Source: a virus
Taxonomy: Duplodnaviria; Heunggongvirae; Uroviricota; Caudoviricetes
Length of the DNA stretch: 64,000 nt
Reading direction: 5' to 3' (one strand)
Virus record (IMG/VR): IMGVR_UViG_3300020451_002055
Shown here: positions 1-64,000 of the stretch, piece after piece
Layout: each line of letters opens with the position of its first letter
How positions within the stretch are numbered: the stretch's first letter is position 1
Position numbers and translations under genes: made by a program
The notes under the pieces: generated by a model
The model's input: only the letters and a program-made list of their open reading frames with translations
What the model was told of the DNA's origin: nothing
Databases searched by the model: none

Positions 1-128
1 GCTTCCTCTACACCATCTTCGCTGACGGAATTGCGGCTATCTGGAACTCGATCTACCACGGAATCGGTAAGCGACTGCAGGCGATCTCTGATCGCAAGTT
101 CAAGGGCGCAGACGCCGATTTCGAGTAA
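1..128 (+). CDS. 3' end of a CDS truncated by the window edge
   Basis: Open frame from position 3 (FLYTIFADGIAAIWNSIYHGIGKRLQAISDRKFKGADADFE*), stop TAA at 126-128, followed by a terminator. Confidence 0.6.
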   Translation, partial: FLYTIFADGIAAIWNSIYHGIGKRLQAISDRKFKGADADFE

Positions 129-150
129 ACAGCCTCTCTCTCTTTCCCAT

Positions 151-188
151 AGATCGCCGGAGCCCGAAAAGCTTCGGCGATCTTTTTT
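151..188 (+). terminator. Rho-independent terminator
   Basis: AGATCGCCGGAGC/GCTTCGGCGATCT hairpin followed by a T run. Confidence 0.8.
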
Positions 189-212
189 CGTGTATTGTTG
201 GAGGAATAATCC

Positions 213-240
213 TTGACTGTCGAGTATTTGGGTATACGCT
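213..240 (+). promoter_or_regulatory. Putative sigma70-type promoter for the tRNA-Glu cluster
   Basis: TTGACT-N16-TACGCT just after a terminator. Confidence 0.4.
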
Positions 241-381
241 TCGGCGACCAAAGGATTTTGACCATGAACAGCTTCGGCTCCAACAAGTTCAGGCGAGAAG
301 AACGTAGAGAACGCTAATCTTGCGCACTCCGTTCGTCCTTTGACACCCCTTTACAACTGAGTTCGCAAGATCGACCCTCCT

Positions 382-454
382 GCCGCCATCGTCTAGTCGG
401 GCAGGATAGCTGCCTCTCAAGCAGCAGACGAGGGTTCGATTCCCTCTGGCGGCA
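382..454 (+). tRNA. tRNA-Glu(CTC)
   Basis: Acceptor GCCGCCA/TGGCGGC, anticodon arm GCTGC-CTCTCAA-GCAGC, T loop GGTTCGATT; no encoded CCA. Confidence 0.92.
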
Positions 455-470
455 CTTCAAAATCAGGTAC

Positions 471-542
471 GGCCCCGTCTTCTAGTGGTCAGGAATCCGG
501 ACTCTCACTCCGGCAACGGCGGTTCGAATCCGCTCGGGGTCA
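471..542 (+). tRNA. tRNA-Glu(CTC)
   Basis: Acceptor GGCCCCG/CGGGGTC, anticodon arm CCGGA-CTCTCAC-TCCGG, GGTTCGAATCC. Confidence 0.93.
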
Positions 543-548
543 TTCATA

Positions 549-623
549 GGCGCTGTAGTTTCTGCTGGTAGAAACGCTGGTCTTTCAAGCCGGAGTCCGA
601 GGGTTCGATCCCCTTCAGCGTCA
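549..623 (+). tRNA. tRNA-Glu(TTC)
   Basis: Acceptor GGCGCTG/CAGCGTC, anticodon arm CTGGT-CTTTCAA-GCCGG, GGTTCGATCC. Confidence 0.88.
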
Positions 624-663
624 TTTGTAGGTGAAAGCTGTTTTGGGTATCTTGGCAAAGCAA

Positions 664-1120
664 ATGAAGACTTGTTCAAAATGCAAAGAAAGCAAACTTG
701 AAGAATGCTTTGCTAAAAAGACCAAAGGTAAATTGCAGCCTTGGTGTAAGAACTGTAACAGGTCGTATCAAAAGAGCCATTACAAAGCAAATAAGCAGAA
801 GAGAGTTTCTCAGGTAAATGAGTACAAGAAAGATCGAAGACTACAACTCAGGCAAAGACTTTATCAGTTCTTGCTTGAAAACCCATGCGTAGACTGCGGA
901 GAAAATGATCCTGTCGTTCTTGAGTTTGACCATGTTCGAGGACAAAAAAACAAGCGACATAAGCTCCATGATCGGCCAATGCTCTTCATGGGACAGGATA
1001 CAAGATGAAATAGCGAAATGCGAAGTACGATGCGCCAATTGCCATCGAAAACAAACAGCAATACGTCAAGGCTGGAAAGTGCAATGGCAGCAAGCAGGAG
1101 AAGATTTCAATGTCAGATAG
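664..1120 (+). pseudogene. HNH homing endonuclease, frameshifted at an A7 run (944-950)
   Basis: N-terminal Zn finger (CSKC..CKNC) and CVDC..LEFDH in one frame; KTSDIS..KCEVRCANCH in the +1 frame. Removing one A fuses them into an intact HNH like 6520..6882. Confidence 0.85.
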
Positions 1121-1409
1121 TGAACAACAAGAGATTCGTCTGCATGGTCCTCATCCGGGCCTTCTCGGAGCCGCTGCTCCGATACCCGAGGAACTACGGC
1201 TTGCAGCCAATGAGCTTGATGGGAAGACCATGAAGCAGATTGATGCTTGGCATGCTCTCAACCGGGTGGCAGTTGAGCTACCGGGTGTCGAACTCAAAGA
1301 ACGCAACTCTTGTTTCCTCGCGACGCTTATGAGTGACGGTCGTCCTGTTCATTGTTGGAGAGTTATCAGTTTCGAGCCAACCGAAGTCGCAGGTGGCAAC
1401 AGCGAGTGA
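1110..1409 (+). CDS. hypothetical protein
   Basis: ORF overlapping the HNH stop, collinear with neighbours. Confidence 0.65.
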   Translation: MSDSEQQEIRLHGPHPGLLGAAAPIPEELRLAANELDGKTMKQIDAWHALNRVAVELPGVELKERNSCFLATLMSDGRPVHCWRVISFEPTEVAGGNSE

Positions 1410-1444
1410 TATACTGAGGCTGTCGTAAAGGGCAGCCGTTTGAA

Positions 1445-1519
1445 GGCCCTATCGTCTAGTCAGGTCTAGGACTCCAGGTTTTCATCCTGGCAACCGGGGT
1501 TCAAATCCCCGTAGGGTCA
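1445..1519 (+). tRNA. tRNA-Glu(TTC)
   Basis: Acceptor GGCCCTA/TAGGGTC, anticodon arm CCAGG-TTTTCAT-CCTGG, GGTTCAAATCC. Confidence 0.93.
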
Positions 1520-1532
1520 TTGGAGATTGAAG

Positions 1533-1712
1533 ATGACAACGCAAGCAGAGCATCCCGAACAGATCGTCAGCCGTACCGAACTCGTCGAGATCCTGATTCG
1601 AGAGAACGGATGCGCCGAGGACGATGCTCAGACGCAAGCAAGCCTCGCCGGTCCCACCGGCCTCATCGTCAAGGGAACTCGCTACATCGTCGGCAAGGGC
1701 GAAGACGACTAA
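1533..1712 (+). CDS. small hypothetical protein
   Basis: GGAG RBS, ATG 1533; stop overlaps next RBS. Confidence 0.65.
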   Translation: MTTQAEHPEQIVSRTELVEILIRENGCAEDDAQTQASLAGPTGLIVKGTRYIVGKGEDD

Positions 1713-1723
1713 GGAGAGGCTTT

Positions 1724-2494
1724 ATGACCGCTGAAACCAAGCGAAAGACGACCTTCATTAGCGAAGGGCCGGATTGGGTCGAAATCGACTCAGACAATAA
1801 TGAGATCAGCCGAGTTCGTAAGCCGACGTTTGAAACAGGCCATGTCATCAAGCCATTCGCCATCTACGGCGGCTACATTCTGAGGGAAATCGCCGGGCAC
1901 GCCGAAGGAACTCGGGTTGGAATCATGACGGTTCCCGGCGGCAAGCTCTACATTCTCAAAGATGGAGAGCAGATTCATCTCGATGCAAAGGCAGGAGAAG
2001 ACTTTGACTTCGATGTGCCGATCAGTGTCATCGAAGAAGCTCCTGATCGAGACGACGATGATCTTCAGATCGATGATCGAGAACGAGTCGCTGACATGCT
2101 CAAGCAGGTCGAAGACGCCGAAGCTGCGATGGAAGAGCATGCCATCGTCGGGGCTGATCTGATCGCGGAAATGATCGCTGCAGAACAGATCAATATGAAG
2201 CCTGAGAATGCTCGGGTTGAAATCTTTCACGGCAACGGAACTCACTCGGACGATGGTTGCCTTATCATCTACGATGATTCAAAAGTTCTGAAGTACGAAA
2301 AGGTCAACATCAAGAAAATGGTCGAGTCTGGTCAGATGCCAGGCTTCATTGTTAAACCTGATCAAGCCGTTCAACTTCTCTTTCTTGCATTGCAAGCGAG
2401 AGAGGCTTTGATGATGCCGAAAGCTTCGATGCAGTTGAGGCTGGGCGTTGCTCATGATCTCTTCAATATCCTCGAAGAAATCGGGATCATCTAA
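1724..2494 (+). CDS. hypothetical protein
   Basis: AGGAGAGG RBS then ATG 1724 (MTAETKRK); upstream extension in ORF track rejected. Confidence 0.8.
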   Translation: MTAETKRKTTFISEGPDWVEIDSDNNEISRVRKPTFETGHVIKPFAIYGGYILREIAGHAEGTRVGIMTVPGGKLYILKDGEQIHLDAKAGEDFDFDVPISVIEEAPDRDDDDLQIDDRERVADMLKQVEDAEAAMEEHAIVGADLIAEMIAAEQINMKPENARVEIFHGNGTHSDDGCLIIYDDSKVLKYEKVNIKKMVESGQMPGFIVKPDQAVQLLFLALQAREALMMPKASMQLRLGVAHDLFNILEEIGII

Positions 2495-2718
2495 TGATCA
2501 GCGAACTACACGATGAGGCGCATCTGATTGCAGATTGCCGAAACGATGATGTGATTGTTGCAGCGCATGCTTTGGCAGAAAGGACAAAAGAATCACGGGT
2601 CTTGCAAGAAATGGTCAAGTTGCATCAGGAAATCAAGACTCAGAACGCAGCAGATGAGAATGGCGGTGTCAACATGATCATCAATACAGATGAATATGCA
2701 TACGCCATCATTGGATAA
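2494..2718 (+). CDS. hypothetical protein
   Basis: TAATG stop/start overlap. Confidence 0.65.
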   Translation: MISELHDEAHLIADCRNDDVIVAAHALAERTKESRVLQEMVKLHQEIKTQNAADENGGVNMIINTDEYAYAIIG

Positions 2719-2719
2719 T

Positions 2720-2793
2720 GCTCTCGTAGCTCAGTTGGATAGAGCATCGGTTTCCTAAACCGAAGGTCGTTGGTTCGAGCCCAACCGGGAGTG
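2720..2793 (+). tRNA. tRNA-Arg(CCT)
   Basis: GCTCTCG/CGGGAGT acceptor, TCGGT-TTCCTAA-ACCGA arm, GGTTCGAGCC. Confidence 0.93.
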
Positions 2794-2797
2794 CTTT

Positions 2798-3118
2798 ATG
2801 AGTACGAATCTTTCAGACATGACGCCTGCCGAGCTTGATGCTGAGATCGGAAAGCTTGAAGCTCAGATTGAACACATCAAGCAGGTCAAATCTGAAGTTG
2901 AAAGTCTGACGCCTGCGCAGCAGCTTGCAACTGCTTTGCATAAGAGGCAATGCCGCCATAACCATACAGACGGTTGCGGATGGTATTACGAGAAGTGGAC
3001 TGACTGCCAAGGGAAATACTCATCAAAGAGAACCTGGGTCGAGAGAGCAGAAAAACTGCTCGCGACCGGTAAGTCAATGGAAGAGCTTATCGAGATCGCG
3101 GACCTGATGAGAGGATAG
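2798..3118 (+). CDS. hypothetical phage protein (CxxNHxDGC motif)
   Basis: Coiled-coil N-terminus, CRHNHTDGCGWYYE motif. Confidence 0.75.
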   Translation: MSTNLSDMTPAELDAEIGKLEAQIEHIKQVKSEVESLTPAQQLATALHKRQCRHNHTDGCGWYYEKWTDCQGKYSSKRTWVERAEKLLATGKSMEELIEIADLMRG

Positions 3119-4151
3119 GAGCAAAACCGACCCCTGATCCATTATAGTAACGGGTAGCAATCGATTGCTTGATTGGCAGCGGAACCTTCCGGCCAATCTG
3201 GCCGATAGCCGCCTGCACATCAATGATGCCGTTTCCGTATTTGGCATCTTTACCCGCATCACCTAGATCAATGGAGGTCTTTCTAAGATGCTCTCGAACG
3301 TCCTCGACCGTGTTGACCGGAGTTCTACCGCCGAACTTTCTATGCTTGGCAATCATCAGGGCAACAATACCCGTTATCCAAGGAGTCGCAAACGAGGTGC
3401 CCGACGATCGGCGGTATTCGCTGCCCGGAAACGTACTGCGAACGTCAACGCCGGGGGCGACGAAATCGAGGTTAGGGCCAGTGTTGCTGAAGTCTGCTTT
3501 CAGGACATCCCTATCGACAGCCCCTACCGCAATGGTCTCCCTGTAAGCAGCAGGCCAAACGACATCGCTATGCTCGTCGAGGCCGAAATTGCCCGCTGCG
3601 CAGATCATCGGGATGTCAGCTTCGTAAGCCCGGCGTACCGCATCGGTCAGCCAGGTATTGTTCGCGCTCATGTAGATCGAGAAGTTGATGATATCGACGC
3701 CATCGTCGATGGCCTGATGGATTCCATTCAGGATATCGTCGTAGCTTCCGCCTGCTTCGGCGTTGAGGCAACGGTAGGGTCTGACTTGAGCCTTCGGTGC
3801 AACTCCATGTACGCCGTGGCCGTTGCGTTTGGCACAGATGATGCCGGTAACGAACGTTCCGTGGCCGTGTTCATCCGACATCGGACTATCCGGGTTCACA
3901 AAAGCCTTACCCGGAAGAAGATTACCCGTCAAGTCAACATGATTGATGTCGCAACCGGAGTCGATGACTCCGACGACAACGCCCTCTCCTTCGGTCTGAT
4001 GCCAGACAGAAGGGACATGGTAGTTAGCGATCTGGTATGCGCTCTCGTTCTCCCAAGAACGAGGGTCCACGATGTCATCTGCTCCCGCAGCTTTGGCCGA
4101 GTAGTTCATGCCCTTCTTTTCTGTCTCAAGTACCTCCTTTCCTCCATGCAT
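3087..4151 (-). CDS. S8 (subtilisin-like) serine peptidase
   Basis: Catalytic motifs VIDSG, HGHGTFVTG, AAGN, SGTSFATP; start may be the ATG at 4109. Confidence 0.93.
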   Translation of the reverse strand: MHGGKEVLETEKKGMNYSAKAAGADDIVDPRSWENESAYQIANYHVPSVWHQTEGEGVVVGVIDSGCDINHVDLTGNLLPGKAFVNPDSPMSDEHGHGTFVTGIICAKRNGHGVHGVAPKAQVRPYRCLNAEAGGSYDDILNGIHQAIDDGVDIINFSIYMSANNTWLTDAVRRAYEADIPMICAAGNFGLDEHSDVVWPAAYRETIAVGAVDRDVLKADFSNTGPNLDFVAPGVDVRSTFPGSEYRRSSGTSFATPWITGIVALMIAKHRKFGGRTPVNTVEDVREHLRKTSIDLGDAGKDAKYGNGIIDVQAAIGQIGRKVPLPIKQSIATRYYNGSGVGFAPILSSGPRSR

Positions 4152-4329
4152 TCCGCAAAGCGAGTGAAAGACGACGGCGATAGCATGGCAACATGGAACG
4201 ACTCGTCTTCTTCATCGGACTCACTCTGTTCATTCTCGGAATCGCCGGATGCAGCTTCCATGAGGGCAACACCGAGCCTATGGGGTGGGCTGCTTTCATC
4301 GGTTTTTTGATGATGAGCGGCGATATTAG

Positions 4330-4953
4330 TTGGAACTCAAGCAGAGAATCCAAAGGAAACTGACCGTGCCTTGGCGATACTGGAAACCGGAACTCAACTG
4401 CGATAAGACCTTGCAAGAGGTTCTTGATACCATGCCTAGGGATCCTGCGAACAAGATTCCTTGGCAGGTCAAGATGTTTGAGAATCCCGGCAGTCCTCTC
4501 GCCATTCCGGGTGCGATCGATCTCTTCGGGCACGACTGCCTTCATGCCCTTCTCTGCACTTCGTTCTATACGCAATGCGAAGCTTGGACCATCGGCTTTA
4601 CGATGGGAACCTGCGACGGACTGAAAGACTGGCACATCAATCTCCTCAAGCTCTGGTCTCGCTCCTATCCGGGCGAATACCGTCTTGGAGGAGATGACCT
4701 TCATCACCTTGATGAGGGCATTGCATTCGGCAGGCGAGCAGCGCGTCATGAGTCTCGTTGCCGCAACATCAATCAGTTCAATTTCCGCGATCCAAAAATC
4801 CTCGCTATGAAGATGAGCGATCTGCGAGAGATGTTCGGTCTCGACTGGATTGATGAAGATCACGAGTATCAGGATTGGGCGTTGAAGCGATGGTCGGACA
4901 AACCGCTGATGAGCAGATGTCCGTATGAAGACGGCGTTCTTGAAAAGGCGTAA
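4330..4953 (+). CDS. Coq4-like metal-binding protein
   Basis: HDCLH-x11-E matches the Coq4 HDxxH-x11-E motif. Confidence 0.6.
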   Translation: MELKQRIQRKLTVPWRYWKPELNCDKTLQEVLDTMPRDPANKIPWQVKMFENPGSPLAIPGAIDLFGHDCLHALLCTSFYTQCEAWTIGFTMGTCDGLKDWHINLLKLWSRSYPGEYRLGGDDLHHLDEGIAFGRRAARHESRCRNINQFNFRDPKILAMKMSDLREMFGLDWIDEDHEYQDWALKRWSDKPLMSRCPYEDGVLEKA

Positions 4954-4955
4954 AG

Positions 4956-5384
4956 ATGGGCGTTACCTACACGGCGTACATGGCGATCGGTCTGCGTCTC
5001 GATGGCGAAAGACTGTACGAAGACAAGCTGGTCAAGCGCGGCGAGCATGACTTCGATTCATCGGTTCTCTTTCATCCTCAGACAGGAGAGAAGCTTTGGG
5101 CTTCCGAGAGGTTTCCTCTCGATGGCTCTGAGTATATCGATGATACCTTCGGTCCGTTCGAATATGCAGGAGAAGATAGCTGCGAACGAAGCGATTGGAA
5201 GGCCGTTGTCGGTAGGGTCTTGACAAAAGAGACCGCCTACTACGACGAGAAGCAGAAAGCTCCGATCGACCTGAACGAGATCGATTTGAACAATCTCAAG
5301 AGCGAACTCCGCGATTACTTTGAGCCCCTTGGACTGTGGGACGAATCGCAGTTCGGAGCTTGGCTCATCATGAGAGTTTGCTGA
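4956..5384 (+). CDS. hypothetical protein
   Basis: Tightly packed collinear ORF. Confidence 0.75.
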   Translation: MGVTYTAYMAIGLRLDGERLYEDKLVKRGEHDFDSSVLFHPQTGEKLWASERFPLDGSEYIDDTFGPFEYAGEDSCERSDWKAVVGRVLTKETAYYDEKQKAPIDLNEIDLNNLKSELRDYFEPLGLWDESQFGAWLIMRVC

Positions 5385-5441
5385 ATGTAAGTTGCTGGTG
5401 TCAACGGCATCGCTTATATTCTCATCAGAGGAAAATCATCT

Positions 5442-5882
5442 ATGACAGCAGTTCTTACGCCATCCTCAACCCGCGTCGTCGAAGGCCTCTTTACCGAGGC
5501 ATCTTCCGAGGCGGACCTCAACATGGGTCGCATCATCAGCGATGCGTTCCGTATGTCTGGCGTTTACTGCCCCGACTGCGATTACCCGCAAAACGCAGAA
5601 GAGTATGAGCGTTTGCTCATCCGGTACATTCCGGCTTGCATTCATGCCCATCGAGCAAAAATCCGTTACGAGCATTACGGATACAGGTTCATGAGCTTCA
5701 GCAACAAAACAGAACACGAAGCTTACCTCGAAATGGTTCGAGCAGATCAAATTATGCATGACATCAGGCGAGAGATGAAACCTTTCGCTCCCTGTAGTCA
5801 TTGTCGAGTTCGCTTCAACCCAACGTCGAGGTTGAGGCATGGTCCCCAGAGGTTTCCCTCTATCAAGGAGTTCATGGAATGA
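5442..5882 (+). CDS. hypothetical protein with two CxxC motifs
   Basis: CPDC and CSHC; GAGG RBS. Confidence 0.7.
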   Translation: MTAVLTPSSTRVVEGLFTEASSEADLNMGRIISDAFRMSGVYCPDCDYPQNAEEYERLLIRYIPACIHAHRAKIRYEHYGYRFMSFSNKTEHEAYLEMVRADQIMHDIRREMKPFAPCSHCRVRFNPTSRLRHGPQRFPSIKEFME

Positions 5883-6304
5883 GCGACGAAGGTACTACGA
5901 CCGCCCCAACTCTGCCGCACGCGGTGCAGATTCGAGCGGATGTCAAGAAACGAGTCAGCGATGACTGCAAGAGCGGAGTAGTTCGCGATCGCATCGTCAA
6001 CCAACTCGCCGAGGAAGAGATCGACAAGCGCACGAAGGCGCTTGCCGCTGCTCTGACGAAGCGCGATGAGATCCAGCGCGATATCGACAAGATCACGAAG
6101 AACCCGGGTCAGAAGACCTTCACCATCGCTACGGATGGCTCCGGCAAGGTTGACCTCAAGAAGCCGGATACGGCCACCTTCGACGAGAGCCAGGCCAAGG
6201 AGTACAACCAGCTTCTTGACCGTCTCGAAAAGGTGGACAAGGCGATCGAGATGGCGATGAACCCGGACAACCCGGACTTCACCAAGCTCAAAGACCTGAA
6301 GTAA
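5879..6304 (+). CDS. hypothetical coiled-coil protein
   Basis: ATGA overlap (MSDEGTT), AGGAG RBS, biased codons, terminator downstream. Confidence 0.8.
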   Translation: MSDEGTTTAPTLPHAVQIRADVKKRVSDDCKSGVVRDRIVNQLAEEEIDKRTKALAAALTKRDEIQRDIDKITKNPGQKTFTIATDGSGKVDLKKPDTATFDESQAKEYNQLLDRLEKVDKAIEMAMNPDNPDFTKLKDLK

Positions 6305-6327
6305 CTCCATTCCCGTTCTCAGGTCTC

Positions 6328-6350
6328 CCGCCCAACGTAGGGCGGTTTTT
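6328..6350 (+). terminator. Rho-independent terminator
   Basis: CCGCCC-AACGTA-GGGCGG-TTTTT. Confidence 0.7.
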
Positions 6351-6377
6351 GTTCCGGTAGCTCAACTGGATAGAGCA
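6351..6377 (+). pseudogene. 5' half of an interrupted tRNA-Arg(TCT)
   Basis: GTTCCGG-TA-GCTC-AACTGGATA-GAGC-A is an acceptor strand plus D arm; GTTCCGG pairs with CCGGAGC at 6910-6916. Confidence 0.85.
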
Positions 6378-6875
6378 GGAGCAGTAGGGCGGTAGCTTAA
6401 TTGGATAAAGCAACGGTCTTCTAAACCGTCGAGTGCGGGTTCGAGTCCCGCCCGCCCTGTTCAGTAGATTAGAAGGAGTTATTCTAATCTGTCCGTATTC
6501 ATAGTCAGGAGGTCTGACTATGGATACCAAGCATTGCCCGAAGTGTGATACCGAAAAGAGTCTCGAAGAGTTCTACAAGAAAGGAGCAGATCGCTACCAG
6601 CCTTATTGCAAGTCTTGTTTCAACCAATATTGCCAAGATCGATGGAGAAGGCGAAAGGTTGAAGCAATCAAAGCAAAGGGAGGCAGGTGTAGTAAATGCG
6701 GATACGATAAAAACTACGCTGCTCTTGAGTTCCATCACCGAGACGATGAAGATAAAGAGATGGATTGGAGCAAGGCGAGATTAGCTTCGGAAAAGAGGAT
6801 GCTTGCGGAGCTTGACAAATGCGACTTGGTTTGTCGTAACTGTCATGCAGAACTTCATAACCCTCAAGGTATGAA
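6378..6875 (+). mobile_element. Inserted cassette (replacement tRNA-Arg plus HNH endonuclease) inside a tRNA-Arg gene
   Basis: Lies exactly between the two complementary halves of a tRNA-Arg(TCT). Confidence 0.7.
6386..6459 (+). tRNA. tRNA-Arg(TCT)
   Basis: AGGGCGG/CCGCCCT acceptor, ACGGT-CTTCTAA-ACCGT arm, GGTTCGAGTCC. Confidence 0.92.
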
Positions 6876-6882
6876 CTTCTAA
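6520..6882 (+). CDS. HNH homing endonuclease
   Basis: CPKC..CKSC Zn finger, CSKCG..ALEFHH..KCDLVCRNCH; AGGAGG RBS. Confidence 0.92.
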   Translation: MDTKHCPKCDTEKSLEEFYKKGADRYQPYCKSCFNQYCQDRWRRRKVEAIKAKGGRCSKCGYDKNYAALEFHHRDDEDKEMDWSKARLASEKRMLAELDKCDLVCRNCHAELHNPQGMNF

Positions 6883-6917
6883 ACCGTAGGTTGTGGGTTC
6901 GAGTCCCACCCGGAGCG
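6876..6917 (+). pseudogene. 3' half of interrupted tRNA-Arg(TCT)
   Basis: CTTCTAA loop, ACCGT, T arm GTGGG-TTCGAGT-CCCAC, CCGGAGC-G. Confidence 0.85.
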
Positions 6918-6976
6918 TTAGGTGGCATGTACTCTACAGCGGAGACTTAGGTTCGTGGGCAAGATCGGAGCCAACA

Positions 6977-7540
6977 GTGGATGCTCAGATGTTCAAAGGC
7001 ATTCTTGCTGACATCAAGGACGACGACCGATACAGACATGGGATCAGATTTCGAGCTAAAGGGCGGCGCAAACAATCCTCCATCAGCAACCACATTGCTG
7101 AGCTTGAAGCCAACCTGAATCAGCTCTCGGCGCGTCGGGGAATTTCGGAATATGAGTATTGGGCTCTTATGCTGCTCATTCATACTCATGATACGATGAA
7201 AATGCATGCTGTTCCGCATGCTAAGATCAGAGACAGATTCAGTCATTCTTCTCTCGCCCGCGACTTCGCTTCTGATTACTGCAGAGATGAAGACCTCTTG
7301 CAGATGATTCAGCAACATGAAGTCCCGTTCTCAATTTACAGGAAAGAACGCAAGGGCGAAGATGTCTCAGAAAAGCTTGACGAACTGTTCGGGTCAGTTC
7401 GGAACTGGCGTCTTTTCCTGATGTTCATCATCATTGATAACTGTATTTCAGGTAGTTCAAGACGACCTGTTTACTGGATTATCGAACAAGCGAACAAGAG
7501 ATTTGCTACGGGCATCGATGAGGATTGGGTTATTGACTAG
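6977..7540 (+). CDS. HD-domain phosphohydrolase
   Basis: H...HTHDTMK...HS...H...D pattern; GGAG then GTG 6977. Confidence 0.75.
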   Translation: MDAQMFKGILADIKDDDRYRHGIRFRAKGRRKQSSISNHIAELEANLNQLSARRGISEYEYWALMLLIHTHDTMKMHAVPHAKIRDRFSHSSLARDFASDYCRDEDLLQMIQQHEVPFSIYRKERKGEDVSEKLDELFGSVRNWRLFLMFIIIDNCISGSSRRPVYWIIEQANKRFATGIDEDWVID

Positions 7541-7575
7541 AAGCAGGTGGCGTAGCTTTCTGCGATAATGGACTC

Positions 7576-7941
7576 ATGAGACTTCTTGCCTCCATACTGA
7601 TTGCCGCATGCTTGCTTCTCTCTGGCTGCAGCGATCCTGTCAAAGACCTTGGTCATTCGTATAGATACTCCATCTCAGAGGCCTTCATCGTCGTCGAGGT
7701 CTACCATGACGAAGAAACGATTGGTCAGGAGTATGCTCTGGCGGTCTACAATATTACTTCGATCAAGGATTATGAAACCTACCAGGAGACTCCCTTTGTA
7801 GTCGTCAAGACCGCAGACGGGGAGTCGTTTTATCTGTACGACATCACCATGCGCGAGTTTTTGGCCCTGTCTGGCGAGGCAATGGGGCCATGGATGCTCG
7901 ATTTTCCTGCCTCGTCAGTACCTCAAAGGAGTAGTCCATGA
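7576..7941 (+). CDS. putative lipoprotein
   Basis: Signal peptide with lipobox LSGC. Confidence 0.75.
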   Translation: MRLLASILIAACLLLSGCSDPVKDLGHSYRYSISEAFIVVEVYHDEETIGQEYALAVYNITSIKDYETYQETPFVVVKTADGESFYLYDITMREFLALSGEAMGPWMLDFPASSVPQRSSP

Positions 7942-8663
7942 GTTTCTTTACAACGCAGAGAAAAGCGCCGACATTGTTTTGGTGCATGGTCATCGCGTTC
8001 ATCGCGTTGATGGCATTTCCCGCTGACGCATTCGGTCAGCGAAGCAGAAGCAGAAGCAGCGGGAGCCGCAGCAGCTACAAGCAACCCTCAAGGAACAAGA
8101 GCGCTTCGCAGAACCGTTCGAGAACCAACAAGCAGGCTCGACCGTCCCAGAAGAACAACAGCAGCAAAAGCTGGGGCAGCAGCAACAAGAGCAAGTCAAC
8201 GAAGGCAACCAAAGCCGATCGCGCTCTGCATGATCGAGCCAAGAAGCAGGGAACTCATTTCCAGAACCGACAGCAAGCGACGGCTGCATTTGCTACAAAG
8301 AAGGGACCGGAGCTTCGCGCGAAGAACCCGGTTCGCTTCGACAGCAAGCCAGCAACGAGGCCGAGCTACATTCCGCAGACCTATTCATCTGGCGGTAATA
8401 CATACAACATCTCTTACAATCCTGGCTACGGCGGGTACGGCTACATGAACGCATTGGGTACATGGGTCATGTATGACATCATGTGGAACCAGGCCTTCGT
8501 CAACAACCAGATGCGAACCTACGGCTACGCATACGGTCCTGCTCCATCTGCCGGGCCGGGTGCCGGAATGGTTCTCGGCATCATCGTCGGCGTCGTTGTC
8601 ATCGGAGGCGTTATCTTCTTCGTTGTCGCATCGAACAGCGAGAGCGAAAGCAGAGCCGCCTAA
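7938..8663 (+). CDS. secreted/membrane protein with Ser/Arg-rich and Gly/Tyr-rich segments
   Basis: N-terminal signal (ADA-FG), low-complexity middle, C-terminal TM helix. Confidence 0.8.
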   Translation: MSFFTTQRKAPTLFWCMVIAFIALMAFPADAFGQRSRSRSSGSRSSYKQPSRNKSASQNRSRTNKQARPSQKNNSSKSWGSSNKSKSTKATKADRALHDRAKKQGTHFQNRQQATAAFATKKGPELRAKNPVRFDSKPATRPSYIPQTYSSGGNTYNISYNPGYGGYGYMNALGTWVMYDIMWNQAFVNNQMRTYGYAYGPAPSAGPGAGMVLGIIVGVVVIGGVIFFVVASNSESESRAA

Positions 8664-9349
8664 TGGAAGACCTGCGCGAAATCCAAACGTCTGCGTATTG
8701 GGAGGCGGTCAAACCGGGCACGATCGTCCATCTGACCGATACGCAGACGATGCTCGCCTCGATCGGAACAGGTCAGTCGCAAGACAAGAGCTTCACCATC
8801 CGCTCTGTCTGGCGAACTGAGGAACTCGGAAGCCTTTGCGTCTGGTACATCTGCCGGATGGAAGCAATGGATCATGAGGAACTGTTCCTGATCGCTAAGG
8901 TGGTCGGAGATGTTGCTGATCTTGGGATTTACTTCCCGATCGAAGGCATCGATCCCGACAATCGTCAAGGTCTTATTGATGATCAAGAGGCGTTCTGGCT
9001 TTTCCAAGAGCCGGACAACCCGGATGATCTTGATCCGCTCGAACTGGAATACACTACATCGTTCTCGCTGACAATGGAAAATGACTTCGACGGCGAGTTT
9101 GATGTCGAGTATGTTCAGACCGATGTCGGGCCGCTTCAAGCTCGAACGACTTACGATCCTCCCGAGGATGGAGTCACAGACCATTTGGCAACGGTTGTCG
9201 AGTTCGCCGCTGATACGGACAAGACAGAGAATACCCGCGCCATGATTCTCGAAATCGGCGAAGAGGACAACGAAGATGGAGGCCTTGTTACAGTTCTCCT
9301 CGGAGACCTCATCGCTCCCGATGTCGAGATCAACATCATGACCGTCTGA
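8663..9349 (+). CDS. acidic hypothetical protein, DUF4178-like
   Basis: TAATG overlap; 'VKPGTIV' start and 'LEIGE...G..I' end resemble DUF4178 (by eye). Confidence 0.65.
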   Translation: MEDLREIQTSAYWEAVKPGTIVHLTDTQTMLASIGTGQSQDKSFTIRSVWRTEELGSLCVWYICRMEAMDHEELFLIAKVVGDVADLGIYFPIEGIDPDNRQGLIDDQEAFWLFQEPDNPDDLDPLELEYTTSFSLTMENDFDGEFDVEYVQTDVGPLQARTTYDPPEDGVTDHLATVVEFAADTDKTENTRAMILEIGEEDNEDGGLVTVLLGDLIAPDVEINIMTV

Positions 9350-9357
9350 TCGAGTTC

Positions 9358-9386
9358 CGCCTGCCTTACCGGGCAGGCGTTTCTTT
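9358..9386 (+). terminator. Rho-independent terminator
   Basis: CGCCTGCC/GGCAGGCG hairpin then TTTCTTT. Confidence 0.65.
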
Positions 9387-9402
9387 CCTAAAGGAGAACC
9401 CC

Positions 9403-10518
9403 ATGCGTCTAATCGCCGCCATTGTCTTTCTCATCAGTTTCATCTCTCCCGCGATTGCGCAGGAAGAGGAAGTTCAGGACAGGAGAGCCGTCAAGGTCGC
9501 TGTCTATGAATCCGACCCGTTTGTTTCAAGGGCAGACGATGACTCGCTGACCGGATACGACATCGCTCTGATCGAGCAGATCGCATTCATCAATCAATGG
9601 AACATTTCCTATGTTCAGGTTGATAGGTTCAGCGACTTGCTTGAGAGAGTCGAAGACGAAGAAGTTGACATCGCCATCTCAAGCATCACGATCACGCCCG
9701 AAAGGGAACGATCGGTCGATTTCTCTCAACCCTATATGCATACGGGTCTTGGTATCCTTGTCTCCGAAGACAGAAGCACGACGATGAGCGAAGCAATCGG
9801 CTCATGGATTTCTACCAGAGTTCCTTTGGCGGTTGATTTGCTGACGATCTGCTTCTTCTTCATCATTGCTCTGATGTTTTGGGGCATCGTTCTTTACCTG
9901 ACTGATGAACAGCGGAAAGCTGATGCGGCTGATGAAGACGGACTGACTTTCATGGAAGTGGTTCGAGGTAGCGCGGATTCGATGTGGCTTGCCTTTACAA
10001 CCGGATCGACAATCGGCTACGGCGAAGTTTACCCGAGAAAGACCGCGGCTCGAATCACCGCTGTCTTCTGCTTCTTTACGGTTGCGATTCTCGTTAGCTC
10101 GCTGACCGCAACGATCACCTCATTCAACGTTGTTCAGCAGATCAACGTCGGCATCCAAGGCGCGGGCGATCTCAAGGGCAAGACTGTCGCAACGGTCGGA
10201 GGAACGACCAGCGTTTCTTCTGCCGCGAGGTACGGAGCCAACGTCGAGACATACGACAACATTGACCAGGCAATCGCTGCTGTCATTCTCGGGAATGCTG
10301 ACGCTGTTGTCTACGACGAGCCTCGACTGCGGTACTTCGCCAACAACCAAGGCAGGAACAAGGTCCGCTTGGTTGATACGGTCTTCGAGTCGCAGGACTA
10401 CGGCATTGCGTTCGTTCAAGGCAGCAATCTGCGGGAATCCGCCAACGTCGCCCTTCTTTCCATGCAAGACAAGGGCGAGTTGTCGGAGTTCGAGCATAGT
10501 TATTTCGGAGCGCCATGA
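9403..10518 (+). CDS. GluR0-like ligand-gated K+ channel (split solute-binding domain plus 2TM pore)
   Basis: Signal peptide, S1 lobe (PF..GYDI..ITITPER..VDFSQPY), TM-pore TIGYG-TM, S2 lobe (GTTS..VYDEP..YGIAF). Confidence 0.9.
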   Translation: MRLIAAIVFLISFISPAIAQEEEVQDRRAVKVAVYESDPFVSRADDDSLTGYDIALIEQIAFINQWNISYVQVDRFSDLLERVEDEEVDIAISSITITPERERSVDFSQPYMHTGLGILVSEDRSTTMSEAIGSWISTRVPLAVDLLTICFFFIIALMFWGIVLYLTDEQRKADAADEDGLTFMEVVRGSADSMWLAFTTGSTIGYGEVYPRKTAARITAVFCFFTVAILVSSLTATITSFNVVQQINVGIQGAGDLKGKTVATVGGTTSVSSAARYGANVETYDNIDQAIAAVILGNADAVVYDEPRLRYFANNQGRNKVRLVDTVFESQDYGIAFVQGSNLRESANVALLSMQDKGELSEFEHSYFGAP

Positions 10519-10573
10519 ACAGGTGACGCTCTAGAGGCATACAATCAATAGGCACCATTTCAAAGGAACCACC

Positions 10574-12061
10574 ATGGCTACCCCATTCAGGACCAGAATC
10601 CCTCGACTGACAGACTCATACAAGGTTTCCCATGCGGCTCAGTATCCAGACGGAACCTCCAAGGTATACAGCTACTTTGAGTCCCGAGGAGGCAAGTTCC
10701 CTGTTACTGGTCTTTTTGGCCTCCAATACATCCTCATGGCTTACCTCGAAGGCGAGGTAGCTACGCAGCGAGACATCAACCGAGATCAGCACTTTTTCGC
10801 TGCCCACTTCTTCGGGAATGGAGCCCTTCACAACAAGGCAGGTTGGCAGCGCATCGTCGATGTTCATGGCGGGCGACTGCCTGTCCGCATCATGGCGGCT
10901 CCCGAGGGAACGATCGCCCCGAACAGCAACGTCCTCTTCACCATCGAAAACCTCGATCCTCAACTCTACTGGTTGACCAATTACATCGAGTCGATCCTCC
11001 TGCATGCATGGTCGGCTTCTACCGTCATGACCGGCAGCCGCAACAGCAAGCAGATTCTCTTCAACGCTCTTGAGCGGTCTGGCGATCCTTCGGGCCTCCC
11101 GTTCAAGCTGCATGATTTTGGCTTCCGCGGCGTTTCGAGCGTCGAGACCGCTGCAACCGCTGGAGCGGCCCATCTTGTCAACTTCATGGGAACGGACACG
11201 CTCATCGCCTGCGATCTCATTGCTCAATACTATTCGGGTAAGCGACCCGAAGAAGTTGAAGCGATGAGCGATGACGAGTACGGTCGTTTCATCGCAGAGA
11301 ACATGGCCGGGCACTCCATTCCGGCGTCCGAGCATTCGACCATCACGACATGGGGCGAGGATGGGGAGATCGATGCATTCCGCAACATGCTCAAAGTCTA
11401 CCCGAGCGGTCTTGTTGCATGCGTCTCGGACTCTTGGGATATCGATCGAGCATGCAGCGAGCTTTGGCCCTCGCTCAAGGGCGAAATTGAAGCACGCGAC
11501 GGTCTTCTCGTTGTCCGTCCTGACTCTGGCGAGCCCACCGATGTTGTTCCTCGCATCCTTGGTCATCTCGCCGAGGGATTCGGATACACGACCAACAGCA
11601 AGGGCTTCAAGGTTCTGCATGATCAGGTCCGCGTCATTCAAGGCGACGGCATCGACTTCGACAGCATCTCGACCATCCTCGATGCGGTCATGGATGCAGG
11701 TTTTTCTGCCGACAACATTGCCTTCGGATCTGGCGGCGGACTGCTGCAGAAGGTCAACCGCGATACGCAGCGGGTTGCCATCAAGTGCAGCCATGCGATC
11801 ATCAATGGCGAAGAAACGGATGTTTTCAAGCGTCCGAAGACTGACCCGACAAAGGACAGCAAGCGAGGAAGGCTCGCTCTCGTTCAGACTCATGACGGCC
11901 TCGCTACGGTTCAGGAATCGGATGCCGACAATTACGCTGGCGGCAACCAGTTGATCGAGGTCTTCAACAACGGCGAGGTTTGCAACCTGCAGTCGTTCTC
12001 TGACATTCGTCGTCGGGCGGAACTTCCTGAGGTTGCTGAACTGTCTGCCGCTACTGCCTAA
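10574..12061 (+). CDS. nadV: nicotinamide phosphoribosyltransferase
   Basis: TDSYKVSH, LHDFGFRG, PASEHS, VSDSWD, VRPDSG, IQGDG, FGSGGGLLQ motifs. Confidence 0.96.
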   Translation: MATPFRTRIPRLTDSYKVSHAAQYPDGTSKVYSYFESRGGKFPVTGLFGLQYILMAYLEGEVATQRDINRDQHFFAAHFFGNGALHNKAGWQRIVDVHGGRLPVRIMAAPEGTIAPNSNVLFTIENLDPQLYWLTNYIESILLHAWSASTVMTGSRNSKQILFNALERSGDPSGLPFKLHDFGFRGVSSVETAATAGAAHLVNFMGTDTLIACDLIAQYYSGKRPEEVEAMSDDEYGRFIAENMAGHSIPASEHSTITTWGEDGEIDAFRNMLKVYPSGLVACVSDSWDIDRACSELWPSLKGEIEARDGLLVVRPDSGEPTDVVPRILGHLAEGFGYTTNSKGFKVLHDQVRVIQGDGIDFDSISTILDAVMDAGFSADNIAFGSGGGLLQKVNRDTQRVAIKCSHAIINGEETDVFKRPKTDPTKDSKRGRLALVQTHDGLATVQESDADNYAGGNQLIEVFNNGEVCNLQSFSDIRRRAELPEVAELSAATA

Positions 12062-12083
12062 TCAACCTGACGGAGGCTCGCTG

Positions 12084-12818
12084 ATGGATAATGTCTTTCT
12101 CAAGAGCGTTCAGTCGTTCATTACTCGCTTCCCTGAAGGCAGGACTCCTTGCTCGTTCTTTGTGACAGGCGGAGGATTCAGTCTGCTCGACATCGGAAAG
12201 GTGCCGGGAGCAAGTAAGGTTTTGGCTGATGCGTACATTGCGTACCATATGCTCGAAGAGATTGCTGTCCTCAATACCGTTGTTGCGGATCATACCGACA
12301 AACTGACCAACGGAGACATCGGCTTCGTTTCTCCATGGACTACTTACTGGTATGCCCGAGCTATGATGGCTCGGCATGCTGCGACTATTCCTGATGCTAC
12401 GATTTGCGTTGTCAATGCGAGCCTGACAACTAATCGGTGGCGTCGAGGAAAGAATGAAGCTTTCTTTGCTGTTGTCAACAGACCAGTGGACAGCAAAGAC
12501 GGCGAAGTTCGCATGTTCAGACTCGATATGGATAAGCTTGAGGAGGACGAATACGCCCGAATCGAGCATCAACATCAAATCGCTTTGTCGGGTCTTTCAG
12601 ATCCGAGCCAAGCCCCTTTGCATCCGATCACACAACGCCGCGCCTTTGAAGATGAGAAGGTTGCTCAGGTTGCTATGGGACTTCTTCTTGAAGACCCAAC
12701 GCTCGTCCGCTTGATCGAGCATAGCGAAGCTGTCTATCCAATCGAGATTGAAGGCGATCCCACAAACCCCGAAAGCTTCGTCCCTCAGTTGGACGCGCCA
12801 TGGACAGCAAGGCCCTGA
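12084..12818 (+). CDS. CinA/PncC-fold-like protein
   Basis: VTGGG..VPGAS..Y..VS..A.AM..SL...RRG pattern like the N-terminal domain of CinA-like/cytidylyltransferase fusion proteins. Confidence 0.55.
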   Translation: MDNVFLKSVQSFITRFPEGRTPCSFFVTGGGFSLLDIGKVPGASKVLADAYIAYHMLEEIAVLNTVVADHTDKLTNGDIGFVSPWTTYWYARAMMARHAATIPDATICVVNASLTTNRWRRGKNEAFFAVVNRPVDSKDGEVRMFRLDMDKLEEDEYARIEHQHQIALSGLSDPSQAPLHPITQRRAFEDEKVAQVAMGLLLEDPTLVRLIEHSEAVYPIEIEGDPTNPESFVPQLDAPWTARP

Positions 12819-12819
12819 T

Positions 12820-13464
12820 ATGCCCAAGATGACGCTCGAACAAGCCCATGCTCGCGTTCAGCGAGACTCCCTCTTTGCCTTCGTCTACGACGACGGCTTT
12901 GCTCAGCCGGTCTACGACCTTGAGGCCCCCTGGGTCGAGCGAGAGGTTCATTTGCTGCCCGGCAGCTTCAATCCGATCCATCGAGCCCATGAAGCGATGT
13001 TCGAGCAGATGCGAAGGAACGGCATCTACGCAGCCTACGAGATCAGCATGGAGCGGATCGACAAGGAGTTCCTGACCTACGAAGAACTGCAGGCACGACT
13101 TGTTCAGTTCAACGGTAAGGGTCCGGTCCTTGTTGACCGCTGGCCCTACTTCATGCAGAAAGCGGGTATCCTCCGCAACTGGAACCTGACTTTCCATGTC
13201 GGCGTTGATACTGCCATCCGGCTTGTCGAGTCTCATGGGATTGCCGGAATCCAAGGAATTGCGGCTGATTTCGTCGTCTACGACCGCATTTGGGAAAACA
13301 GACGGCAAGGCCTCGGAAGCTGCATGGTCTTCGCCAACCGGACTCCCTCGAACTTTCGACCCGGCAATACGCCTGATGAGACTCTTCTCGGGTTGTCTTC
13401 TACTGCTATCCGGGCGGGTCATCAGACCCCGGACGGCAGAGCAATCGCCTCAGCGACCAACTGA
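12820..13464 (+). CDS. NMN adenylyltransferase-like (cytidylyltransferase superfamily)
   Basis: LPGSFNPIHRAH (HxGH-like), F..KA, VGVDT, LSSTAIR. Confidence 0.85.
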   Translation: MPKMTLEQAHARVQRDSLFAFVYDDGFAQPVYDLEAPWVEREVHLLPGSFNPIHRAHEAMFEQMRRNGIYAAYEISMERIDKEFLTYEELQARLVQFNGKGPVLVDRWPYFMQKAGILRNWNLTFHVGVDTAIRLVESHGIAGIQGIAADFVVYDRIWENRRQGLGSCMVFANRTPSNFRPGNTPDETLLGLSSTAIRAGHQTPDGRAIASATN

Positions 13465-13495
13465 AGATTTCCGCGAAAAAAAGTTGGATTGGGGA

Positions 13496-13523
13496 TTGAC
13501 AACCGCCGCAAGGCGGTTATTCT
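13496..13523 (+). promoter_or_regulatory. sigma70-like promoter of the ncRNA/tRNA operon, with a palindromic spacer
   Basis: TTGACA-N16-TATTCT; AACCGCC-GCAA-GGCGGTT inverted repeat spans the spacer. Confidence 0.6.
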
Positions 13524-13788
13524 TTGACCTCATGCCCTCGGTTGGGCATACGAAACGGAGTAGACTATGCGACCCGCCAACGACATCCCGAACCCCGCCA
13601 AGGGGACAGGGCCGTGCCTTGAAAAAGGCACAGTCGGCGTTGATCGCGCCTCCGTCGATAGCAGCGATCAACTCTGATACCTGCTCCCCTCCGACCAAAA
13701 ATCTGGTAAAGCTTGAAGGATTTTTCGCAGCTTTGCGTGAATCCTTACGCTACCCCTCAACTTCATGACGAAGTATAGGGACCGACGC

Positions 13789-13806
13789 AGCGACCTACCA
13801 ATCGCT
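13789..13806 (+). repeat. 18-nt hairpin repeat, copy 1
   Basis: AGCGA-CCTACCAA-TCGCT, identical at 16694-16711. Confidence 0.85.
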
Positions 13807-13859
13807 TAGTCAGAGACAAATACTGATCAGCAGGTGAAAGCCTGGTTTGGTATATTGCA

Positions 13860-13923
13860 GTTTGGGTTGAAGAATCAAGGTTATCTTGACAATGGCTCCT
13901 TGGTTCAACTCCCTTACCCAAAC
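13860..13923 (+). ncRNA. Y RNA-like #1 (minimal hairpin type)
   Basis: GTTTGGGT(T)GA pairs with TTACCCAAAC (bulged U); pyrimidine-rich bulge; GAATCAAGG/CCTTGGTTC; GGTTATC motif. Confidence 0.8.
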
Positions 13924-13928
13924 GTCAT

Positions 13929-14002
13929 CAGAGTGTAGCTCAGTTTGGCAGAGCGTCTGGTTCGGGGCCAGAAGGCCGGAGGTTCAAATCCTCTCACTCT
14001 GA
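13929..14002 (+). tRNA. tRNA-Pro(CGG)
   Basis: CAGAGTG/CACTCTG, TCTGG-TTCGGGG-CCAGA, GGTTCAAATCC. Confidence 0.93.
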
Positions 14003-14019
14003 CTTTTGAAAACTGAATA
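14003..14019 (+). promoter_or_regulatory. boxA-like antitermination motif
   Basis: CTTTTGAAAACTGAATA; recurs at 14877, 15360 and 15502. Confidence 0.6.
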
Positions 14020-14030
14020 AAGGACGAAGT

Positions 14031-14222
14031 ATGGATGCAAAGAGAGCATTGTTAGACGTAGCAGACCGGGCACTAACTCATCAGTTCATCATGTCGAAAA
14101 GACTGAAACCGGGTGAGTTCCTAGAACGGTATACTACGGCAGAAGAACGAGAAGCTTTGAAAGGCCTCAGGAGTGAGGACGCTCAAAGCCCTCTAAGACA
14201 CATGCTTGATTTGTATCGATGA
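14031..14222 (+). CDS. small hypothetical protein
   Basis: AAGGA RBS, 63 aa. Confidence 0.6.
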   Translation: MDAKRALLDVADRALTHQFIMSKRLKPGEFLERYTTAEEREALKGLRSEDAQSPLRHMLDLYR

Positions 14223-14227
14223 ACGTA

Positions 14228-14387
14228 GGAGGTTTGGGCAGTAAGTTGCGATGAGAACCGTTGCGATCCGGGGACTTGAGAGACTTACCTCTCCCCGGTC
14301 GAGACACCCCACATCGGCTGGCACGTTGCTCAACAGTTCGTTGGAAGTCGAGGTTTGGATACCTCGATAGACCAGCCTCAAACCTCC
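14228..14387 (+). ncRNA. orphan structured RNA (~160 nt)
   Basis: Closing helix GGAGGTTTGGG/CTCAAACCTCC; inner helices CCGGGGA/TCCCCGG and TCGAGGT/ACCTCGA; no credible ORF. Confidence 0.55.
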
Positions 14388-14403
14388 ACAACATAAGGAT
14401 CAG

Positions 14404-14598
14404 ATGATGCTTGGAAGCCTCATTAGCAAAGACACCGAAAGGCAGATCGCCGTAGCAGTTCGAGCGGCGAGCCTCGCTAAGGCAGCAGAATCTCTCGCAG
14501 TTGCGTCATCCAATGTCGCAGCCGCAGACGAGCGTCTCGCTCAAGACCTTCGGGTCACAGTCGGTCGTTTGCATGATGAAGTCAAAAGCCTCATCTGA
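14404..14598 (+). CDS. small hypothetical protein
   Basis: TAAGGA RBS, helical 64 aa. Confidence 0.6.
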   Translation: MMLGSLISKDTERQIAVAVRAASLAKAAESLAVASSNVAAADERLAQDLRVTVGRLHDEVKSLI

Positions 14599-14605
14599 TC
14601 CTAGA

Positions 14606-14679
14606 CAGGGCGTAGCTCAGCTTGGTAGAGCGTCTGGTTTGGGACCAGAAGGCCGCACGTTCGAATCGTGTCGCCCTGA
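14606..14679 (+). tRNA. tRNA-Pro(TGG)
   Basis: CAGGGCG/CGCCCTG, TCTGG-TTTGGGA-CCAGA, GTTCGAATC. Confidence 0.94.
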
Positions 14680-14683
14680 TTGA

Positions 14684-14887
14684 ATGGCAAGTATTTGTTC
14701 GAAACATCAAGAGTATGATCCGGATTGCGATCTATGCAAAGTAGACCTTTCTGATAGTCCTCTGTTTCAACAAATGCATGCCGAAGCAGAAGCAGCAGGC
14801 ACGCATGTCTGCGAGGAATGCAAGTTCCTCTATTACAAGACTGTCGATTCATGTCCGCTCTGCGGTCATCGACGGATTGACAACTGA
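14684..14887 (+). CDS. small zinc-finger protein
   Basis: CSKH, CDLC, CEEC, CPLC. Confidence 0.7.
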   Translation: MASICSKHQEYDPDCDLCKVDLSDSPLFQQMHAEAEAAGTHVCEECKFLYYKTVDSCPLCGHRRIDN

Positions 14888-14900
14888 ATAGACTTTTGAT

Positions 14901-15072
14901 CTGTAGGAACCTGTTTAGGCAGGGAAATAAGGCCGGTATTACCAAACCTCGGTACACGGTCGCGAGCCTGAGGAAGGCAAGCCTGTCGGAGTAAGCTCCC
15001 GATTCTGTCCAAGAGTAAGAGGTTGTGAGGACGAGCAGATCAAGCAGTCTACGGGATAAAACCCGTCTACTG
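14901..15072 (+). ncRNA. orphan structured RNA (~170 nt)
   Basis: Follows a boxA-like motif; hairpins CCTGT/GCAGG, AACCTC/GAGGTT, TCGGAG/CTCCCGA, ACGGG/CCCGT. Confidence 0.45.
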
Positions 15073-15078
15073 CTTTCA

Positions 15079-15138
15079 TGGGCTGAAGAGTCAAGGTTAA
15101 CTTGGTAATGTTGCACCCTTGCCTCACTAACTTGCCCA
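15079..15138 (+). ncRNA. Y RNA-like #2 (minimal hairpin type)
   Basis: TGGGC(T)GA/TTGCCCA; GAGTCAAGG/CCTTGCCTC; GGTTAAC motif. Confidence 0.8.
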
Positions 15139-15146
15139 GACAATCA

Positions 15147-15227
15147 AAGATCGGACTGAAGAATAGAAGGTTAACTTCAATTTTGATTTGAAACCCAACA
15201 CCCTTCATTCACTCCTTGTCCGTTCTT
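15147..15227 (+). ncRNA. Y RNA-like #3 (minimal hairpin type)
   Basis: CGGAC(T)GA/TTGTCCG; GAATAGAAGG/CCTTCATTC; GGTTAAC motif. Confidence 0.8.
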
Positions 15228-15230
15228 GTT

Positions 15231-15359
15231 AGCGACGTAGCTCAATTGGTAGAGCGCCTAAAAGGTCTTCAACCAACGCCTTACCCGGCACGGGTTGATG
15301 GAATTGAAGGTTATCGCATGTGGAGCGGGAGGTTGCAGGTTCGAGTCCTGTCGTCGCGA
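15231..15359 (+). ncRNA. Y RNA-like #4: tRNA scaffold with Ro module in the anticodon arm
   Basis: Acceptor GCGACG/CGTCGC, D arm GCTC-AATTGGTA-GAGC, T arm GCAGG-TTCGAGT-CCTGT; insert TTACCCG-GCA-CGGGT(T)GA, CTTCAA/TTGAAG, GGTTATC. Confidence 0.85.
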
Positions 15360-15377
15360 TTGAAAAACTGAATACAA

Positions 15378-15502
15378 CGCAACGTAGTTTAACGGCAAAA
15401 CACCTAAACATCGTTGTCCGCCCCTTACCCGATTCGGGTTGATGGAATTGACGGTTATCCTCTATCAAAGGGGTGATCCAGGTTCGAATCCTGGCGTTGC
15501 GT
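15378..15502 (+). ncRNA. Y RNA-like #5: tRNA scaffold with Ro module in the anticodon arm
   Basis: Acceptor CGCAACG/CGTTGCG, D arm GTTT/AAAC, T arm CCAGG-TTCGAAT-CCTGG; insert TTACCCG-ATT-CGGGT(T)GA, GGTTATC. Confidence 0.85.
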
Positions 15503-15523
15503 TTGAAAACTGAATAGACTTTT

Positions 15524-15626
15524 ACGGGTTGAATGCAATCGTTTATCGTTGGTTCAAGTCCAATCGCCGTTCTGCGGCGTAGCCCCAACTCAGGCGAGGG
15601 GCATTCGAGAGCAGTACCTTACCCGT
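15524..15626 (+). ncRNA. yrlA: Y RNA-like #6: canonical YrlA topology
   Basis: Ends form ACGGGT(T)GA/TTACCCGT; order is T arm (TTGG-TTCAAGT-CCAA), loop-closed acceptor stem CGCCG/CGGCG, then D arm GCCCC/GGGGC. Confidence 0.85.
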
Positions 15627-15630
15627 TTTT

Positions 15631-15761
15631 CGTGCAGTAGCTCAACAGGTAGAGCGGCAGTCAAAAAGGTCCATGACCGATTTGCTTGCTCGTTTCGAGT
15701 TGAAGGTTGATGGTTATCTATCGCAAAACTGCTTGTGGAGGTTCGAGTCCTTCCTGCACGA
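15631..15761 (+). ncRNA. Y RNA-like #7: tRNA scaffold with Ro module in the anticodon arm
   Basis: Acceptor CGTGCAG/CTGCACG, D arm GCTC/GAGC, anticodon-stem GCAGT/ACTGC, T arm GGAGG-TTCGAGT-CCTTC; insert TTGCTCG-TTT-CGAGT(T)GA, GGTTATC. Confidence 0.85.
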
Positions 15762-15764
15762 CTT

Positions 15765-15836
15765 CGCGGAGTGGAGAAGTAGTAACTCGCTTGGCTCATA
15801 ACCAAGAGATCGGTGGTGCAAATCCATCCTCCGCTA
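15765..15836 (+). tRNA. tRNA-Met(CAT), initiator-like
   Basis: C1 mismatch in CGCGGAG/CTCCGCT, CTTGG-CTCATAA-CCAAG; atypical T loop TGCAAAT. Confidence 0.85.
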
Positions 15837-15848
15837 TTTTGAACATTG

Positions 15849-16108
15849 CAGGCGATTCTGCGATCGCCGGTTAGGGTAAGATGCACGCAGCAGAAGGTTC
15901 CTAGGGATACCGAAGTGCGTCCGGCGGCAAAGAGAACGCAGAACTCTACCGTCGAGACGAGGACACATCTGCTAGAGAGCCAGGTGGGGAATCTGGTTGT
16001 AATGTTCAGAAGCATGACGAGCCGCTTGCGAGACGCAAGGGTTTCTGCAGAGATCGGACCGATCCTAGGCAAATCCTAGGGGTAGGCCCCAAACAGGAGT
16101 ATCGCCTG
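15849..16108 (+). ncRNA. orphan large structured RNA (~260 nt)
   Basis: Closing helix CAGGCGAT/ATCGCCTG; inner helices GATGCAC/GTGCGTC, AGCCAGGT/ATCTGGTT, TTGCG/CGCAA, CCTAGG/CCTAGG. Confidence 0.55.
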
Positions 16109-16181
16109 TTCTCGTCATTTCAACATACCCGGTTGACCTCTACCTGAAAGGGATACGTCAATAATGGCCGGGTTTACATTT

Positions 16182-16255
16182 GGGGATGTAGCTCAATTGA
16201 GTAGAGTGCCCGCCTGTCTAGCGGGTGGTTGAGGGTTCGAGTCCCTTCATCCTCG
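16182..16255 (+). tRNA. tRNA-Asp(GTC)
   Basis: GGGGATG/CATCCTC, CCCGC-CTGTCTA-GCGGG, GGTTCGAGTCC. Confidence 0.92.
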
Positions 16256-16268
16256 TTTGCCCAACTTT

Positions 16269-16340
16269 GGGGCGTTAGTTTAATCGGGAAAACCCCAGAC
16301 TGTCGATCTGGAATAGCGGGATCGAAACCCGCACGCCTCG
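16269..16340 (+). tRNA. tRNA-Asp(GTC)
   Basis: GGGGCGT/ACGCCTC, CCAGA-CTGTCGA-TCTGG, T arm GCGGG-ATCGAAA-CCCGC. Confidence 0.88.
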
Positions 16341-16361
16341 TTCTTACTCAGGAGACTCGCA

Positions 16362-16454
16362 ATGGACAATACCCCATTCTACAAACGATCCGCCTTCTGG
16401 AAAGGCGTTGCGTTTGGAGTCGTTGCCGGATTCCTCTTCGTGTTCCTTGCATGA
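16362..16454 (+). CDS. 30-aa single-TM small protein
   Basis: AGGAG RBS; MDNTPFYKRSAFWKGVAFGVVAGFLFVFLA*. Confidence 0.65.
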   Translation: MDNTPFYKRSAFWKGVAFGVVAGFLFVFLA

Positions 16455-16484
16455 AAGTGAAGAAGTCTTCCGATATCCTATGAC

Positions 16485-16714
16485 ATCGGCTACTCCGTAA
16501 CGATCTGCAACGCGGAGGTGCAAGCGAGGCTGAGGTAATCAGGAGGAACCTCGCTTGTAAAAGTCGCTGATTTGATTGAAGGTGCAGACAGTTGCTCGGC
16601 TAGGGACGCCTAAGTCGCCATCGGATGAAAGGGCCGGAAGCAGCTTTTCGTGAATCAGTAATGCTGGTTCTTAGTTGTTGACGAAACGACTGTAGCGACC
16701 TACCAATCGCTGCA
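16485..16714 (+). ncRNA. orphan structured RNA / leader of the Ro60 operon
   Basis: ORF-free; TGCAAGCGAGG/CCTCGCTTGTA, CTCCG/CGGAG; ends in the repeated AGCGACCTACCAATCGCT hairpin. Confidence 0.45.
16694..16711 (+). repeat. 18-nt hairpin repeat, copy 2
   Basis: Identical to 13789-13806. Confidence 0.85.
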
Positions 16715-16731
16715 CATTTTGGGATTGAGCA

Positions 16732-17244
16732 ATGCTGCTCGACAGTCTTAGGCCAACTCAATGCGGTCTTCGATACGTTGATCAGATTGCAAGCATGGTC
16801 GAGTTTGTCCGATCAGGCGGTGTCTTCTCGCAAGAAGCTCTGCTGAGGTTTGCGGAGGCAAACAATCATGAGCCGGACAACCTCATTCAGGTTCGTCGGT
16901 TTGAGGATGGGACTCACTTTATCCATGACGGGCACCATAGATGCCTTTCGATCTGGCTTGCCGGACGAGAGAACCTTGATGCCCAAGAATTTGATTTGTC
17001 TATCTGGCATTACCACCAGTATGGAGAGATCAACTTTGATGCGGGTTATGTGACACCACATGACCCGAGAGAAGAAACCCGATACGCCGACTTCTTTGGA
17101 TTCAAGTCGGAAGCTCGGAAGATTGCAGAAACTTCGGTCGAAGAAGCGATCGAGTTCATCAGAGGAAACAGGTCTCGTTACTGCGAGCCGCGGACCTGTT
17201 GGCATGTAAGAGATTTGGCCGCAACCTTGCCTCTAAGAGGCTGA
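16732..17244 (+). CDS. ParB/sulfiredoxin-like domain protein
   Basis: LRPTQ...I.V.....FIHDGHHR motif. Confidence 0.75.
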   Translation: MLLDSLRPTQCGLRYVDQIASMVEFVRSGGVFSQEALLRFAEANNHEPDNLIQVRRFEDGTHFIHDGHHRCLSIWLAGRENLDAQEFDLSIWHYHQYGEINFDAGYVTPHDPREETRYADFFGFKSEARKIAETSVEEAIEFIRGNRSRYCEPRTCWHVRDLAATLPLRG

Positions 17245-17262
17245 AAGAAGGAGGATCGAAAG

Positions 17263-18933
17263 ATGGCATACACGAAGCACTTCAGCGCAAAGAAGACCCC
17301 GCAGAACGTCCCGACTCCGGGGAAGAACCAGAAGAAGAACAACGCGGGCGGTTACGTCTATGAGATCACTCCTTGGGATCGCTTGCAGCGATTCCTGATC
17401 CTAGGCTCCGAGGGCGGCTCGTACTACGTCGGCGAGCGTAAGCTCACCGTCGATAACGCGAACTGCGTAATCGATTGCCTCAAGGAGGACGGTCGTCGCG
17501 TCGTGGACATGATCGTGGAGATTTCGGATGCGGGTCGCGCCGCTAAGAACACTCCGGCTCTGTTCGCGCTGGCTCTCGCTGCATCGGCGGATGAGCTTGA
17601 GACCCGCAAGTACGCGCTCGCAAACCTCTCGAAGGTTGCGCGTATCGGTACTCACCTCTTCGAGTTCGCGCAGTTCGTCAACCAGTTCCGTGGTTGGGGT
17701 CGTAACCTCAAGGAGTCGATCGCTAACTGGTACCTTGACATGGACGCAGAGCGTCTGGCCTACCAGGTCGTCAAGTACCCGCAGCGCACGACCGAGGAGG
17801 GCGACAGCCTGTCGGTATGGTCGCACCGCGACCTGCTCCGTAAGGTCCGCCCGAGCAACGTCAAGGGAGATCACAACAAGATCTTCGGCTATGTAACTCA
17901 GGGATGGGACACCATCCCGAGCCGTAGCCCGAAGGCTTTGCAGATCATCCGCGGAACCGAGAAGATCAAGCGAGCAAAGAGCGCAGATGAGGCCGCAGGT
18001 CTCATCGAGGAGTTCTCGTTGCCGCACGAGGTTGTTCCGAAGGAGTTCTCGGGAGATCCGAAGGTTCTCACCGCCCTCCTGCAGAGCATGCCGTTGACTG
18101 CGACGATGCGTAACCTTGGTCGCTTGACCGCGCGAGGCGTTCTTGTCCCGATGGGCAAGGAGACCTCGATGGTTATCGATCGCCTGACGGATGAGGACTA
18201 CATCCGCAAGAGCAGGATCCACCCGATCAACGTTCTTGCGGCTCTGAAGACCTACTCGCAGGGCTCAGGTCACCGCGGAAGCATGTCTTGGCAGCCGATT
18301 CAGCCGATCGTCGATGCTCTCGACTCGATGCTCTACAAGAGCTTCGGGAACATCGAGCCGACCGGCAAGAAGATTCTCATTGCCCTCGATGTTTCGGCGT
18401 CGATGGACTGGGACGGCTGCTCGGGCTTGAGCCAGATTACTCCGCGCGAGGCTTCGGCTGTCATGTCCATGGCAACCGCTCGCGTTGAGAAGAACTACCA
18501 CATCGTCGCTTTCTCAAGCGGCGGTTGGTCGAGAGGCTCGGGCCGTAGTCGCTACGGTTGGGGCTCGGGTATCCAGGATGTGGCGATCTCGCCTCGTCAG
18601 CGTTTGGACTCGGTAGTTAGCACCGTTTCTAGCCTGCCAGCAGGCGGAACCGACTGCGCTTTGCCGATGCTCTACGCTACCGAGAAGGGAATGGACATCG
18701 ACGCATTCGTTGTCTACACGGACAACGATACCTGGGCAGGAGACATCCACGCGGATCAGGCACTCAGAGAGTACCGCCGAAAGTTCAACCCGGAGGCGAA
18801 GCTCATTGTTGCCGGAACCGCATCGACCGAGTTCTCGATCGCTGACCCGAGCGATCCGGGCATGCTCGATGTTGTCGGATTCGACTCGTCGGCTCCGAGC
18901 GTCATCTCCTCGTTCATTCGAGGCATGGACTAA
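17263..18933 (+). CDS. rsr: Ro60 / TROVE-vWA RNA-binding protein
   Basis: NNAGGY, RFLILGSEGGSYY, RGWGR, WSHRDLLR, MP.TA.RNL, R.HP, vWA DVSAS, GGTDCALP, VYTDNDT, GMLDVVGFD. Confidence 0.97.
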   Translation: MAYTKHFSAKKTPQNVPTPGKNQKKNNAGGYVYEITPWDRLQRFLILGSEGGSYYVGERKLTVDNANCVIDCLKEDGRRVVDMIVEISDAGRAAKNTPALFALALAASADELETRKYALANLSKVARIGTHLFEFAQFVNQFRGWGRNLKESIANWYLDMDAERLAYQVVKYPQRTTEEGDSLSVWSHRDLLRKVRPSNVKGDHNKIFGYVTQGWDTIPSRSPKALQIIRGTEKIKRAKSADEAAGLIEEFSLPHEVVPKEFSGDPKVLTALLQSMPLTATMRNLGRLTARGVLVPMGKETSMVIDRLTDEDYIRKSRIHPINVLAALKTYSQGSGHRGSMSWQPIQPIVDALDSMLYKSFGNIEPTGKKILIALDVSASMDWDGCSGLSQITPREASAVMSMATARVEKNYHIVAFSSGGWSRGSGRSRYGWGSGIQDVAISPRQRLDSVVSTVSSLPAGGTDCALPMLYATEKGMDIDAFVVYTDNDTWAGDIHADQALREYRRKFNPEAKLIVAGTASTEFSIADPSDPGMLDVVGFDSSAPSVISSFIRGMD

Positions 18934-18959
18934 CCCTCAGAGACAACTCTGATACAAAC

Positions 18960-18995
18960 AAAGGGGCTTCCCGTTAGGGAGGCCCCTTTTTTTTT
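18960..18995. terminator. bidirectional terminator between convergent genes
   Basis: AAAAGGGGCTTCCC/GGGAGGCCCCTTTT with T run. Confidence 0.85.
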
Positions 18996-18998
18996 CAA

Positions 18999-20699
18999 TT
19001 ACCCTAGAGCATCATTCCTAAAGAACTCAACAATGTCTGCCGGGTCAGAAGGCATAATGCCTCGTAGAAGATTCTCCACAAGGTCGCTGCCATAAACATC
19101 TGTCATCTTAGGAGCATTGTAGCTGATCTGCTCGTTTCCGCTGCTTTGGAAATCATTTGCATCAACGCTATTGCCTCCTCCTGTTCTTCGATAGATGCCT
19201 CCGAACTCATCGCCGAGGCCGTCTTCTCCTAGGTCGTACTTGTTGTCCGCGACAACAAGATTTCCATTGACCTCGGACGAGAACAATACAAGCGAGCCGT
19301 ATCCTGCAACAATGTTTCCGCTGATGGTTACGGTTGCGTTACCAGGGGCATCGTTATCGTACTCAAGACCTCGATTCTGTCCGGTTCCATCAGAGATGAT
19401 GACGTTGTTCTTCATCTCGGATGGCTGATCAACAGGTCTTAGATGCAGAGCCCAGTTTCTACGCTCCTTATTATTGATGTTCTCGCCTTCGATAACTAGG
19501 TTGTTGTTACAGATGCCTCGACAATCCATATCTCCGGCCTCCCTAATGGCTTCCGGCGAGCCAACAAAAGCTCCGAGACCGTTTGCATGGAAGACATTGT
19601 TCTCTAGGACGCCGCCAGAGCGAAGCTGAATGCCGTGACTACCGTTTCGATAGCAGTAGTTGTTGCGGAAAATGATGGGCTGACCTCTGTCAGGACGATC
19701 GTCGCACCAATACTGAGTATAGATGCCATGACTATAGATAGAAGCATTAGCTCTGTCATCGTCTCTAACATCAGCAGGTAGCTGAGCCTGTATTGGGGGA
19801 TGCCAGGTCGTAAAGCCGTTCAACGCAACGATGTTGTATTCGAAGATGATACCTCGAACGCCGTTGAAGTAGCCGCCCTGCGATCTTGCTGCGTGTCGAT
19901 CCGGATCGTCTGCACCATCAATGGCCCGACCGTTTCCGTTTCTAGCTATGACGCATCCGCCAACGTAAAGATTCTCGTACCATTCGTTGTTGTTCTTGGC
20001 TTTGCCGCCATTGTCGATAACAAAGCCATCCATGAACCATTGAATGTCAAGGTCTTCGAATCTGACGTTGAGACCCTTATCTACAATAGAGACTCCCTTA
20101 CCTCTAAACTCAGAGCCTTGCTTCGGGCGGAAACGGATACCGGAAATGAGAGCGTTCTCGCAGTATCCCTTTCCATTGCCGACCATTGACATAACCGTCT
20201 TACCTTCTTCTTCGGGTCTGATTGTAGGTCTGTTGCCTGATCCGTATCTACCGAAGATAGCTGGCTTGTTTGGATTGCTTGACTGAAGAAACTGTCCCCA
20301 GCCCCAGAATGTATCTCTTGTATTGATAAGGTACTCTCCGCCTGCTTGTAGCAGGAGAGCAGGTATTTTACCGTTGCCTCTAGCTTGTTTTGCTTGCTCG
20401 ACAAACGGAGTGATGTTTACAGGCGAACTCTGAGCTTCAACCCGAATGACCTCGTAATCCGAATCGCTTAGATCGATGCTCTGCAAAAGCGGCTCAAAGC
20501 CAGTCGAAGGTGGCGGTGGAGGAGGGGGAGGTGGCGGTGGAGGAGGGGGAGGAGGTTGGCATGGGACCGAAGGCGGGTAGTTACACCTTGACTGGCATGC
20601 CGAGTTGCCAACATTCTTTAGCAAACTCAACGAAGCTGCATTCAGTCCATTGAGTGCGCGGTAAAACTCAGCAGAATACTGCTCTAGTTCATCACTCAT
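18999..20699 (-). CDS. right-handed beta-helix (pectin-lyase-like) protein with poly-Pro linker
   Basis: Asn/Gly-rich repeats (SHGIY..FRNNYCYRNGSHGIQLRSGG..ENNVF), 17-Pro tract near the N-terminus. Confidence 0.8.
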   Translation of the reverse strand: MSDELEQYSAEFYRALNGLNAASLSLLKNVGNSACQSRCNYPPSVPCQPPPPPPPPPPPPPPPPSTGFEPLLQSIDLSDSDYEVIRVEAQSSPVNITPFVEQAKQARGNGKIPALLLQAGGEYLINTRDTFWGWGQFLQSSNPNKPAIFGRYGSGNRPTIRPEEEGKTVMSMVGNGKGYCENALISGIRFRPKQGSEFRGKGVSIVDKGLNVRFEDLDIQWFMDGFVIDNGGKAKNNNEWYENLYVGGCVIARNGNGRAIDGADDPDRHAARSQGGYFNGVRGIIFEYNIVALNGFTTWHPPIQAQLPADVRDDDRANASIYSHGIYTQYWCDDRPDRGQPIIFRNNYCYRNGSHGIQLRSGGVLENNVFHANGLGAFVGSPEAIREAGDMDCRGICNNNLVIEGENINNKERRNWALHLRPVDQPSEMKNNVIISDGTGQNRGLEYDNDAPGNATVTISGNIVAGYGSLVLFSSEVNGNLVVADNKYDLGEDGLGDEFGGIYRRTGGGNSVDANDFQSSGNEQISYNAPKMTDVYGSDLVENLLRGIMPSDPADIVEFFRNDALG

Positions 20700-20871
20700 A
20701 TCGATATTCCTTATGGGGCCTATTCCCTAGGAACTCTATACAAGTCGTTTTAGGGGAAAGTCCTTGTTGGAGTGAGCATTTTGTCTGCGTGAAAGTCTAA
20801 ATCAGATACTTCTTCTTACCGAATTCACATTCATGCTGGATGCTCCTGTAGAGGTCCAGCGACAAACGTTG

Positions 20872-20892
20872 ACCTTGCTTACATAAGGAGGT
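20872..20892 (+). promoter_or_regulatory. ROSE-like RNA thermometer over the hsp20 RBS
   Basis: ACCTT(G)CTT-ACAT-AAGGAGGT: UUGCU pairs with AGGA leaving a bulged G; upstream hairpin GCTGGA/TCCAGC. Confidence 0.7.
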
Positions 20893-20897
20893 AGACA

Positions 20898-21413
20898 ATG
20901 GCAAGCAACAACGGTCTTTCCCGTCGTGCGCCGACAACCAACAGTCGGCAAGAGATGATTCGCGGTAGCGAGCATCCTCTCAACTTCAATAGTCCTGTTC
21001 TGGACCGCTTCTTTAATTCAAGCATCGGATTCAATGAGATGTTTGATCGCCTTTTCGAAGGCGTCCCAAAGAAGCTCGACTCATATCCGCCTTACAACTT
21101 GTTCAAGTACGACAGCGGCTATTTACTAGAAATGGCAGTTGCGGGTTTTCCTCGCGACAACATCAGTATTTACCGCGAAAACGGAGACCTCATTATCGAA
21201 GGAAGCAAGCCATCGATGAGCGAGGAAGAACAAGAAGCGAACTGCAAATCGGTTCTCCATCAAGGCTTGGCCCTTCGGGGTTTCAAACAGGTTTTGAAGG
21301 TTTCGGATTTGATCGAGGTCCAAGAGGCCCGCCTCGAAGACGGCATCCTCAGGATCAAGCTCGAACAGGTAGAGCCTGATCCGCCCGATCGAGAGTATAT
21401 ACAGATCGGGTAA
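20898..21413 (+). CDS. small heat shock protein Hsp20 (IbpA-like)
   Basis: IGF..MFD, SYPPYN, LEMAVAGF, HQGLA.R.F, A.LEDGIL.I. Confidence 0.95.
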   Translation: MASNNGLSRRAPTTNSRQEMIRGSEHPLNFNSPVLDRFFNSSIGFNEMFDRLFEGVPKKLDSYPPYNLFKYDSGYLLEMAVAGFPRDNISIYRENGDLIIEGSKPSMSEEEQEANCKSVLHQGLALRGFKQVLKVSDLIEVQEARLEDGILRIKLEQVEPDPPDREYIQIG

Positions 21414-21416
21414 GAT

Positions 21417-21440
21417 AAAGGCCCTCGAAAGAGGGCCTTT
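21417..21440. terminator. bidirectional terminator
   Basis: AAAGGCCCTC-GAAA-GAGGGCCTTT between convergent genes. Confidence 0.8.
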
Positions 21441-21445
21441 GTCTT

Positions 21446-21730
21446 TTACATGATCATTGGGTCTTCAGGAACGACTTGTATATTGCCATTTATCTGCATC
21501 AACAAGTTCTGCTGATGCATAGTCAGTTGACCGCCTTGCTCGTTTGCAACCATCATAGATGCAGAATTAGCAGCATTGTAGATTTCATCAGGCATCAAAA
21601 GGCCTTCATCTACTGCATCTAGGTTATGCATTAGGTCTGGCACATGCACGTCTTGATCCCTAGCAGACCTGAGCCAGCCAACTATGAGGTTGACCATATT
21701 CATGTTTTGGGCTCTTTTATACCAGTTCAT
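21446..21730 (-). CDS. hypothetical protein (MNWYKRAQ N-terminus)
   Basis: ATGA overlap; N-terminal motif shared with 38810..39181. Confidence 0.75.
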   Translation of the reverse strand: MNWYKRAQNMNMVNLIVGWLRSARDQDVHVPDLMHNLDAVDEGLLMPDEIYNAANSASMMVANEQGGQLTMHQQNLLMQINGNIQVVPEDPMIM

Positions 21731-22473
21731 CGTTGAATGCTAAAGTTGAAAAGCCTTGCATCATCTTTGGATGTAGCTTCATGATCATACTCTTTGAGGT
21801 AAAGGGTGTCTTCGCTGAATCCCCTAGATACTAGATACTCGCAAAACTCTCTCCAACCTTTGATAATACCGTTTATCTCGCCTCCGAAAGCGCTCGCATG
21901 AAGCTCTCCAACGATGCGGTCTACTTTGTTGAGGAGACTGGAGGTATAGAGAATTTCAAACTCGGAGCCTTCGCAATCAAGCTTGAGTATATCTATCTTC
22001 TTGAACCCGTCAGATATAGCTCCATCGATGATCTCGTCTAAGCCTATAGATTCAACAGCTAGCTTACCTGTAACAGAACAAACGCTTGCTCCGGTATTTT
22101 GGATATTTCGATACTTAGGGATACTCTCATTCATAATGGGAAACTGATCATCTAGGATATAGACCTGTTCTTTTATATCGCTGCGCCATACCGCCTTGTT
22201 CCAAGATTGTATGAGAGGGTTGTTGCCTGTATTTTTCAGAAGGTACTTGAAGTTTTCCGGATGAGGCTCGAAGGCATAGACGACTGCTCCCCTCTGAGCG
22301 GCGGCCAGGGCAAAGACTCCGATATGCGCTCCTACGTCGATGCAGCATTGCCTCTCCATGGACAGAGAACGCTTTTTGAGAGTTGTAACGAAATGCTCAG
22401 GAAGGCCATAATTGTTGGTGCCGAAAATTTCGTCAACGATCATAGAGTCGATTGTATTGGGTCTTAGAAACAT
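21727..22473 (-). CDS. FkbM-family methyltransferase
   Basis: IDVGAHIG, AFEP.PENF, KLDCEGSE. Confidence 0.92.
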   Translation of the reverse strand: MFLRPNTIDSMIVDEIFGTNNYGLPEHFVTTLKKRSLSMERQCCIDVGAHIGVFALAAAQRGAVVYAFEPHPENFKYLLKNTGNNPLIQSWNKAVWRSDIKEQVYILDDQFPIMNESIPKYRNIQNTGASVCSVTGKLAVESIGLDEIIDGAISDGFKKIDILKLDCEGSEFEILYTSSLLNKVDRIVGELHASAFGGEINGIIKGWREFCEYLVSRGFSEDTLYLKEYDHEATSKDDARLFNFSIQR

Positions 22474-22479
22474 AGTTGC

Positions 22480-23070
22480 CTAGGCATTCTTAGTATAGCC
22501 CATTCTGGTTAGCGCCCTTGCAATATCTCTTGAGGTTTCCTGAATCGCTGATTCGTCAAAATCCCAAAAGCATGCATAGAGCATATAGGTGATATACTGC
22601 GATAGCTCCTTTTCTCCCTTGAGACTGACCCTCATACGCAGAACTTTGTTCTTTGTATAGGGAGATGAAACTTCTCCATTGACTCCGGTTTTTAGACCAG
22701 AGACTCGTTCGTGCTTATATCTTTTACCGCGGAGAAGAAGATACTGAGCCTTTTTGCCCTGATAGCCTTCTTCATCGCTCATATGCCAACCGAATCGCCA
22801 CAGAGCGCGGGCGATATCAGAGGCAGATTGCTCAATCCCCTCTTCGCTCACATCCCAGAAGCAAGCATGAAGCATTTCATGAATCAATACGTCCAACCGG
22901 CGTTCGCCCTTGAGTCCAGAGAAGTATCGTATGGTACGATTGGGGCTATTCGGACTTGAACAGTCTCCGTAAATAGGGCTCTCTTCAGGTCCAAGCTTAG
23001 ACGCTAGTATAACTCGATAGCTTCGCTTCCGTAATGTGATCCTCTTGATGTTCTCAAAGGCTTTGCGCAT
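22480..23070 (-). CDS. duplicated-domain HExxH metallopeptidase-like protein
   Basis: LIHEMLHACFWD in repeat 1; degenerate TYMLYACFWD in repeat 2. Confidence 0.75.
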   Translation of the reverse strand: MRKAFENIKRITLRKRSYRVILASKLGPEESPIYGDCSSPNSPNRTIRYFSGLKGERRLDVLIHEMLHACFWDVSEEGIEQSASDIARALWRFGWHMSDEEGYQGKKAQYLLLRGKRYKHERVSGLKTGVNGEVSSPYTKNKVLRMRVSLKGEKELSQYITYMLYACFWDFDESAIQETSRDIARALTRMGYTKNA

Positions 23071-23998
23071 CTTCCTTCTTCTCTGCCGCCACAGACAGGA
23101 ACTCATACACGGTCGGATTCGTTACCAGGTCTTCAGGAGTCGCATTTGCAGGAACGAGTTCTGTCAGCAACCTGTATACTACTGAATCGGCATGATCCTG
23201 CGAAATCGGTACGGACTCCCGATAGAAACCTATGTCTCCCATGTATTCGTGACAAGCATGCGAACCGGAAATGATGCTTGGAGCAAAACTAAAGGGGATA
23301 ATCCCTTGCAGGATAGCAAGTATCGTCGTTTCTATATGGTCAGAAGCTATTTTCTTGCAGTTTCTTAGTCTAATACCATTGGACTTAGAATGTATGTATT
23401 CTGCCCCTATATTTGAAGCAAAGTTCTCGGCAACTTTGCGTGTTTCTATTGGAAATGACGAATCGGTCAGAACTTGGTCAAATCGGATGTCGTGTTTTTC
23501 AAAGAGATCAATGGACCTCTGAGTGTCTATAAGACATCGAGCGGGCACATAAACTTCATGACCATCTTCTGCAGGACCGCTCCTTGCAACGCCATGATCC
23601 TTCATGAAGCTGTCAAGTCCCCTGCGACCCATTTTGGTCAAGGGCTTCCTCCAATTGGTCTGCTTGCATATACGACTATGCTTGCCCCAGCCTTCCATAT
23701 CATAGAGGAAGGTATATGACCTGAACGGAGAAGAGTCTACGAACAAGCAGTTCTTATAGCGGACATGCTTGTGTATCTCGCCATCGTTGTTGTTCTGCAG
23801 TATGACACTATCTGCTGAGGCTATTCTTTCATGGATATGGCTGAGAGGACAATCATCATAATGAATCCATTCGTATTCAAATCCATGATCCGCGAGTAAA
23901 AACTCGATAGCTCCTGCTGCTCTAAATCTATAGTTGGAAGAGGTTGCAAGTACAATCATTTGTTGCTTCCGGGTTTGTATTGATGGGTTGTCTGCCAA
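23054..23998 (-). CDS. capsular-polysaccharide/glycosyltransferase-like protein
   Basis: Collinear in the glycosylation cluster; weak resemblance only. Confidence 0.5.
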   Translation of the reverse strand: MADNPSIQTRKQQMIVLATSSNYRFRAAGAIEFLLADHGFEYEWIHYDDCPLSHIHERIASADSVILQNNNDGEIHKHVRYKNCLFVDSSPFRSYTFLYDMEGWGKHSRICKQTNWRKPLTKMGRRGLDSFMKDHGVARSGPAEDGHEVYVPARCLIDTQRSIDLFEKHDIRFDQVLTDSSFPIETRKVAENFASNIGAEYIHSKSNGIRLRNCKKIASDHIETTILAILQGIIPFSFAPSIISGSHACHEYMGDIGFYRESVPISQDHADSVVYRLLTELVPANATPEDLVTNPTVYEFLSVAAEKKEDAQSL

Positions 23999-25044
23999 TC
24001 TGAGATCGACTCAGGATGATTGCCATCGAATGAGAGGACTCCGCCTTCGTAATAAGACAATATTGACCTAACTACATCATCGACAGAAATCATGTCCATG
24101 CACTTCGGTATCTTCAGCCCATCGCTGACAATAACCGGGAGCCTACAAAGAGCTTCCGGGTCGTCTTTCTCGTCTCCGTCTCCGACTTCTTGGCAACGGC
24201 TTCTCCAGCAGCCTCCGCCTATCGGCGAGCATGGCAGAGCCCCGCAGTTCTCAAGAAAACGATGACCCGGATAGGCTTCCCAATGAGCAGGCTCTCGGGC
24301 CCCGGCAACAACGACGCAAGGCCTTACATCAGGATGTCCTGGTTTCTGAGGAACAGCGGCAGCTAGGTGCATAACAGCCGTTACGGGACAAAGCACCCCA
24401 TCTGCATGATATACTAGCTTGATAAGGTCTCGTAAAGAAGTCTTTCCAATCGCATTGATAGCCTCAGGTATCTCTTGATGGAAATCCGACTCCGTACCTA
24501 TCTGAACAAACTGAATGCGATCGCCAAGTCTAGATACGACTTCCCTATACCTGTCAGGATCCCACCACTTGGCGGTAAAGTCATACTTGCCGCCAGCATT
24601 GATGATCCAATAGTTCGATTCGATGCCGAGACGATCATGAAGGTCTCTATCGATCTTCTCTTCTTCCGCGAGATGAATATCGCCCTTGAAGTCGCCTTGA
24701 GGTATATGGCCGAATATGCCTGCTATGTATTTCCGATAGCCATGAATGAAGTGATAGGGCCTCTGATTGCTTTCCTGAATGAGATGATAGAATACTGAAT
24801 GACTTTCTATCTCATTGCCTTCTTCATCAAAATAGCGGTCTCCGACCCTCTCATAGAAAAAGTCGGAGACATTCGGATTGTTCAAAAGCAAATCAGAATG
24901 CTTGCAATCAACAGCTACTTCGTAGCGATATCCGTAGGAGGCTACAAAGTCTCTGATTGCGGCAGTAAGGACAACGACATCGCCCGGAGGGAGTTCAGTC
25001 CTCAGTATCACTTTCTTCTTTGATCGATTCAAGGTATCTCTCAT
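23956..25044 (-). CDS. glycosyltransferase family 9 (heptosyltransferase-like)
   Basis: PGDVVVLTA, NNP, AGGK..K.W, VQIG, GKTSLRDL..L..ADG, MHLAAA, CMD.I. Confidence 0.9.
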   Translation of the reverse strand: MRDTLNRSKKKVILRTELPPGDVVVLTAAIRDFVASYGYRYEVAVDCKHSDLLLNNPNVSDFFYERVGDRYFDEEGNEIESHSVFYHLIQESNQRPYHFIHGYRKYIAGIFGHIPQGDFKGDIHLAEEEKIDRDLHDRLGIESNYWIINAGGKYDFTAKWWDPDRYREVVSRLGDRIQFVQIGTESDFHQEIPEAINAIGKTSLRDLIKLVYHADGVLCPVTAVMHLAAAVPQKPGHPDVRPCVVVAGAREPAHWEAYPGHRFLENCGALPCSPIGGGCWRSRCQEVGDGDEKDDPEALCRLPVIVSDGLKIPKCMDMISVDDVVRSILSYYEGGVLSFDGNHPESISDWQTTHQYKPGSNK

Positions 25045-25681
25045 GAGCTTCTTCGCTTCGCTTTAGTACGCAGAATCCCATGAAGCTTGTTCCTCGCAAG
25101 ACCTTGTGATGCTGAGAATGGATTAGAGAGTTGTAGCCTAGAGCGGAACCAGCTTCGAGATGATGCATGATTGGGTCATTGCCTTCTCCGTTGTAAAACT
25201 CGATCTCTCCGCCGATGAAGTCGTCATTGAAAGCGATGAGCAAAGAGTAGCATCTAGGGAGACCTGGCTTACTGTCTGCATGCCATACGAAGAAGTCGGC
25301 CTGATCAGAACGGATAAGCTGACATATCTCGACCTCAAGCTCATGGATTGGAAGACCATCTTCTTGAGCTTTCTTGAAAGTCTCTGTCTGCAATCTTTCA
25401 AGCAGCTTGATCAACCGTTCATCCGAAGTATCTTCCTTTTCGATAAGCTTCTGTCTGCGGATAGTAGGCATGACCATGTAGGAATTGCCATTATCCGTCA
25501 CTTGAGCCACTCGCCAATCTTCGCTCTCATCAAGATATTGAACCATAGAAGCGAGTTCATCTGCATCTATGACATTCTTGAAAAGTTGGTAGTGGTCCTT
25601 AGCCAAATAGGTGTCGGAATGCTTCATAGTCTTCTCCATCGCCTCGGCGTCCGCAGGCGTCCATAATGATACCAAATCCAT
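24995..25681 (-). CDS. 2OG-Fe(II) oxygenase (prolyl-hydroxylase-like)
   Basis: WHAD, S....NDDF.GGEI.F, H...V.RG. Confidence 0.8.
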   Translation of the reverse strand: MDLVSLWTPADAEAMEKTMKHSDTYLAKDHYQLFKNVIDADELASMVQYLDESEDWRVAQVTDNGNSYMVMPTIRRQKLIEKEDTSDERLIKLLERLQTETFKKAQEDGLPIHELEVEICQLIRSDQADFFVWHADSKPGLPRCYSLLIAFNDDFIGGEIEFYNGEGNDPIMHHLEAGSALGYNSLIHSQHHKVLRGTSFMGFCVLKRSEEAHERYLESIKEESDTED

Positions 25682-26390
25682 TCATGTCGCAAATCTGATA
25701 TCCGGCCTGTTTTACAGCCTCCGAGAGCAATACATCTCCAAGAATTTTGCTCATGCCCGGAGCGGGCCAATTCAAAACATCTCTCAATACATGGGTTCGG
25801 GCCATGTAAGCTGACCCAAGAACGAACTCATGCTTCACATAATCAGAAGGCATATCTCCCATTTTCATTTTGCCGGATGGGATAGGGCCTCCTTTGTACC
25901 ATTTCTGAGAACGAATCCAATCGTAAACAGTATCTCTCATTTCGGCTCGTTTTTCGATATCGCCATAACCGCCCACATGACTGAACATGGATTCAACATA
26001 GACCATCTTACCCCAGAGCGCTACCGACTTGTCCGCTTCTTCAGCAGCCTCAATGTAACGATCCAGCGTATCAGGAAACTCAATAGCGCTATCGTCATCG
26101 AGCCACAAATGGTACTCAGTTTCCATATCGCAAAGCATGCGCTTATGCATCGGGTCTTTATTGAGATTATGCTTTGAGATGTAGATATCGTCGATCTCAT
26201 TGCGCAGCGAATCGACAAAGCTCATTGTCTCATCTGATACCTGGTTACAACCCACTCTTAGATAAAACTTGGATCGATCGCAATGGGCAAAGATTGATCC
26301 AAGAACCCTTCTAGCCAAGACAGGAAAATCACCATACAGACAGGTGCATATAGTCAATTTGCGATCATTAAATGATATCGGCATAGCCAT
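25599..26390 (-). CDS. GT-A fold glycosyltransferase (family 2-like)
   Basis: N.NK.P..R, WLDDDS, GDVLL. Confidence 0.7.
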   Translation of the reverse strand: MAMPISFNDRKLTICTCLYGDFPVLARRVLGSIFAHCDRSKFYLRVGCNQVSDETMSFVDSLRNEIDDIYISKHNLNKDPMHKRMLCDMETEYHLWLDDDSAIEFPDTLDRYIEAAEEADKSVALWGKMVYVESMFSHVGGYGDIEKRAEMRDTVYDWIRSQKWYKGGPIPSGKMKMGDMPSDYVKHEFVLGSAYMARTHVLRDVLNWPAPGMSKILGDVLLSEAVKQAGYQICDMNGFGIIMDACGRRGDGEDYEAFRHLFG

Positions 26391-27147
26391 AGTCCCTCAA
26401 AGCCCAATAGAGATGAGACTCCGCTCCCTCAAGGTATGTTTCTGTACCATTCCCATATATCTGATTATGGTACTTACAGTAATCTGGCACTACTCTTACG
26501 CCTCTTATATACGAAGGTAATCGACCATGTTTTTCTTTGAAGCTCTTCGCGTGCGAAGACAGTATGGCAGACTCAGGAAGGGCCAAACAGTGATGAGCAG
26601 TCGGCCTAAGATTTGTCTTCATATGACTTGAGCAGTCTTCTATGAAGTAGAAGAGTTTGGCAGCGGTAAAGATATCATTCGGGATAGGATGATTTTGGAC
26701 CGTTCCATAAAAGTCAGGCATGGCGCTGATAGCCCTAGAAAAATAAGGGTCATGAGGTTCGCAGCCCATCATGTGAGAACCATAATACCTGTAATGACGC
26801 ATAACAACGCATCTTCTAGTAGAGTAGGTCAGCGGCTCTATGCTTCTGAAAAGAAATGTATCTGGATCGAGAGCTACGCCGCCGTATCTAACGATCAATT
26901 GCATTCCTATGAAAGACGCTGCGAAAGCTATCAGGTCATCCTGCAAAATTCCATCTATGATGTTTTGACAATGCAAATCAGGCAAGTCATCTAGCTTCCA
27001 AACTTTGACTTCCCAGTCGGGATGAAGCTTTGTCATCCTGTCAACGCATATAGAGAAAGTGTCGCACCATGAATCATGGGGCCATACAACATGAATCTTC
27101 TTAGGTATGCGTTGCGTAACAGCGCCTACTTCAAGTTCATCTTGCAT
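26368..27147 (-). CDS. glycosyltransferase family 32-like
   Basis: IPKKIH.VW, HPDWE...W, YGGVALDPD. Confidence 0.8.
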   Translation of the reverse strand: MQDELEVGAVTQRIPKKIHVVWPHDSWCDTFSICVDRMTKLHPDWEVKVWKLDDLPDLHCQNIIDGILQDDLIAFAASFIGMQLIVRYGGVALDPDTFLFRSIEPLTYSTRRCVVMRHYRYYGSHMMGCEPHDPYFSRAISAMPDFYGTVQNHPIPNDIFTAAKLFYFIEDCSSHMKTNLRPTAHHCLALPESAILSSHAKSFKEKHGRLPSYIRGVRVVPDYCKYHNQIYGNGTETYLEGAESHLYWALRDYGYADII

Positions 27148-27833
27148 TACAACCCTTCTTTCTCAAGATAGTCCAGAGTCTTAGTCATTCTCTCTGTAAT
27201 GCTTCCCAAATCTTTATGGCCCCAGTAATGGAGTCCATACCAATTGTTCTTAATGCCTTGCTCCATCTTTTCTGCGAACTCAACCCAATCCCAATACTGA
27301 CAGAATGCAACGAAGTATTCTCTCGGCACAATAAAGAGTTCATCGGGCCATTGCTGAGCAGAATCAGAGTAGAAAAAGATACCGCCCGACATCAGTATCG
27401 AGTCGGTATCCCTATGGCCGAAATAGTTTGATCTCAACCTATTGATGATGTTATGAAGTAAAGGATGGTTTTGTTCTGCTGCAATGAAGCAGTTTGTTAG
27501 CGTTACGCTATTCTCTTCTATGATTACTTCTGATTTGTTATGTATCAGTTCATCAAAAGACTTGAAATAGATGATATCAAAATCTGAGTAAACTCCTCCA
27601 TACCTCGCAAGTATCTCATAGCGATAGCAGTCAGAGATAACGCTTGTAAGTTCTCCCTGTTTCCTGATGTCATCAACAACTGACTGATTGATTAAATCAG
27701 TTGGCAAGTTATCATCAGTCCAGAGCATATATTCATAGTCTGGATGCAGCCTTTTTAGACGCTCCGCGGCTCGCTGAAACGTTTCTGGGACTTCTCCGCC
27801 AAGCCATATCTGATGTATGATCTTTGGTATCAT
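27147..27833 (-). CDS. glycosyltransferase family 32 (DXD)
   Basis: MIPKIIHQIWLGG, SD.YRYEIL..YGGVY.DFD. Confidence 0.92.
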   Translation of the reverse strand: MIPKIIHQIWLGGEVPETFQRAAERLKRLHPDYEYMLWTDDNLPTDLINQSVVDDIRKQGELTSVISDCYRYEILARYGGVYSDFDIIYFKSFDELIHNKSEVIIEENSVTLTNCFIAAEQNHPLLHNIINRLRSNYFGHRDTDSILMSGGIFFYSDSAQQWPDELFIVPREYFVAFCQYWDWVEFAEKMEQGIKNNWYGLHYWGHKDLGSITERMTKTLDYLEKEGL

Positions 27834-27847
27834 GCTATTTCCTTTCG

Positions 27848-28603
27848 TTATGGCATGAATGCGCCCGTACCCATACCCCCACCTGAGCTTGAGCTAGACG
27901 GAGGCGGCGGAGGCGGAGGCGGAGGCGGAGGCGGAGGCGGCGGCGGAGGCGGAGGCGGAGGCGGAGGTGGCGGCGGAGGCGGAGGCGGAGGTGGCGGAGG
28001 CGGAGGCGGAGGCGGTGGCGGTGGAGGCGGCGGAGGCGGCGGCGGGTCTCCTCCGCAGCTATCATCAAACGGATAACGAACGACCATGCGACCATGGAAA
28101 TGAATGAGACGATTCAGAGTAAAGATCATCTCATTGAGAAGATCGCCTATCTCCTTAGCAAAGTCTATGATATTGGTTATGCTTGAAGCATCAGGCACGT
28201 CGCTCCAATCCGCAGCAGCATTCGGCAAAACAGCGGGCAGACCGACGATAGGGATTCCATTTTCTAGAATGAAGAAGCCAATGTAAGTATCGCAAGTTGA
28301 CAGCTTACCATAGCTGTCGATCAGAGTTCCTGTAACAAACTGAGATATGGCATCTTGGAAACGCTGAACTGCGGAAACAACTGCGGCAGGAGTCTCAACA
28401 GAATAGTTCTCGACATCAATAAAGGCGAACGCGGGTATATTGAAACCGATCTGAATAGCAGCCTGTCTCTGTAGGATCAAATCGCTCATGAACGCAAACG
28501 ATTCGTCGAAGTCTGCGAACTCAAACACGTCAGGTTCGAATGTACTCTGCAGATCGAATGACTGAGAATACTGAGAAATATCAGATGGGTCTCTATCAGG
28601 CAT
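27848..28603 (-). CDS. hypothetical protein with 49-residue polyproline tract
   Basis: Collinear ORF; P49 near the C-terminus. Confidence 0.8.
   Translation of the reverse strand: MPDRDPSDISQYSQSFDLQSTFEPDVFEFADFDESFAFMSDLILQRQAAIQIGFNIPAFAFIDVENYSVETPAAVVSAVQRFQDAISQFVTGTLIDSYGKLSTCDTYIGFFILENGIPIVGLPAVLPNAAADWSDVPDASSITNIIDFAKEIGDLLNEMIFTLNRLIHFHGRMVVRYPFDDSCGGDPPPPPPPPPPPPPPPPPPPPPPPPPPPPPPPPPPPPPPPPPPPPPPPPPSSSSSGGGMGTGAFMP
27899..28045 (-). repeat. CCN codon repeat encoding 49 prolines
   Basis: 147 nt of CCG/CCT/CCA codons. Confidence 0.95.
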
Positions 28604-29249
28604 TGGAGGTTTCTACCCCTAGATTTGTCAGCCCTTTGTAGCTGATGAATGAATCGTTTACGCAGTACATGCTGATGCTCTTATCGGTCAGCTTCCTTGA
28701 CAGTTCCTCGATGCACGAAACCGGGCTATCCTGAGAAATATCTGACAAGACAGATTTGGAAGCGACTATGCAGCCATACTGAAGGCACTCAACTTGGTCT
28801 CGCCCAGTCCTTTTCTCATCGGCGATTATGGGCTTAGATGATCCGTCTTCACTCAAATACGATCCATACACGAATCCATCTATGTCTCCCAAGTCTTTGA
28901 GAGCCGCGCAATAAACAGCATCGGGCTGACTCCGATAGGCTTCAAAAAGCCTGGTCAAGCTCATAGGACTAATCGCCGCGTCGCCGTCGAAGAACAGAAC
29001 GCAGTCGTTGTATGCAGACTCGTGAACCGAAGTCATAATTTCGATAGGTCGTAAAGCAGGACTTACCTGAAGTAGTCCTATGTATTTGACTCGACGTATG
29101 ATATCTGCTTCAGCTTTGCGAGTCGCGCTGGCTACAGCAAAAGTCTCAGATGGCTTCGCATGAAGCATGCTTGTGATCTGTAAAGCGCATTTAGCTATCT
29201 CTCCGGTATGCCCTGGTATGATGAATGCGCTTGCTATTATTCCGTCCAT
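28596..29249 (-). CDS. divergent GT-A-like protein
   Basis: VLFFDGD DxD motif, otherwise weak. Confidence 0.55.
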   Translation of the reverse strand: MDGIIASAFIIPGHTGEIAKCALQITSMLHAKPSETFAVASATRKAEADIIRRVKYIGLLQVSPALRPIEIMTSVHESAYNDCVLFFDGDAAISPMSLTRLFEAYRSQPDAVYCAALKDLGDIDGFVYGSYLSEDGSSKPIIADEKRTGRDQVECLQYGCIVASKSVLSDISQDSPVSCIEELSRKLTDKSISMYCVNDSFISYKGLTNLGVETSNA

Positions 29250-31225
29250 GAAATGAAACCTCCGCCTCCAACGGCTCCGATGATCTCAAGATTCTCTAGA
29301 CCTGTACTCGGATTAACGCCTACGGCGCGGATAGTAAAATCAGGATCAAGTTCGATAGCGGCTCTAGCCATAATGTCTTCCATATAGCTGATAAGGCCTG
29401 AACCAGAACATCCAGCATCGATAAACTCGCCATCGCCGATAACGACGCAAGCTCTTAGCTTGCGACCATTTCCATCGGCAGGCACGTTGAATATCTGCTC
29501 AAAGGTGTTGCCGTTATACGGGTTGCCCGGCTCCGTTCTTGGGGTACAGAAGTCAGTTCCGCTGAAGTCTGTATCTCTATCTCTGTACTGAGTTTGAAGA
29601 TAGTTGATAGCATCGGCTTTGTTGGTGAACGTTGCTATGTCGCTAAACAATCCTGCAAACTGAATAAATGACATCTGTTCGCCGTCTTCAACAAAGTCAT
29701 TGATATATGCCGTAAGGTCTCTTACAACCAGTTCTTCTCTCGGTATAGTTCCGCCGCCTGGAATACTCATAGAACCAGACGAGTCAATAACAAAGCACCA
29801 AGGCGTAGCCCCAGGAAAGAAAGGAACCTCGTATGACTTGAGATCTTCTCCAGCCTGACAACTAGACATACCAACAATATTAGGTCCGAGATTGACGCCG
29901 GATACCGTTGTTCTTGTCCCGTCTGATCTGTTGATCTCATAGAGCGTGCCCGCAGACAGGACTCCGTAGAAGCTGATGAAGTTGCCGCTACCAAGATCAA
30001 GAATGAAGTCAAGACCTGTAACAGATGCAAGCAGGTTGTCATTGTTTCCTACAGGAGCGATAGCTCCGAAGCCCGCTCCGGCAGGACTTGTAAAGTCGAT
30101 CGTAGCAAGGTTGTCGTTGAAGACGCAGTAGCAGTTGCCAAAGGTGTCAAAGGCGATATCGCCAAGCTGATCATCGCCCGCTCCAAGAGCGCCGGAGACC
30201 TTCGTTACATCCCATGTGGTCTCATCAGAGAACCTTAGTTCAAAGAGCTTGTCGCCAGCAACGATATAGAGAAGCTCTTGATCCTGACTGTAAGCCATTG
30301 CAGGCTTGCCGTTGAATGTCGTCGAAGTTAGACCCGCAGAAAAGAGGTTGTTAAGCTCTGTAGAGCCGTTGATAGTAGCGTAGGGTTGGGCCAGCGCTAG
30401 GCCGTCAACAGTTCCCGGCAGAACATCTGCTTCTCCGGGTAGTATTCGCTTTAGGCCGTTTTCCTCAAGCCCCCATAGGAAGTCTCTTGTATCCCATGCA
30501 AGATCATGCCAAGTATTGTCAACATCTCCGCCCTCGGCATCAGTGATTCTTCCGCGAGAAATAAGGGCCTGCGAAGGCGATGCTTCGAAGTCGTAATAGC
30601 GTAGCTGCCAGTCGTCTCCATCTTTAGCGATGACCCAAAGGCGAGAGCAGTCTCGAATCTCGCTCGGGGGATCGCCCGGGTCGCCCGGGTCATCGAGAGG
30701 AATATCGCAGCATCCGATTTCAGTAAGAACATCGATCTCCGGCCAACGGAATACAACGCTGTTCAGTTCGTCAATGATCTCTTCATATACGCCGCCATCT
30801 TCCGTGCATAGAGTATCAGGAGGACCAGTGGATACGCAGAGAATTTCTCCTGCAACGGTGTCTCCTGAATCATATGCAACAAGAAGCTCATATGAGAAAA
30901 TGCGCCTATTTGCTTCGTCAATGACATCTTCATAGGAAGAAACATCTACGAATGCATCTCCGCTAAAATCAGGATCACTACCGTCGAGTTGAGCTACCGT
31001 AGGGCGAAAATAAAACCAGCCCGGAGCTTCATTGCTGTCCCATGCAGCAGGAACAGCGGTCAACACGCTACAATCATCGTAGCGAGCAAAGATGACATCG
31101 CTGTTGTTGATGTCATCTAGATCATTGCCAACACTCGATATCGAAAAGATATTGCTACCGCCGGAACGGTTCTGGATGTTGAACCGAACATGGAACCATT
31201 TGCGTTGTTCGTCACATGCTGGCAT
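29237..31225 (-). CDS. probable virion protein with beta-propeller-like repeats and C-terminal vWA domain
   Basis: DLAWD / DIAFD repeats; VIDSSGSM, GTDF, IGDGE MIDAS motifs. Confidence 0.75.
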   Translation of the reverse strand: MPACDEQRKWFHVRFNIQNRSGGSNIFSISSVGNDLDDINNSDVIFARYDDCSVLTAVPAAWDSNEAPGWFYFRPTVAQLDGSDPDFSGDAFVDVSSYEDVIDEANRRIFSYELLVAYDSGDTVAGEILCVSTGPPDTLCTEDGGVYEEIIDELNSVVFRWPEIDVLTEIGCCDIPLDDPGDPGDPPSEIRDCSRLWVIAKDGDDWQLRYYDFEASPSQALISRGRITDAEGGDVDNTWHDLAWDTRDFLWGLEENGLKRILPGEADVLPGTVDGLALAQPYATINGSTELNNLFSAGLTSTTFNGKPAMAYSQDQELLYIVAGDKLFELRFSDETTWDVTKVSGALGAGDDQLGDIAFDTFGNCYCVFNDNLATIDFTSPAGAGFGAIAPVGNNDNLLASVTGLDFILDLGSGNFISFYGVLSAGTLYEINRSDGTRTTVSGVNLGPNIVGMSSCQAGEDLKSYEVPFFPGATPWCFVIDSSGSMSIPGGGTIPREELVVRDLTAYINDFVEDGEQMSFIQFAGLFSDIATFTNKADAINYLQTQYRDRDTDFSGTDFCTPRTEPGNPYNGNTFEQIFNVPADGNGRKLRACVVIGDGEFIDAGCSGSGLISYMEDIMARAAIELDPDFTIRAVGVNPSTGLENLEIIGAVGGGGFISWTE

Positions 31226-34200
31226 TATGTTTCTCGCCTATAGTAGTACTTATAGCAGAACTCTAGCTCGGGAGCAGAAAATGTCGAGTTAGATATGATC
31301 GAGTCCACGCCTATGAGTATATCGTCCTGTCTTAGCCCAGGTTCCCAGTCCTGGAACTGATATCCGATCGAAGCAATAACGATTTCATTCGGTCCGCATT
31401 CAAACTCCGTATCAATGCCAGGGAATAGGAATCTCGGCTTAATGTAGAGATACGGAGCGTCTCCGTTGATAATCTGAGATATGCGAACCGGATCGGTTAT
31501 CGGCTCATCTTCATCTTCGATAAACACAAGTTCCTGATTGAGTCTATCGGACAATGGTTCATTATCGCTTAGATCGCCACATTCAGGATTTTGAATGGTT
31601 CCAAAGTCCGATCTTGACGGGAAGAAGTATCCTTCTACAGAAGCAGAGTATGTTCCCTTGATGAGTAGTAAAGCGTTTCCGGTCTCAAAGACAGGCACGC
31701 CTTCTACCGTAATCAAGAGCGGGAAGCTAAGCCTTGCGTTGTCTCCATCACCATCAACATCTAGACGCTGACAGTCGATGTAATCCTGATACGAAATGAC
31801 CAGAGTGTTCTCGATCGCGTCCGGCGGCTCAGGGTTCGGCGGGTCGGTAAGATTCCAGAAGAAGTCGCAAAGACCGATATCGAATACGCAAGTGTAGTCG
31901 GCAAAAGCAGTAACTCTTGCAATACCTTGGGCTCCCGACTCTCTGCCTTCAACAAGAATATCGATGTCTACAGAACATCCATCTAGAGAGTTCGCAGGAG
32001 CCGCAGCCCTAAGCTGAGAAAGATATCGCTTGACTCCGGCTTCTATACGCAAGACAGCAACTCTTGGGAAGCCCGGAACAGGTATGACATCAATTGCAGC
32101 CAGAACAGCCGGATCTATATTGTCAGAATTGAAGAACTCGAAGTTGTATGCCTCATCGGAATCGATCGTCGTATGATCAAACGAGAAGTTGAGGTAGTCA
32201 AACTCTCCGTCAAGTACTCGTCTGATTTCTGCCTCGGGACCGATGAGGACATCCCAGATGCCTCGGTTATCGAGAACGAGACCGAATACTCGACCTTGCT
32301 GCGATTCTGTCATAGAGGCGTTGAGGTTGGTTCTATTGAGAGCCAAGAACGCAAACTCGTCAAGCTCCGCCGGGAAGTTGTTGATCTGAACCTGAATCGA
32401 ATCCAAGATAGCAGTATCATCTGCGAACAACGTCATGATGTTCGCTTCTGCAGGAATAATGAAGACCGCAGGCGTATTGCCGCCGTTCCAGTCCGCATCT
32501 TCCCATACATCAAACGGGCTGCCATTTAGTTGAGTTCCGTTAGTCACTTCAGAAGGGAAGCCATTAGAGAATCTTGTTAGACCTTGATAGTCAGACGGAT
32601 TCGATGTATAGCTAGTTGCATCTACGTCTTGTCTTGTTCTGGCAAGAATGTAGATTTCGTCTGCTTCGATGACGCTGAAAGTAACATCAAACAGAGTATT
32701 GAAGCCCGGCTCAAAGAAGGCGTTTGGAGCAGGATTGATGAAGTATTCCCCATCGCTGTTTCGGTATCCGCCCAAAGCAACCTGAATGCCTTGCTCATCG
32801 ATGTTCGGACCGACATCCCCAACCCAGTTAAGATTGTAGTCAAGATAGATGAACTCTCTTGGGGCAGCAGGCGGATCGATGGCCGAAACATTGCCGGTAA
32901 AGACAACATCGGCTACCGTCATATCCTGAGTAACATCAAACGAGTTGAGATTGCCAGGAATCGCATCTGGGCGATCAGAAGTGCCAGTATCTATAGAAGC
33001 GACGAGATCTCTTGAGTTCCATTCTTGATTGATGGTAGAAACAAGAGATTCGATCGTTCCAAAGTTATCAAGCTGGTACGAAGCTACTCGGGGTTGCTCG
33101 AACTCTGCTTCGATTACAGCAGACTCGCCGCTGTTCGCTATCGATGTAGGAGCAAGGACGCCGAACTCCTGAACTTCAACAGAGCCATTGCCATTCAGCG
33201 GACCTGCCGAAACAATGCCGGGATATCGAGCAGAAATAATCGCAGACAGTTCATCTACAGTCTGAGTTGAACCCGCTATAGATGTGGTAAAATCATCTTC
33301 GAGATTGTACAGAGGGAATGTAGCTGTGCCGCCGATTCGATCCTGACCGCCGCGGATAACAATCTTGTTCGCATCTGTACTAGTTGTTTCGGGTATGTCC
33401 GCTAGAGACGTATTGCCCTCTCTTCTCCAAGTCCCATTAGGAGCAACCGCCATAGAGTTTACATCGCCATAGTAAAGACCTGGAGTTGACTGAATAAAAG
33501 GAGCCTCAGAGTTCAAGAAATCGCATACGCTTTGAATTGTTGTAAAGTTGCTATGATTAACAGTATCAGTTTCTTGATAGTAGTATAGGAAGCGACTCGG
33601 GTCATTTCTGGAATTCGTTATGAAAAGACCGCTAAAAGTGGTTAAATTCTCAGAGCGATAGCCAGGACTAGTATCTCCCTCTCCATTATTGAGGCACTTA
33701 GGCAAGCCCGGAAAATCCTTCCAAGTATCAGGCATGCCGCCATACTCAGTATCGCTAACCGGCAATCTAAGAGACTGTCCATAAGCATTTTCGTAAGATG
33801 CTCGAACATCAAGTATTTCTCTAAAAGTCGTGTTGTCATTGAGAGGAACTGTCCATGTATAGTTCGGGTCATTGAGGGAAATCGGGTCAATCGTAGTGCT
33901 AAGATCAAGCGTATCGTTCACATCAGTAGCAGTTACGCCGTCAAGGAACTCCGAGGCAACGTAGTTATTGATCTCTGTCCTGTTGACAACAAGACTAACA
34001 TCATCCCACCCATCAATAGTTGCGATCCAGTCATTCACTGCTTGGGCGATAGACTCAAGAGTTGTATATGTAGCAAACAAAAATATCTGAGCTTGAAGCG
34101 TGCCGGAAACATCTTCCCCTTCAATACGGATACGATTCTGAATCTTATCTACTTCGAAGCTAATTGGGACTCCAAAGTTATTTCTAAAAGTCATAATCCC

Positions 34201-35250
34201 AAAAGCCTGCCTACCTGCAGGCACAGAGCTATAGGTTACGAGACGCATCAGTATGTCGTTCGTGTTTCTGATCCAGTTAAATGAGAGACCATTAGTGCAG
34301 ACGACTTGACCGTATCGAGGAGGTCTAAAAAAACCAGCGCTGTCAGTGTTTGGACGAGGGTCTCTTATCGCATAAGGCCTGCTCTTGAACAGTCTCGAAG
34401 CGATGCCGGAAGCATTGATTGAGAAATCAAACTCAAGACCGATTTCTATTGTAGAATATGTTGAAGTAATGCTCGATTCCCATCGAGTCGGCTGAGGATA
34501 GACAGAGTTTCGAGGAGTGATGCTAAAGATCAGCTTATTGACAGTGCTTTCATCATAGATTATCTCAAAATTGCTAGCAGTAACCCTTGCGGTTAGCTGG
34601 TCGAAATCGCGCTCGCCGGGAAGACCAATGTTCTCAACCGACATAACGGATTCAGAGATCGTCTCTGTTCCGTCATCAATAGCTAGCTGCCTAGGAGCAA
34701 CAGAGGAAACAACAACTCGGGTTTCTCTCGGAGCCCCATTATTGGTCATTCGGAAGAAAGGAATCTCGATCGTGTCGCCCGGAACAACGATGTCTCGCTC
34801 CGAATACGGTATGATGTATCCGAAGTCAGCAATACCGATGCCAGCCAAACCGAAGGTATTGACAACATATTCATCCGTGACTCTATTGTTGGCAAGATTG
34901 CCTTCGTTAATGGTTAGAGCATTACGAACTGCAAGCTCTTCCGCAGGATCCAGGTTGCCAACAACAATGATTTCGTCGGTATCTGGTCGAAAGTTGCCGC
35001 CATACTGAACTCCATCTGCGTCTACGCCGCTCTGGGTATCGAGGGTAACGCTTGTCAGGATGCGATCAGGATTCGGAGGGGACGACGGCACATCATGAAG
35101 ATAGGGATATCCTAAGAACGCAGGGATACCTGTGATCTGAATGACCGAAGTAGACGACTGAACGTCCTCAATACTCGTAAAGAACGGAGGAGGATCGCCC
35201 AAGTAGTATTCTTGGAAGAAAGTTACCTGACTTACATCAGACTGTGGCAT
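31225..35250 (-). CDS. large acidic beta-rich protein, probable virion/tail structural protein
   Basis: 1341 aa, Lys-poor, repeated 'T+.S+...+N' units. Confidence 0.65.
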   Translation of the reverse strand: MPQSDVSQVTFFQEYYLGDPPPFFTSIEDVQSSTSVIQITGIPAFLGYPYLHDVPSSPPNPDRILTSVTLDTQSGVDADGVQYGGNFRPDTDEIIVVGNLDPAEELAVRNALTINEGNLANNRVTDEYVVNTFGLAGIGIADFGYIIPYSERDIVVPGDTIEIPFFRMTNNGAPRETRVVVSSVAPRQLAIDDGTETISESVMSVENIGLPGERDFDQLTARVTASNFEIIYDESTVNKLIFSITPRNSVYPQPTRWESSITSTYSTIEIGLEFDFSINASGIASRLFKSRPYAIRDPRPNTDSAGFFRPPRYGQVVCTNGLSFNWIRNTNDILMRLVTYSSVPAGRQAFGIMTFRNNFGVPISFEVDKIQNRIRIEGEDVSGTLQAQIFLFATYTTLESIAQAVNDWIATIDGWDDVSLVVNRTEINNYVASEFLDGVTATDVNDTLDLSTTIDPISLNDPNYTWTVPLNDNTTFREILDVRASYENAYGQSLRLPVSDTEYGGMPDTWKDFPGLPKCLNNGEGDTSPGYRSENLTTFSGLFITNSRNDPSRFLYYYQETDTVNHSNFTTIQSVCDFLNSEAPFIQSTPGLYYGDVNSMAVAPNGTWRREGNTSLADIPETTSTDANKIVIRGGQDRIGGTATFPLYNLEDDFTTSIAGSTQTVDELSAIISARYPGIVSAGPLNGNGSVEVQEFGVLAPTSIANSGESAVIEAEFEQPRVASYQLDNFGTIESLVSTINQEWNSRDLVASIDTGTSDRPDAIPGNLNSFDVTQDMTVADVVFTGNVSAIDPPAAPREFIYLDYNLNWVGDVGPNIDEQGIQVALGGYRNSDGEYFINPAPNAFFEPGFNTLFDVTFSVIEADEIYILARTRQDVDATSYTSNPSDYQGLTRFSNGFPSEVTNGTQLNGSPFDVWEDADWNGGNTPAVFIIPAEANIMTLFADDTAILDSIQVQINNFPAELDEFAFLALNRTNLNASMTESQQGRVFGLVLDNRGIWDVLIGPEAEIRRVLDGEFDYLNFSFDHTTIDSDEAYNFEFFNSDNIDPAVLAAIDVIPVPGFPRVAVLRIEAGVKRYLSQLRAAAPANSLDGCSVDIDILVEGRESGAQGIARVTAFADYTCVFDIGLCDFFWNLTDPPNPEPPDAIENTLVISYQDYIDCQRLDVDGDGDNARLSFPLLITVEGVPVFETGNALLLIKGTYSASVEGYFFPSRSDFGTIQNPECGDLSDNEPLSDRLNQELVFIEDEDEPITDPVRISQIINGDAPYLYIKPRFLFPGIDTEFECGPNEIVIASIGYQFQDWEPGLRQDDILIGVDSIISNSTFSAPELEFCYKYYYRRET

Positions 35251-35259
35251 AGCCCTACC

Positions 35260-37917
35260 TTATACACGCTCAATAAGGGCGCTGGTTTCGACTTCGTTCA
35301 GATCGAACTCAGACTCTTCTCCGCCATCCCAGCGAACAAGCACCTTATTACCTTTCTTTCGGACAATTTTGCCTTCGCGTTGAGGGAAAGCAAGACCGCT
35401 GTTGCGACTTCTAACTCTATCGCCCGAGTTGAATCGACTATTCTCTCCCGGCTCGTAGTAGATCATTCGCTTTTCGCCTTCATGACGAGTAAGCTCTGGC
35501 TCTCCCGCCTGACCCGGAGGGTCGTATCCATCCGTCGAAGTGGCAGAACTCGCGTCTGCTTTGATATTCTTGTACCAATTTGAAGCCATAGTTGGACCTC
35601 CGTATCTAGATTCGATGTCAGAGCGTATGCTCTCTACAAAGGTCTCAGCCTGCATAGGATCGGCTATATTACCTGCTCCCTGCTCATCGAGAAGCCTCTG
35701 ATGTATATCTCGGATGAAACCGCTCTTAGGACTTAGAGTTGGGAAAAGTTCCATGAGTCTCCTCCCATCAACTAGCGGCTTCATGGGAGGCGGAGCAGCC
35801 ATATACTCTTCCATGCGAGAAAAACGATCGCCATATTCAGTTGCGTCATCGAGCGTTGAGACATCAGACTTGGCAGCGGCATCTGCCTGAGCATGCCATA
35901 TAACGAGCTTCCAAAGGTCATCTCGACCTTCTTGACCAGGTATAGTTGTCTTTTCTCTAAGCTTGCCCATTTGCCGCTTGCCCCAACTCTGACCATGAGC
36001 ATGCGGATACATGTGCTGCTGAACTATCATATTGACAATCTCTCGATCATCTCCTCCTATGCCGATGCTCTTGAGGAACTTTTCTGATAGCTCAGCGGAT
36101 ACATCTTCATGTCCGCGATAAGTCATATGATCAGGATTGCCATCCTTCGGTTGAGCGATCTCTGGATGCAGCTTGCCGAAGTCATGGAACCATGCGGCTA
36201 TCAGAGCAAGAGACCTATCTTTGCCATCGACTCCATTTTGAGCCATGACATCGTTGAGGTTCTTGACAACCTTTAGTGTATGCTCAAGCCAGTTGAGTTG
36301 ATGGTTTGGATTCCTTTGGTCCATCGTCGGCTCGCTAAGACCCTCAAACTCTGGCATATTCAGAAGAGCAGAATACATGCCAGTATCATAAAGGATACGG
36401 AGAGACGCCTCCGGAGTTGCTCCGTTGAACATCTTCATAATCTCCGGACCTGCTCGTTCTGGGGAGACCTTTGTCCTGTATGCTTCATGAACCTGAGGAT
36501 CAGACATTCCAGCTACAGTTTCCGGAGCTATCTGAGAACCCTCGTAGCGACTATGGAAACGAAGGACTCGCAGCATACGCAGCGGATCGTCGAGGAATGT
36601 CTGCGTAGGATCAAGAGGAGTGCGCAGAGTCAAAGTCTGCAAGTCTTGAAGGCCTCCAACGTAATCTTCTACTTGCCCGGTTCCGATGTTATAGAAGAGA
36701 GAGTTGATGGTCAAGTCTCTCCTGCGAGCATCTTCTTCTGGCGTGCCCGGCTTCATTTCCGGTATGCGACTATCAGAAGCATAGTCCTCTGTTCTTAGAT
36801 TCACGAAGTCGATCTTGAACGGACCGATCTGTATCGCCGTTGTTTCAAGATGCTTAGATGCATCAGGATTTTGATCTACAACGTAGCTCTTGCCTATGCC
36901 AGAGTTCGGGTTCTGTTGAGCATACTGTTCTGCGTACTTGCGAAACTCTTGTCCGGTCATCTTGTCAAGGGCGATGTCGATATCATCGCTTTGGGTTCCG
37001 AGCAAACGATCCCTAACCCAACCTCCGGCTACTCGGTATTGCTGACCAAGATTGAACTGCTGATCAATCGCTAGTATCGTTGAAAAGACCTGTTGCTCTT
37101 CCGCGGTAAGACTAAGACTCGGCGCTTGCTGAGCCGTCTTTACGGTAAAATCCGAGCTAGCCTCCTTCACGATCGTTCCCCAAAAGCCTGAATGCAGCCA
37201 ATACTCAGCAGAATACCTAGCTGGCTTTCTTTGTTCCTTGCTATCCGGATGTCGGTCCCACCTGAGAGACAAAGCTCTTTTGACTGCATCAAACTCGCTC
37301 TCAGCTACGATCTCTTCAACGATACGAAGAGCAGGCAGGTTGATGATATACTTCCGCTTTTCGCCCTTAGACTGAGCTACTTTCATTCGCTCAATACCCG
37401 GAGGACTGATCTGGTTATGAACGGGCACGGAAGAATTGATATCGGCAACGATCTTGCGGACTTGTTCTTCCGGTCCCTGCCTAGTAACAAGTATGCCAGT
37501 CACTCGGTTCTTGACATCAAGATGGCATCCCTTGCAAAGTATCGAGCCTCCAGCGACAACGCTATCCTCTAGATCGCTGATATCAATCATCAAAAAGCAC
37601 TTATAGGCCTTGACCAGGCTCGATGCTGCTTGAGGGGAGAAAAGGACAAGCGGAGCGGCATGACATACGAGATTATCTTCGAGAATGTCTCTTAGGTCAA
37701 CCGGGTCAAAAGGGAATAGACCGCTCTTGTAAGACTTAGAGCCAGAAAAAAGCGTATCAAAGAAGTGTCTTGGGGCAGATGCGACAGACGATTCTATTCC
37801 TCTGTACGCAAACAAACCGCAAGCCATACGGCTTGCGTCGTCTCTATCAAAGCCTCCGCTCGACCTAGAAGCTCCAATCGAGCGGATGATATCTATCAGT
37901 TCATCTGTCTCTTTCAT
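35260..37917 (-). CDS. cca: CCA-adding tRNA nucleotidyltransferase with HD domain and N-/C-terminal extensions
   Basis: VAGGWVRD.LLG..SDDIDIA, RRDLTINSLFY, DDPLRMLR, ER, EHT..V, WFHDFGK. Confidence 0.93.
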   Translation of the reverse strand: MKETDELIDIIRSIGASRSSGGFDRDDASRMACGLFAYRGIESSVASAPRHFFDTLFSGSKSYKSGLFPFDPVDLRDILEDNLVCHAAPLVLFSPQAASSLVKAYKCFLMIDISDLEDSVVAGGSILCKGCHLDVKNRVTGILVTRQGPEEQVRKIVADINSSVPVHNQISPPGIERMKVAQSKGEKRKYIINLPALRIVEEIVAESEFDAVKRALSLRWDRHPDSKEQRKPARYSAEYWLHSGFWGTIVKEASSDFTVKTAQQAPSLSLTAEEQQVFSTILAIDQQFNLGQQYRVAGGWVRDRLLGTQSDDIDIALDKMTGQEFRKYAEQYAQQNPNSGIGKSYVVDQNPDASKHLETTAIQIGPFKIDFVNLRTEDYASDSRIPEMKPGTPEEDARRRDLTINSLFYNIGTGQVEDYVGGLQDLQTLTLRTPLDPTQTFLDDPLRMLRVLRFHSRYEGSQIAPETVAGMSDPQVHEAYRTKVSPERAGPEIMKMFNGATPEASLRILYDTGMYSALLNMPEFEGLSEPTMDQRNPNHQLNWLEHTLKVVKNLNDVMAQNGVDGKDRSLALIAAWFHDFGKLHPEIAQPKDGNPDHMTYRGHEDVSAELSEKFLKSIGIGGDDREIVNMIVQQHMYPHAHGQSWGKRQMGKLREKTTIPGQEGRDDLWKLVIWHAQADAAAKSDVSTLDDATEYGDRFSRMEEYMAAPPPMKPLVDGRRLMELFPTLSPKSGFIRDIHQRLLDEQGAGNIADPMQAETFVESIRSDIESRYGGPTMASNWYKNIKADASSATSTDGYDPPGQAGEPELTRHEGEKRMIYYEPGENSRFNSGDRVRSRNSGLAFPQREGKIVRKKGNKVLVRWDGGEESEFDLNEVETSALIERV

Positions 37918-38142
37918 TTAGCCGCCCTTGCGCTTGCGATTACATCCGCACCCCTTACCCTTGCGACGATTGGTTTGCTGAACAGGCTTTGGCTTCGGCG
38001 CTCCTGCGTTAGGAGTTGCATTGTTCTGAGCAGGAGAGTTGCCTTGAGCAGATGCCTGCTTAGAGGCGTTGTAAGGAGTAAAACCTGAGCCCTTTTTGAT
38101 CTTACCTATGATACGATTTCTTTGGTCGTTGATGTTAGCCAT
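37918..38142 (-). CDS. small basic protein (GCGC C-terminus)
   Basis: Collinear ORF. Confidence 0.7.
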   Translation of the reverse strand: MANINDQRNRIIGKIKKGSGFTPYNASKQASAQGNSPAQNNATPNAGAPKPKPVQQTNRRKGKGCGCNRKRKGG

Positions 38143-38801
38143 TACATGATCCCCTCTACATCTTTTTCGATGCTTTCAAGTATTTGGACCAAAGCCATTC
38201 GAGCTTCGGCTGATTCTAGACTTTGCAACTGATCTCGAATCGTGTCTCTGAATCTCTCAATGAAGATCATGATTGGCTGCATGCCTTCTCGATGCTTCTC
38301 TAGTATCTCTTCGATATTCGTGGCCTCTTTCATCAGCTTGACCACGGCGTCGGAGTTCTTTCTCATTTGCTCTGAATTCGTGTTATCCGTATTCGCATTG
38401 AGCATATGAATCTGTCTGTCTATGAGAGTCAAGTACCCTTCGAGACGTTGCTCTTTGGACTGATAGTTGTTTAGCCATCCCTTCAGGTCATCCGCATAGT
38501 CTTTCATGCGAAGTTCAAGCAATGGCTTCATGAAGTGGTTCTCTAGATGGTTGCGAACCGCGTTTGGAGATATCTTTTCTCCGAGCCCATCTAGAAACTT
38601 GTAAACAGCAAAATAGTTACCGCTTGCCATGAACTTAGCTTCTGCATCATCCCTATGGATCGAGTTGCAGAGCTTACAGTTTGACTTGCAAACGGCTTCT
38701 CCGGTTAGTTCATCAGTGATTTTGAACAGATTTTCAAGCTTGTTCTGCTCAAGCGGCACAATCTCTTTACCCTGTTCGCTCTTGTTCTCTTTGTCTGACA
38801 T
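38142..38801 (-). CDS. hypothetical Zn-binding/HTH protein (possible terminase small subunit)
   Basis: CKLC...VRNHLENH then helical region; the function is a guess. Confidence 0.5.
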   Translation of the reverse strand: MSDKENKSEQGKEIVPLEQNKLENLFKITDELTGEAVCKSNCKLCNSIHRDDAEAKFMASGNYFAVYKFLDGLGEKISPNAVRNHLENHFMKPLLELRMKDYADDLKGWLNNYQSKEQRLEGYLTLIDRQIHMLNANTDNTNSEQMRKNSDAVVKLMKEATNIEEILEKHREGMQPIMIFIERFRDTIRDQLQSLESAEARMALVQILESIEKDVEGIM

Positions 38802-38809
38802 CAGTTACC

Positions 38810-39181
38810 TCAGAGGAAGCCCTTTGTAGGGCCTTTCTCGTTTGTCCACTTCTCTCGCTGACGCTTGAGGTTCTTTGCTCTTCGAACAATCTCATCCATA
38901 CTCGCAAGACAGTAATCAGAGAACTTGTATGGAGAGTCCAACGCTACGCTATCAGCCTGACCCAATACCTCAATAATCGCGGGATAGGAAGACAAGCTTT
39001 TCTCTGTCATAGCCTGCTGAACAAGAATACGAGCGCCTCTCTGAGTTTGAAAAATCAAACGAGAAGCATACGAAAGCATCGCTGCAATAGCTTCGAGCCG
39101 ACGAATCTTGTCGTTCAGCTTATTGCGATCTTCAAAGCTGTCCATTGCAAAGTCTGCTTGCGCTCGTTTGTACCAGTTCAT
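38810..39181 (-). CDS. hypothetical protein (MNWYKRAQ N-terminus)
   Basis: ATGA overlap with the upstream gene. Confidence 0.75.
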   Translation of the reverse strand: MNWYKRAQADFAMDSFEDRNKLNDKIRRLEAIAAMLSYASRLIFQTQRGARILVQQAMTEKSLSSYPAIIEVLGQADSVALDSPYKFSDYCLASMDEIVRRAKNLKRQREKWTNEKGPTKGFL

Positions 39182-39912
39182 TCTTTCCATCCTTGGTTGA
39201 TTGATATCTTGAACTCGCTAGTTGCATTCTCAAGACCTTCTGGACCGTCTCTCATAACGAGTCCGACTACGTTGTCTCCCTCGACAGTCGGATAGAGAAT
39301 CTCGTCTCCGCGGAAAGCTCCTTGGGCATGCATCGAATACTTCTGACCGAGTATACTGAACTCAAGACGAAGCGAACCGCTTTTACCCATGTAGAAGTTC
39401 TTCGCAGTCTTAACGCTCTTCTGAGTATTCGAAACTACCCGTTTGGCGCATAGCCTAGTCATTTCAGTTTGCAATGCAGATCGAAGTTGCTTAATCTCAG
39501 CTTCTCGGTTCTCCGAGTATCGGAACGAAAGAACATCAGCTATGATCGGCGTCAAATCGCCAAGGTCTGCATTTTGCAATCCGCCCTCTTGGGGTTGTTC
39601 GGGAGTTGATGGATCGTCCGGGTTATTCAAAAGGAGAGACTGACCCCAAGCGTTCTTGCCAATGCGGTGACCATCGCCATGAGCAGAGCTTCTAGGCAGG
39701 CTGCCTTCTAGCGAAGACAAATCCATATGATGATCTTCCGGTTGAAGCACTCCTCCGACAGTCGGGTTCTTTGATGCCGACGACTGCGGCTTAGGAATCG
39801 GCGCTCCTTTAGTCAAGTTAGCTTCTAGCGATCCAAGCATACTCTCAAGAGATTTTTGATGCTTGATCTCAGCCTCTAGTTCTGGGTCTCGTTTTTGACG
39901 TTCTTCAGCCAT
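39178..39912 (-). CDS. hypothetical protein
   Basis: Collinear ORF. Confidence 0.75.
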   Translation of the reverse strand: MAEERQKRDPELEAEIKHQKSLESMLGSLEANLTKGAPIPKPQSSASKNPTVGGVLQPEDHHMDLSSLEGSLPRSSAHGDGHRIGKNAWGQSLLLNNPDDPSTPEQPQEGGLQNADLGDLTPIIADVLSFRYSENREAEIKQLRSALQTEMTRLCAKRVVSNTQKSVKTAKNFYMGKSGSLRLEFSILGQKYSMHAQGAFRGDEILYPTVEGDNVVGLVMRDGPEGLENATSEFKISINQGWKE

Positions 39913-40552
39913 AGATTTCTCTCCGCTTTTGTTCAGCTATCAGCAGAGCCTCAGCCCTGTCTGAGTCTTTCTTCCTGTTGAATTGATCGTCTAGCTGGGG
40001 ATATAGCTCTACCGCCAAAGTCCTTGCCTCGTCCTTTGCATCGTCTTTCGCGGATTTCTTGCTAGACTCAAACTTCTTCTTAGCTTCGTCGTATTCCTTT
40101 CTCTCCGCTACAGAAGCTCGATTATAGTCAGCCTTTTTCATGGTCTTGAGTATATCAGGTTTGGTCATGTTCTTGAATAGTCTATCGCCATACTCTTTCT
40201 TCCATGACTGAGGAGTCACAAACTCAGGCTCCCATCCATAGGCTGCAAAAATACCTTCCCAAAGACCTACGCCTCTGCCGAAGTTGAACATGCTCGTTAC
40301 GCCCTGTCCGGGCATAGCGTGAACCTGTTCCATAACAACAACGACCTTGCGCTTCGCATACTTCTTGAAAAGGTCGCTCATGGACAGTTTGTCATACTCG
40401 CTCTTCTTTCTGGTCTTCTTGTTTCGGCCAGAAACTTCGACTTTGACAGTAGGAACATCAAAGACTTCGGTTGTATCATTCTTTATGTCTATGACCGCGA
40501 TGGCACCGTTTATGCCAGGGTCAATGCCAATAATTAGGTCTGGTTTCGTCAT
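39905..40552 (-). CDS. ruvC: RuvC-like Holliday junction resolvase
   Basis: IGIDPG..GA, VMEQV..MPGQGV.S.F.FG, P..WKK, D.AEALLIA. Confidence 0.9.
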   Translation of the reverse strand: MTKPDLIIGIDPGINGAIAVIDIKNDTTEVFDVPTVKVEVSGRNKKTRKKSEYDKLSMSDLFKKYAKRKVVVVMEQVHAMPGQGVTSMFNFGRGVGLWEGIFAAYGWEPEFVTPQSWKKEYGDRLFKNMTKPDILKTMKKADYNRASVAERKEYDEAKKKFESSKKSAKDDAKDEARTLAVELYPQLDDQFNRKKDSDRAEALLIAEQKRREIYG

Positions 40553-40805
40553 AGATAGGACTCTCCTATCTATATCTTCGTACCTTTGGGCAGAAAAACC
40601 TTGTGATGATTAGCTCAAGTGAAGAAGGAATGACGATAATAGTCGTGTATATGAAAACGCCGCTGGTGAAAGCGTAACAGCGGCAGGGAGAAGCACCGTC
40701 ACATGGACGACGAGCCTGGCAATAGTTGGTTACGCCGACTGAAACATTTGTTCTCGGAGTTAGTATCTGCATCGTTGATCGATGACGGTTGGAAGGGATG
40801 TCCTT

Positions 40806-41006
40806 ATGGAGACGATTGTATCTGCTCTCATTATGGGATTGGTAGTCGTTCTCTGGGACGTTGCCCGCATGTTCTTCCAGAGTTGGTGGATAACCCGAGA
40901 AATGCGCAAAGAGCAAACCCGACAACAAGGCAATCAGCCCGGTAAGGGTTGCTGCCCGAAGTGCTGCCCTTCATGTAAGCCTGAGAGTGAAGAAAAGGCA
41001 GAGTAA
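40806..41006 (+). CDS. small membrane protein with Cys-rich tail
   Basis: TM helix then CCPKCCPSC. Confidence 0.6.
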   Translation: METIVSALIMGLVVVLWDVARMFFQSWWITREMRKEQTRQQGNQPGKGCCPKCCPSCKPESEEKAE

Positions 41007-41016
41007 AATCCCCCTC

Positions 41017-41481
41017 ATGGGGTATACTCTCCTACTTATCGATTTTCAGTCAGGCTTCGAAGACGCTGATCCAGATTTTGAGTCTCGAATCCTTCGTCTA
41101 CTCGATCAGGCCATGCTTGATGGAGCGGATATCGTTCTATGCGAGTTCTTTCGGTTTGGAGCAACCTGGAAGTTCATCAGAGACAAGCTCAAAACCTATA
41201 ATCGCAAGCATGTTGTCCGAAAGAAAAACCAGAATGGCGGCTTTCATGTTCAAAGGAAGCTCCGGAGGCTAAAGCTTAAGCAGTTACATGAAGTAAAAGT
41301 AGCTGGTTTGTATGCTGAATGGTGCGTAAAGGATACTGTCATAACGCTAGCCCAGCTAATGCCTGATAGTCAATTCAGGATATTGAAGCCTTGCTGCATA
41401 CAGTTTGCAGCAACCAAAAAGCACGCATGGGAAAAGTACGATTGTTACCTGACGGACATAAAGAATCTGAGACTCGTCTGA
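41017..41481 (+). CDS. isochorismatase/nicotinamidase-family cysteine hydrolase
   Basis: LLLIDFQ, K, VAGLY..WCVKDT. Confidence 0.75.
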   Translation: MGYTLLLIDFQSGFEDADPDFESRILRLLDQAMLDGADIVLCEFFRFGATWKFIRDKLKTYNRKHVVRKKNQNGGFHVQRKLRRLKLKQLHEVKVAGLYAEWCVKDTVITLAQLMPDSQFRILKPCCIQFAATKKHAWEKYDCYLTDIKNLRLV

Positions 41482-41807
41482 CGAAAGTTGTTCATTGCAA
41501 AATCGATCCCTATGACGTTTACATAGGGAGAGGATCGCAATGGGGCAACCCGTTCAGTCATAGAGAAGGCACAAAAGCTGAGTTTGTTGTTTCCTCCCGC
41601 GACGAAGCCATCTCGAAGTATAGAGACTGGCTGATGGAACAGCCGCATTTACTGTCCCAACTTTCAACTCTCAAAGGTAAAACGCTTGGATGTTGGTGCA
41701 AGATACCGCAAGACCCGGATAGGCCTTGTCATGGCGATGTTCTCGCAGAACTAGCCGATAACCCTCCTGAAGGCATCAAAACGATTTACGATGACCTGGA
41801 TATATGA
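41427..41807 (+). CDS. DUF4326 family protein
   Basis: VVHCK..YDVYIGRGS.WGNPF..LKGKTLGCWC..CHGDVL; start uncertain. Confidence 0.88.
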   Translation: MGKVRLLPDGHKESETRLTKVVHCKIDPYDVYIGRGSQWGNPFSHREGTKAEFVVSSRDEAISKYRDWLMEQPHLLSQLSTLKGKTLGCWCKIPQDPDRPCHGDVLAELADNPPEGIKTIYDDLDI

Positions 41808-42163
41808 GGAATGAAATGAGCGACCAAGAACCACAGATCATTGTGACCGAACGCGCTGTTCAGGAAATCCGCAGCATCATGGAAGAGCAAGAGCTTGATC
41901 CAAATACCGCATTCTTGCGCGTCGGTGTCAAGGGCGGCGGATGCTCAGGATTCAGCTACGTTCTCGATCTGACTGAAAAGACGAAAGATTCGGATGAGAA
42001 GTTCGAGCAGCATGGCCTCAATATCGTATGCGACCCCAAGAGCCTTTTGTACTTGGACGGCACGACAGTTGACTTCAAGGACGAGATTATGATGAGAGGC
42101 TTCGTATTTACGAATCCGAATGCAACTAGTTCCTGCGGCTGCGGAAGTTCCTTTAGCGCATGA
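41804..42163 (+). CDS. iscA: A-type Fe-S cluster carrier (IscA/ErpA/HesB)
   Basis: LRVGVKGGGCSGFSY, NPNA..SCGCGSSF. Confidence 0.95.
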   Translation: MRNEMSDQEPQIIVTERAVQEIRSIMEEQELDPNTAFLRVGVKGGGCSGFSYVLDLTEKTKDSDEKFEQHGLNIVCDPKSLLYLDGTTVDFKDEIMMRGFVFTNPNATSSCGCGSSFSA

Positions 42164-42181
42164 GCATGCGATCTGCTCTTA

Positions 42182-42577
42182 TCAAGGAATAGCTCTCGAT
42201 GCTCCGGGCGGCGTATCTGACGGAGGTTGATCGTAACCAGGATCGTCAAACTCTCCAACGCCTCCGCCGCCGATAGGCCCAGGAACAGCAGGGCCGCCAG
42301 GAGTAAATGGAGGCGGCGGAGCAGGCGGAGGGGGTGGAGCCGCTGCTGCTACAAGACTGGTTTGAAAGTTGACGGCTGCCGTAGCAATGTCTGCGGGATA
42401 CCGACGCTCAAACTCTCTGATATTCGAAATGGCTGCCGCCCGAAACTCTCGCGTCTCTTGACTCGTTGGAGTTCCTAGAGCGTCATAGGTTTGCTGATCG
42501 TCATAGATCAGGTCAGCAACCTCAGTGTCCGTCAATCCGGACATAGCGGCTCTGGTATATGGGGTAAATGTTGCCAT
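42182..42577 (-). CDS. Pro-rich hypothetical protein
   Basis: Collinear with the epimerase; PPPPPAPPPP. Confidence 0.7.
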   Translation of the reverse strand: MATFTPYTRAAMSGLTDTEVADLIYDDQQTYDALGTPTSQETREFRAAAISNIREFERRYPADIATAAVNFQTSLVAAAAPPPPPAPPPPFTPGGPAVPGPIGGGGVGEFDDPGYDQPPSDTPPGASRAIP

Positions 42578-43498
42578 TTAGAGACCCCACCACTCAAGCG
42601 TTCTCTCGAAGCCCTCTTGGAACCCAACTTTGCCGGTATATCCAAGAACTTCTTTGGCTCGCGAAATATCTGCCTGCGAATGATCAACATCTCCTGCTCT
42701 TGGCGGAGCGTAGTTGACTTCAACATCTCTTAGCCCCTTGACTGTCTCAAGGATGTCATTCAACGAAATGCGATTGTTGCAACCAATATTGAACGCCTCC
42801 CCGCTAAAAGTCTTGTCGCTTGTTGCTGCGAGGATGTTGGCTTCAACAACGTTGTCTACAAAGCAAAAGTCCCTCGACTGTTCTCCGGTGCCATCAAGTC
42901 GTAACGGCGTGCCATCTCTAACGGCTTGCAACCATGCCGAAATAACGGTTGCATAGGCGTTATCGCCATACTGTCTCGGCCCGAAGACATTGAAGTATCT
43001 AAGGGATACGCAATCGAGGTCGTAAAGCTTGTTGAACATTCGCAAGTATTGCTCGCCTACAAGCTTCTGCAATGCGTAGGGAGATTGCGGGTTTGTTGGA
43101 GCAGTCTCCGGAGTAGGAAGCTGCTCTGCTCCGCCGTACACAGACGACGAAGATGAGAAAACGAAACGGCGACAGTTTCCTGACGCCGCTTCTAGAAGAC
43201 GTACCATCTTTCCTACATTCTCATCTGTTGTCAACGAAGGATGTTCTACTGAGTAGGAAACCCTCGGGACAGCAGCGAGATGCAAGATTACATCATATGC
43301 TCCATCTCGTACTCTGTCGAGTATTGCTTCATCTGAATAGTCTGAGATTATGAAATGCGCATGCGTTGCTTCTTCTACCCACTCAGTGAGTCTTGCGTCG
43401 TCCCAATCGGCAACATCTATTTTCCATCCAAGCTTAGAGCAAGCAATGGTCAAGTTGCTACCGATAAATCCGCATCCGCCTGTAATCAATGCTCTCAT
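42578..43498 (-). CDS. NAD-dependent nucleotide-sugar epimerase/dehydratase
   Basis: TGGCGFIGS, SSSSVYG, YALQK, LRYFNVFGP. Confidence 0.95.
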   Translation of the reverse strand: MRALITGGCGFIGSNLTIACSKLGWKIDVADWDDARLTEWVEEATHAHFIISDYSDEAILDRVRDGAYDVILHLAAVPRVSYSVEHPSLTTDENVGKMVRLLEAASGNCRRFVFSSSSSVYGGAEQLPTPETAPTNPQSPYALQKLVGEQYLRMFNKLYDLDCVSLRYFNVFGPRQYGDNAYATVISAWLQAVRDGTPLRLDGTGEQSRDFCFVDNVVEANILAATSDKTFSGEAFNIGCNNRISLNDILETVKGLRDVEVNYAPPRAGDVDHSQADISRAKEVLGYTGKVGFQEGFERTLEWWGL

Positions 43499-43510
43499 TC
43501 CGACTATCCT

Positions 43511-44311
43511 TTACTGCGAAAAGAACTTGGCTAGTGCCTCGTCTAGTCTATCTTCTGATGGCAGACTTCCATCTTCTGATGGTTGTTCATCAACAAGGTC
43601 CAATAGACCTTGTAGTCTTTCTCTGATCTTTTCCCTCCAATCAAGCTCAGCAGCAGTCTCATTCATCTCGATCTGCTTGTGATCATGCTTTTGCTTTTCA
43701 AGCTCAGCCATTCTGCGCTGCAAAGCATTGAAAAGACTAAGACTGCTCTCAAGCTCTCTGAACCAAGATTGTTGCTTATATTCTTCAGGATCGCAAACTC
43801 TCTTGATCTTGCAAGACTCATCGGACTGCGGCATATTGAGATTCGGTCGAGGGCGCTCTTTCATCTGCTCAAAAGCTTCCATGATCTGGCTCTCAGTAAA
43901 GTCCTTGACATGAAGCTTCTTGTCTTCGGGCACGTTGGACCTGTATACAGGAACATCCTTCGTCGCTTCCTCAAGATCGAAGCGACCGTATCGGTCCTTG
44001 AAATCTTGGGCTATGCGTCTGAAGGATGTCAGATCATCATGGACAAACATATCATCGTCGATGGTAACAAACTCGGCTACCTGTCGAGCAAAATGACCAG
44101 ATGAATATGCTGCTTCGTAGTTGAGCAAACCAACTAGATTCCGCAACGGATACTCATGACAGGATATGTCAGGACCATCCTCATCTTTGACTATCTTGTA
44201 GTTTTTGGGAAGTAACGAGTTGATAATACCTTCAACGCGCACTTTTGATTGGTTCCTGTCGTATAGGTGAACAGGAAACACCACAGCAGGACCGGCTGTT
44301 TCTTTCTTCAT
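43511..44311 (-). CDS. hypothetical protein
   Basis: AGGAG RBS before ATG 44311. Confidence 0.7.
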   Translation of the reverse strand: MKKETAGPAVVFPVHLYDRNQSKVRVEGIINSLLPKNYKIVKDEDGPDISCHEYPLRNLVGLLNYEAAYSSGHFARQVAEFVTIDDDMFVHDDLTSFRRIAQDFKDRYGRFDLEEATKDVPVYRSNVPEDKKLHVKDFTESQIMEAFEQMKERPRPNLNMPQSDESCKIKRVCDPEEYKQQSWFRELESSLSLFNALQRRMAELEKQKHDHKQIEMNETAAELDWREKIRERLQGLLDLVDEQPSEDGSLPSEDRLDEALAKFFSQ

Positions 44312-44398
44312 GATTTCTCCTCTCTTGACTCGTCCAACCAAGTAGACGACCAAAGCTATAACGTCGAATCAACTATCGACATTACCTGTTTATAGACT

Positions 44399-44725
44399 TT
44401 AGTCTTCGTCCTTCTTTTCTTTCTTAGCAGCCTTAGCTTCCTCGGCAGCCTTCTCTAAGTGAGGGACTCGTATTTTGCCAAGAGTATACTGTCTGCGAAG
44501 ATATGCCAAGTCAAATATAGCATCGCCTCCTGCAGAAGCTCCGGTTGCTCTCACGAAAGTTGAACCTGAATCTTTCTCGACTGCCTGTACGAGAAAATCT
44601 CCCAAGTAAGACTCGTTCTCAATGAAAAACTTGTCTCCTGCCTTGAAGGTTAGCTGATGGTTCGCATGCCTGTTGATCAAGTTTCCGTTCGTTAGAAAGT
44701 TCTCTGATTTGCCTTCCGTACTCAT
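44399..44725 (-). CDS. hypothetical protein
   Basis: ATGA overlap with dnaJ. Confidence 0.7.
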
Positions 44726-45810
44726 TTCTTTCTCCTTTCGATGTAAGACTTGCTCTCTTCCTCAAACTTGAAGGCTTTGGGCATTGTCTTTTTGGTTTCT
44801 TCTTGCTCTAACATTCCAACAAGAACTTTTCGGGTCTCCTCATTGAACTTAGGATTTTCGGTGATTACATGAACATACAAATCTCCATGCGATCCTGAAT
44901 CAGTTTGGAGTCCTTGGGCCGGAAGCCGTATCGGAGGCATTTGGGACGCAAACGGCTTGATTTCTATGCTTTTTGGACCTCTTGGAGTTGGAACCTCAAT
45001 AGTTCCGCCGCTAATCATGGTTGAAAGCTTCACGGGCACTTCGAGATGAAGGTCATAGTTGTTGACTTTGAACAGCTTGTGTTTCTTGATATGGAAACGA
45101 ACATTCAAATCGCCTCTCATACCATTTTTGCCAATAGACCCTTGCCCTATGACCCGAAGCATTATGCCATGAGTAACACCTGGTCGTATCTCAAGGTTTG
45201 CATCGCGCATCGCCTCAACGTGCCTGTTTCCTTTGCATTCCGGGCACTCTTCGCCAGCCTTGGCAACGCTACCGGTTCCGTGGCAATCAGGACACAGGCT
45301 TCTCATGGTGAAGCCTTGGAAAGATTGATTTATCGTACCTTGGCCGTCGCACGACTTGCAGTCCTGCGTCTTAGCCCCCTCTTTAGCTCCAGAGCCCTGG
45401 CACTTTTGACAGACATCAATACAGCTATACCTGATCCGAATGGGACGGCGGTCAATGACATCCTCTAGCTCAACGGTAGCGTTGACCGTTACGGCTTCGG
45501 GTCTTTGTTGTCGTTGCCTGTTGTGGGGTCTTCTTGCCTGATGACGGAAGAAATCGTAGAAGTCTTGCGCTGCAGAATGGCGGGCATGCGATCCGGAGGG
45601 AGCGGTCCCATAGGCATCATAATGCTTACGCTTAGACTTGTCAGAAAGCGTTTCATAGGCTTCCGCCGCTTCTTTGAACTTGGCTTCTGCATCAGAGTCA
45701 TCAGGATTCTTGTCCGGATGATATTTCATCGCAAGGCGACGATATGCCTTCTTGATTGTTTCCTCGTCTGCAGTCTTCTCTACGCCGAGAATTTTGTAAT
45801 AGTCTTTCAT
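44722..45810 (-). CDS. dnaJ: DnaJ chaperone
   Basis: DYYKILG, HPD, four CxxCxG repeats, GDL motifs. Confidence 0.95.
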
Positions 45811-46121
45811 CAATCTGGCTCATCTGGCGGCAAATCATCTTCGTCGAAATCTTCATTCTGCTCGAAGTAGTCGCTAAGCATTCTGAGCCGATCATCGATA
45901 TCCATGATGTCTCTTGCAAGATCCCAAACGATCTGAAGCGTCATGGCTACCTCTTTGCGCTCCTCAATGGTTAGCTTCTTCTTGTTATGGCATATGTCGT
46001 TCCAGGTATCTTTGATGAGAGTATCAAGTACCTCAATAATCTCATCGTTACGAATACCTTGGTCATCTAGAGGAATACCATCTTCTTCTGGCATTTCTGG
46101 TCTCTCTGGCCTTTCGCTCAT
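45810..46121 (-). CDS. acidic hypothetical protein
   Basis: Collinear overlapping ORF. Confidence 0.7.
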
Positions 46122-46384
46122 AGACGGACCCCTTTTTCGTCGCTGATTCCTTCAATAACATCCGACCCTTGGTCTGTCAGTTCTTGAAGAGCATTCAACA
46201 AGCTTGCCTTGTATGCTTCGGAAAGAGTTTCAAACTCAGAAGCAAGAGCAGCTATCTTGTCAACATTATCCTGAGAAGCTTCTTTAGCTAGTTCTTGGAT
46301 TTGACGATGCAAACTGCTCAGGCACGAAACGAGTTCCATGGAGCGATTAGAGAATCTGTTGTAGGATGCGAACTTATCAAGCAT
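46118..46384 (-). CDS. hypothetical coiled-coil protein
   Basis: Collinear overlapping ORF. Confidence 0.65.
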   Translation of the reverse strand: MLDKFASYNRFSNRSMELVSCLSSLHRQIQELAKEASQDNVDKIAALASEFETLSEAYKASLLNALQELTDQGSDVIEGISDEKGVRL

Positions 46385-47564
46385 AGTCTTCTCTCATTCG
46401 AGACATTCCTTTTAGTACCGACTGAGCCTGTTTTCGAGTAACAAGCTTACAGCCAAGCATAAGAACTGTATCGGCTATTATCAGCGATTCGTTCTCGGAT
46501 GCACCTCGAAGGAGAGACAGCCCCATGGTCAGGGCTTCTATGAACGAGTAGATTTCCCGTCTGGACCAGTTATCTACAGCAGGAGTCGATCCATAGAGAC
46601 CATCCATAGCGATAGAAGCAACCTGATGCGACCAGACAGACGATGGCTGTCCTGCATTCGGACCGGTCTTGACTAGCGTCGGCTCGTATGAGGCTGATAG
46701 CCCGATTCCATCGCCCGTTCTGGTCATCTTGCGGATAGACAGGGCGTCTTGGAGTATCTGCTCTCTTGGCTTCTTCGTGCTATAGCCCTCTCGTATGAGC
46801 ATAATGAGACGGTATCGCCAGAGAAGCGTCTGTATCATTTCCGTAGCAGACTGGTTGAGCCCTTTGTCAGTTACTTGCAGCTTAGACAGCAGCGACGTAA
46901 CCCTCTCACAATCCTTAGCGTCAAGAGCGTTCATCATGTCCCAAATGATGAAATCATCATGCTGGAACGTGATAGACTCGATGTTTTCTCTGGTTACTTC
47001 GGCTCCCTCTCCTAGGGCAAGCGACAGAGAAAACAGAGCCATCTCTATCTTGTCCGCGGAATAACCTTTAGCATTGGGTATCTTGCCGCAATATTCTGCA
47101 AGCGTATTGCATACTTCCTCATTGCCTCGGAGCTTGAGGGCTCTCATGCGCTTTGATATGTAGTAAGAAGCGTCTTTCTGAGGAACAACATCTTCGTACT
47201 CATATATCTTGGCATAGTCCTTGACTGCGTTGAAGATCGCCTTCTCTTTGGTTGACTCAACGCCATTGAAGACCAAGAAGCAATCGGTCATAGGACCATC
47301 GAGTATCTTCTTCAGACGCTCTATGTACTTCTTCTTCGCGTTGGCGTTCTTGGTCTTCGGTATCGAAGTAACAGATATCAGCCTGCCGCTATTGAAGCAG
47401 CCTCCGCTTCTGAGCTTCGACATCAAATACTCGAACTCATGCTCAGAGTTGATAACGATGTATTCGAATTCCGGAAATCGCTCGCGGATACGAGACATCA
47501 TGGCATTCCGACGATGGTATCCGCCAGAAAGCCAGGCTACATGGACCTTGCTCTCATCAGACAT
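46377..47564 (-). CDS. holA: DNA polymerase III delta subunit-like
   Basis: Size, VT.ENIE..FIIWD..NAL..KD pattern, next to dnaN and dnaX. Confidence 0.75.
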   Translation of the reverse strand: MSDESKVHVAWLSGGYHRRNAMMSRIRERFPEFEYIVINSEHEFEYLMSKLRSGGCFNSGRLISVTSIPKTKNANAKKKYIERLKKILDGPMTDCFLVFNGVESTKEKAIFNAVKDYAKIYEYEDVVPQKDASYYISKRMRALKLRGNEEVCNTLAEYCGKIPNAKGYSADKIEMALFSLSLALGEGAEVTRENIESITFQHDDFIIWDMMNALDAKDCERVTSLLSKLQVTDKGLNQSATEMIQTLLWRYRLIMLIREGYSTKKPREQILQDALSIRKMTRTGDGIGLSASYEPTLVKTGPNAGQPSSVWSHQVASIAMDGLYGSTPAVDNWSRREIYSFIEALTMGLSLLRGASENESLIIADTVLMLGCKLVTRKQAQSVLKGMSRMREDYA

Positions 47565-47602
47565 AAAAATACCGCCCGCCTTTCAGCGAGCGGATATTTG
47601 GT

Positions 47603-48880
47603 TTAGACATCTTCGCCGAGGGTAGCAACGAGCATGGAGAAACGCTCTTTGAGACCTGTTGCCTCGTTTACTCGGACGAACTCGCTAGGATCGCTAACAT
47701 CAGGAGATGCATAGAAGCGGATGACAAGGACGCCCTCATCATTGAACTCCCATTGAGCGTAGTCATCCTCTGAAGCAGACTTGAAGGCCTCCTGGACATA
47801 CATGGACTCTATGCGAAGCTTATGACCGTCTTCCATCTCGCCTTCGAGATCAGAGATTCGGGCCTTCCGTCGTGCCCGCATAGTATTGCCGTGAGCCTCG
47901 ACAATGATTTCGTTCGAAGATGGACTGATAGTGAACTGAGCGATGTGATACTGATTCGTCTGCTTGAACTCGTCATTGTTGGTCGCCATGATTCCTCGAA
48001 CGATGGAGGGCCAATCGCCGAGACGAGTAACCATGCGATACTGGTTCTTGCGATCGAGAACCTTGTTCTCATCAGGCCACTTGATTGTAGGGTCATAGTT
48101 CGGCATCGAGAGCAAAAAGTTTCGAGTTCGAATAGCAAGGTGAGCGTCAAGAGTCACCATATCGATAGTCTCATCTGCAACCTTAGTTGTCAGCTTCGTA
48201 ATAATACCCGACTGATCGCCAGGTACAAATACGTTGACATCCTCAGTCGCATTCGAAATATTGCTACCTTCGTAATCGATAATAGCGAATCGAGCCCCGG
48301 AGCCGCAAGCAAAACGCAAACGATCCTGCGATGCTCGAATGACCCAATACTTGTATTCAGGTCGGAACTCTTCAAAGCCGCGGGCGAATGCAAGACGGTT
48401 TGTTGCAATGCTAAAAATGTCCCGACGAACCTTGAAGATATTGGTTGCCGCTTCAAGCTGATCGACAACAATCTTTGGGAAACCAATGTTTTCAGAGAAC
48501 ACCGATAGCGATTGAAAAACATCCTTATCAGCCGCGTTGGAGAAACGGAGTTCCCCGCCGCTATCGCCGTCAGAAGTAAGCTCTACCTCGATGGTATCGT
48601 TGTCCGCAAAGGATGCAAGAACTTCTTTTAGCTCCTTGACTCGAACAGTGGCGACTCCGCCGTCATCCCCCTCGTAATCGAGGTTAGCATAGTCGTTATT
48701 CGAGACTTCTCCCTTTAGCTGGGCAAAGCCGTTGTCCGCAAGACAGACGATACCATCGTCTTCGGCAATTAGCGTGATACGATTGCCGCTTTCATAATCC
48801 TTGATTCCCGCCGCGGCTGCGACATTCAAGGCCGGGTCCAGAGCATCGCTCAGTCCCTTCGTCCTTACTCTGAACTTCAT
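47603..48880 (-). CDS. dnaN: DNA polymerase III beta sliding clamp
   Basis: Three-domain pattern, FA...E.RP, FAC.G.RFA, WPD. Confidence 0.8.
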   Translation of the reverse strand: MKFRVRTKGLSDALDPALNVAAAAGIKDYESGNRITLIAEDDGIVCLADNGFAQLKGEVSNNDYANLDYEGDDGGVATVRVKELKEVLASFADNDTIEVELTSDGDSGGELRFSNAADKDVFQSLSVFSENIGFPKIVVDQLEAATNIFKVRRDIFSIATNRLAFARGFEEFRPEYKYWVIRASQDRLRFACGSGARFAIIDYEGSNISNATEDVNVFVPGDQSGIITKLTTKVADETIDMVTLDAHLAIRTRNFLLSMPNYDPTIKWPDENKVLDRKNQYRMVTRLGDWPSIVRGIMATNNDEFKQTNQYHIAQFTISPSSNEIIVEAHGNTMRARRKARISDLEGEMEDGHKLRIESMYVQEAFKSASEDDYAQWEFNDEGVLVIRFYASPDVSDPSEFVRVNEATGLKERFSMLVATLGEDV

Positions 48881-48895
48881 CGGTTACTCCTTCTG

Positions 48896-49678
48896 CTATA
48901 CTTCTTCGTCAGCGTTCGTGCTTTCATACTGAACCAAGATAATCTTCGCTTTATGCTTGATTCTGCTCAAAGCATTATCGACGCCCTTGATGTTGATTTT
49001 GACTTTGACACGCTTCTCATTGATAAGGTCGGCGATTTCTTCGTATGAATAACGCTGGGCGTAGAGAAGAAACACTTCCTTCTCAAATGGAGACAAGCTC
49101 TTTAGAAGCTTTGTCATCAGGTCCATGTAGTATTCGCGGTCCTCAATCTGATCAATAATTGGCGCATCGCCTGAATCAATAATGTTGATAAGCGATAATT
49201 CTTCATCTCCTGATGACCTAGATGACTCTTGGTTTAGAGACATACTAGAGTTTAGAACTCGCTTCTTGTTCTGATAAGAAGCTTTGTATTCAGTAGAGAG
49301 ATGACGCCTAATGCATAGAATGGCAAATCTATCGAATGGAGCCCATCCTATGCCATTGCCTCGTTCGGCGTTATAGTCTTTTATTGCCTTGAATCTCAAT
49401 GCGAATAATGCTTCTTGCATAATATCATGAGAATCAAGACCTGATATATTGAATCTGTTTACTAGTTTCTGTATACGGGGCTTTAGTCTGTTTGCGATCT
49501 CTTCAAATGCCGCATCAGTCTCGTTCTTCTTCTTGGAGTTCCTGATAATCGTGATCAGTTCCTCGCATCGCTGAGCCTCAAGCTCCTCTTCAGAGAGGAC
49601 AGGCTCTTGCTTCTTCTTAGTGGTAGTCTTCTTAGATGCTTTAGACTTTGAGCCCCCAACCTTTTTGGGTTGGGGCAT
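48896..49678 (-). CDS. RNA polymerase sigma factor (SigH-like)
   Basis: DIMQEA...AIKDY, F..FA.LCIRR, LS.FEKEV, YSYEEIA, K.VDNALSRIK.K. Confidence 0.9.
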   Translation of the reverse strand: MPQPKKVGGSKSKASKKTTTKKKQEPVLSEEELEAQRCEELITIIRNSKKKNETDAAFEEIANRLKPRIQKLVNRFNISGLDSHDIMQEALFALRFKAIKDYNAERGNGIGWAPFDRFAILCIRRHLSTEYKASYQNKKRVLNSSMSLNQESSRSSGDEELSLINIIDSGDAPIIDQIEDREYYMDLMTKLLKSLSPFEKEVFLLYAQRYSYEEIADLINEKRVKVKINIKGVDNALSRIKHKAKIILVQYESTNADEEV

Positions 49679-49690
49679 AAGCTATAGTCC

Positions 49691-50824
49691 TTAAGATTGC
49701 TGAGCCACCCTCTTATGCGTTTGAGACTGAATGATTGCTCTTACAACGAATGCTTCAAACATAGTCTGAGGACTCAGATTCAAAGCAATGCCTCTACTGG
49801 CTTCTGCGATGTATTCGAACATCTCGACCAATAGCTGAGCCTTGTCATTACCAGGCAAACTATTGAGTTGGTGAACATATCGCTTTTTCTCATCGTCTGT
49901 AAGATACAGCAGTCCCTTAGTGGATGGACAGGTTTTGATGATCAACAAGTTCCTGATATGACCAACAAGGCCATCTAGAACCTCCCCGACATCGCGTCCA
50001 TCCGCTATCATTAGATCGATGATACGCATTGCGTCTCCCGCGTCGGGCTTCACAATAGCATCGACCAACTCGAAGTAATGGCTTTCGTCTACTGCAGATA
50101 GTGCCTGCTTAGCTATATCTGCAGTTATCTCCTCGCCAGAGGTAAACGTGATCAGCATTTGAAGGTTTTGCAGAGCATTCCGCAAAGAGCCCTTGGACTT
50201 TCTGGCGGCTACTTTGAGGGCTTTTTCCTCATATTTGAGGCCTTCTGCGTCTGCAACCATCTTGAGATGCTGATGGATTAGATTCCATGCGATCTTATTG
50301 AATCTGAGCGAAAGACAACGGCTATGGATAGTATCTTTGAGCTTGTCTGCATCAGTGGTGCAAAGAATGAAGATGCAGTTCTCAGGCGGTTCCTCGATCA
50401 TCTTTAGAGCAGCCTCAGCAGCGGCTCCGGTCAACCTATGAGCCTCATCGATAATCACGAACCTACGACGACATTCGATAGGGTTGTATTGAATCGATTG
50501 CTTCAGTTCTCGAATGTCATCGATACTACGAGTAGCAGCGGCATCAAGCTCTTTGACATCCGGATGCTTGCCCGTGAATATCTTCTGAACGATCTCGTTG
50601 TCGAGGTCTGGTTCCAGAGAGGCCCCATCAGGGTTATTGACAGATGCCGCAAAGATGCGAGCCGTACTCGTCTTGCCGCACCCAAACTTGCCCGCGAAAA
50701 TATAGGCATGATGGAACTTGTTGTTCTTGATCGAGTTGGTCAAGACCTGTCGAACGTGGTCCTGCCCCACAAGGTCGCCAATCTTCTTCGGTCGATATTT
50801 GAGCGCGAGTGCGTCTTTACTCAT
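49691..50824 (-). CDS. dnaX: DNA polymerase III gamma/tau clamp loader
   Basis: KYRP, HAYIFAG..GCGKTS, ELDAA, IIDEAH, EEPP, TIHSRC. Confidence 0.95.
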   Translation of the reverse strand: MSKDALALKYRPKKIGDLVGQDHVRQVLTNSIKNNKFHHAYIFAGKFGCGKTSTARIFAASVNNPDGASLEPDLDNEIVQKIFTGKHPDVKELDAAATRSIDDIRELKQSIQYNPIECRRRFVIIDEAHRLTGAAAEAALKMIEEPPENCIFILCTTDADKLKDTIHSRCLSLRFNKIAWNLIHQHLKMVADAEGLKYEEKALKVAARKSKGSLRNALQNLQMLITFTSGEEITADIAKQALSAVDESHYFELVDAIVKPDAGDAMRIIDLMIADGRDVGEVLDGLVGHIRNLLIIKTCPSTKGLLYLTDDEKKRYVHQLNSLPGNDKAQLLVEMFEYIAEASRGIALNLSPQTMFEAFVVRAIIQSQTHKRVAQQS

Positions 50825-51539
50825 CAGGTGTCCTTATTGCTAGTTCAACAGATTCTCGCAACGAAGCGATGCGAGCGTCTGCATCCGTATAATCGGCAAG
50901 GTAGTCCTCGATTAGCGGAGTCAACCACTCAAGAGCGAGTTCCAAACATTCTCGCTTTGTTGCATCAGCAGGAACAACAAGAACCTGATTGCCAAATCTA
51001 CTCCAATCGCAGTAGTCAAGGGCGACTTCGCTCGAATGAGCATCGCCTTGAGATACATCTCTCATGAGACGTATGATGTACCCATTGCGATTGATCCAAG
51101 GATCAAGTTCAGAAGGGAAACGCATGTCAGGCAGTAAGGCAAAATCAACATCGGCTGCCCGAATAGCCCTAAAACATGCATTGACCCATATCTTGTCATC
51201 GAAGAAGTTACGCATGATGTCCGTTCCGAACACCTGCATTATTTCCCTACCCGACATCGGGCCACTTCTTGCCTCGTTAGAACCAGGCTTTGCATTAGCT
51301 CGACGAATCTCATACGGGAGGCTATCCCATACATAGTCCGTCAGCGCATTTTTCTCTTTGTCTGAGCCCCAAACGCTGCTGCGATCGAGACCCATACCTT
51401 CAACAAGAAACTTTTTGAGTTGATCAGCGAATGTAAAGTATTCAACCTGACCAGCGGCTTGAAATATAGGATTGAGATAGCTAACTAGAGTGTCTTTGCC
51501 GCTCTGTTTCTTGCCGGAAACAGCAAGCATGAACGACAT
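50817..51539 (-). CDS. deoxynucleoside monophosphate kinase
   Basis: SGKKQSGKDT, FAD.LK, RE.MQ.FGTD..R, D.RFPSE, H.SE. Confidence 0.9.
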   Translation of the reverse strand: MSFMLAVSGKKQSGKDTLVSYLNPIFQAAGQVEYFTFADQLKKFLVEGMGLDRSSVWGSDKEKNALTDYVWDSLPYEIRRANAKPGSNEARSGPMSGREIMQVFGTDIMRNFFDDKIWVNACFRAIRAADVDFALLPDMRFPSELDPWINRNGYIIRLMRDVSQGDAHSSEVALDYCDWSRFGNQVLVVPADATKRECLELALEWLTPLIEDYLADYTDADARIASLRESVELAIRTPDE

Positions 51540-51977
51540 TTATACCACCCTGATGAAGAACTCGGTCTTTCCCTCAAGCAACTCGTGCCCGAGCTTGTTT
51601 ACGATCTCATTCTTGACAGTAGACAAGTAATGAGGGTTGTTCTTGTCCTCATTTACTCCGAGGAGGATACGAACCTCATCATCCTCGCCTACGACCTCCA
51701 TCGAGTAAGCTTCGCCGTTGCGAACAAGCTTCCTCGGGCGACCATCGGTCGTATTGCCGGAATACAGAGACGCATCCGTTACGTTTCCATCATCGTCGAG
51801 GAACTCGACTCCGTAGGCTTCGATGGTTCGGAACTTGTCGTCCGTGGTCAAAGCGTTGGCAAAGTTGAGGTCGCTTACTTGGCTTCGCAAGAACTTCCTT
51901 GCTTCTTCCACACTAGTGAACGTACTCAAAATGGCGGTCTGCCCGTATTCATCCGTTGATAGAACCTGATATCTCAT
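51540..51977 (-). CDS. hypothetical protein
   Basis: GAAGGAG RBS. Confidence 0.75.
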   Translation of the reverse strand: MRYQVLSTDEYGQTAILSTFTSVEEARKFLRSQVSDLNFANALTTDDKFRTIEAYGVEFLDDDGNVTDASLYSGNTTDGRPRKLVRNGEAYSMEVVGEDDEVRILLGVNEDKNNPHYLSTVKNEIVNKLGHELLEGKTEFFIRVV

Positions 51978-52004
51978 CTCTTGCTCCTTCTAGGTAAGGG
52001 ATTC

Positions 52005-52442
52005 TTAGCGAACCCAGTTTACATCGTCGTTTAGAATGTCCGGAATATCCGGGTTGTCCATAAAGTCTACACCCAATGTTCGGATCATGACGGCATACTC
52101 CTTCAAGTCCTTCGGGTTTACTTTGCCCTTGCCTTCGGTCGAGATGGCGTTTAGGGCATCCGCGACTAGGACAGCCTTATGCTTGGTATCAAGCGCTTCA
52201 TAGCTGTTTTGGAAGACATTGATGGTGTAATCCTTGTTGCAAAGGATGCTGACCGGCGGCTTGATCGAAACGACTTCCCAAATCGGCTTTGAGGCATCCT
52301 TACGATCTTTATTCGTTACTGCAAACGCAGCAATCCGATTCAACTCAATACCGCCGAAAACCTCGGGATAACGATCAACCAACTGATCGGCGATATGCAG
52401 AAACTCTGGCAACTCTTCGTAGTTTGGTGCAACCTGCGGCAT
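52005..52442 (-). CDS. putative phage metallopeptidase-like protein (HExxH absent)
   Basis: Y.I.V....L...K.VL.A..L..I...D..EY pattern, by eye. Confidence 0.55.
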   Translation of the reverse strand: MPQVAPNYEELPEFLHIADQLVDRYPEVFGGIELNRIAAFAVTNKDRKDASKPIWEVVSIKPPVSILCNKDYTINVFQNSYEALDTKHKAVLVADALNAISTEGKGKVNPKDLKEYAVMIRTLGVDFMDNPDIPDILNDDVNWVR

Positions 52443-52679
52443 TTACAACTCCTGTTCTGATCTTCTTTGATCCGTCAGAGACATAAACTCAAACGGAATG
52501 ATGGAATCTTCTACTGCGTCGAATGGTATATCGAACTTATAGACGCTATCGGCTTCTACATCAGCAACTTCAACCGTAACACAATCATCTGATCGAGAGA
52601 CCTTGATAACCGCATCATGGTTCTCGCTAAAAAAACGTCCTGCCCGAAAACCCCTGATTTCATTCTTCTGCGTCATCAA
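52443..52679 (-). CDS. hypothetical protein
   Basis: Collinear ORF. Confidence 0.6.
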   Translation of the reverse strand: MMTQKNEIRGFRAGRFFSENHDAVIKVSRSDDCVTVEVADVEADSVYKFDIPFDAVEDSIIPFEFMSLTDQRRSEQEL

Positions 52680-52950
52680 ACAATCTCCGTTGACCTATCA
52701 GCAAATCAAAAAACTCATCTGTATCAAACTCTGCAAGCTCATCGAAAGAAACCTCTTCATTCAGGATGCGATCGATCTGATTCTGAATGTCATCCTGAGT
52801 TAGAGAGGACATAAGAGCGAACGTAAGCTTCTCTGTGCAGAGAGACAAAAAACGCTTGAGTACCTGCTCTTCTCGCTCGTCCTTCGGATGCCAATGACGC
52901 TTGCGCTTATCAAGGGCTGGATTCAATTCATTTGGACTTTTTTGAGCCAC
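52660..52950 (-). CDS. hypothetical protein
   Basis: Collinear ORF. Confidence 0.6.
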   Translation of the reverse strand: MAQKSPNELNPALDKRKRHWHPKDEREEQVLKRFLSLCTEKLTFALMSSLTQDDIQNQIDRILNEEVSFDELAEFDTDEFFDLLIGQRRLFDDAEE

Positions 52951-54979
52951 GCTTCTTACTCGTCTTCTTTGAAGTCTTCTTCTTAGAGGACTTCTTCTTG
53001 GTCCATTTCTTAGTCTTCTTTTCTATCGGAGAGCCAGCTTCGTCGCGCATACCTCTGCACTTGGGAAACTTGCTGCAGCCATAGAAAACTCCGAACTTGC
53101 TCTGACGCTTGATCATCTGCTCGCCGCAATCAGGACAAGGGTCTTTGCCATACTCTTTGGGCTTAGGAGGCTTCTTTGCTTCGGGCTTGCCGTCTTCTCC
53201 GACGTTGGCCGTAAAGCCGCATCCTTTTCGATCCTCGCATGCGAAAAACGAACCGTATGAACCATGCTTCATAAGCAATGGCTTGCCGCAGTCTGGACAG
53301 TTGATACCCGTTTGTTGAAGCTTGTCTTTGATCTGTTTCGCTGCTTCAATATCTTTTAGTAGTCGCGTATAGAAGTTGTGCAGCACGTTCTCTTTGGTCA
53401 ACTTCGATTCAGCAACAAGGTCGAGGTCGCCTTCCATGGATGCCGTAAACGCCAGGTCGATGAAACAGAAGTTAGCTTTCTTCAAGAACTCAACAACATC
53501 AATACCAAGATCAGTTCCCTGAAAGCTCTTGGCCTTCATCTCGATGTAGCCTCGATCTTTGAGCGTTCTGGTAATCGACTCAAACGTAGAAGGTCTGCCG
53601 ATACCTTCTTTCTCAAGCGTCTTGACAAATGAGGCAGACGAATACCTCGGAGGAGGCTGCGTAAATTTCTGCTCCGAATCAACATCTATGATATCGAACT
53701 TGTCTTTCTCCGCGATAAGCGGAAGAAGAACGTCTCCCGATCCGCCGTAAGACCATACCTTTCGGAACCCGTCAAATAACATACGAGAACCGCGAGCTTC
53801 AAGCTTGTATTTCTTGACATCAAACTGAGCAACAATGCGTTCAGTCTGGCAGTCGGTCATCTGACAAGATACCGCTCTCTGCCAGATCATTTCGTACAAT
53901 CGCTTCTGATCAGAGTCCGCTCCGGCGCTGAGCTTGTTGACATCAGTAGGCCGGATGGCTTCGTGACCTTCCTGAGCGTTCTTGGCTGTCGTCTTGAAAA
54001 AGTTGGGGCTCGCTGTCTGATAGGGCTGAGCGAAGGTCGCAGAGATGTAAGACCTGATGTCTTTGAGGCCTTCTTTGGAAAGCTTGACAGAATCAGTACG
54101 ATGATAAGTGATATCACCGCTCTCATAGAGTTTCTGAGCAGCTTTCATGCATCGATTCTGAGTCATACCCAAGAAAGTAGATGCCGACTGCTGAAGCGTC
54201 GAGGTAGTAAACGGGGGATACGCTCTGCTGTTCTGAGTCTTTACATCATGCTTCGAGCAAACCGCTATCTGCTTTTCAATATCCTTGACAATCTTCTCGG
54301 CTGAAGCCTGATTTTTGATTGTCATCTTGTCAGGATCAATGAGAGAAGCGATAAACTTGTCTTTCTTCGCGGTAAGAAGTTCTGCTTTGATCTCCCAATA
54401 TTCTTCGGGTACGAATTTCTTGATCTCTTGCTCTCGCTCAGCAATAAGACGAAGAGCAGCAGACTGAACTCGACCTACAGACGTTCCGCCAGTCGCAGTC
54501 TTCGTTAGGTACGAACATTTGTAGCCGACGACTCTATCAAGAATGCGACGAGCTTCATAGCTATGAACCAGATCCATGTCAACGGTAGATGCCGATTTCA
54601 TGGCTGATTCAATCGCGCTCTTGGTTAGACTGTTAGTTGCGGCTCTCTTGACTTTAACAGACTTGGGCAGGTAGTTGGCAATATGCCAAGCTATCGCTTC
54701 GCCCTCTCGATCAGGGTCGGTCATCAGATATGTAATCTGATGTTTTTGAGCTTCTGCAACCAGATCAGAAACAAGTTCTTTCTTGTCATCCATGATCTGA
54801 TAGTTAGGATCAAACTCATAGACTCCGCTTTTGTCTTTCTTGATCTTTACATTGATGCCCTTGGAAGGCAGGTCGATGCAATGGCCCTTGGTGGCTACGA
54901 TCTTGTAGTCTTTACCAAGTAGGGCTGCATACTTCTTGATCTTACCCGGACCCTCAATGACGACGAGATATTTTGCCAT
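52928..54979 (-). CDS. topA: DNA topoisomerase I (type IA)
   Basis: TOPRIM E..K, TDPDREGE, GRVQS, ITYHRTDS, AQEGHEAIRPT, GIGRPST, Zn ribbons. Confidence 0.97.
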   Translation of the reverse strand: MAKYLVVIEGPGKIKKYAALLGKDYKIVATKGHCIDLPSKGINVKIKKDKSGVYEFDPNYQIMDDKKELVSDLVAEAQKHQITYLMTDPDREGEAIAWHIANYLPKSVKVKRAATNSLTKSAIESAMKSASTVDMDLVHSYEARRILDRVVGYKCSYLTKTATGGTSVGRVQSAALRLIAEREQEIKKFVPEEYWEIKAELLTAKKDKFIASLIDPDKMTIKNQASAEKIVKDIEKQIAVCSKHDVKTQNSRAYPPFTTSTLQQSASTFLGMTQNRCMKAAQKLYESGDITYHRTDSVKLSKEGLKDIRSYISATFAQPYQTASPNFFKTTAKNAQEGHEAIRPTDVNKLSAGADSDQKRLYEMIWQRAVSCQMTDCQTERIVAQFDVKKYKLEARGSRMLFDGFRKVWSYGGSGDVLLPLIAEKDKFDIIDVDSEQKFTQPPPRYSSASFVKTLEKEGIGRPSTFESITRTLKDRGYIEMKAKSFQGTDLGIDVVEFLKKANFCFIDLAFTASMEGDLDLVAESKLTKENVLHNFYTRLLKDIEAAKQIKDKLQQTGINCPDCGKPLLMKHGSYGSFFACEDRKGCGFTANVGEDGKPEAKKPPKPKEYGKDPCPDCGEQMIKRQSKFGVFYGCSKFPKCRGMRDEAGSPIEKKTKKWTKKKSSKKKTSKKTSKKRGSKKSK

Positions 54980-55911
54980 TAGCCGAATACATCCTGTTTA
55001 GCCGCACGTGAAATAGGTTCTAACTCTTCAACTGCAATATCGGCATACTCTGTATTGAGTTCTATTCCGACACCATGACAACCAAAGCGCATAGCAGCTT
55101 CAATTGTAGTTCCGCTGCCCAAGAATGGATCAAGAACTATAGAGTCTCGATCGCAGGTCGCCCGAATGCATGGTTCTATCAGCTTGATCGGATATGGAGC
55201 AAAATGTGCAGCTTTGGTTCCTTGAGTAGCTATGTCCCATACCGATCGACGGTTTCTCATTGGAGATACCGGAACCGTCATGTCTCTATCTGCATCGTTG
55301 CGGCTTTCATCGTTTTTCTTGTTGCCGCCCGGAACTCTACCTGCGGAAATCGAAGGTACCTGAATAGCTTTTTCGTCAAAGCGATAGGTTTTTGACTTCG
55401 ATAGTAGAAATAGGTATTCATGAGATCCATCGCAACGACCCTTGGCATTCTCAGGTCTAGCATTAGTCTTATTCCAAATGATGTCCTGTCTTAGATACCA
55501 GCCGTCTTCACGCAACGCAAAAGCAAGCTGCCAGGGAATACCTAGCATGTCTTTGATCTTGTATTTGTTCTTAGAGTTCTTTGGTCGCTTATTACTCGTC
55601 ATATAGGTATCAGCTATGTTTATCCATAGCGTGCCATCATCTCGAAGAACATCTCGGACCCGAGAAAATACATCAACAAGCTGTTCAATGAATAGCTCTG
55701 GCGTATCTTCTTGACCTATCTGATCATCATGGTCATAGTCTCTGAGACGGAAATACGGAGGCGATGTAATACAAGTCTGAACGATCCCATTGGGCAACTG
55801 ATCCAAAACACCGCGGGCATCGCCGACATATATTTTTGAGTTATAGCCCGTCCAATACGGCTTCATTAGAGTTCTATCGGCACGAAAAGAGGGGCGCAGC
55901 AGTGAAGCCAC
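54979..55911 (-). CDS. N4-C/N6-A DNA methyltransferase (beta class)
   Basis: TSPPY, LRQDIIW.K, HFAP.P, LDPFLGSGTT. Confidence 0.95.
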   Translation of the reverse strand: MASLLRPSFRADRTLMKPYWTGYNSKIYVGDARGVLDQLPNGIVQTCITSPPYFRLRDYDHDDQIGQEDTPELFIEQLVDVFSRVRDVLRDDGTLWINIADTYMTSNKRPKNSKNKYKIKDMLGIPWQLAFALREDGWYLRQDIIWNKTNARPENAKGRCDGSHEYLFLLSKSKTYRFDEKAIQVPSISAGRVPGGNKKNDESRNDADRDMTVPVSPMRNRRSVWDIATQGTKAAHFAPYPIKLIEPCIRATCDRDSIVLDPFLGSGTTIEAAMRFGCHGVGIELNTEYADIAVEELEPISRAAKQDVFG

Positions 55912-55940
55912 GCCCCTTCTCTCCTTCTCCGCTAAAAGAA

Positions 55941-56168
55941 TCAGCGATCGCTTTCGAGAGTGATCGGCAAATCCTGCAAGCTGCGCTTCGTGGTTGACTG
56001 GATGTATGCGCTGGTGGGGCCGTTGACGACGCGGACGCCTGAAATCTGTCCTCGTCGCGCGAGACGGACAGCCTGATCGCGAGTGACCCTCTTTCCGCCA
56101 GTGATAATGTAACCTACAGTATGACGCTTAGTGTTTAGAATCCTACGATTGATACGAGCAGTAGCCAT
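55941..56168 (-). CDS. DUF3892-like small protein
   Basis: AAGGAG RBS; TR.QAV.LA..G.I.GV.VV...YI.S...L..LP. Confidence 0.7.
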   Translation of the reverse strand: MATARINRRILNTKRHTVGYIITGGKRVTRDQAVRLARRGQISGVRVVNGPTSAYIQSTTKRSLQDLPITLESDR

Positions 56169-56199
56169 GTCTTTCTCCTTTTCGCTAAGTTGTTGCTTC

Positions 56200-56775
56200 T
56201 TACCACTCATAATCATGGTCTTCGCCATGATCATTTTCTTCATCAGAACGTCTAAATGCAAGAGTCATGAGCAAGTTACTGATCTCTTCATTCATGCGTT
56301 CTGTCGCTTCGCTCTTGTCTACCTCTTCATTCAGAGCGTTTCTCATCCTGTCTCTCTGATCATGCAGAAGACTTGATATCTTGTTATCAGCGATCAGTTT
56401 CTTGCCTGCATCAGTAGTGACAAAGTTCGCAATTTCTTCAAGCTCAGTCTCGGAGTAGTTCTGGCTGAAATACTCTTCAAGAAGATGCATGGAATCGCTT
56501 ACTACTTCCGGTAGCATCTTGTCATAGATAACTTGCTGAGCTTCGTATATTTCCATCCTAGCTCGGAAGATAATGCCTTTGAAAGCCCTAAGAAAGTCTT
56601 GAGGAATCTCCTCATTCATTCCGAGCGGATTCAGGGAATGATAATGAGTATCGATACTCTTGCTGACTTCAGACATCAGTTCTTCCTCAGAAAAGGATTG
56701 GGGACGCATGGACTCATCCATCGCATCTCTGAACTTCGATCCGATAGCGATTGCGATTCTTCGTTCGTTGTTCAT
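56200..56775 (-). CDS. DUF2059-like helical protein
   Basis: YSETELEEIANF..T.AGKK motif. Confidence 0.65.
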   Translation of the reverse strand: MNNERRIAIAIGSKFRDAMDESMRPQSFSEEELMSEVSKSIDTHYHSLNPLGMNEEIPQDFLRAFKGIIFRARMEIYEAQQVIYDKMLPEVVSDSMHLLEEYFSQNYSETELEEIANFVTTDAGKKLIADNKISSLLHDQRDRMRNALNEEVDKSEATERMNEEISNLLMTLAFRRSDEENDHGEDHDYEW

Positions 56776-57164
56776 CTTCCGTACTTCTCTTTCGCTCTTG
56801 CGTATTCTTCCCTCGTTTGACCAAGACCGCAGTAGCCGCTAGAGATTCCTGCTATTTGACACCAAGCTCGAAGTCGAGACATCGGGTCATGATTGCCGTC
56901 ATCATAGAGAAGCGGATCCATCAGTACCCAAGAGCGAGGGGAAAGCAATCCGTTGACCTGAAGCCTCTTGTAGGCCATTTCAAGGATGTAAGGGGGAACG
57001 TCTATTTCTCGCGCAAAATCATGGAGCTTATTGTTCGTGCCGCGAACAAAGGCAAGAACTATGGCAACGCCAAAGCCCCCATCCTTGTCATCCGCCGAAC
57101 GGTAGCCTGCGTTCCAATCATCTCCGCAAACATACTTTACGACATTCTCGTATTCGGGCTTCAT
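56772..57164 (-). CDS. hypothetical protein
   Basis: Collinear ORF. Confidence 0.7.
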   Translation of the reverse strand: MKPEYENVVKYVCGDDWNAGYRSADDKDGGFGVAIVLAFVRGTNNKLHDFAREIDVPPYILEMAYKRLQVNGLLSPRSWVLMDPLLYDDGNHDPMSRLRAWCQIAGISSGYCGLGQTREEYARAKEKYGR

Positions 57165-57186
57165 AGCTTCCTCTTACAAAAGGGAT

Positions 57187-57600
57187 TCAGTCGTTCGAGC
57201 CAGCAATCTTGAGATTATTGATCGCCTCAGACTCAGCGGCATCCGGAACATAAATCTCCGGCTGAGACGCCTTCTGCTGAGCCTCTCGCTGCTGGTTCTC
57301 CAACTGCTCAACAAACTGATTGAGCTTCTCGGGATATGCATTGACGGCATCGGCTGCGTTCTCCGCCTCGATCGGGAATCGAAGTTCATTCGGAATCGCC
57401 GCTATCGGTCTGCCGTCCGGACCGGGAATGCCCGACATGATCGTCGCAACGCCTGCGAAAATAGTCAAGGGCTCTTCAATGTTCTGCTCGGCGGCGACCT
57501 CGGGAGTAATCCGATCGCCAGTCTCCGACTCTATTAGGACCAAAGCCTCGATGCGCTCGCCTTTGGAACCTACAAAACTATCTACTCTTCGAATCAACAT
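57187..57600 (-). CDS. hypothetical protein
   Basis: AAAGGA RBS before ATG 57600. Confidence 0.75.
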   Translation of the reverse strand: MLIRRVDSFVGSKGERIEALVLIESETGDRITPEVAAEQNIEEPLTIFAGVATIMSGIPGPDGRPIAAIPNELRFPIEAENAADAVNAYPEKLNQFVEQLENQQREAQQKASQPEIYVPDAAESEAINNLKIAGSND

Positions 57601-57669
57601 GGTGGTGCGTCCTTTCTTGCAACGTCTATTTGGTTTCGGTCTATCGCCGAGCGAACCATCGAGATTCAC

Positions 57670-57990
57670 TCAGAAACATTGACCCTCTTCAATAAGCTCA
57701 TCCGGATATTCATCTTCATCAAAGATGATTCTTTCGTCTGGTATTTCTCTCTGCGGAGGAAGACCTAAATGGTATCGAACCCCTTTACGAAGTTCTTTCC
57801 GACTGTATGGAATCTCAGAATCCTTCAATAAGGTTTCCATCGTGATGCTATCTTCATGAGCAGCAACGAACGAGACTTTCTCTCTAGCTACTTGGACGTA
57901 GTTGATTATGGGGTAAATATCCTCAGTATCGACTATACTCGTAACGCTATCGGGCAACCTCGCGGGTTCGTCTCTTCTTCTCCTAGGCAT
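57670..57990 (-). CDS. hypothetical protein
   Basis: AGGAG RBS before ATG 57990. Confidence 0.7.
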   Translation of the reverse strand: MPRRRRDEPARLPDSVTSIVDTEDIYPIINYVQVAREKVSFVAAHEDSITMETLLKDSEIPYSRKELRKGVRYHLGLPPQREIPDERIIFDEDEYPDELIEEGQCF

Positions 57991-58127
57991 CTTATTTTGC
58001 TCCTGTGTACATGCAAGAGCCCACCACATACCTATTCGGCAGTAGTGCAAGAGTACCATGTACCATTCACGCAAATGAATGGCAGAATGGGAACGTACCC
58101 TTCGTCAAAGGGGTCCGTCCCGTCTAT

Positions 58128-59024
58128 TTATCCACGCCGATTCTTACGAGATCGACGATGCTGGCCGATGCTCTCATTCGAGTCAAGAATCTGCTGTATC
58201 AGATTCGCATCGTATCCTAGATTTTTGGCGTGCCTGCAAATCGCAGAAACGTCCTTCGGAAAGCATTTGCCTCCAAACGGCTTTTCTGACTCCTTGAAGA
58301 CCGCAGTATGCATCGGATTGATACGAGGGTCCATAAGCCATGCTTCACGCATTGCATAGTAATCAACGCCCATTCTTTCGCATAGCTCATTAATCTCATA
58401 ACAGAAAGTAACCTTCAAAGCAAAGAACGTGTTCTCGACATATTTCGTAAGCTCCGCAACAAGGGCTTCGGTCTGATGGTATATCTTAGTAGGCCCAACC
58501 ACTTTGATAAAGAACTCAACGCATTGCTTCGTGTCTTTGGAATCGCCGCCGAAGATGAACCAAGGAGTCTCCTTGACATCTTGATGAAACTTGTATTCGG
58601 TCCAGTATCTTGATTCTCCGCAAAACTCAGGAGAGAAAACAATATTCTTGCCGGTCTCTTCTTTCAGCTTGTCGGTAGTACCTGGCTCAATAGTCGATTT
58701 GATCAGAAACAGAGGAGCATCGATTTCCCGAATAGCCTCTTCAACAAGTCGAGTGTCACATGCCCCATCCTCTTCCCTCGGAGGAGTCGGCAGGCACACC
58801 ACGACAAGATCGCAGCCCTTGGCGTCCTCATATCGATGGCTGAAAGTCTGAGGAGGTCGCCCATCGCTAGGACTTTGATTGGTTACGGGTCCGTTAGACG
58901 CAACTTCCTTATACTTGATATCGACGATAACAAGTTCATAGTGATCAGCAAAGAACTCCTTCATTGCTTTACCAACGTAGCCCTCTCCAATGATGGCGAT
59001 CTTCATATGCTCTTTCTCCGGCAA
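58128..59024 (-). CDS. UDP-glucose/GDP-mannose dehydrogenase family (lacks C-terminal domain)
   Basis: IIGEGYVG, CLPTP, IKSTI.PGT, SPEF, AEL.KY..N, FGGKCFPKD. Confidence 0.92.
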   Translation of the reverse strand: MPEKEHMKIAIIGEGYVGKAMKEFFADHYELVIVDIKYKEVASNGPVTNQSPSDGRPPQTFSHRYEDAKGCDLVVVCLPTPPREEDGACDTRLVEEAIREIDAPLFLIKSTIEPGTTDKLKEETGKNIVFSPEFCGESRYWTEYKFHQDVKETPWFIFGGDSKDTKQCVEFFIKVVGPTKIYHQTEALVAELTKYVENTFFALKVTFCYEINELCERMGVDYYAMREAWLMDPRINPMHTAVFKESEKPFGGKCFPKDVSAICRHAKNLGYDANLIQQILDSNESIGQHRRSRKNRRG

Positions 59025-59095
59025 AGGTAGAATCTAGTTTGATACAAAAGTTATCGACATCAAAGCTCCAAAGGCACCAGCGATAGGATAAGCTC

Positions 59096-59821
59096 ATGAA
59101 CATTTTGATACCGATGGCAGGTTTAGGTAGCCGTTTCTCAGAGGCAGGATATGATGTTCCTAAGCCTCTGATTGAGTTTCATGGCAAGACCATGATTCAG
59201 CATGCCGTAGATACCCTCGGAGTAGAAGGGCAGCTAATCTTCTGTGTCCACGCAGATCATTGCAACGAACACGGTCTAGATCAGAAGCTATTGGAGTTCT
59301 ATCCAGACTGCAGAATTGTTGTTACCGACGAACTAACAGACGGCCCGGCATCGACTTGTATGCTTGCTCGGATGTGGTTCGAGAACGATGATCCTCTCAT
59401 CATGACAAACTGCGATCAGTATATGATGTGGAACGGCTCAGAGTTTCAATCGTTCCTTGACGAAACAGATGCAGATGGCGTTCTTGTGACATATTACACG
59501 GACGTTGAGCATAACAGCTACGCAAAAGTCAATGACCAGGGGCTTGTTACTCTTGTCAGAGAGAAAGAAGTCATCAGCAGATATTCTACGAACGGCATCC
59601 ATTATTGGAAGAAGGGCCGTTCATTCTGCCAGTCGTATGATGAGATGGTCAGGCAAGATGATAGGACAAATGGAGAGTTTTATGTCGCTCCGAGCTATAA
59701 CTACCTCATAGAACGGAACTTCAAGATACGCATCTACGACATAGACCCGAGTCTGCATCACGCAACAGGTACGCCAGATGATTTGAACAGGCTACTAGGC
59801 ATTTTGAAGGATGAAGCATGA
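59096..59821 (+). CDS. sugar-phosphate nucleotidyltransferase
   Basis: IPMAGLGSRF..GY..PKPLI, NCDQ, EFYVAP.YN, GTP.DL. Confidence 0.92.
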   Translation: MNILIPMAGLGSRFSEAGYDVPKPLIEFHGKTMIQHAVDTLGVEGQLIFCVHADHCNEHGLDQKLLEFYPDCRIVVTDELTDGPASTCMLARMWFENDDPLIMTNCDQYMMWNGSEFQSFLDETDADGVLVTYYTDVEHNSYAKVNDQGLVTLVREKEVISRYSTNGIHYWKKGRSFCQSYDEMVRQDDRTNGEFYVAPSYNYLIERNFKIRIYDIDPSLHHATGTPDDLNRLLGILKDEA

Positions 59822-60141
59822 AGGTAATGAAAATGAGCGAGATGAAAGGCGGCTGGTTCACTGGCGATTTTGAGCCGACCGCATTTCGAACCAAAGACTT
59901 CGAGGTTTGTTACAAGGTACATGCCAAAGGCGAGCAATGGCCGAAACACTACCACAAAGAAGCAACAGAGATCAACTATCTGATTCGAGGTCGTATGAGA
60001 ATCGGAGAAACGGAACTTGAGCAAGGAGACATCTTCGTCATTGAGCCGAATGAAGTTGCCGATCCCGAGTTCCATGAGGAGTGCGAACTAATCGTCGTCA
60101 AAACCCCTTCGGTCATTGGCGACAAGTATGAGGTTGACTGA
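59818..60141 (+). CDS. cupin domain protein
   Basis: GWF.GDFEP, HYHK.ATE.N, GDIF..EP. Confidence 0.88.
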   Translation: MKVMKMSEMKGGWFTGDFEPTAFRTKDFEVCYKVHAKGEQWPKHYHKEATEINYLIRGRMRIGETELEQGDIFVIEPNEVADPEFHEECELIVVKTPSVIGDKYEVD

Positions 60142-61323
60142 ATGCGTATCTTTCGAAACAGCTATGATTTGGATAGCTATTTCATAGCAGACTTCTATGT
60201 TGAGTCATCTACCAATCTAAGAGACGCAGCATGGAACATTGCTATAGGGCAAAGCGTTGGGAACCCCAACGTCCGCAACAAATGGGAAACGGACGAGCTA
60301 TTCGAAAATCATTCATGCTTCATCATAGATAGCGAGGAACGGCTAGCTTCTATTCAAAGAGGCTACGTCAAGATAGCATACCCGATCAAGAACATCAACT
60401 GGAAAGAAGATGGAGTATCTCAGCTTCTATGTCACCTAATGGGAGGGCAGCTTGACATCGATATCATACGAGCATGCCACCTCGTTGATCTAACCCTTCC
60501 TGCTCATGTTGAAGAACAGTTTCCTAAGCCCAAGTACGGGATCAAGGGTATACGAGACTTTACCGGTGTTCATGGGAAACCTTTGCTCGGAGGCATTGTA
60601 AAACCGAAGACCGGACTATCTCCCGAGGCCCTGCTTGACATCGTTGCTCAGATGGTTGAAGGCGGAGTCAACTTCATCAAAGAAGACGAGATCATGGCTA
60701 ATCCGGAGTTCTGCACAATAGGGCAAAGGCTTCCGGCAATCTCAGACTATCTTCAAGGCAAGAACGTAATCTACTGCGTCTGTATCAATGGAGACTATCC
60801 GTATATCTTTGACCGCGCAAAACAAGTCGCCGACCTTGGCGGCAATGGCATACATATCAACTTCTGGTCAGGTTTTGGAACCTACAAAGCAGTCAGAGAG
60901 CTTGACCTACCCTTGTTCATGCATTTCCAAAAGAGCGGAGACAAGATACTGACCGATAGCAGTCATCGGTTCCATATCAAGTGGACGGTCATCTGCAAGC
61001 TAGCGGGCCTAGTTGGAACGGACTTCATACATGCGGGCATGTGGGGCGGCTATATGTCGGAAGACGAAGGCAGTCTAACAGATGTTCTCGATACTCTGTA
61101 TCAGTATGATGTCATGCCCGCCCTTAGCTGCGGCATGCATCCCGGCCTAGTCAGCGCCATCGAATCAAGGTTCGGAACAAAATGGATGGCGAACTGCGGA
61201 GGCAGCATACATGGTCATAGGGATGGAACGAAAGCAGGAGCCCTTGCTATGTCGCAAGCAATCTCGGGCGAGCATGGACCAGAATATGATTGGGCCGTCA
61301 AAGAATGGGGACTGATTCAGTAA
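60142..61323 (+). CDS. RuBisCO-like protein (form IV-like)
   Basis: IAIGQS.G, GGIVKPKTGL, FIKEDE, HFQKSG, DFIHAG, SCGMHPG, GG.IHGH..G..AGA.A. Confidence 0.92.
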   Translation: MRIFRNSYDLDSYFIADFYVESSTNLRDAAWNIAIGQSVGNPNVRNKWETDELFENHSCFIIDSEERLASIQRGYVKIAYPIKNINWKEDGVSQLLCHLMGGQLDIDIIRACHLVDLTLPAHVEEQFPKPKYGIKGIRDFTGVHGKPLLGGIVKPKTGLSPEALLDIVAQMVEGGVNFIKEDEIMANPEFCTIGQRLPAISDYLQGKNVIYCVCINGDYPYIFDRAKQVADLGGNGIHINFWSGFGTYKAVRELDLPLFMHFQKSGDKILTDSSHRFHIKWTVICKLAGLVGTDFIHAGMWGGYMSEDEGSLTDVLDTLYQYDVMPALSCGMHPGLVSAIESRFGTKWMANCGGSIHGHRDGTKAGALAMSQAISGEHGPEYDWAVKEWGLIQ

Positions 61324-61937
61324 TGTACGGTCTCAAATACATACCCGATTTAGGAAGTCAAGAAAAGAACGACCAAGACTATCCCTACATATGGAAGGAA
61401 GTCGCTCAAGAGTTCTCTGTCAGAAACCATGAAGTCCTGCGAGATCAACTGCTGTCCATTAAAGACCGCTGCGATGTCATACTTGAAATAGGCGTTGCTC
61501 GAAACGGAGAGCAATCATCATTCAAAAGCATCGTAGAAAACAAGAAGAACGATGCTATATATCTCGGAGTAGATATAGAAGATCGATCATGGATAGCGGA
61601 TATACCGAACAACATCTACTTCGTTATGACAAACTCATCTCATACGAAGTTTATCATGGACGAAGTTGAGCGTCTCTCTGGTAAGAGGGAAATCGATCTG
61701 CTTCATATCGATGGATGGCATTCTGTCAATCAGATAGTTGATGACTTCAAGTTCGCAGAATATCTCAGTCCGCATGGCATCATAGTCTGCCATGACACCT
61801 CTGCTCATCCAGGTCCGATTGAGCTATTCAAAGCTCTAGATGAAGACGTATTCGTTGGTCAGACTTTCTTTTCAGAACGCAACGATGACTGGGGTATCGG
61901 AATCATCAAGAGAGTTGCTGCTGACGCTCTCGAATGA
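61323..61937 (+). CDS. class I SAM-dependent methyltransferase
   Basis: ILEIGV, GVDI, IDLLHIDGWH, G.IV.HDT. Confidence 0.85.
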   Translation: MYGLKYIPDLGSQEKNDQDYPYIWKEVAQEFSVRNHEVLRDQLLSIKDRCDVILEIGVARNGEQSSFKSIVENKKNDAIYLGVDIEDRSWIADIPNNIYFVMTNSSHTKFIMDEVERLSGKREIDLLHIDGWHSVNQIVDDFKFAEYLSPHGIIVCHDTSAHPGPIELFKALDEDVFVGQTFFSERNDDWGIGIIKRVAADALE

Positions 61938-62595
61938 TATTGCGGATACCCTTTGTCAGGACAACCTTCGATTCTGTTGGCTTGATATCATCAAAGTATC
62001 GAAGACCACACATGATTCGACCTTCATGCTCCCAAGGGTCTCTCGAAGTCAATGCTTTCTCGATGTAAGAACGATCGACTTCTTGTCCCATCCATGCATA
62101 AATATCCGATGCCTGGTTGATAGGGTCTTCGATGAGCTTGCTGTAGTCTACGACATACGGATCAGTAACAGTCGGAAGCCATTTCGAGACGACGGGCACT
62201 GAGTCGAAATAGTCATTGACGCAGTTCGCTGGCTTGTGACCAAACGTTTTGACCTGCGAGTTGATAGCCCCCATTGGGTCTCGAACGATATGGATAACCT
62301 TGGCTTCGGGAAACAGACTGAGCATCTTCTTGACGCTCTGCCTTGCCTGCTTGAATGTTGAATACGGAATCTTCTGACCGGAACGAATGGACATGATGGC
62401 TCCGGTCTTTTTCTTGGCCTGAGTCGCATCGTATGTCATTGTCTTGATAGCATGCTCTCTCGACTTGGCATCAAGAAGAAGCTTCCTTCGTTCATGGACC
62501 AACTCATACTTGAGGCCTGGATGCATAGATACTACTCGCCTCAGAAGCGTAGTGCCCGATCGCTCGTATCCTATGATCAAGAATGGAGTGTTCAT
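61906..62595 (-). CDS. sulfotransferase
   Basis: IGYERSGTTLL (5'-PSB), HIVRDP...INS (3'-PB). Confidence 0.9.
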   Translation of the reverse strand: MNTPFLIIGYERSGTTLLRRVVSMHPGLKYELVHERRKLLLDAKSREHAIKTMTYDATQAKKKTGAIMSIRSGQKIPYSTFKQARQSVKKMLSLFPEAKVIHIVRDPMGAINSQVKTFGHKPANCVNDYFDSVPVVSKWLPTVTDPYVVDYSKLIEDPINQASDIYAWMGQEVDRSYIEKALTSRDPWEHEGRIMCGLRYFDDIKPTESKVVLTKGIRNIIRERQQQLS

Positions 62596-63326
62596 AGAGA
62601 GTGCCTCACGCTGAATATCTCATCTGACAAACCGACTAGTTCGTCGTCCTCGAAAATTTTGCGGTAGACCGCATTGTCTCTAAACGCTTGCCATCGATTG
62701 AATAGATCGTTCTTGTTCAAAGACTTTGTTCCGGTAAAGCTGCTGCCGCCTCCATGAGCAGGAACGTAGTCTATCTGAGCGTCCTTGAAGTTTAGGTGCA
62801 AACTCTCTGCCAACTGTTTCCGGTAATCCTTACTGATGGCCCATTCATTGTAGTTGATGAACCTCGAAGACGCAGGCAGAATAGATGTATGACCCAACGA
62901 TTCATAAGCAAGAGCCTTCCATTCTGGTATGATCTTGTCGTATATGTATTCATCTCTTGCTTCGTTTGCTTTTCCCTTAGACGGGTATAGCTTCGCTTCT
63001 TTATTCTGCCAGTTCTTCAAAAACGAAGCCATCATATTGTACGGGTCTCTCAGCGAATAGAGGATAATCCTATCTGACAGAGATGAGAAGGCAGGTATCT
63101 CCTTGCTCATCCTATCAAACTCGGATAGGCAGCATTGATGCTTACCGTGCTGAACGTTCTCTCGCAACACCCTTACCGAGCCGTCATTCATGTCCTCATT
63201 GAAATAGGCTCTCATGCCGTTCTTGGTCAGCATTTGGACATCGCCCTCTATCTCTCCGAGTATCCAATACAAGACGGCGTTTCCGCCGCCTCTGCCCATG
63301 CAAAAGAGATAGATATGCCGATACAT
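62592..63326 (-). CDS. sulfotransferase-like protein
   Basis: MGRGGGNA, LRDPYN..AS, INYNEW, GGGSSF, RW. Confidence 0.7.
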   Translation of the reverse strand: MYRHIYLFCMGRGGGNAVLYWILGEIEGDVQMLTKNGMRAYFNEDMNDGSVRVLRENVQHGKHQCCLSEFDRMSKEIPAFSSLSDRIILYSLRDPYNMMASFLKNWQNKEAKLYPSKGKANEARDEYIYDKIIPEWKALAYESLGHTSILPASSRFINYNEWAISKDYRKQLAESLHLNFKDAQIDYVPAHGGGSSFTGTKSLNKNDLFNRWQAFRDNAVYRKIFEDDELVGLSDEIFSVRHSL

Positions 63327-63985
63327 CAACCAATGCCCTTCCAAGTGGCCCCGTTTGTAGTCCAATGATGAGTGCATTCCATAGAGGGGTCGTAGAGTAT
63401 CTTGCGATCTGCCTCAATAACATCTTTGGCCCAATAGCGATCCTCTTTGCCGTAGAGTTCTTCGTCAAACGGAAACTCCTGAAGAACCGACTTGCGGTAG
63501 CATGCCATGGCATTGTGCAAGAACCACCTATCTTCTTCCTCTGCCCATGGATTTTCTTTGGGCTCTGCTCCAAAGTTGTGCCATATGTACCTTCTGCTAA
63601 TCCGTCTGCCTTTGTAAACTGGTATCTGCTTGCCAAAAACAGAAGCATATGACTTGAGCTTTTCCTCAATGTCCGACGCATCAAAACGAGTAATGATACA
63701 ATGAGCAGAGAGTATCATTAGATGTTCATTGCTCGCCATCTCGACAGCATGATTGATCGAACGACCAGGAGAGTAGTCCTCTATACTTCCAACCTTGATG
63801 TCATGCCATTTCTCGAACATGCGAACGATATCCATTGAATCATCGCTGCTATTGTTGTCCATGACGATGATCTCAGGATCTCGTAGCGAATCAACAACAG
63901 ACTGAATAGCATAGCCAATGAACCGCTCCTCGTTGCGGTTTCGGATGATTACGGAGTAGTTAGGACCATCTTCCTGCATAGACAT
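63326..63985 (-). CDS. glycosyltransferase family 2
   Basis: SVIIR.RNEE, DNNSSD.S, G.SIN, LSAH, ED..WA. Confidence 0.92.
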   Translation of the reverse strand: MSMQEDGPNYSVIIRNRNEERFIGYAIQSVVDSLRDPEIIVMDNNSSDDSMDIVRMFEKWHDIKVGSIEDYSPGRSINHAVEMASNEHLMILSAHCIITRFDASDIEEKLKSYASVFGKQIPVYKGRRISRRYIWHNFGAEPKENPWAEEEDRWFLHNAMACYRKSVLQEFPFDEELYGKEDRYWAKDVIEADRKILYDPSMECTHHWTTNGATWKGIG

Positions 63986-64000
63986 CTCTCGCTTCCTGCT

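Follow-up and report, generated by a model that had tools for sequence, protein, structure and literature searches.

The usual view is that homing endonuclease genes survive in one of two settings, within self-splicing introns or inteins or next to their target; free-standing ones spread by cutting alleles that do not carry them, co-converting flanking markers. SegF of phage T4 and F-CphI of a cyanophage (the latter with a psbA intron) are reportedly examples of intron-less or collaborative homing, and the insertion of mobE in phage Aeh1 is said to split nrdA and to leave the host gene functional. In these systems the host gene works as two polypeptides, or is kept functional through an adjacent intron or resistant polymorphisms.

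Homing at tRNA genes has been described for T4 SegB, a free-standing GIY-YIG endonuclease that is encoded in the tRNA cluster, cuts within the tRNA genes of phages lacking it and spreads together with the neighbouring tRNAs (PMC2330249; PMC13096335); the F-Tfl HNH enzymes of phage T5 are named in the same literature (PMC2330249, PMC13096335). Group I introns occur in the anticodon loops of bacterial tRNA genes, including those for tRNA-Arg(CCU), tRNA-Ile(CAU), tRNA-Leu and a tRNA-fMet with an intron-encoded endonuclease, and a 2014 review states that phages had so far yielded no intron within a tRNA gene (PMC3984707). The literature on mobE and I-TevIII includes PMC2790892, and HNH genes have likewise been reported beside the tRNA arrays of bacteria (PMC8421152).

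The locus described here lies in a 64,000-nt stretch of DNA (the window) from a virus of the Caudoviricetes (IMG/VR record IMGVR_UViG_3300020451_002055). Judged from its sequence and that of its relatives, it is probably the scar of an invasion, in a giant phage, by a free-standing homing cassette composed of an HNH gene and a tRNA-Arg(UCU) gene. An earlier note on this DNA had likened it to T4 SegB, and the comparison is apt (PMC2330249). In each case the nuclease gene lies among phage tRNA genes, segB also abutting a tRNA-Arg gene, and expression is probably held down, for SegB by a hairpin and tRNA processing. SegB differs in being a GIY-YIG enzyme that recognises a T-arm motif common to many tRNAs and uses long flanks to replace a homologous region, and a split target with a nested spare copy is not described for it. 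The window, in contrast, encodes an HNH enzyme that is linked specifically to tRNA-Arg(UCU/CCU), and the two halves of the target remain on either side of the cassette. With the group I introns of tRNA genes it shares insertion in the anticodon region and a homing endonuclease gene inside the interruption, but there is no ribozyme, and function is kept by a second gene rather than by splicing. Unlike the SegF, F-CphI and mobE systems, the host gene is killed and a complete substitute is carried in the insert. In the papers searched, no description was found of a target tRNA gene whose halves flank a spare tRNA and a nuclease gene, and neither the arginine specificity of this HNH lineage nor its link to tRNA group I introns was found described. 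Assignment of the locus to intron-less homing, as a new form of it, appears well supported by its anatomy and the comparative data.

The features of the locus are collected in Table 1. The 5' half of the broken gene (tRNA-A) directly follows a terminator-like hairpin and comprises, in order, the acceptor strand GTTCCGG, TA, the D arm GCTC-AACTGGATA-GAGC and A26. The 3' half starts with the loop CTTCTAA, the 3' anticodon-stem strand ACCGT and the variable loop, and continues with the T arm GTGGG-TTCGAGT-CCCAC, the acceptor strand CCGGAGC and G73. The two acceptor strands pair at 7/7 positions (one pair being G-U), and an HMM of tRNA-Arg(YCU) genes run with nhmmer matches the 5' half at model positions 2-28 (E 0.0017) and the 3' half at positions 31-73 (E 1.4e-8). 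Neither half shows decay, and their acceptor, D and T stems are perfect. When ACGGT is inserted between them ARAGORN gives a clean tRNA-Arg(tct) call, and when they are joined without it no tRNA is called; since the call depends on these added bases, the 5' anticodon-stem strand (nt 27-31) is truly absent. The earlier note, made from the letters alone, had claimed a tRNA-Arg(UCU) split in this way, the loss of its 5' anticodon-stem strand, and an intact but differing tRNA-Arg(UCU) between the halves. Sequence, HMM matches and acceptor pairing bear out the first of these, the two ARAGORN runs the second, and ARAGORN together with the Rfam match the third; the description in that note holds in all its details at the coordinates it gives.

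Table 1. Features of the split tRNA-Arg(UCU) locus and its immediate surroundings (positions are those of the window).
Feature	Position	Strand	Evidence or remark
Terminator-like hairpin, stem CCGCCC/GGGCGG then TTTTT	6328-6350	+	Closes upstream gene 5801-6304
10-nt direct repeat GTAGGGCGGT	6337-6346 and 6384-6393	+	Brackets the 5' half
5' half of broken tRNA-Arg(UCU) (tRNA-A)	6351-6377	+	Sequence, nhmmer, acceptor pairing
Left joint, 8 nt, GGAGCAGT	6378-6385	+	Sequence; stands in place of the lost anticodon-stem strand
Nested intact tRNA-Arg(UCU) (tRNA-B)	6386-6459	+	ARAGORN; Rfam tRNA 72.6 bits, full length
Hairpin 1, 10-bp stem, just 3' of nested tRNA	6465-6491	+	Folding
Hairpin 2, 14-bp stem	6495-6527	+	Folding; Shine-Dalgarno in loop, start codon (6520) in 3' arm
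HNH endonuclease gene, intact, 120 aa	6520-6882	+	ORF; phrog_2255
3' half of tRNA-A	6876-6917	+	Sequence, nhmmer; 86% identity to the equivalent part of tRNA-B

Between the halves lie 498 bases, of which the nested tRNA takes up 74 and the ORF 356, leaving 68. The last two codons of the ORF overlap the 3' half, so that tRNA-A provides the final codon and the stop; the stop codon TAA (6880-6882) is nt 36-38 of the old anticodon loop CTTCTAA, as had been proposed. At the left joint a GAGCAG tandem repeat spans the junction, and GGAGC equals the final 5 nt of the old 3' acceptor strand. The 10-nt direct repeat bracketing the 5' half is possibly microhomology from a rearrangement. The two tRNA genes have the same anticodon arm, and their bodies are about 85% identical (17/20 and 29/34). 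An integrase-type insertion was considered and rejected: the halves are complementary parts of one gene (nt 1-26 and 32-76) and not the repeats of an att-type event, and the insert holds no ORF of integrase size.

The ORF is an intact predicted HNH endonuclease, with an N-terminal zinc ribbon followed by an HNH core. It matches phrog_2255 ('HNH endonuclease', E 9.5e-34) and four further HNH PHROGs, and the catalytic motif columns (CxxC...HH...CxxCH) are present; when 12 relatives are aligned, no variation is seen at C57, C60, H72, H73, C105, N107, C108, H109 or H113. Searches of Pfam gave sub-threshold matches only (AI2M-like HNH, E 0.044), as did a PDB profile search (McrA, E 0.064). An AF2 model (pLDDT 87.5) had no Foldseek match at E<=0.001; the weak matches include many HNH nucleases, among them Cap5, Hpy99I, T5 SciA, Gme, endonuclease VII and the Cas9 HNH domain, and VIA gave Z 5.2 to the N-terminal ribbon of Hpy99I and Z 3.3 to the HNH cores of Gme and Cap5. 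Because the curated Pfam, PDB and structural matches are weak or sub-threshold, the family assignment is taken from sequence. Hundreds of relatives occur in cultured phages, and an identical HNH protein is present on 12 contigs.

The gene has its own Shine-Dalgarno sequence and ATG. The 60-nt spacer that separates it from the nested tRNA folds into two hairpins, and the minimum free energy of this region is -29.6 kcal/mol (z -4.2). Hairpin 2 is likely to act as a translational brake on the HNH gene. Burial of the start codon in a hairpin is a device described for homing endonuclease genes of T4 (PMC2330249). Across loci, no conservation of the spacer was found beyond a short AGATTAGA motif common to the window and the related contig L095.

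Scans of GTDB genomes and JGI metagenomes with the family alignment yielded 160 loci, and linkage was counted among the 80 full-length relatives of the window HNH protein. An intact tRNA-Arg(UCU/CCU) gene lies within 400 nt in 38 of the 80, Arg-like tRNA halves lie within 700 nt in 18/80, and one or the other is nearby in 48/80. In a tally of neighbouring tRNA genes Arg(tct) was by far the most frequent (29), followed by Arg(cct) with 12 and by Leu(taa) and Pro(tgg) with 10 each, and a tRNA-Arg(UCU) gene accompanies 17 of the 19 closest relatives. The linkage is also phylogenetically clustered: on the HNH tree the Arg-linked label was as concentrated in none of 500 shuffles, and a clade of 18 (SH-aLRT 95) consists solely of Arg-linked members. 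The best match in a cultured phage, PAK_P4, has the order tRNA-Arg, HNH, tRNA-Lys, and Klebsiella phage DP carries an HNH relative within its tRNA array. The HNH protein of P0002, 73% identical to that of the window, likewise ends in ...DF*, and its stop codon is probably also the TAA of an old anticodon loop. On contig C25 of G003 (the contig of locus L006), four paralogues of the family were seen within 5 kb of a single tRNA cluster.

The relation of this family to group I introns was also examined. The window HNH gene is classed as free-standing rather than carried by an intron or intein, and no group I intron was detected in the window, either with Rfam (E<=10 over 5500-8000) or with an nhmmer profile built from 11 related introns. 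A group I intron in tRNA-A was rejected as a candidate: no P3-P9 core was recognised, and 68 nt of insert remain to hold one. The claim that there is no room for a self-splicing intron is upheld by this small remainder and by the lack of a ribozyme match in the Rfam and nhmmer searches. A link to group I introns of tRNA genes, which the earlier note did not notice, is seen elsewhere in the family. Some relatives that match only the C-terminal, catalytic half (residues about 40-116) are carried by introns of tRNA genes that Rfam recognises as group I (66-100 bits), and others lie just upstream of intron-bearing tRNA(CAU) genes. Among the full-length relatives, L004, L005 and L011 are in or beside tRNA-Arg(UCU) genes interrupted between CTT and CTAA. 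The inserts of L004 and L005 (about 600 nt) have no Rfam match at E<=0.1; nhmmer gives a marginal match in the P7 region (E 0.06-0.08). Two interrupted tRNA genes that lie beside HNH genes of the window's family carry short anticodon-loop inserts, whose length of about 50-57 nt could not accommodate a group I core. One is the tRNA-Arg(UCU) gene of L011 (1246-1376), with its insert between CTT and CTAA, and the other is a gene in L045 (2231-2352) with an Ile/Met-like 3' exon.

The combination of a split tRNA-Arg gene, a nested tRNA-Arg(UCU) and an HNH gene recurs on six unrelated contigs. The HNH gene is in sense, as in the window, in L095, L119 and L155, and antisense in L006, L018 and L103. 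The closest of these is L095, a 488-kb contig whose HNH protein is 62% identical to that of the window and is its sister on the tree; the two have no similarity outside the cassette, and their genomic contexts are thus independent. In addition, L135 has a bare HNH gene between tRNA halves, with no nested tRNA, and in L096 the 3' half lies at the end of the contig. The acceptor strands of the locus's own halves pair 7/7 in all eight complete cases (window included), compared with 3/56 mismatched combinations of halves. In none of these eight loci did the Rfam and nhmmer searches give a group I signal. The proposal of the earlier note, an intron-less unit of HNH gene and own tRNA-Arg(UCU) inserted in a resident tRNA-Arg gene, is supported by these six recurrent loci and by the Hymenobacter case described below.

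The halves range from pristine, as in the window, to eroded: the T arm is broken in L018, the 5' piece of L155 is 20 nt long, and the 3' piece of L119 consists of the T arm only. Scars would be expected to show decay to such differing degrees. There is rather little variation at the right junction: in the window, L096 and L155 the HNH gene takes its stop codon, TAA, from the old loop. The left junction differs between loci, lying anywhere from nt 20 to nt 34, and so is not a fixed insertion site. The nested tRNAs are pairwise 49-78% identical, and a single monophyletic lineage of them is not demonstrable from genes of 75 nt; given this low identity and the poorly conserved spacer, the unit is either old or was assembled more than once.

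Some tRNA genes at the surveyed loci are unusual in themselves. The nested tRNA-Arg(UCU) of L103 (1413-1498, minus strand) has no normal D arm and a long extra arm; it was missed by ARAGORN, and in Rfam matched only tRNA-Sec (31 bits). Another odd D arm (TGGTGAAA..GGATATCA) is common to L095, L097 and L110. In L168 (285-434) one tRNA is nested in another: a whole tRNA(CUA) of 75 nt sits in the anticodon loop of a tRNA-Ile(UAU)-like gene, whose halves enclose no nuclease gene.

An empty and a filled version of one site were found in Hymenobacter. In sister genomes a tRNA-Pro(UGG) gene is followed, after 17 or more nt, by a GC-rich native tRNA-Arg(UCU) gene. At the same site Hymenobacter caeli has tRNA-Pro, an antisense HNH gene and a foreign, AT-rich tRNA-Arg(UCU) with encoded CCA, in flanks that are 91-93% identical to those of two sister genomes, and its assembly contains no other copy of the native tRNA-Arg(UCU). 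The site is thus polymorphic for presence of the cassette in this relative, with the native tRNA replaced. From these sequences, the pair shows that the HNH and tRNA-Arg genes can move as a unit, which would be able to assume the role of the resident gene. A third Hymenobacter species (G041, locus L084) has, at the site that is filled by the cassette in H. caeli, a different HNH-like ORF with an in-frame TAG (2623-3046), lying between tRNA-Pro and a native-type tRNA-Arg gene.

For the window phage itself, the earlier note had suggested looking for the empty allele in related phages. None was found by exact searches with a 27-mer and a 34-mer in IMG/VR and the JGI metagenomes. Scans of IMG/VR anchored on proteins (the HNH and three flanking ORFs) detected no relatives of the phage, blastn against INPHARED returned generic tRNA matches only, and overall no close relative was found in IMG/VR, the JGI metagenomes, INPHARED or the GTDB genomes.

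Comparison of the broken and nested genes points to the D stem as a candidate determinant of immunity. The D stem is GCTC/GAGC in tRNA-A and GCTT/AAGC, with A20, in tRNA-B, so that the 5' bodies differ at pair 13-22 (C-G in tRNA-A, T-A in tRNA-B) and at one D-loop base, and the left break in the window falls directly after GAGCA. The 5' D-stem strand of interrupted tRNA-Arg genes is GCTC in all 11 cases (ACTC in L119), and the 3' strand, retained in ten of them, is GAGC in eight, GAGT in L119 and GAGG in L006. Native Hymenobacter tRNA-Arg genes have GCTC/GAGC in 4/4 cases. None of the seven nested tRNAs has GCTC/GAGC or ACTC/GAGT. A D stem of the GCTC/GAGC type is found in 4/23 HNH-linked UCU tRNAs without visible halves, and in about 6/10 unlinked Arg tRNAs of the same loci. 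The D stem may accordingly form part of the HNH recognition site, from which the spare tRNA would escape through compensatory changes; what hints at cleavage resistance of the nested tRNA is this pattern across loci. The contrast could partly reflect the composition of lineages rather than selection for immunity. Since tRNA-B has the anticodon arm of tRNA-A and a body 85% identical to it, any immunity would rest on very few bases.

The following course of events is proposed. The predicted HNH enzyme would cut or nick tRNA-Arg genes near the boundary of the D stem and the anticodon arm, and repair from cassette-bearing DNA would copy the tRNA and HNH genes into the break. The resident gene would be left as two non-functional halves, with a further loss of 5 nt in the window, and when the cassette homes again these old halves would probably act as short arms of homology. 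AGA would still be decoded, by the nested tRNA, so that the insertion would cost the phage nothing; the spare tRNA would in this way play the part that a self-splicing intron plays for related nucleases. It may itself escape cutting, possibly through its altered D stem, and hairpin 2 would limit translation of the HNH protein. A wider proposal, for which the balance of likelihood is about even, is that this HNH lineage is specialised on tRNA-Arg(UCU/CCU) genes, its insertion being made harmless, interchangeably, either by a self-splicing group I intron or by a complete spare tRNA-Arg gene within the insert, which compensatory D-stem changes at pair 13-22 and nearby would render immune. The halves would then serve as portable homology arms, and the lineage would hop among unrelated phages and bacterial chromosomes (Hymenobacter, Rhodothermales), driving the turnover of tRNA-Arg genes.

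Other explanations of the locus must be weighed against invasion by an HNH and tRNA-Arg cassette. A mobile group I intron that carried this HNH in the anticodon loop of tRNA-A may have decayed, losing its ribozyme and acquiring a second tRNA-Arg inside it as compensation. This concerns the origin of the locus and is partly compatible with a homing cassette, and it gains some appeal from the C-terminal-only HNH relatives in or beside group I introns of tRNA genes and from the interruption of tRNA-Arg(UCU) between CTT and CTAA in L004, L005 and L011, a site that the right junction of the window fits. It is nevertheless unlikely, since it needs the chance capture of a tRNA in a dead intron, independently in at least six loci; moreover, no remnant of a ribozyme is present at any of the eight intron-less split loci, that of the window included, the group I signal in L004 and L005 is itself only marginal, and the end of the 5' exon is missing in the window.

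It is very unlikely that a passive rearrangement or an assembly artefact, with no nuclease-driven mobility, produced the arrangement. The 10-nt direct repeat and the tandem hexamer at the left joint do suggest a microhomology-mediated event, but the halves are exactly complementary parts of one gene, and the HNH gene between them is intact, strongly linked to tRNA-Arg and represented by an identical protein on 12 contigs. Seven other assemblies, each independent, show this architecture as well, which makes misassembly of the window unlikely. Least credible of all is a functional split tRNA, in which RNase P and RNase Z would free the nested tRNA and the halves would then join or cooperate. The perfect, undecayed stems of the halves and the position of the whole unit on one strand behind a terminator would suit it; against this, with nt 27-31 absent the anticodon stem cannot form, and we know of no bacterial or phage pathway that joins the products of RNase P and RNase Z. 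The halves at related loci, moreover, are in every stage of decay (L018, L155 and L119), and in Hymenobacter the native gene has been fully replaced.

Other parts of the window also carry unusual tRNA-related features. Across 382-16341 the isoacceptors Glu-CUC, Glu-UUC and Asp-GUC each occur twice, the two copies having different bodies; turnover of tRNAs through incoming cassettes is consistent with this. The window's second HNH gene (631-1120), which belongs to another subfamily, lies between two tRNA-Glu(UUC) genes (549-623 and 1445-1519) that differ from each other; no tRNA-Glu fragments were found flanking it. An A7 run (about 944-950) interrupts its reading frame; the gene could be a pseudogene, or the run could be a slippage site or reflect a sequencing error. 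Upstream of a Ro60/TROVE-like ORF lie three RNA genes in tandem, each about 125-130 nt long (15233-15761 and 17263-18933). They have tRNA acceptor, D and T arms, with a common insert of about 55 nt replacing a plain anticodon arm, and while the third passes the Rfam threshold for tRNA (49 bits), the first two fall below it.

Besides residence in a self-splicing element or beside the target, the locus appears to show a third option for a homing endonuclease gene, which is to destroy its target gene and supply a functional copy that is probably immune. If this is true, it would explain the sequence-diverse tRNA duplicates and the tRNA fragments in phage tRNA clusters, and would provide a mechanism for the horizontal replacement of tRNA genes, those of bacterial chromosomes included. 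The loci would also supply natural pairs of cut and uncut tRNA genes that are only a few bases apart, useful for studying how HNH enzymes read DNA, and would offer a living comparison for the origin of the association between endonuclease genes and group I introns.

What the first reader, a model, noticed from the sequence alone, without database searches (positions are those of the whole stretch)
13860..18933. Phage Ro60 system with an array of seven Y RNAs in three topologies
Seen: seven elements upstream of a Ro60/TROVE gene share the same bulged helix with compensatory changes: GGGU(U)GA/UUACCC (four copies), GGGC(U)GA/UUGCCC, GGAC(U)GA/UUGUCC and GAGU(U)GA/UUGCUC. Each also has an internal bulge, a second helix (clearest in five) and a conserved G(G/U)UUA(U/A)C. 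Established: the Ro-binding helix of Y RNAs has this geometry (GGUC(C)GA/UUGACU), and bacterial Y RNA genes lie beside rsr. Three copies are minimal hairpins (13860, 15079, 15147), one is canonical YrlA (15524), and three are tRNA-shaped (15231, 15378, 15631). Inference: one Ro60 ring with interchangeable RNA adaptors, forming a modular RNP platform for RNA repair, decay or decoying of host defences. The bulged base is U rather than C in every copy, which suggests a co-evolved, phage-specific Ro60.
Basis: partly seen in the sequence, partly recalled or inferred. Interest (0 to 1): 0.95.

Follow-up and report, generated by a model that had tools for sequence, protein, structure and literature searches.

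The report
Seven Y RNAs beside phage Ro60
A large phage carries, inside a tRNA operon just ahead of its gene for the RNA-binding ring protein Ro60, seven small RNA genes that all bear the Ro60 docking helix in three different layouts, and both the RNAs and the protein carry a matched change at the known contact point.

Summary
Seven elements (13860-15761, + strand) share a 5-8 bp helix with one bulged U, a G-U/A-U step, an asymmetric internal loop, a second helix and G(G/U)UUA(U/A)C. They lie 1.5-3.4 kb upstream of a bona fide Ro60 gene (17263-18933). Shuffled windows give about one such site, at most four.

The same module occurs beside Ro60 genes in about 80 of 136 other phage and metagenome loci, almost only on the Ro60 strand, with compensatory changes in both helices. 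Three layouts are real: minimal hairpins (YrlB-like), one YrlA-like RNA, and three tRNA-ordered RNAs with open acceptor ends. The third layout is widespread in phages and bacteria. I found no paper on it, but this scan has noted it before on other DNA.

The bulged U is matched by Arg196 in place of the Y-RNA-contacting His187. Across loci, C goes with His (65 of 70) and U with Lys, Arg or Gly (9 of 10 lineages; one exception). This supports co-evolution, but the U type also occurs in bacteria, so it is not phage-specific.

An eighth copy of the helix lies in the Ro60 mRNA leader. Function remains inferred. This is a new variant of a known kind.

The parts
13860..13923 (+). E1, minimal Y RNA (YrlB-like hairpin): 8-bp helix 1 with bulged U13868, helix 2 AAUCAAGG/CCUUGGUU, GGUUAUC; its 3' end lies 5 nt before tRNA-Pro
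   Evidence: aligned with 36 homologous minimal elements, covariation in both helices
13929..14003 (+). tRNA-Pro(CGG), first tRNA of the operon that holds the array (also tRNA-Pro(UGG) 14606-14679, tRNA-Met 15764-15837, tRNA-Asp 16181-16256 and 16268-16341)
   Evidence: ARAGORN; Rfam tRNA
15079..15138 (+). E2, minimal Y RNA: UGGGC(U)GA/UUGCCCA, helix 2 GAG-U-CAAGG/CCUUG-C-CUC, GGUUAAC
15152..15222 (+). E3, minimal Y RNA with a longer apical part: CGGAC(U)GA/UUGUCCG, helix 2 GAAU-A-GAAGG/CCUUC-AUUC, GGUUAAC
15231..15360 (+). E4, tRNA-ordered Y RNA: open 6-7 bp acceptor stem, D arm, Y arm (helix 2 plus UUACCCG-GCA-CGGGU(U)GA), short hairpin UCGC-AUGUGGA-GCGG in anticodon-arm geometry, T arm
   Evidence: CM R1 109.9 bits; RNAalifold on A3; ARAGORN with the intron option; hairpin analysis
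15378..15502 (+). E5, tRNA-ordered Y RNA of the same build as E4 (UUACCCG-AUU-CGGGU(U)GA; relic hairpin AUCCU-CUAUCAA-AGGGG)
   Evidence: CM R1 99.8 bits
15524..15630 (+). E6, YrlA-layout Y RNA: terminal helix ACGGGU(U)GA/UUACCCGU, helix 2, UUUAUC, T arm, closed acceptor-like hairpin, D arm; U4 tail
   Evidence: global alignment to Rfam YrlA, 27.6 bits, E 2e-4 in a 136-nt search, below the gathering score of 69; the MFE fold gives exactly this layout
15631..15761 (+). E7, tRNA-ordered Y RNA of a second build: a 5-bp anticodon stem GCAGU/ACUGC encloses the Y module (UUGCUCG-UUU-CGAGU(U)GA); abuts tRNA-Met
   Evidence: Rfam tRNA 49.4 bits with a 65-nt insert in the anticodon loop; CM R1 99.9 bits
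16732..17244 (+). 170-aa ParB/sulfiredoxin-fold protein (invariant DGHHR motif), conserved directly upstream of Ro60 in this clade; candidate protein partner
   Evidence: tblastn in 9 related loci; alignment A7; Pfam ParBc_2 weak; AF2 pLDDT 88.7 and Foldseek hits to the ParB/Srx fold only, E 5e-3 and weaker
17227..17244 (+). Eighth copy of the bulged helix, UUGCCUC-UAA-GAGGC(U)GA, in the Ro60 mRNA leader next to the AAGGAGG ribosome-binding site; lacks helix 2 and GGUUAUC
   Evidence: L081 has UUGCCUC-AAC-GAGGC(C)GA at the same place, so its bulge follows its locus type. 6 of 131 loci have such a helix within 45 nt of the start against 0.75 expected
17263..18933 (+). Ro60 (TROVE ring plus vWA/MIDAS), 556 aa, with Arg196 at the position of vertebrate His187
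   Evidence: Pfam; PDB 1yvp, 9nen, 2nvo; residue mapping
18960..18989 (+). Strong intrinsic-terminator-like hairpin (13 bp, then a T run) that ends the unit
15503..15516 (+). One of four copies of TTGAMAACTGAATA (also 14006, 14877, 15360), each 3-10 nt upstream of an RNA or ORF start; promoter-like or processing signal, also present in relatives L003 and L005

Best explanation
The region is a phage tRNA/Y-RNA operon that ends in a ParB/Srx-fold gene and Ro60. It encodes seven Y RNAs, small RNAs whose shared bulged helix is the docking site for the outer face of the Ro60 ring. Shown: the shared module, its covariation, its strand-specific linkage to Ro60 genes, and the matched change of the bulged base (C to U) and the contact residue (His187 position to Arg196). 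Inferred: the RNAs are cut out of polycistronic precursors, largely by the tRNA-processing enzymes. RNase P cutting at the 5' end of each tRNA or tRNA-ordered unit would also make the 3' end of the unit before it. The three tRNA-ordered RNAs would receive CCA from the phage's own CCA-adding enzyme. Each RNA would bind one Ro60 through helix 1, while its variable part (plain loop, closed tRNA mimic, or whole tRNA body with free ends) selects what the particle touches. By analogy with Ro60-Y RNA-PNPase particles in Deinococcus, Salmonella and Thermus phage phiLo, the likeliest job is to gate Ro60 and tether it to host 3'-5' exoribonucleases or tRNA-handling enzymes, so that structured or damaged RNA is handled during infection. 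The helix in the Ro60 leader probably lets surplus Ro60 repress its own translation.
For: Ro60 identity. Seven copies against about 1 expected. The motif corresponds to the published GNCGAAN0-1G Rsr motif and the conserved YUAY (PMC4201824). E6 aligns end to end with Rfam YrlA. Module anchors number 365 on the Ro60 strand against 80 on the other strand in 136 loci; with a helix of at least 5 bp, 134 against 9. Covariation in minimal RNAs: 93% of cells paired against 62% when shuffled, and helix 2, which was not used to select them, is 86% paired with double changes in 6 of 7 pairs. tRNA-ordered RNAs: acceptor, D, helix 2, Ro helix and T stems all covary. The CM finds them in about 38 of 136 phage or metagenome loci and 13 of 26 bacterial loci. 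Bulge type against the residue at the His187 position: C with His in 54 of 57 and U with non-His in 10 of 10 in the first set. This was repeated in bacterial genomes (2 U with Lys; 11 C with His, 2 C with Gly). U lineages are scattered on the Ro60 tree, each next to C/His sisters. His187 and the bulged C9 are the reported contact pair (PMC4030889, PMC11277228). Polycistronic tRNA-Y RNA precursors, and RNase P cleavage with CCA addition on a Y RNA, are known (PMC4201824). The CCA-adding enzyme is at 35260-37917.
Against: There are no expression, processing or binding data. No element reaches any Rfam Y RNA threshold. Single-sequence folds of E4, E5 and E7 are only weakly better than shuffles (z -1.1 to -2.4). 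In animal Y RNAs, mutation of the bulged C abolishes binding, and H187S abolishes Y RNA binding, so on its own a U/Arg pair could mean a decayed system. One U-type locus (L250) keeps His, and two Arg loci are C type, so the rule is statistical, not strict. The effector and the biological role are analogy only.
Confidence: 0.8

Rival explanations
1. E4, E5 and E7 are ordinary phage tRNA genes interrupted by an intron-like or inserted sequence, or are decaying tRNA pseudogenes. E1-E3 and E6 are unrelated hairpins, and nothing here binds Ro60.
For: Rfam tRNA scores E7 at 49.4 bits with a 65-nt insert. ARAGORN with the intron option calls all three. E4 and E5 keep a hairpin with a 7-nt loop and U at position 2, in anticodon-arm geometry. 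The window holds many tRNAs.
Against: The 'insert' is the same module as in the four non-tRNA copies. It covaries in about 60 tRNA-ordered RNAs from many loci. It is tied to Ro60 genes and strand. It matches the published Ro60-binding motif. In E4 and E5 it lies between the D arm and the anticodon-like hairpin, where no known tRNA intron sits. Several relic 'anticodons' begin with A (AUC, AUU), which is unusual for decoding tRNAs. No group I or II intron or splicing signature was found by Rfam.
Confidence: 0.06
2. The shared helix is a cis-acting signal of the tRNA operon, such as an RNase III or RNase E processing site, an attenuator or a protein operator, and is read by some factor other than Ro60. 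Its linkage to Ro60 is only shared operon ancestry.
For: The elements lie between tRNAs and abut them. An eighth copy lies in an mRNA leader. A repeated TTGAMAACTGAATA motif shows that the operon has its own punctuation.
Against: The bulge base changes together with the Ro60 residue that contacts Y RNA, in at least seven independent lineages. This is hard to explain if Ro60 does not read the helix. The module occurs beside Ro60 in loci that have no tRNAs at all. It matches the experimentally defined Ro60 site of animals and Deinococcus (PMC4201824, PMC4030889).
Confidence: 0.08
3. The copies are a short mobile or recombination-prone repeat (REP- or MITE-like) that has recently spread within this operon, with no RNA-level function.
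For: Seven to eight copies lie within 3.4 kb; E4 and E5 share identical helix 1 strands.
Against: The copies are divergent outside the invariant positions and differ by compensatory pairs (A-U, C-G and U-A at one helix 2 position in E4, E5 and E7). Orthologous copies sit at syntenic positions in phages whose Ro60 is only 57-72% identical. All copies are on one strand.
Confidence: 0.02

Closest known systems
YrlA (Rfam RF02553): tRNA-like Y RNA of Salmonella, Mycobacterium smegmatis and mycobacteriophages (Chen et al. 2014, PMC4201824; structure preprint 10.1101/312249)
   Same: Encoded within 4 kb of Ro60 on the same strand. Has a 5' Ro motif followed by a second helix and YUAY. Carries a tRNA elbow (T and D arms). 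E6 has the same order: Ro stem, T arm, closed acceptor-like hairpin, D arm.
   Different: The motif has U where YrlA has C (GYUGA against GNCGA). Both strands of the Ro helix are recognisable, as in Deinococcus and animals. E6 scores 27.6 bits against a gathering score of 69. E4, E5 and E7 are the circular permutation of YrlA: acceptor ends open, Ro helix capped by a 3-nt loop.
YrlB / Yrn2: short hairpin Y RNAs of Salmonella, M. smegmatis and Deinococcus (PMC4201824)
   Same: E1-E3 are plain long hairpins with the Ro motif and no tRNA-like domain. They are co-encoded with a tRNA-like Y RNA and with tRNAs, as Yrn2 is made from one precursor with tRNA-Asp and Yrn1.
   Different: There are three such copies here rather than one, each with the conserved GGUUAWC after helix 2. 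Sequence relationship to YrlB was not tested, because no YrlB sequence was available to me.
Thermus phage phiLo Ro60 with Yrl1 and Yrl2 (PMC12135203)
   Same: A phage-encoded Ro60 with more than one Y-like RNA gene just upstream. Binding was shown there by EMSA and cryo-EM, and a ternary complex with host PNPase was reported.
   Different: phiLo has two hairpin RNAs with the CGAA motif. Here there are seven RNAs in three layouts, with UGAA and a changed contact residue. That paper reports no tRNA-ordered form.
Animal Y RNAs with Ro60 (bulged C9 and His187; PMC4030889, PMC11277228)
   Same: The same helix geometry: about 8 bp, one bulged pyrimidine, a G-U/A-U step, an asymmetric internal loop and an upper stem. 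The protein is 40-45% similar over its full length, with the MIDAS motif intact.
   Different: The bulged base is U rather than C, and the His is Arg. The RNAs are made from a phage tRNA operon, not by RNA polymerase III.
Class II tRNAs and tRNA-like RNAs with free ends (tmRNA, viral TLS)
   Same: E4, E5 and E7 have five arms in the order acceptor, D, long arm, short arm, T. The elbow nucleotides are conserved and the acceptor ends are open, so they could be cut by RNase P and receive CCA.
   Different: The long arm is a Ro60-binding module, not an anticodon arm. No evidence of aminoacylation or decoding exists.

Membership tests
Ro60 / TROVE protein | TROVE HEAT-repeat ring domain followed by a vWA domain | tested here: met
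   PF05731 2.3e-30 and PF25045 1.3e-58; full-length match to 1yvp, 9nen and 2nvo
Ro60 / TROVE protein | MIDAS motif DxSxS...T...D in the vWA domain | tested here: met
   DVSAS, GGTDC and YTDN align with the human and Xenopus motifs
Ro60 / TROVE protein | Conserved His (His187 of vertebrates) reported as essential for Y RNA contact | tested here: not met
   WSHRDLLRKVR196 against WSHKDLLRLSH187; the profile alignment puts the column on His187. The change correlates with the U bulge
YrlA (RF02553) | Encoded within about 4 kb of Ro60 on the same strand | tested here: met
   All seven lie 1.5-3.4 kb upstream on the + strand
YrlA (RF02553) | 5' motif GNCGAAN0-1G | tested here: not met
   GUUGAAG, GCUGAAG, GUUGAUG and GUUGAAU: U in place of C in all seven
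YrlA (RF02553) | tRNA-like domain in the order T arm, closed acceptor-like stem-loop, D arm, enclosed by the Ro stem | tested here: met
   Met for E6 only. E4, E5 and E7 have the permuted order with open acceptor ends. E1-E3 lack the domain
YrlA (RF02553) | Score at or above the Rfam gathering threshold (69 bits) | tested here: not met
   No hit at gathering; E6 scores 27.6 bits in a narrow search. The 23.4-bit hit at 15327-15407 is the T arm of E4 plus the D arm of E5, the artefact that Chen et al. filtered out
YrlA (RF02553) | Bound by Rsr/Ro60 and modified by TruB and DusA in vivo | not testable with these tools
   Needs experiments
Y RNA in the broad sense (Ro60-binding bulged helix) | Helix with a single bulged pyrimidine, then G-U and A-U pairs, an internal loop and an upper helix | tested here: met
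   (covariation in both helices)
Y RNA in the broad sense (Ro60-binding bulged helix) | The bulged base is cytosine (C9) | tested here: not met
   U in all seven and in the leader copy. C in the closest relative L081 and in most loci
Y RNA in the broad sense (Ro60-binding bulged helix) | Match to Rfam Y_RNA (RF00019) | tested here: not met
   No hit at E up to 10 in 13500-17300
tRNA (for E4, E5, E7) | Acceptor, D and T stems with U8, A14, G18G19 and the GUUCRA T loop | tested here: met
   sequence read
tRNA (for E4, E5, E7) | Anticodon stem-loop directly following the D arm, total length 72-90 nt | tested here: not met
   A 55-65 nt Y arm lies between the D arm and a relic hairpin (E4, E5) or replaces the loop (E7). 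E4 and E5 are not called by Rfam tRNA at gathering

The most novel reading that the evidence does not exclude
The C-to-U bulge with His187-to-Arg/Lys is a natural specificity switch that makes this phage's Ro60 and its Y RNAs a pair insulated from C/His-type systems. The tRNA-ordered Y RNAs, an undescribed class with open acceptor ends, are matured like tRNAs (RNase P, CCA, perhaps charging). They carry Ro60 to tRNA-handling machinery such as host anticodon nucleases, repair enzymes or ribosomes. Ro60 also represses its own mRNA through a leader copy of the helix.
Probability: 0.2. Interest if true: 0.85.

Novelty: new variant of a known kind. Interest (0 to 1): 0.7.

Why it matters
Ro60 and Y RNAs are conserved from bacteria to humans and Ro60 is a major autoantigen, yet it is still unclear what the variable part of a Y RNA recruits and how the protein reads the bulged helix. 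This locus offers three handles. First, one protein has seven natural partner RNAs that differ only in the effector end, which is a ready-made comparison set. Second, tRNA-ordered Y RNAs are the un-rotated counterpart of YrlA. They make the tRNA origin of bacterial Y RNAs concrete: two tandem copies already contain a YrlA-order unit across their junction. They also raise the testable possibility of CCA addition. Third, there is a repeated natural double change, bulge C to U with His187 to Lys or Arg. It points to the base-specific contact and could be used to build orthogonal Ro60-RNA pairs. For phage biology it adds to the case, made for Thermus phage phiLo, that large phages bring their own RNA-surveillance particle.

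Tried and rejected
The contigs of the closest Ro60 homologues (P0002-P0008, 70-77% identity) could therefore not be fetched, and the prediction that Arg forms go with U and His forms with C could not be tested in them.
- A single-protein scan of viral contigs found no relative; alignment-based scans were needed.
- Rfam at gathering thresholds finds only tRNAs. A permissive scan of 3.8 kb finds no Y RNA family apart from the artefactual 23-bit YrlA hit across E4 and E5.
- A positive control failed. Rfam YrlA at gathering also finds nothing within 4 kb of the Ro60 gene of mycobacteriophage Daffodil, so Rfam silence is weak evidence.
- A pattern scan of IMG/VR for U-type modules returned mostly chance hits. 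Only 1 of 120 loci held a Ro60 (L250), and that one broke the rule.
- Reading the bulge base from the CM alignment A4 failed because of insert columns; I used the descriptor calls instead.
- Two apparent U/His loci (L018, L038) and two 'mixed' calls (L005, L081) proved to be descriptor artefacts on inspection.
- Single-sequence MFE folds do not recover the consensus for E4, E5 and E7; the structure rests on comparison.
- The reviews PMC10870794, PMC6542706 and PMC6047535, and Burroughs and Aravind 2016, are not held. My statement that the tRNA-ordered class is unpublished covers only what I could search.
- I considered tRNA introns, processing signals and mobile repeats (see rivals) and rejected them.

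Full report
WHAT IS THERE. The window looks like part of a large phage or a metagenomic phage contig. No host genome is held for it. It encodes a clamp loader, a CCA-adding enzyme with an HD domain, NAMPT, Hsp20 and 11 tRNAs. The ORF at 17263-18933 is a full-length Ro60: Pfam TROVE 2e-30 and vWA_Ro60 1e-58, and E 6e-113 to Xenopus Ro60 1yvp, with similar matches to human Ro60 and Deinococcus Rsr. Its MIDAS motif is intact. A strong terminator-like hairpin follows at 18960-18989.

THE SEVEN ELEMENTS.
- Each has helix 1 of 5-8 bp, one bulged U, a G-U/A-U step (GA opposite UU), and an asymmetric internal loop (1 nt against 5-7 nt).
- Each then has helix 2, followed by GGUUAUC, GGUUAAC or GUUUAUC.
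- In E1, E2, E3 and E6 the 5' strand of helix 1 comes first. In E4, E5 and E7 the 3' strand comes first and a 3-nt loop closes the helix.
- A descriptor for the module finds 7 sites on the + strand, all within 13868-15701, and 1 on the - strand. Block-shuffled windows give 0.96 on average and never more than 4.
- The copies are divergent paralogues. One helix 2 position reads A-U, C-G and U-A in E4, E5 and E7.

LINK TO Ro60 ELSEWHERE. I collected 156 Ro60 loci from IMG/VR and metagenomes, of which 136 are non-redundant, and 26 loci from bacterial genomes.
- The sequence anchor alone ([CU]GA, 5-16 nt, G[GU]UUA[UA]C) occurs 365 times on the Ro60 strand and 80 times on the other strand. With a helix of at least 5 bp the counts are 134 and 9.
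- Seventy-nine of the 136 loci have at least one element. The usual number is 1-4, and this window has the most found by this conservative scan.
- For 37 minimal elements aligned by plain MAFFT, RNAalifold recovers both helices. Cells are 93% paired against 62% when shuffled and 40-47% when slid.
- Helix 2 played no part in selecting the sequences. It is 86% paired, with double changes in 6 of 7 pairs.
- The motif corresponds to the GNCGAAN0-1G Rsr motif and the conserved YUAY of Chen et al. 2014.

THE THREE LAYOUTS.
- E1-E3 are plain hairpins, like YrlB and Yrn2.
- E6 has the YrlA order: Ro stem, helix 2, YUAY, T arm, closed acceptor-like hairpin, D arm. It aligns end to end with Rfam YrlA, but at 27.6 bits against a gathering score of 69. 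Its MFE fold gives this layout.
- E4, E5 and E7 are tRNA-ordered, with an open acceptor stem, a D arm and a T arm that keep the elbow nucleotides, and the Y module inside.
- Rfam tRNA calls E7 with a 65-nt insert, and ARAGORN calls all three only when introns are allowed.

HOW COMMON THE tRNA-ORDERED FORM IS.
- Ten such RNAs from eight loci, aligned by MAFFT, give an RNAalifold consensus with acceptor, D, helix 2, Ro helix and T stems. Twenty of 26 pairs show compensatory change.
- A covariance model built from them finds long hits (115-150 nt, at least 55 bits) in about 38 of the 136 loci and in 13 of 26 bacterial loci. One is in the complete genome of Desulfonema magnum, and its MFE fold reproduces the whole five-arm structure.
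- On the model-fitted alignment, helix 2 is 88% paired and the Ro helix 94% paired across about 60 RNAs. That alignment leans towards the model.

A REFINEMENT OF THE tRNA-ORDERED FORM.
- In E4 and E5 the AUC of GGUUAUC opens a 4-5 bp hairpin with a 7-nt loop and U at loop position 2. The hairpin ends about 30 nt from the 3' end, which is anticodon-arm geometry. The Y arm therefore sits between the D arm and a relic anticodon arm.
- The same holds in 18 of 31 model hits that carry the strict GGUUAUC motif, against 4.7 in shuffled controls.
- In E7, and in L017, a long-range 5-bp anticodon stem encloses the module instead.
- YrlA has been described as a circularly permuted tRNA with a closed acceptor stem (10.1101/312249). 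These RNAs are its un-permuted form.
- Chen et al. discarded YrlA hits that overlapped tandem tRNAs. The weak YrlA hit at 15327-15407 is exactly the T arm of E4 plus the D arm of E5. That filter may explain why the class was missed. It also shows how a tandem pair could give rise to the YrlA order.

THE U BULGE AND Arg196.
- The bulged cytosine (C9) is described as the primary Ro60 site, and His187 as essential for Y RNA contact. H187S loses Y RNA binding (PMC4030889, PMC11277228).
- Here every copy has U, and the Ro60 reads WSHRDLLRKVR196 where vertebrates read WSHKDLLRLSH187. A profile alignment puts the column on His187.
- The bulge type is a property of the locus. Among loci with at least two good elements, 28 are all C, 8 are all U, and at most 4 are mixed, partly through artefacts.
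- In the cross-tabulation, C type goes with His in 54 loci, Arg in 2 and Ser in 1. U type goes with Lys in 7, Arg in 2, Gly in 1 and His in 0.
- On a quick Ro60 tree the credible U lineages are scattered, and each sits beside C/His sisters. The window's sister, L081 (72% identity), is C/His. A lineage-level Fisher test gives p = 4e-6.
- In bacterial genomes chosen only by Ro60 similarity, the two U-type loci both have Lys (a Thiotrichaceae MAG, and Desulfonema magnum with five U-type RNAs). Eleven C-type loci have His and two have Gly.
- One counter-example exists: L250, found by searching for U-type RNA, has four U-type elements and keeps His.
- Arg is ambiguous, with 2 U-type and 2 C-type loci.
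- The association is therefore strong but not absolute, and it is not phage-specific.

AN EIGHTH COPY IN THE LEADER.
- UUGCCUC-UAA-GAGGC(U)GA lies at 17227-17244, directly before the AAGGAGG site of Ro60.
- L081 has the same stem at the same place with a bulged C, which matches its own RNA type.
- Six of 131 loci have such a helix within 45 nt of the start, against 0.75 expected.
- I read this as a probable operator for translational autoregulation, at about 40-50%. The fold itself is not unusually stable.

CONTEXT AND PROCESSING.
- E1 ends 5 nt before tRNA-Pro. E3 ends about 8 nt before E4. E6 runs into E7, and E7 ends 2 nt before tRNA-Met. RNase P cuts at tRNA-like 5' ends would therefore release neighbouring 3' ends. 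This is inference, but it parallels the Deinococcus Yrn2-tRNA-Asp-Yrn1 precursor.
- A motif, TTGAMAACTGAATA, precedes four units.
- None of the tRNA or tRNA-ordered genes I read through (tRNA-Pro 13929-14003, E4, E5, E7) encodes CCA, and the phage has its own CCA-adding enzyme.
- A 170-aa ParB/sulfiredoxin-fold protein with an invariant DGHHR motif is conserved directly upstream of Ro60 throughout this clade. It is a candidate partner.

COMPARISON AND NOVELTY.
- Already in print: phage Ro60 genes; YrlA in 22 phages; more than one Y RNA per locus; tRNA mimicry; and a phage Ro60 that binds two Y-like RNAs and PNPase (PMC4201824, PMC12135203).
- Not found in any paper I could search: the tRNA-ordered class; the coupling of a U bulge with a non-His residue; the leader copy; and an array of this size that combines all three layouts. 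Several reviews were not available, so this is a limited claim.
- This scan has already noted tRNA-ordered Y RNAs beside Ro60 on other DNA (e1-5974474, e1-5529253, e1-5798639, e1-5676524) and on this same stretch (first-reader notes e1-5683126 and e1-5683149). That part is therefore not new to the scan. I re-derived it here independently.

VERDICT. It is a new variant of a known kind, with interest 0.7.

Noticed in passing
window 14891-15035 (promoter-like motif at 14877-14890; terminator-like hairpin 15042-15077): ORF-free element about 145 nt long, 82% identical to L005:4071-4233 although the Ro60 proteins are only 57% identical. It shows compensatory changes (CCUG/CAGG against CCCG/CGGG; GGCCG/CGGUC against GAUCG/CGAUC). 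There is no credible Rfam match at E up to 10 (only a chance-level 7-bit lncRNA hit). It is a candidate new structured RNA inside the tRNA/Y-RNA operon.
   Followed up: partly
window 16732-17244 (+): 170-aa protein with an invariant RFEDG..F.HDGHHR motif, conserved immediately upstream of Ro60 in nine related loci. The AF2 model (pLDDT 88.7) matches only ParB/sulfiredoxin-fold structures, and weakly. It may be the enzymatic partner of the Ro60 particle.
   Followed up: partly
window 14006, 14877, 15360, 15503 (+): Four copies of TTGAMAACTGAATA, each a few bases upstream of an RNA or small-ORF start. Similar motifs occur in L003, L005 and L081. This is a phage promoter or a processing signal; the spacing does not fit a sigma-70 promoter.
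   Followed up: partly
window 15838-16180 and 14229-14389 (+): Two further ORF-poor stretches inside the operon. The second has long-range pairing GGAGGUUUG...CAAACCUCC. Short pieces of the first are conserved in L081. No Rfam match was found.
   Followed up: no
window 15327-15407: The weak Rfam YrlA hit (23.4 bits) spans the T arm of E4, the spacer and the D arm of E5. Two tandem tRNA-ordered units thus already contain a YrlA-order unit across their junction, which suggests that YrlA arose by duplication and permutation.
   Followed up: partly
L284 (Desulfonema magnum chromosome NZ_CP061800.1), 2995-3790: A cultured bacterium carries five U-bulge Y RNAs, several of them tRNA-ordered (best 101 bits), upstream of an rsr gene with Lys at the His187 position. 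It is a tractable organism for testing the C/U and His/Lys rule.
   Followed up: partly
L250 (IMG/VR contig), about 700-1150 on the Ro60 strand: Four U-bulge elements lie beside a Ro60 that keeps His at the contact position. This is the one clear exception to the covariation.
   Followed up: partly
L036 and L069, about 5826-5898 in L069: A fourth layout: ARAGORN calls a 73-nt 'tRNA-His' in which the Ro 5' motif GAGCCGAAG...GGUUAUC takes the place of the D arm, next to an ordinary T arm.
   Followed up: no
window 35260-37917 (-): 885-aa CCA-adding or poly(A) polymerase-family enzyme with an HD domain and an unexplained N-terminal extension of about 290 aa.
   Followed up: no
window 9403-10518 (+): Phage-encoded protein that combines a periplasmic solute-binding domain with an ion-channel domain, like a glutamate-receptor-type ligand-gated channel.
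   Followed up: no

What the first reader, a model, noticed from the sequence alone, without database searches (positions are those of the whole stretch)
15231..15761. tRNAs whose anticodon loop is replaced by a Ro-binding module (circular permutation of YrlA)
Seen: three RNAs of 125-131 nt have normal open acceptor stems, D arms and TTCGA T arms. In place of the anticodon loop is a ~60-nt insert in which the Ro helix strands are reversed in order and closed by a 3-nt loop. The adjacent YrlA has the opposite connectivity (Ro stem open, acceptor closed), so both permutations sit side by side. Inference: these could be matured by RNase P, given CCA by the phage enzyme and perhaps aminoacylated, delivering Ro60 to EF-Tu/ribosomes or baiting anticodon nucleases. 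Annotators would probably call them intron-containing or pseudo-tRNAs. I do not know of this form being characterised.
Basis: partly seen in the sequence, partly recalled or inferred. Interest (0 to 1): 0.9.

Follow-up and report, generated by a model that had tools for sequence, protein, structure and literature searches.

The report
tRNA-shaped Y RNAs beside phage Ro60
Three small RNA genes in a large phage are complete tRNA shapes that carry the docking helix for the RNA-surveillance protein Ro60 as an extra arm. This is a widespread form of "Y RNA" in phages and bacteria, and I found no description of it in the papers I could search.

Summary
T1 (15231-15359), T2 (15378-15502) and T3 (15631-15761) have open 7-bp acceptor stems, D arms and UUCGA T arms. 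Each also has a ~43-nt arm in which the two strands of the Y-RNA Ro60 helix stand in reversed order, closed by a 3-nt loop. An RNA of the opposite (YrlA) connectivity lies between T2 and T3, and Ro60 is 1.5 kb downstream.

Only T3 has the arm inside the anticodon stem. T1 and T2 carry it between the D arm and a retained anticodon-like hairpin.

The design is conserved:
- 16 copies in 9 related phage contigs, 34 more beside Ro60 in IMG/VR phages, and 67 beside rsr in 39 of 80 bacterial loci.
- About 96% of base-pair cells are paired, against about 40% in slid controls; 23-26 of 29 pairs show compensatory changes.
- The tRNA tertiary signatures are kept (15:48 is A:U or G:C in 111 of 117).

They are most likely non-decoding, tRNA-topology Y RNAs that partner Ro60. 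Anticodon and discriminator do not match, and A34 is frequent. Maturation, Ro60 binding and function are inferred, because no RNA data exist. I found no description in searchable papers. Other agents of this scan noted the same design on other DNA.

The parts
15231..15359 (+). T1, tRNA-topology Y RNA, type a. Acceptor 15231-15237 with 15352-15358 (A1.G72 mismatch), discriminator A. Ro arm 15267-15309 with loop GCA at 15288-15290. Anticodon-like hairpin 15314-15328 with loop AUGUGGA. T arm 15335-15351.
   Evidence: Sequence; R1 101 bits; RNAalifold on 7 type-a homologues; pair counts.
15378..15502 (+). T2, tRNA-topology Y RNA, type a. Perfect 7-bp acceptor, discriminator U. Ro arm 15412-15453 with loop AUU at 15432-15434. 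Anticodon-like hairpin 15458-15472 with loop CUAUCAA.
   Evidence: Sequence; R1 111 bits; homologues L061:4287-4411 and L063:4863-4986.
15524..15626 (+). RNA of YrlA connectivity. Its 5' and 3' ends form the same bulged helix. It has a T arm, an acceptor-like hairpin closed by UCU and a degenerate D-like hairpin.
   Evidence: MFE fold. The homologue in L061 (about 4431-4545) has a fully different but paired closed stem. No Rfam YrlA match.
15631..15761 (+). T3, tRNA-topology Y RNA, type b. Perfect 7-bp acceptor, discriminator A. A 5-bp anticodon stem (15657-15661 with 15728-15732) encloses the Ro arm 15671-15713 (loop UUU at 15693-15695). No anticodon loop.
   Evidence: Rfam tRNA model 49.4 bits with a 65-nt insert; R1 99 bits. 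A related contig has UUU>AAA in the loop and UU>CC at 15700-15701, restoring GCCGA.
15765..15836 (+). Ordinary tRNA-Met(CAU), 3 nt downstream of T3. It shows that the T RNAs sit inside a tRNA operon.
   Evidence: ARAGORN and Rfam.
15080..15222 (+). Two simple Y-RNA-like hairpins (about 15080-15137 and 15152-15222) with the same GNUGAAG ... CUUG helix and GGUUAAC motif.
   Evidence: Read from the sequence. Counterparts with GCCGAAG are in L061:4030-4180. Not tested further.
17263..18933 (+). Ro60 (Rsr) gene, the presumed protein partner. A strong terminator-like hairpin follows at 18960-18989.
   Evidence: Pfam TROVE 2e-30 and vWA_Ro60 1e-58; terminator scan.

Best explanation
T1-T3 are Y RNAs built on an unpermuted tRNA. 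The body is a true L-shaped tRNA fold with free 5' and 3' ends in the acceptor stem. The conserved bulged helix that docks Ro60 in all Y RNAs is present as a closed hairpin arm on the anticodon side.

There are two architectures:
- Type a (T1, T2): the arm is inserted at the D-stem/anticodon-stem hinge, and a shape-conserved but non-decoding anticodon hairpin is kept.
- Type b (T3): the arm sits inside the anticodon stem.

Likely working, all inferred:
1. The RNAs are transcribed with the tRNA array and with Ro60.
2. They are cut at the tRNA ends by RNase P and the 3' tRNA-processing enzymes, and receive CCA from the host enzyme.
3. Ro60 binds the arm.
4. The exposed tRNA body, with its elbow, acceptor-CCA end and (in type a) anticodon-like loop, docks a tRNA-recognising partner. 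In this way Ro60 is tethered to tRNA processing, repair or attack machinery during infection.

They are not decoding tRNAs. A tandem pair of such genes is also the structure from which a YrlA can arise, since the junction of two units reads as a YrlA.
For: Shown:
- Structure with covariation. On the unfitted alignment A5, 95.7% of cells are paired, 23 of 29 pairs are compensatory, and slid controls give 36-46%. The figures are the same on 50 phage copies (95.8%, 26 of 29).
- Independent RNAalifold predictions recover all helices.
- tRNA tertiary signature in 117 copies: U8 116, A14 116, GG in the D loop 113, T loop UUCGA or UUCAA 114, and the Levitt pair 15:48 as A:U 58 or G:C 53.
- The arm consensus is CUUGCCCG-loop-CGGGCCGA. 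Its 5' strand is the GNCGAA / GGUCCGA Ro60 contact motif of PMC4201824.
- Loops are 0-8 nt in 45 of 50 phage copies and 59 of 67 bacterial copies, and many are UUCG, GAAA or GCAA tetraloops.
- Linkage to Ro60: 37 matches of 58 bits or more in 688 kb of IMG/VR Ro60 loci (24 of 80 loci), and 39 of 80 bacterial rsr loci. There were none in 504 kb of unrelated viral contigs.
- Single copies in L067, L068 and L069, and bacterial units 100-550 nt apart, exclude a mis-parsed tandem YrlA. Within-unit acceptor pairing is 6.9 of 7.
- The trailer right after the discriminator (UU...) is the same as in the phage's own CCA-less tRNAs. An encoded CCA follows the discriminator in 5 of 50 copies, against about 0.8 expected.
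- Not decoders: the discriminator fits the anticodon-like triplet in only 4 of 20 (with textbook identity rules). A34 is present in 10 of 43.

From the literature:
- M. smegmatis YrlA is cut by RNase P and gains CCA in vivo (PMC4201824).
- YrlA is a crystallographic tRNA mimic (10.1101/312249).
- A phage Ro60 with its Y-like RNAs binds host PNPase (PMC12135203).
Against: - No transcript, end-mapping or binding data exist. No RNA run holds the stretch, so expression, ends, CCA addition and Ro60 binding are all inferred.
- In this window the helix has U in place of the conserved C (GUUGA, not GCCGA) in every Y-type element, so binding by this Ro60 is an extrapolation.
- The closing loop lies only 5 bp from the bulge, whereas in known Y RNAs that end of the helix is open. 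Whether Ro60 tolerates this is unknown.
- The Rfam tRNA model did not report T1 or T2 in the window, only T3.
- The effector docked by the tRNA body is unknown even for YrlA.
Confidence: 0.7

Rival explanations
1. They are baits for tRNA-targeting defence nucleases. The tRNA body and, in type a, the anticodon-like loop lure host anticodon or acceptor nucleases. The attached Ro60, perhaps with an exonuclease or ligase, then blocks the nuclease, reports it or repairs the damage. This is a more specific version of the main reading, not an alternative identity.
For: - The anticodon-like loops keep their shape: U33 in 25 of 31 and 32 of 43, purine 37 in 27 of 31 and 37 of 43, A38 in 28 of 31 and 28 of 43.
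- The triplet itself changes even between orthologues, for example GUG, GUA and AUG on the same stem.
- U33+R37+A38 together occur in 23 of 43 copies against 29 of 659 shuffled controls.
- Several triplets match tRNAs known as nuclease targets (Lys UUU, Tyr/His/Asn GUN, Arg). This last point is from my own knowledge.
- RNA ligase genes lie near Ro60 in L067, L068 and L069.
- A Ro60-like phage protein counters the Ppl defence system (preprint PMC11482910).
Against: - Type b copies have no anticodon loop at all, yet are equally conserved.
- Variable triplets are also expected from simple loss of decoding constraint.
- No nuclease or defence gene has been linked to these RNAs.
- The same RNAs occur beside chromosomal rsr in bacteria, where a counter-defence role is less obvious.
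Confidence: 0.2
2. They are working tRNAs, or at least chargeable ones, with an extra arm. They would be aminoacylated, bound by EF-Tu and able to bring Ro60 to ribosomes.
For: - The tRNA body is complete: 7-bp acceptor, conserved elbow, and CCA encoded in some copies.
- Type a keeps a 7-nt loop with U33 and R37.
- PMC4201824 notes that cleaved M. smegmatis YrlA 'could potentially be aminoacylated'.
Against: - The discriminator agrees with the triplet in only 4 of 20, and C73 is the commonest discriminator at 18 of 50.
- A34 triplets are frequent.
- The anticodon stem has 4 bp and is separated from the D stem by a 43-57-nt arm.
- Type b has no anticodon.
- G3:U70 occurs in 1 of 50.
Confidence: 0.08
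3. They are precursor tRNAs. The arm would be an intervening sequence that is cut out and the halves ligated, for example by phage RNA ligase or RtcB. Ro60 would act as a chaperone for this unusual splicing.
For: - In silico removal of the arm from T1 leaves a near-canonical cloverleaf with a GUG loop.
- RNA ligase genes lie near Ro60 in some relatives.
Against: - The insertion site differs between types: the hinge at 26/27 in type a, and inside the anticodon stem in type b.
- Removing the arm from T3 cannot give a U33 loop.
- There is no Rfam group I or group II intron match.
- I know of no bacterial endonuclease for such sites.
- The triplets are non-standard (A34).
- The arm is the most conserved part and carries the Ro motif, which is unlike a spacer.
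Confidence: 0.07
4. The reading is an artefact of register. The real RNAs would be ordinary YrlA units that run from the Ro 5' strand of one unit to the Ro 3' strand of the next.
For: - The Rfam YrlA model matches the T1/T2 junction.
- In actinophages Bxz1 and Cashline the reverse artefact occurs: my model matches across true YrlA units at 31-39 bits.
Against: - The Ro strands are only 3 nt apart.
- T1 has no upstream partner and T3 has no downstream partner; an ordinary tRNA-Met follows T3.
- L067, L068 and L069 hold single copies.
- Bacterial units stand 100-550 nt apart with perfect within-unit acceptors.
- The cross-unit artefacts have mismatched acceptors and 23-31-nt 'loops'.
Confidence: 0.03

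Closest known systems
YrlA (Y RNA-like A; Rfam RF02553; Chen et al. 2014, PMC4201824; structure in Wang et al. 2018, 10.1101/312249)
   Same: - It has a tRNA-like D arm, T arm and acceptor helix with the same tertiary pairs, including covarying 15:48.
- It carries the Ro60 motif GNCGAA on the strand 5' of the T arm.
- It is encoded within a few kb of Ro60 on the same strand, in both bacteria and phages.
   Different: - The connectivity is the circular permutation. In YrlA the RNA ends lie in the Ro helix and the acceptor is closed by a loop; here the acceptor is open and the Ro helix is closed.
- Type a also keeps an anticodon-like hairpin that YrlA lacks.
- The elements do not reach the Rfam YrlA threshold (23 bits against 69, and only across two units).
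[quoted passage not shown]
   Same: The end product is a Ro60-bound tRNA-like RNA with an open 7-bp acceptor stem and a 3' CCA.
   Different: In M. smegmatis this form is made by cutting a closed precursor, so it is a two-piece RNA with an open Ro helix. Here the open acceptor is encoded in the gene and the RNA would be one piece.
D. radiodurans Yrn1 and the RYPER complex; Thermus phage phiLo Ro60 with Yrl1 and Yrl2 (PMC12135203)
   Same: These are modular Y RNAs. One module binds Ro60 and the other tethers an effector (PNPase). A phage-encoded Ro60 uses its own Y-like RNAs.
   Different: In Yrn1 and the Yrl RNAs the Ro helix is formed by the RNA ends, and the tRNA likeness is partial. The effector of the T RNAs is unknown.
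Permuted tRNA-like genes: two-piece tmRNA, and the permuted tRNA genes of Cyanidioschyzon (cited in 10.1101/312249; tmRNA from my own knowledge)
   Same: They are a precedent that one tRNA-like fold can be encoded in either circular order in related lineages.
   Different: Those RNAs are processed to a decoding or ribosome-rescue RNA. They have no Ro60 module.
Intron-containing tRNAs (group I introns in bacterial anticodon loops; archaeal BHB introns)
   Same: Both are tRNA genes interrupted on the anticodon side. Gene finders with an intron option call the T RNAs in this way.
   Different: - The insert is 43-57 nt with no intron core.
- It lies at two different sites.
- It is conserved as a Ro-type helix and linked to Ro60.
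- Its removal does not restore a standard tRNA in type b.

Membership tests
Y RNA (Ro60 partner RNA) | A conserved bulged helix with the 5'-strand motif GNCGAA / GGUCCGA paired to a CUUG-type 3' strand. | tested here: met
   The consensus is CUUGCCCG ... CGGGCCGA in 117 homologues, with a nearly invariant UU/GA pair flanking a bulged base. The window copies have GUUGA, with U in place of C. A close relative has GCCGA at the same place.
Y RNA (Ro60 partner RNA) | Encoded next to Ro60. | tested here: met
   Ro60 lies 1.5 kb downstream. T RNAs occur in 24 of 80 phage and 39 of 80 bacterial Ro60 loci, and in none of 504 kb of control contigs.
Y RNA (Ro60 partner RNA) | [quoted passage not shown] | tested here: not met
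   The helix is closed by 3-nt loops here, and by 0-8-nt loops in most homologues.
Y RNA (Ro60 partner RNA) | Physically bound by Ro60. | not testable with these tools
   Needs co-immunoprecipitation or a gel-shift assay.
YrlA (RF02553) | tRNA-like D and T arms with tRNA tertiary pairs. | tested here: met
   (U8, A14, G18G19, UUCGA, covarying 15:48).
YrlA (RF02553) | Acceptor-like stem closed by a loop, with the RNA ends in the Ro stem. | tested here: not met
   The 7-bp acceptor is open, with within-unit covariation.
YrlA (RF02553) | Reaches the Rfam gathering score. | tested here: not met
   Best match is 23.4 bits against a threshold of 69, spanning the T1/T2 junction only. There were none in the related loci.
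tRNA (RF00005) | Cloverleaf with 7-bp acceptor, D arm, T arm and elbow. | tested here: met
   T3 scores 49.4 bits, and several homologues score 44-59 bits over the gathering score of 29. T1 and T2 themselves were not reported by the Rfam tRNA model.
tRNA (RF00005) | A 5-bp anticodon stem with a 7-nt loop, contiguous with the D stem. | tested here: not met
   T3 has no loop. T1 and T2 have a 4-bp stem with a 7-nt loop, separated from the D stem by the arm.
tRNA (RF00005) | Anticodon consistent with the identity elements (discriminator and others) of one amino acid. | tested here: not met
   4 of 20 agree. A34 triplets occur in 10 of 43 (the identity rules are from textbook knowledge).
tRNA (RF00005) | Aminoacylated and used in translation. 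| not testable with these tools
   Needs charging assays.
Intron-containing tRNA | An insert at a fixed anticodon-loop site with a recognisable intron core or BHB motif, whose removal gives a standard tRNA. | tested here: not met
   There are two different sites (types a and b). No intron family matched. T3 cannot regain a U33 loop. The ARAGORN introns are inconsistent.

The most novel reading that the evidence does not exclude
tRNA-topology Y RNAs are matured exactly like tRNAs (RNase P, 3' trimming, CCA). They serve as Ro60-carrying tRNA decoys whose fast-changing anticodon-like loops track the tRNA-targeting nucleases of the host. Ro60 would then be a tRNA-damage or anti-defence device in phages and bacteria. 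These RNAs would also be the ancestral form from which YrlA arose through tandem duplication.
Probability: 0.2. Interest if true: 0.9.

Novelty: new variant of a known kind. Interest (0 to 1): 0.75.

Why it matters
- **An open question for bacterial Ro60.** Bacterial and phage Ro60 have been studied for 20 years, but nobody knows what the tRNA-like half of their Y RNAs is for.
- **A missed form of Y RNA.** In many lineages the partner RNA is a whole tRNA shape with free acceptor ends rather than a capped mimic. These lineages include Chloroflexota, Armatimonadota, Myxococcota, Gemmatimonadota, Verrucomicrobiota and many large phages. The 2014 survey found few or no YrlAs in some of these groups, and it discarded matches that overlapped tandem tRNA genes (PMC4201824).
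- **Testable ideas.** It makes it possible to test whether Ro60 is coupled to tRNA maturation, charging, repair or attack.
- **Origin of YrlA.** It gives a concrete intermediate for the proposed origin of YrlA from a dimeric tRNA (10.1101/312249).
- **Annotation.** It warns annotators that 'intron' or pseudo-tRNAs beside Ro60 are a separate gene class.

Tried and rejected
- **Exact-motif scan.** I scanned IMG/VR for the window's hairpin CTTACCCG-N3-6-CGGGTTGA. The 60 hits were all chance, with no tRNA context.
- **Single-protein Ro60 scan of IMG/VR.** It found nothing. A scan with an alignment of Ro60 sequences worked.
- **Cultured phages.** No DNA relatives of the array were found, only tRNA-Met look-alikes. 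In Bxz1 and Cashline my model hits only across true YrlA units, which is an artefact.
- **Single-sequence MFE folds.** They were uninformative (z -1.3 to -2.5) and mispaired the arms.
- **Expression.** No RNA holder is listed for the stretch. The metatranscriptome of a sister sample laid nothing. This says nothing about expression.
- **The short 'joints'.** They are unrelated tRNAs from other organisms that share the D-arm and T-arm words.
- **CCA-adding enzyme.** It was not found among 30 window ORFs. The window is only part of the genome.
- **Papers I could not read.** The reviews PMC10870794 and PMC6047535 are not held. The supplementary tables of PMC4201824 are not held. I therefore cannot exclude that the form is mentioned there.
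- **CCU/GGG stem in T1 and T2.** I considered a 3-bp remnant of the anticodon stem and rejected it. It competes with the better-supported 4-bp hairpin.
Full report
**What is in the window**

The stretch lies in a + strand array of tRNA genes and small structured RNAs, from 13.9 to 16.3 kb (ARAGORN and Rfam). Next come a 170-aa ORF and a Ro60 gene at 17263-18933 (TROVE 2e-30, vWA_Ro60 1e-58), then a strong terminator-like hairpin at 18960. No whole genome is held for the window. Relatives of its Ro60 sit on contigs of 250-500 kb, some with terminal repeats. It is therefore part of a large phage.

**The three RNAs**

- T1 is 15231-15359 (129 nt), T2 is 15378-15502 (125 nt) and T3 is 15631-15761 (131 nt).
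- Each has a 7-bp acceptor stem. T2 and T3 are perfect; T1 has an A1.G72 mismatch.
- Each has U8, a 4-bp D stem with A14 and G18G19, and a 5-bp T stem with a UUCGA loop.
- None has an encoded CCA.
- Between the D arm and the T arm lies a bipartite arm: an outer helix H2 of 5-6 bp, an internal loop, then the helix CUU(A/G)C-CG / CG-GU(U)GA closed by GCA, AUU or UUU. The motif GGUUAUC follows.
- The RNA at 15524-15626 uses the same two strands in the opposite order. They form its terminal stem, and its acceptor-like stem is closed by UCU.

The Rfam tRNA model reports T3 end to end, with a 65-nt insert in the anticodon loop (49.4 bits). The Rfam YrlA model matches only 15327-15407, which is the 3' half of T1 plus the 5' half of T2 (23 bits, E 0.03). 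A circular permutation in tandem should give exactly this pattern.

**Correction to the observation**

Only T3 has the arm inside a 5-bp anticodon stem. In T1 and T2 there is no enclosing stem. The arm sits at the D/anticodon hinge and is followed by a 4-bp hairpin, which starts in the UC of GGUUAUC and carries a 7-nt loop. RNAalifold on seven type-a homologues predicts this hairpin with compensatory changes. Across homologues the split is type a 31 and type b about 17 in phages, and 43 and 11 in bacteria.

The type-a loops look like anticodon loops in shape:

| Feature | Phage copies | Bacterial copies |
|---|---|---|
| U33 | 25 of 31 | 32 of 43 |
| Purine 37 | 27 of 31 | 37 of 43 |
| A38 | 28 of 31 | 28 of 43 |

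All three features occur together in 23 of 43 bacterial copies, against 29 of 659 shuffled controls. The middle triplet is free, for example GUG, GUA and AUG on one orthologous stem.

**Conservation**

- Close Ro60 relatives (59-77% identity) were traced to their contigs. Every contig that gave DNA holds one or two such RNAs upstream of Ro60.
- A plain MAFFT alignment of 16 copies with my structure gives 95.7% paired cells, 23 of 29 pairs with changes on both sides, and 0 of 500 shuffles as high. Sliding the partners by 1-3 columns gives 36-46%.
- A covariance model built from this alignment (R1) scores the 16 at 89-117 bits, ordinary tRNAs at 50 bits or less, and nothing else in the window higher.
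- In 80 IMG/VR Ro60 loci it finds 37 further matches of 58-89 bits in 24 loci, nearly all within 1 kb of Ro60.
- In 504 kb of unrelated viral contigs it finds only five ordinary tRNAs.
- In 80 bacterial rsr loci it finds 67 matches above 57 bits in 39 loci, some on chromosomes of 2-6 Mb.
- On the 50 phage copies the counts are 95.8% paired and 26 of 29 pairs compensatory. That alignment is fitted to the model, so the slid control is the fair comparison.
- Whole-genome runs on five phage records show that most copies flank Ro60. One 498-kb phage has a second pair 58 kb away in its tRNA cluster.

**It is a real tRNA fold**

In 117 copies, U8 is present in 116, A14 in 116, and GG in the D loop in 113. 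The T loop is UUCGA or UUCAA in 114. The Levitt pair 15:48 is A:U in 58 and G:C in 53. Chen et al. used this same covariation to argue that YrlA is tRNA-like (PMC4201824).

**It carries the Ro60 site**

The arm consensus is CUUGCCCG-loop-CGGGCCGA, with UU/GA pairs flanking a bulged base. The 5' strand is the GNCGAA(N)G motif, likened to the GGUCCGA that X. laevis Ro60 contacts (PMC4201824). All Y-type elements of this window have U for that C, while all those of L061 have C. A related contig has CC at 15700-15701.

**Not a register artefact**

My model also hits actinophages Bxz1 and Cashline at 31-39 bits. Reading the DNA shows tandem standard YrlAs there: closed acceptors, Ro strands of neighbouring units 23-31 nt apart, and mismatched 'acceptors' in my register.

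The reverse artefact is excluded for the T RNAs:
- The Ro strands are 3 nt apart.
- The end units have no partners, and a tRNA-Met follows T3 after 3 nt.
- L067, L068 and L069 have single copies.
- Bacterial units lie 100-550 nt apart, with 6.9 of 7 within-unit acceptor pairs.

**Do they act as tRNAs?**

Probably not in decoding.
- The discriminator fits the triplet in only 4 of 20 type-a copies.
- C73 is the commonest discriminator (18 of 50).
- G3:U70 occurs once.
- A34 triplets make up 10 of 43.

They are probably handled as tRNAs at their ends.
- The trailer begins with UU directly after the discriminator, as in the phage's own CCA-less tRNAs.
- Five of 50 copies encode CCA at the exact position, against about 0.8 expected.
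- M. smegmatis YrlA, which has a 7-bp stem, is cut by RNase P and receives CCA in vivo (PMC4201824).

A phage CCA-adding enzyme is not needed and was not seen here. Only 1 of 5 related phage genomes has one.

**Mechanism**

What is shown is the fold, the Ro-type arm and the linkage to Ro60. The rest is inferred: maturation at tRNA ends, Ro60 on the arm, and the tRNA body docking a tRNA-recognising partner.

This follows the tether model of Y RNAs (RYPER; phage phiLo Ro60 with host PNPase, PMC12135203). It also follows the view of Ro60 with a tRNA-like partner as an RNA-repair platform in jumbo phages (PMC7824862). The shape-conserved but sequence-free anticodon loops of type a fit a bait for tRNA-targeting nucleases. 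They fit equally well a relic that is kept for folding. I give the bait idea about 0.2.

**Evolution**

Wang et al. proposed that YrlA arose from a dimeric tRNA whose outer parts formed a Ro site (10.1101/312249). A tandem pair of T RNAs is such a dimer with the Ro site already in place. T1-T2 are 18 nt apart, their acceptor strands are 6 of 7 complementary across units, and the Rfam YrlA model already reads the junction.

**Novelty**

I found no description in the searchable library. The 2014 survey discarded candidates that overlapped tandem tRNA genes and reported few YrlAs in delta-proteobacteria and cyanobacteria. Two reviews and the supplements could not be read.

Other agents of this scan independently noted the same design on other genomes. 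I did not use their notes as evidence.

I class it as a new variant of a known kind, namely Y RNAs and tRNA mimics.

Noticed in passing
window 15080-15713, compared with L061:4030-4672: Every Y-type helix in the window (two linear hairpins, T1, T2, the YrlA-type RNA and T3) has U at the position of the conserved C of GNCGA. Every counterpart in L061, whose Ro60 is 77% identical, has C. This concerted change could reflect co-evolution with Ro60 or gene conversion.
   Followed up: partly
L061:4187-4271: Another tRNA-like RNA: 7-bp acceptor, T arm, an odd D region, and an anticodon arm replaced by a long perfect palindromic hairpin. It lies just upstream of the first T RNA and has no Ro motif. 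R1 scores it at only 15 bits.
   Followed up: no
L073:9829-9954 (Streptomyces phage Jay2Jay, record 87949-88074): An unannotated 126-nt tRNA-shaped element with an insert of about 55 nt, between tRNA-Leu and tRNA-Gly and 3 kb from the phage's Ro60 gene. It holds GUCGAAAG and GAUAUC, but not in the T-type order.
   Followed up: partly
L188, L158, L164, L166, L192, L218 (bacterial rsr loci): Ro60 genes in several MAGs sit inside dense arrays of 10-25 tRNA genes, as in the phage. These may be prophages, mis-binned phage contigs or tRNA-array islands.
   Followed up: no
window 15849-16108: About 260 nt between tRNA-Met and tRNA-Asp has no ORF of note and no Rfam match at E<=10. Near 16125-16175 there is a CCGGUUGA ... 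CCGGG element that may be a further Y-like helix.
   Followed up: no
window 15757-15764 in run X3: A related 20-kb contig from a sludge metagenome has 670 extra bases between T3 and tRNA-Met, so the array gains and loses units.
   Followed up: no
window 9403-13464 and 60142-61323: The phage encodes a glutamate-receptor-like ligand-gated channel (SBP_bac_3 plus Lig_chan), NAMPT with two unknown ORFs, an HSP20, a RuBisCO-large-chain-like protein and a type IA topoisomerase.
   Followed up: partly
window 16732-17244: A 170-aa ORF directly upstream of Ro60 is conserved in that position in L061-L066 and has no Pfam family here. A precomputed 'faint' ParBc_2 hit is on record for the L064 homologue. 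It is a candidate third component of the system.
   Followed up: no
window 6784-6917: A weak R1 match (22 bits, 134 nt) overlaps predicted ORFs. It is probably noise.
   Followed up: no
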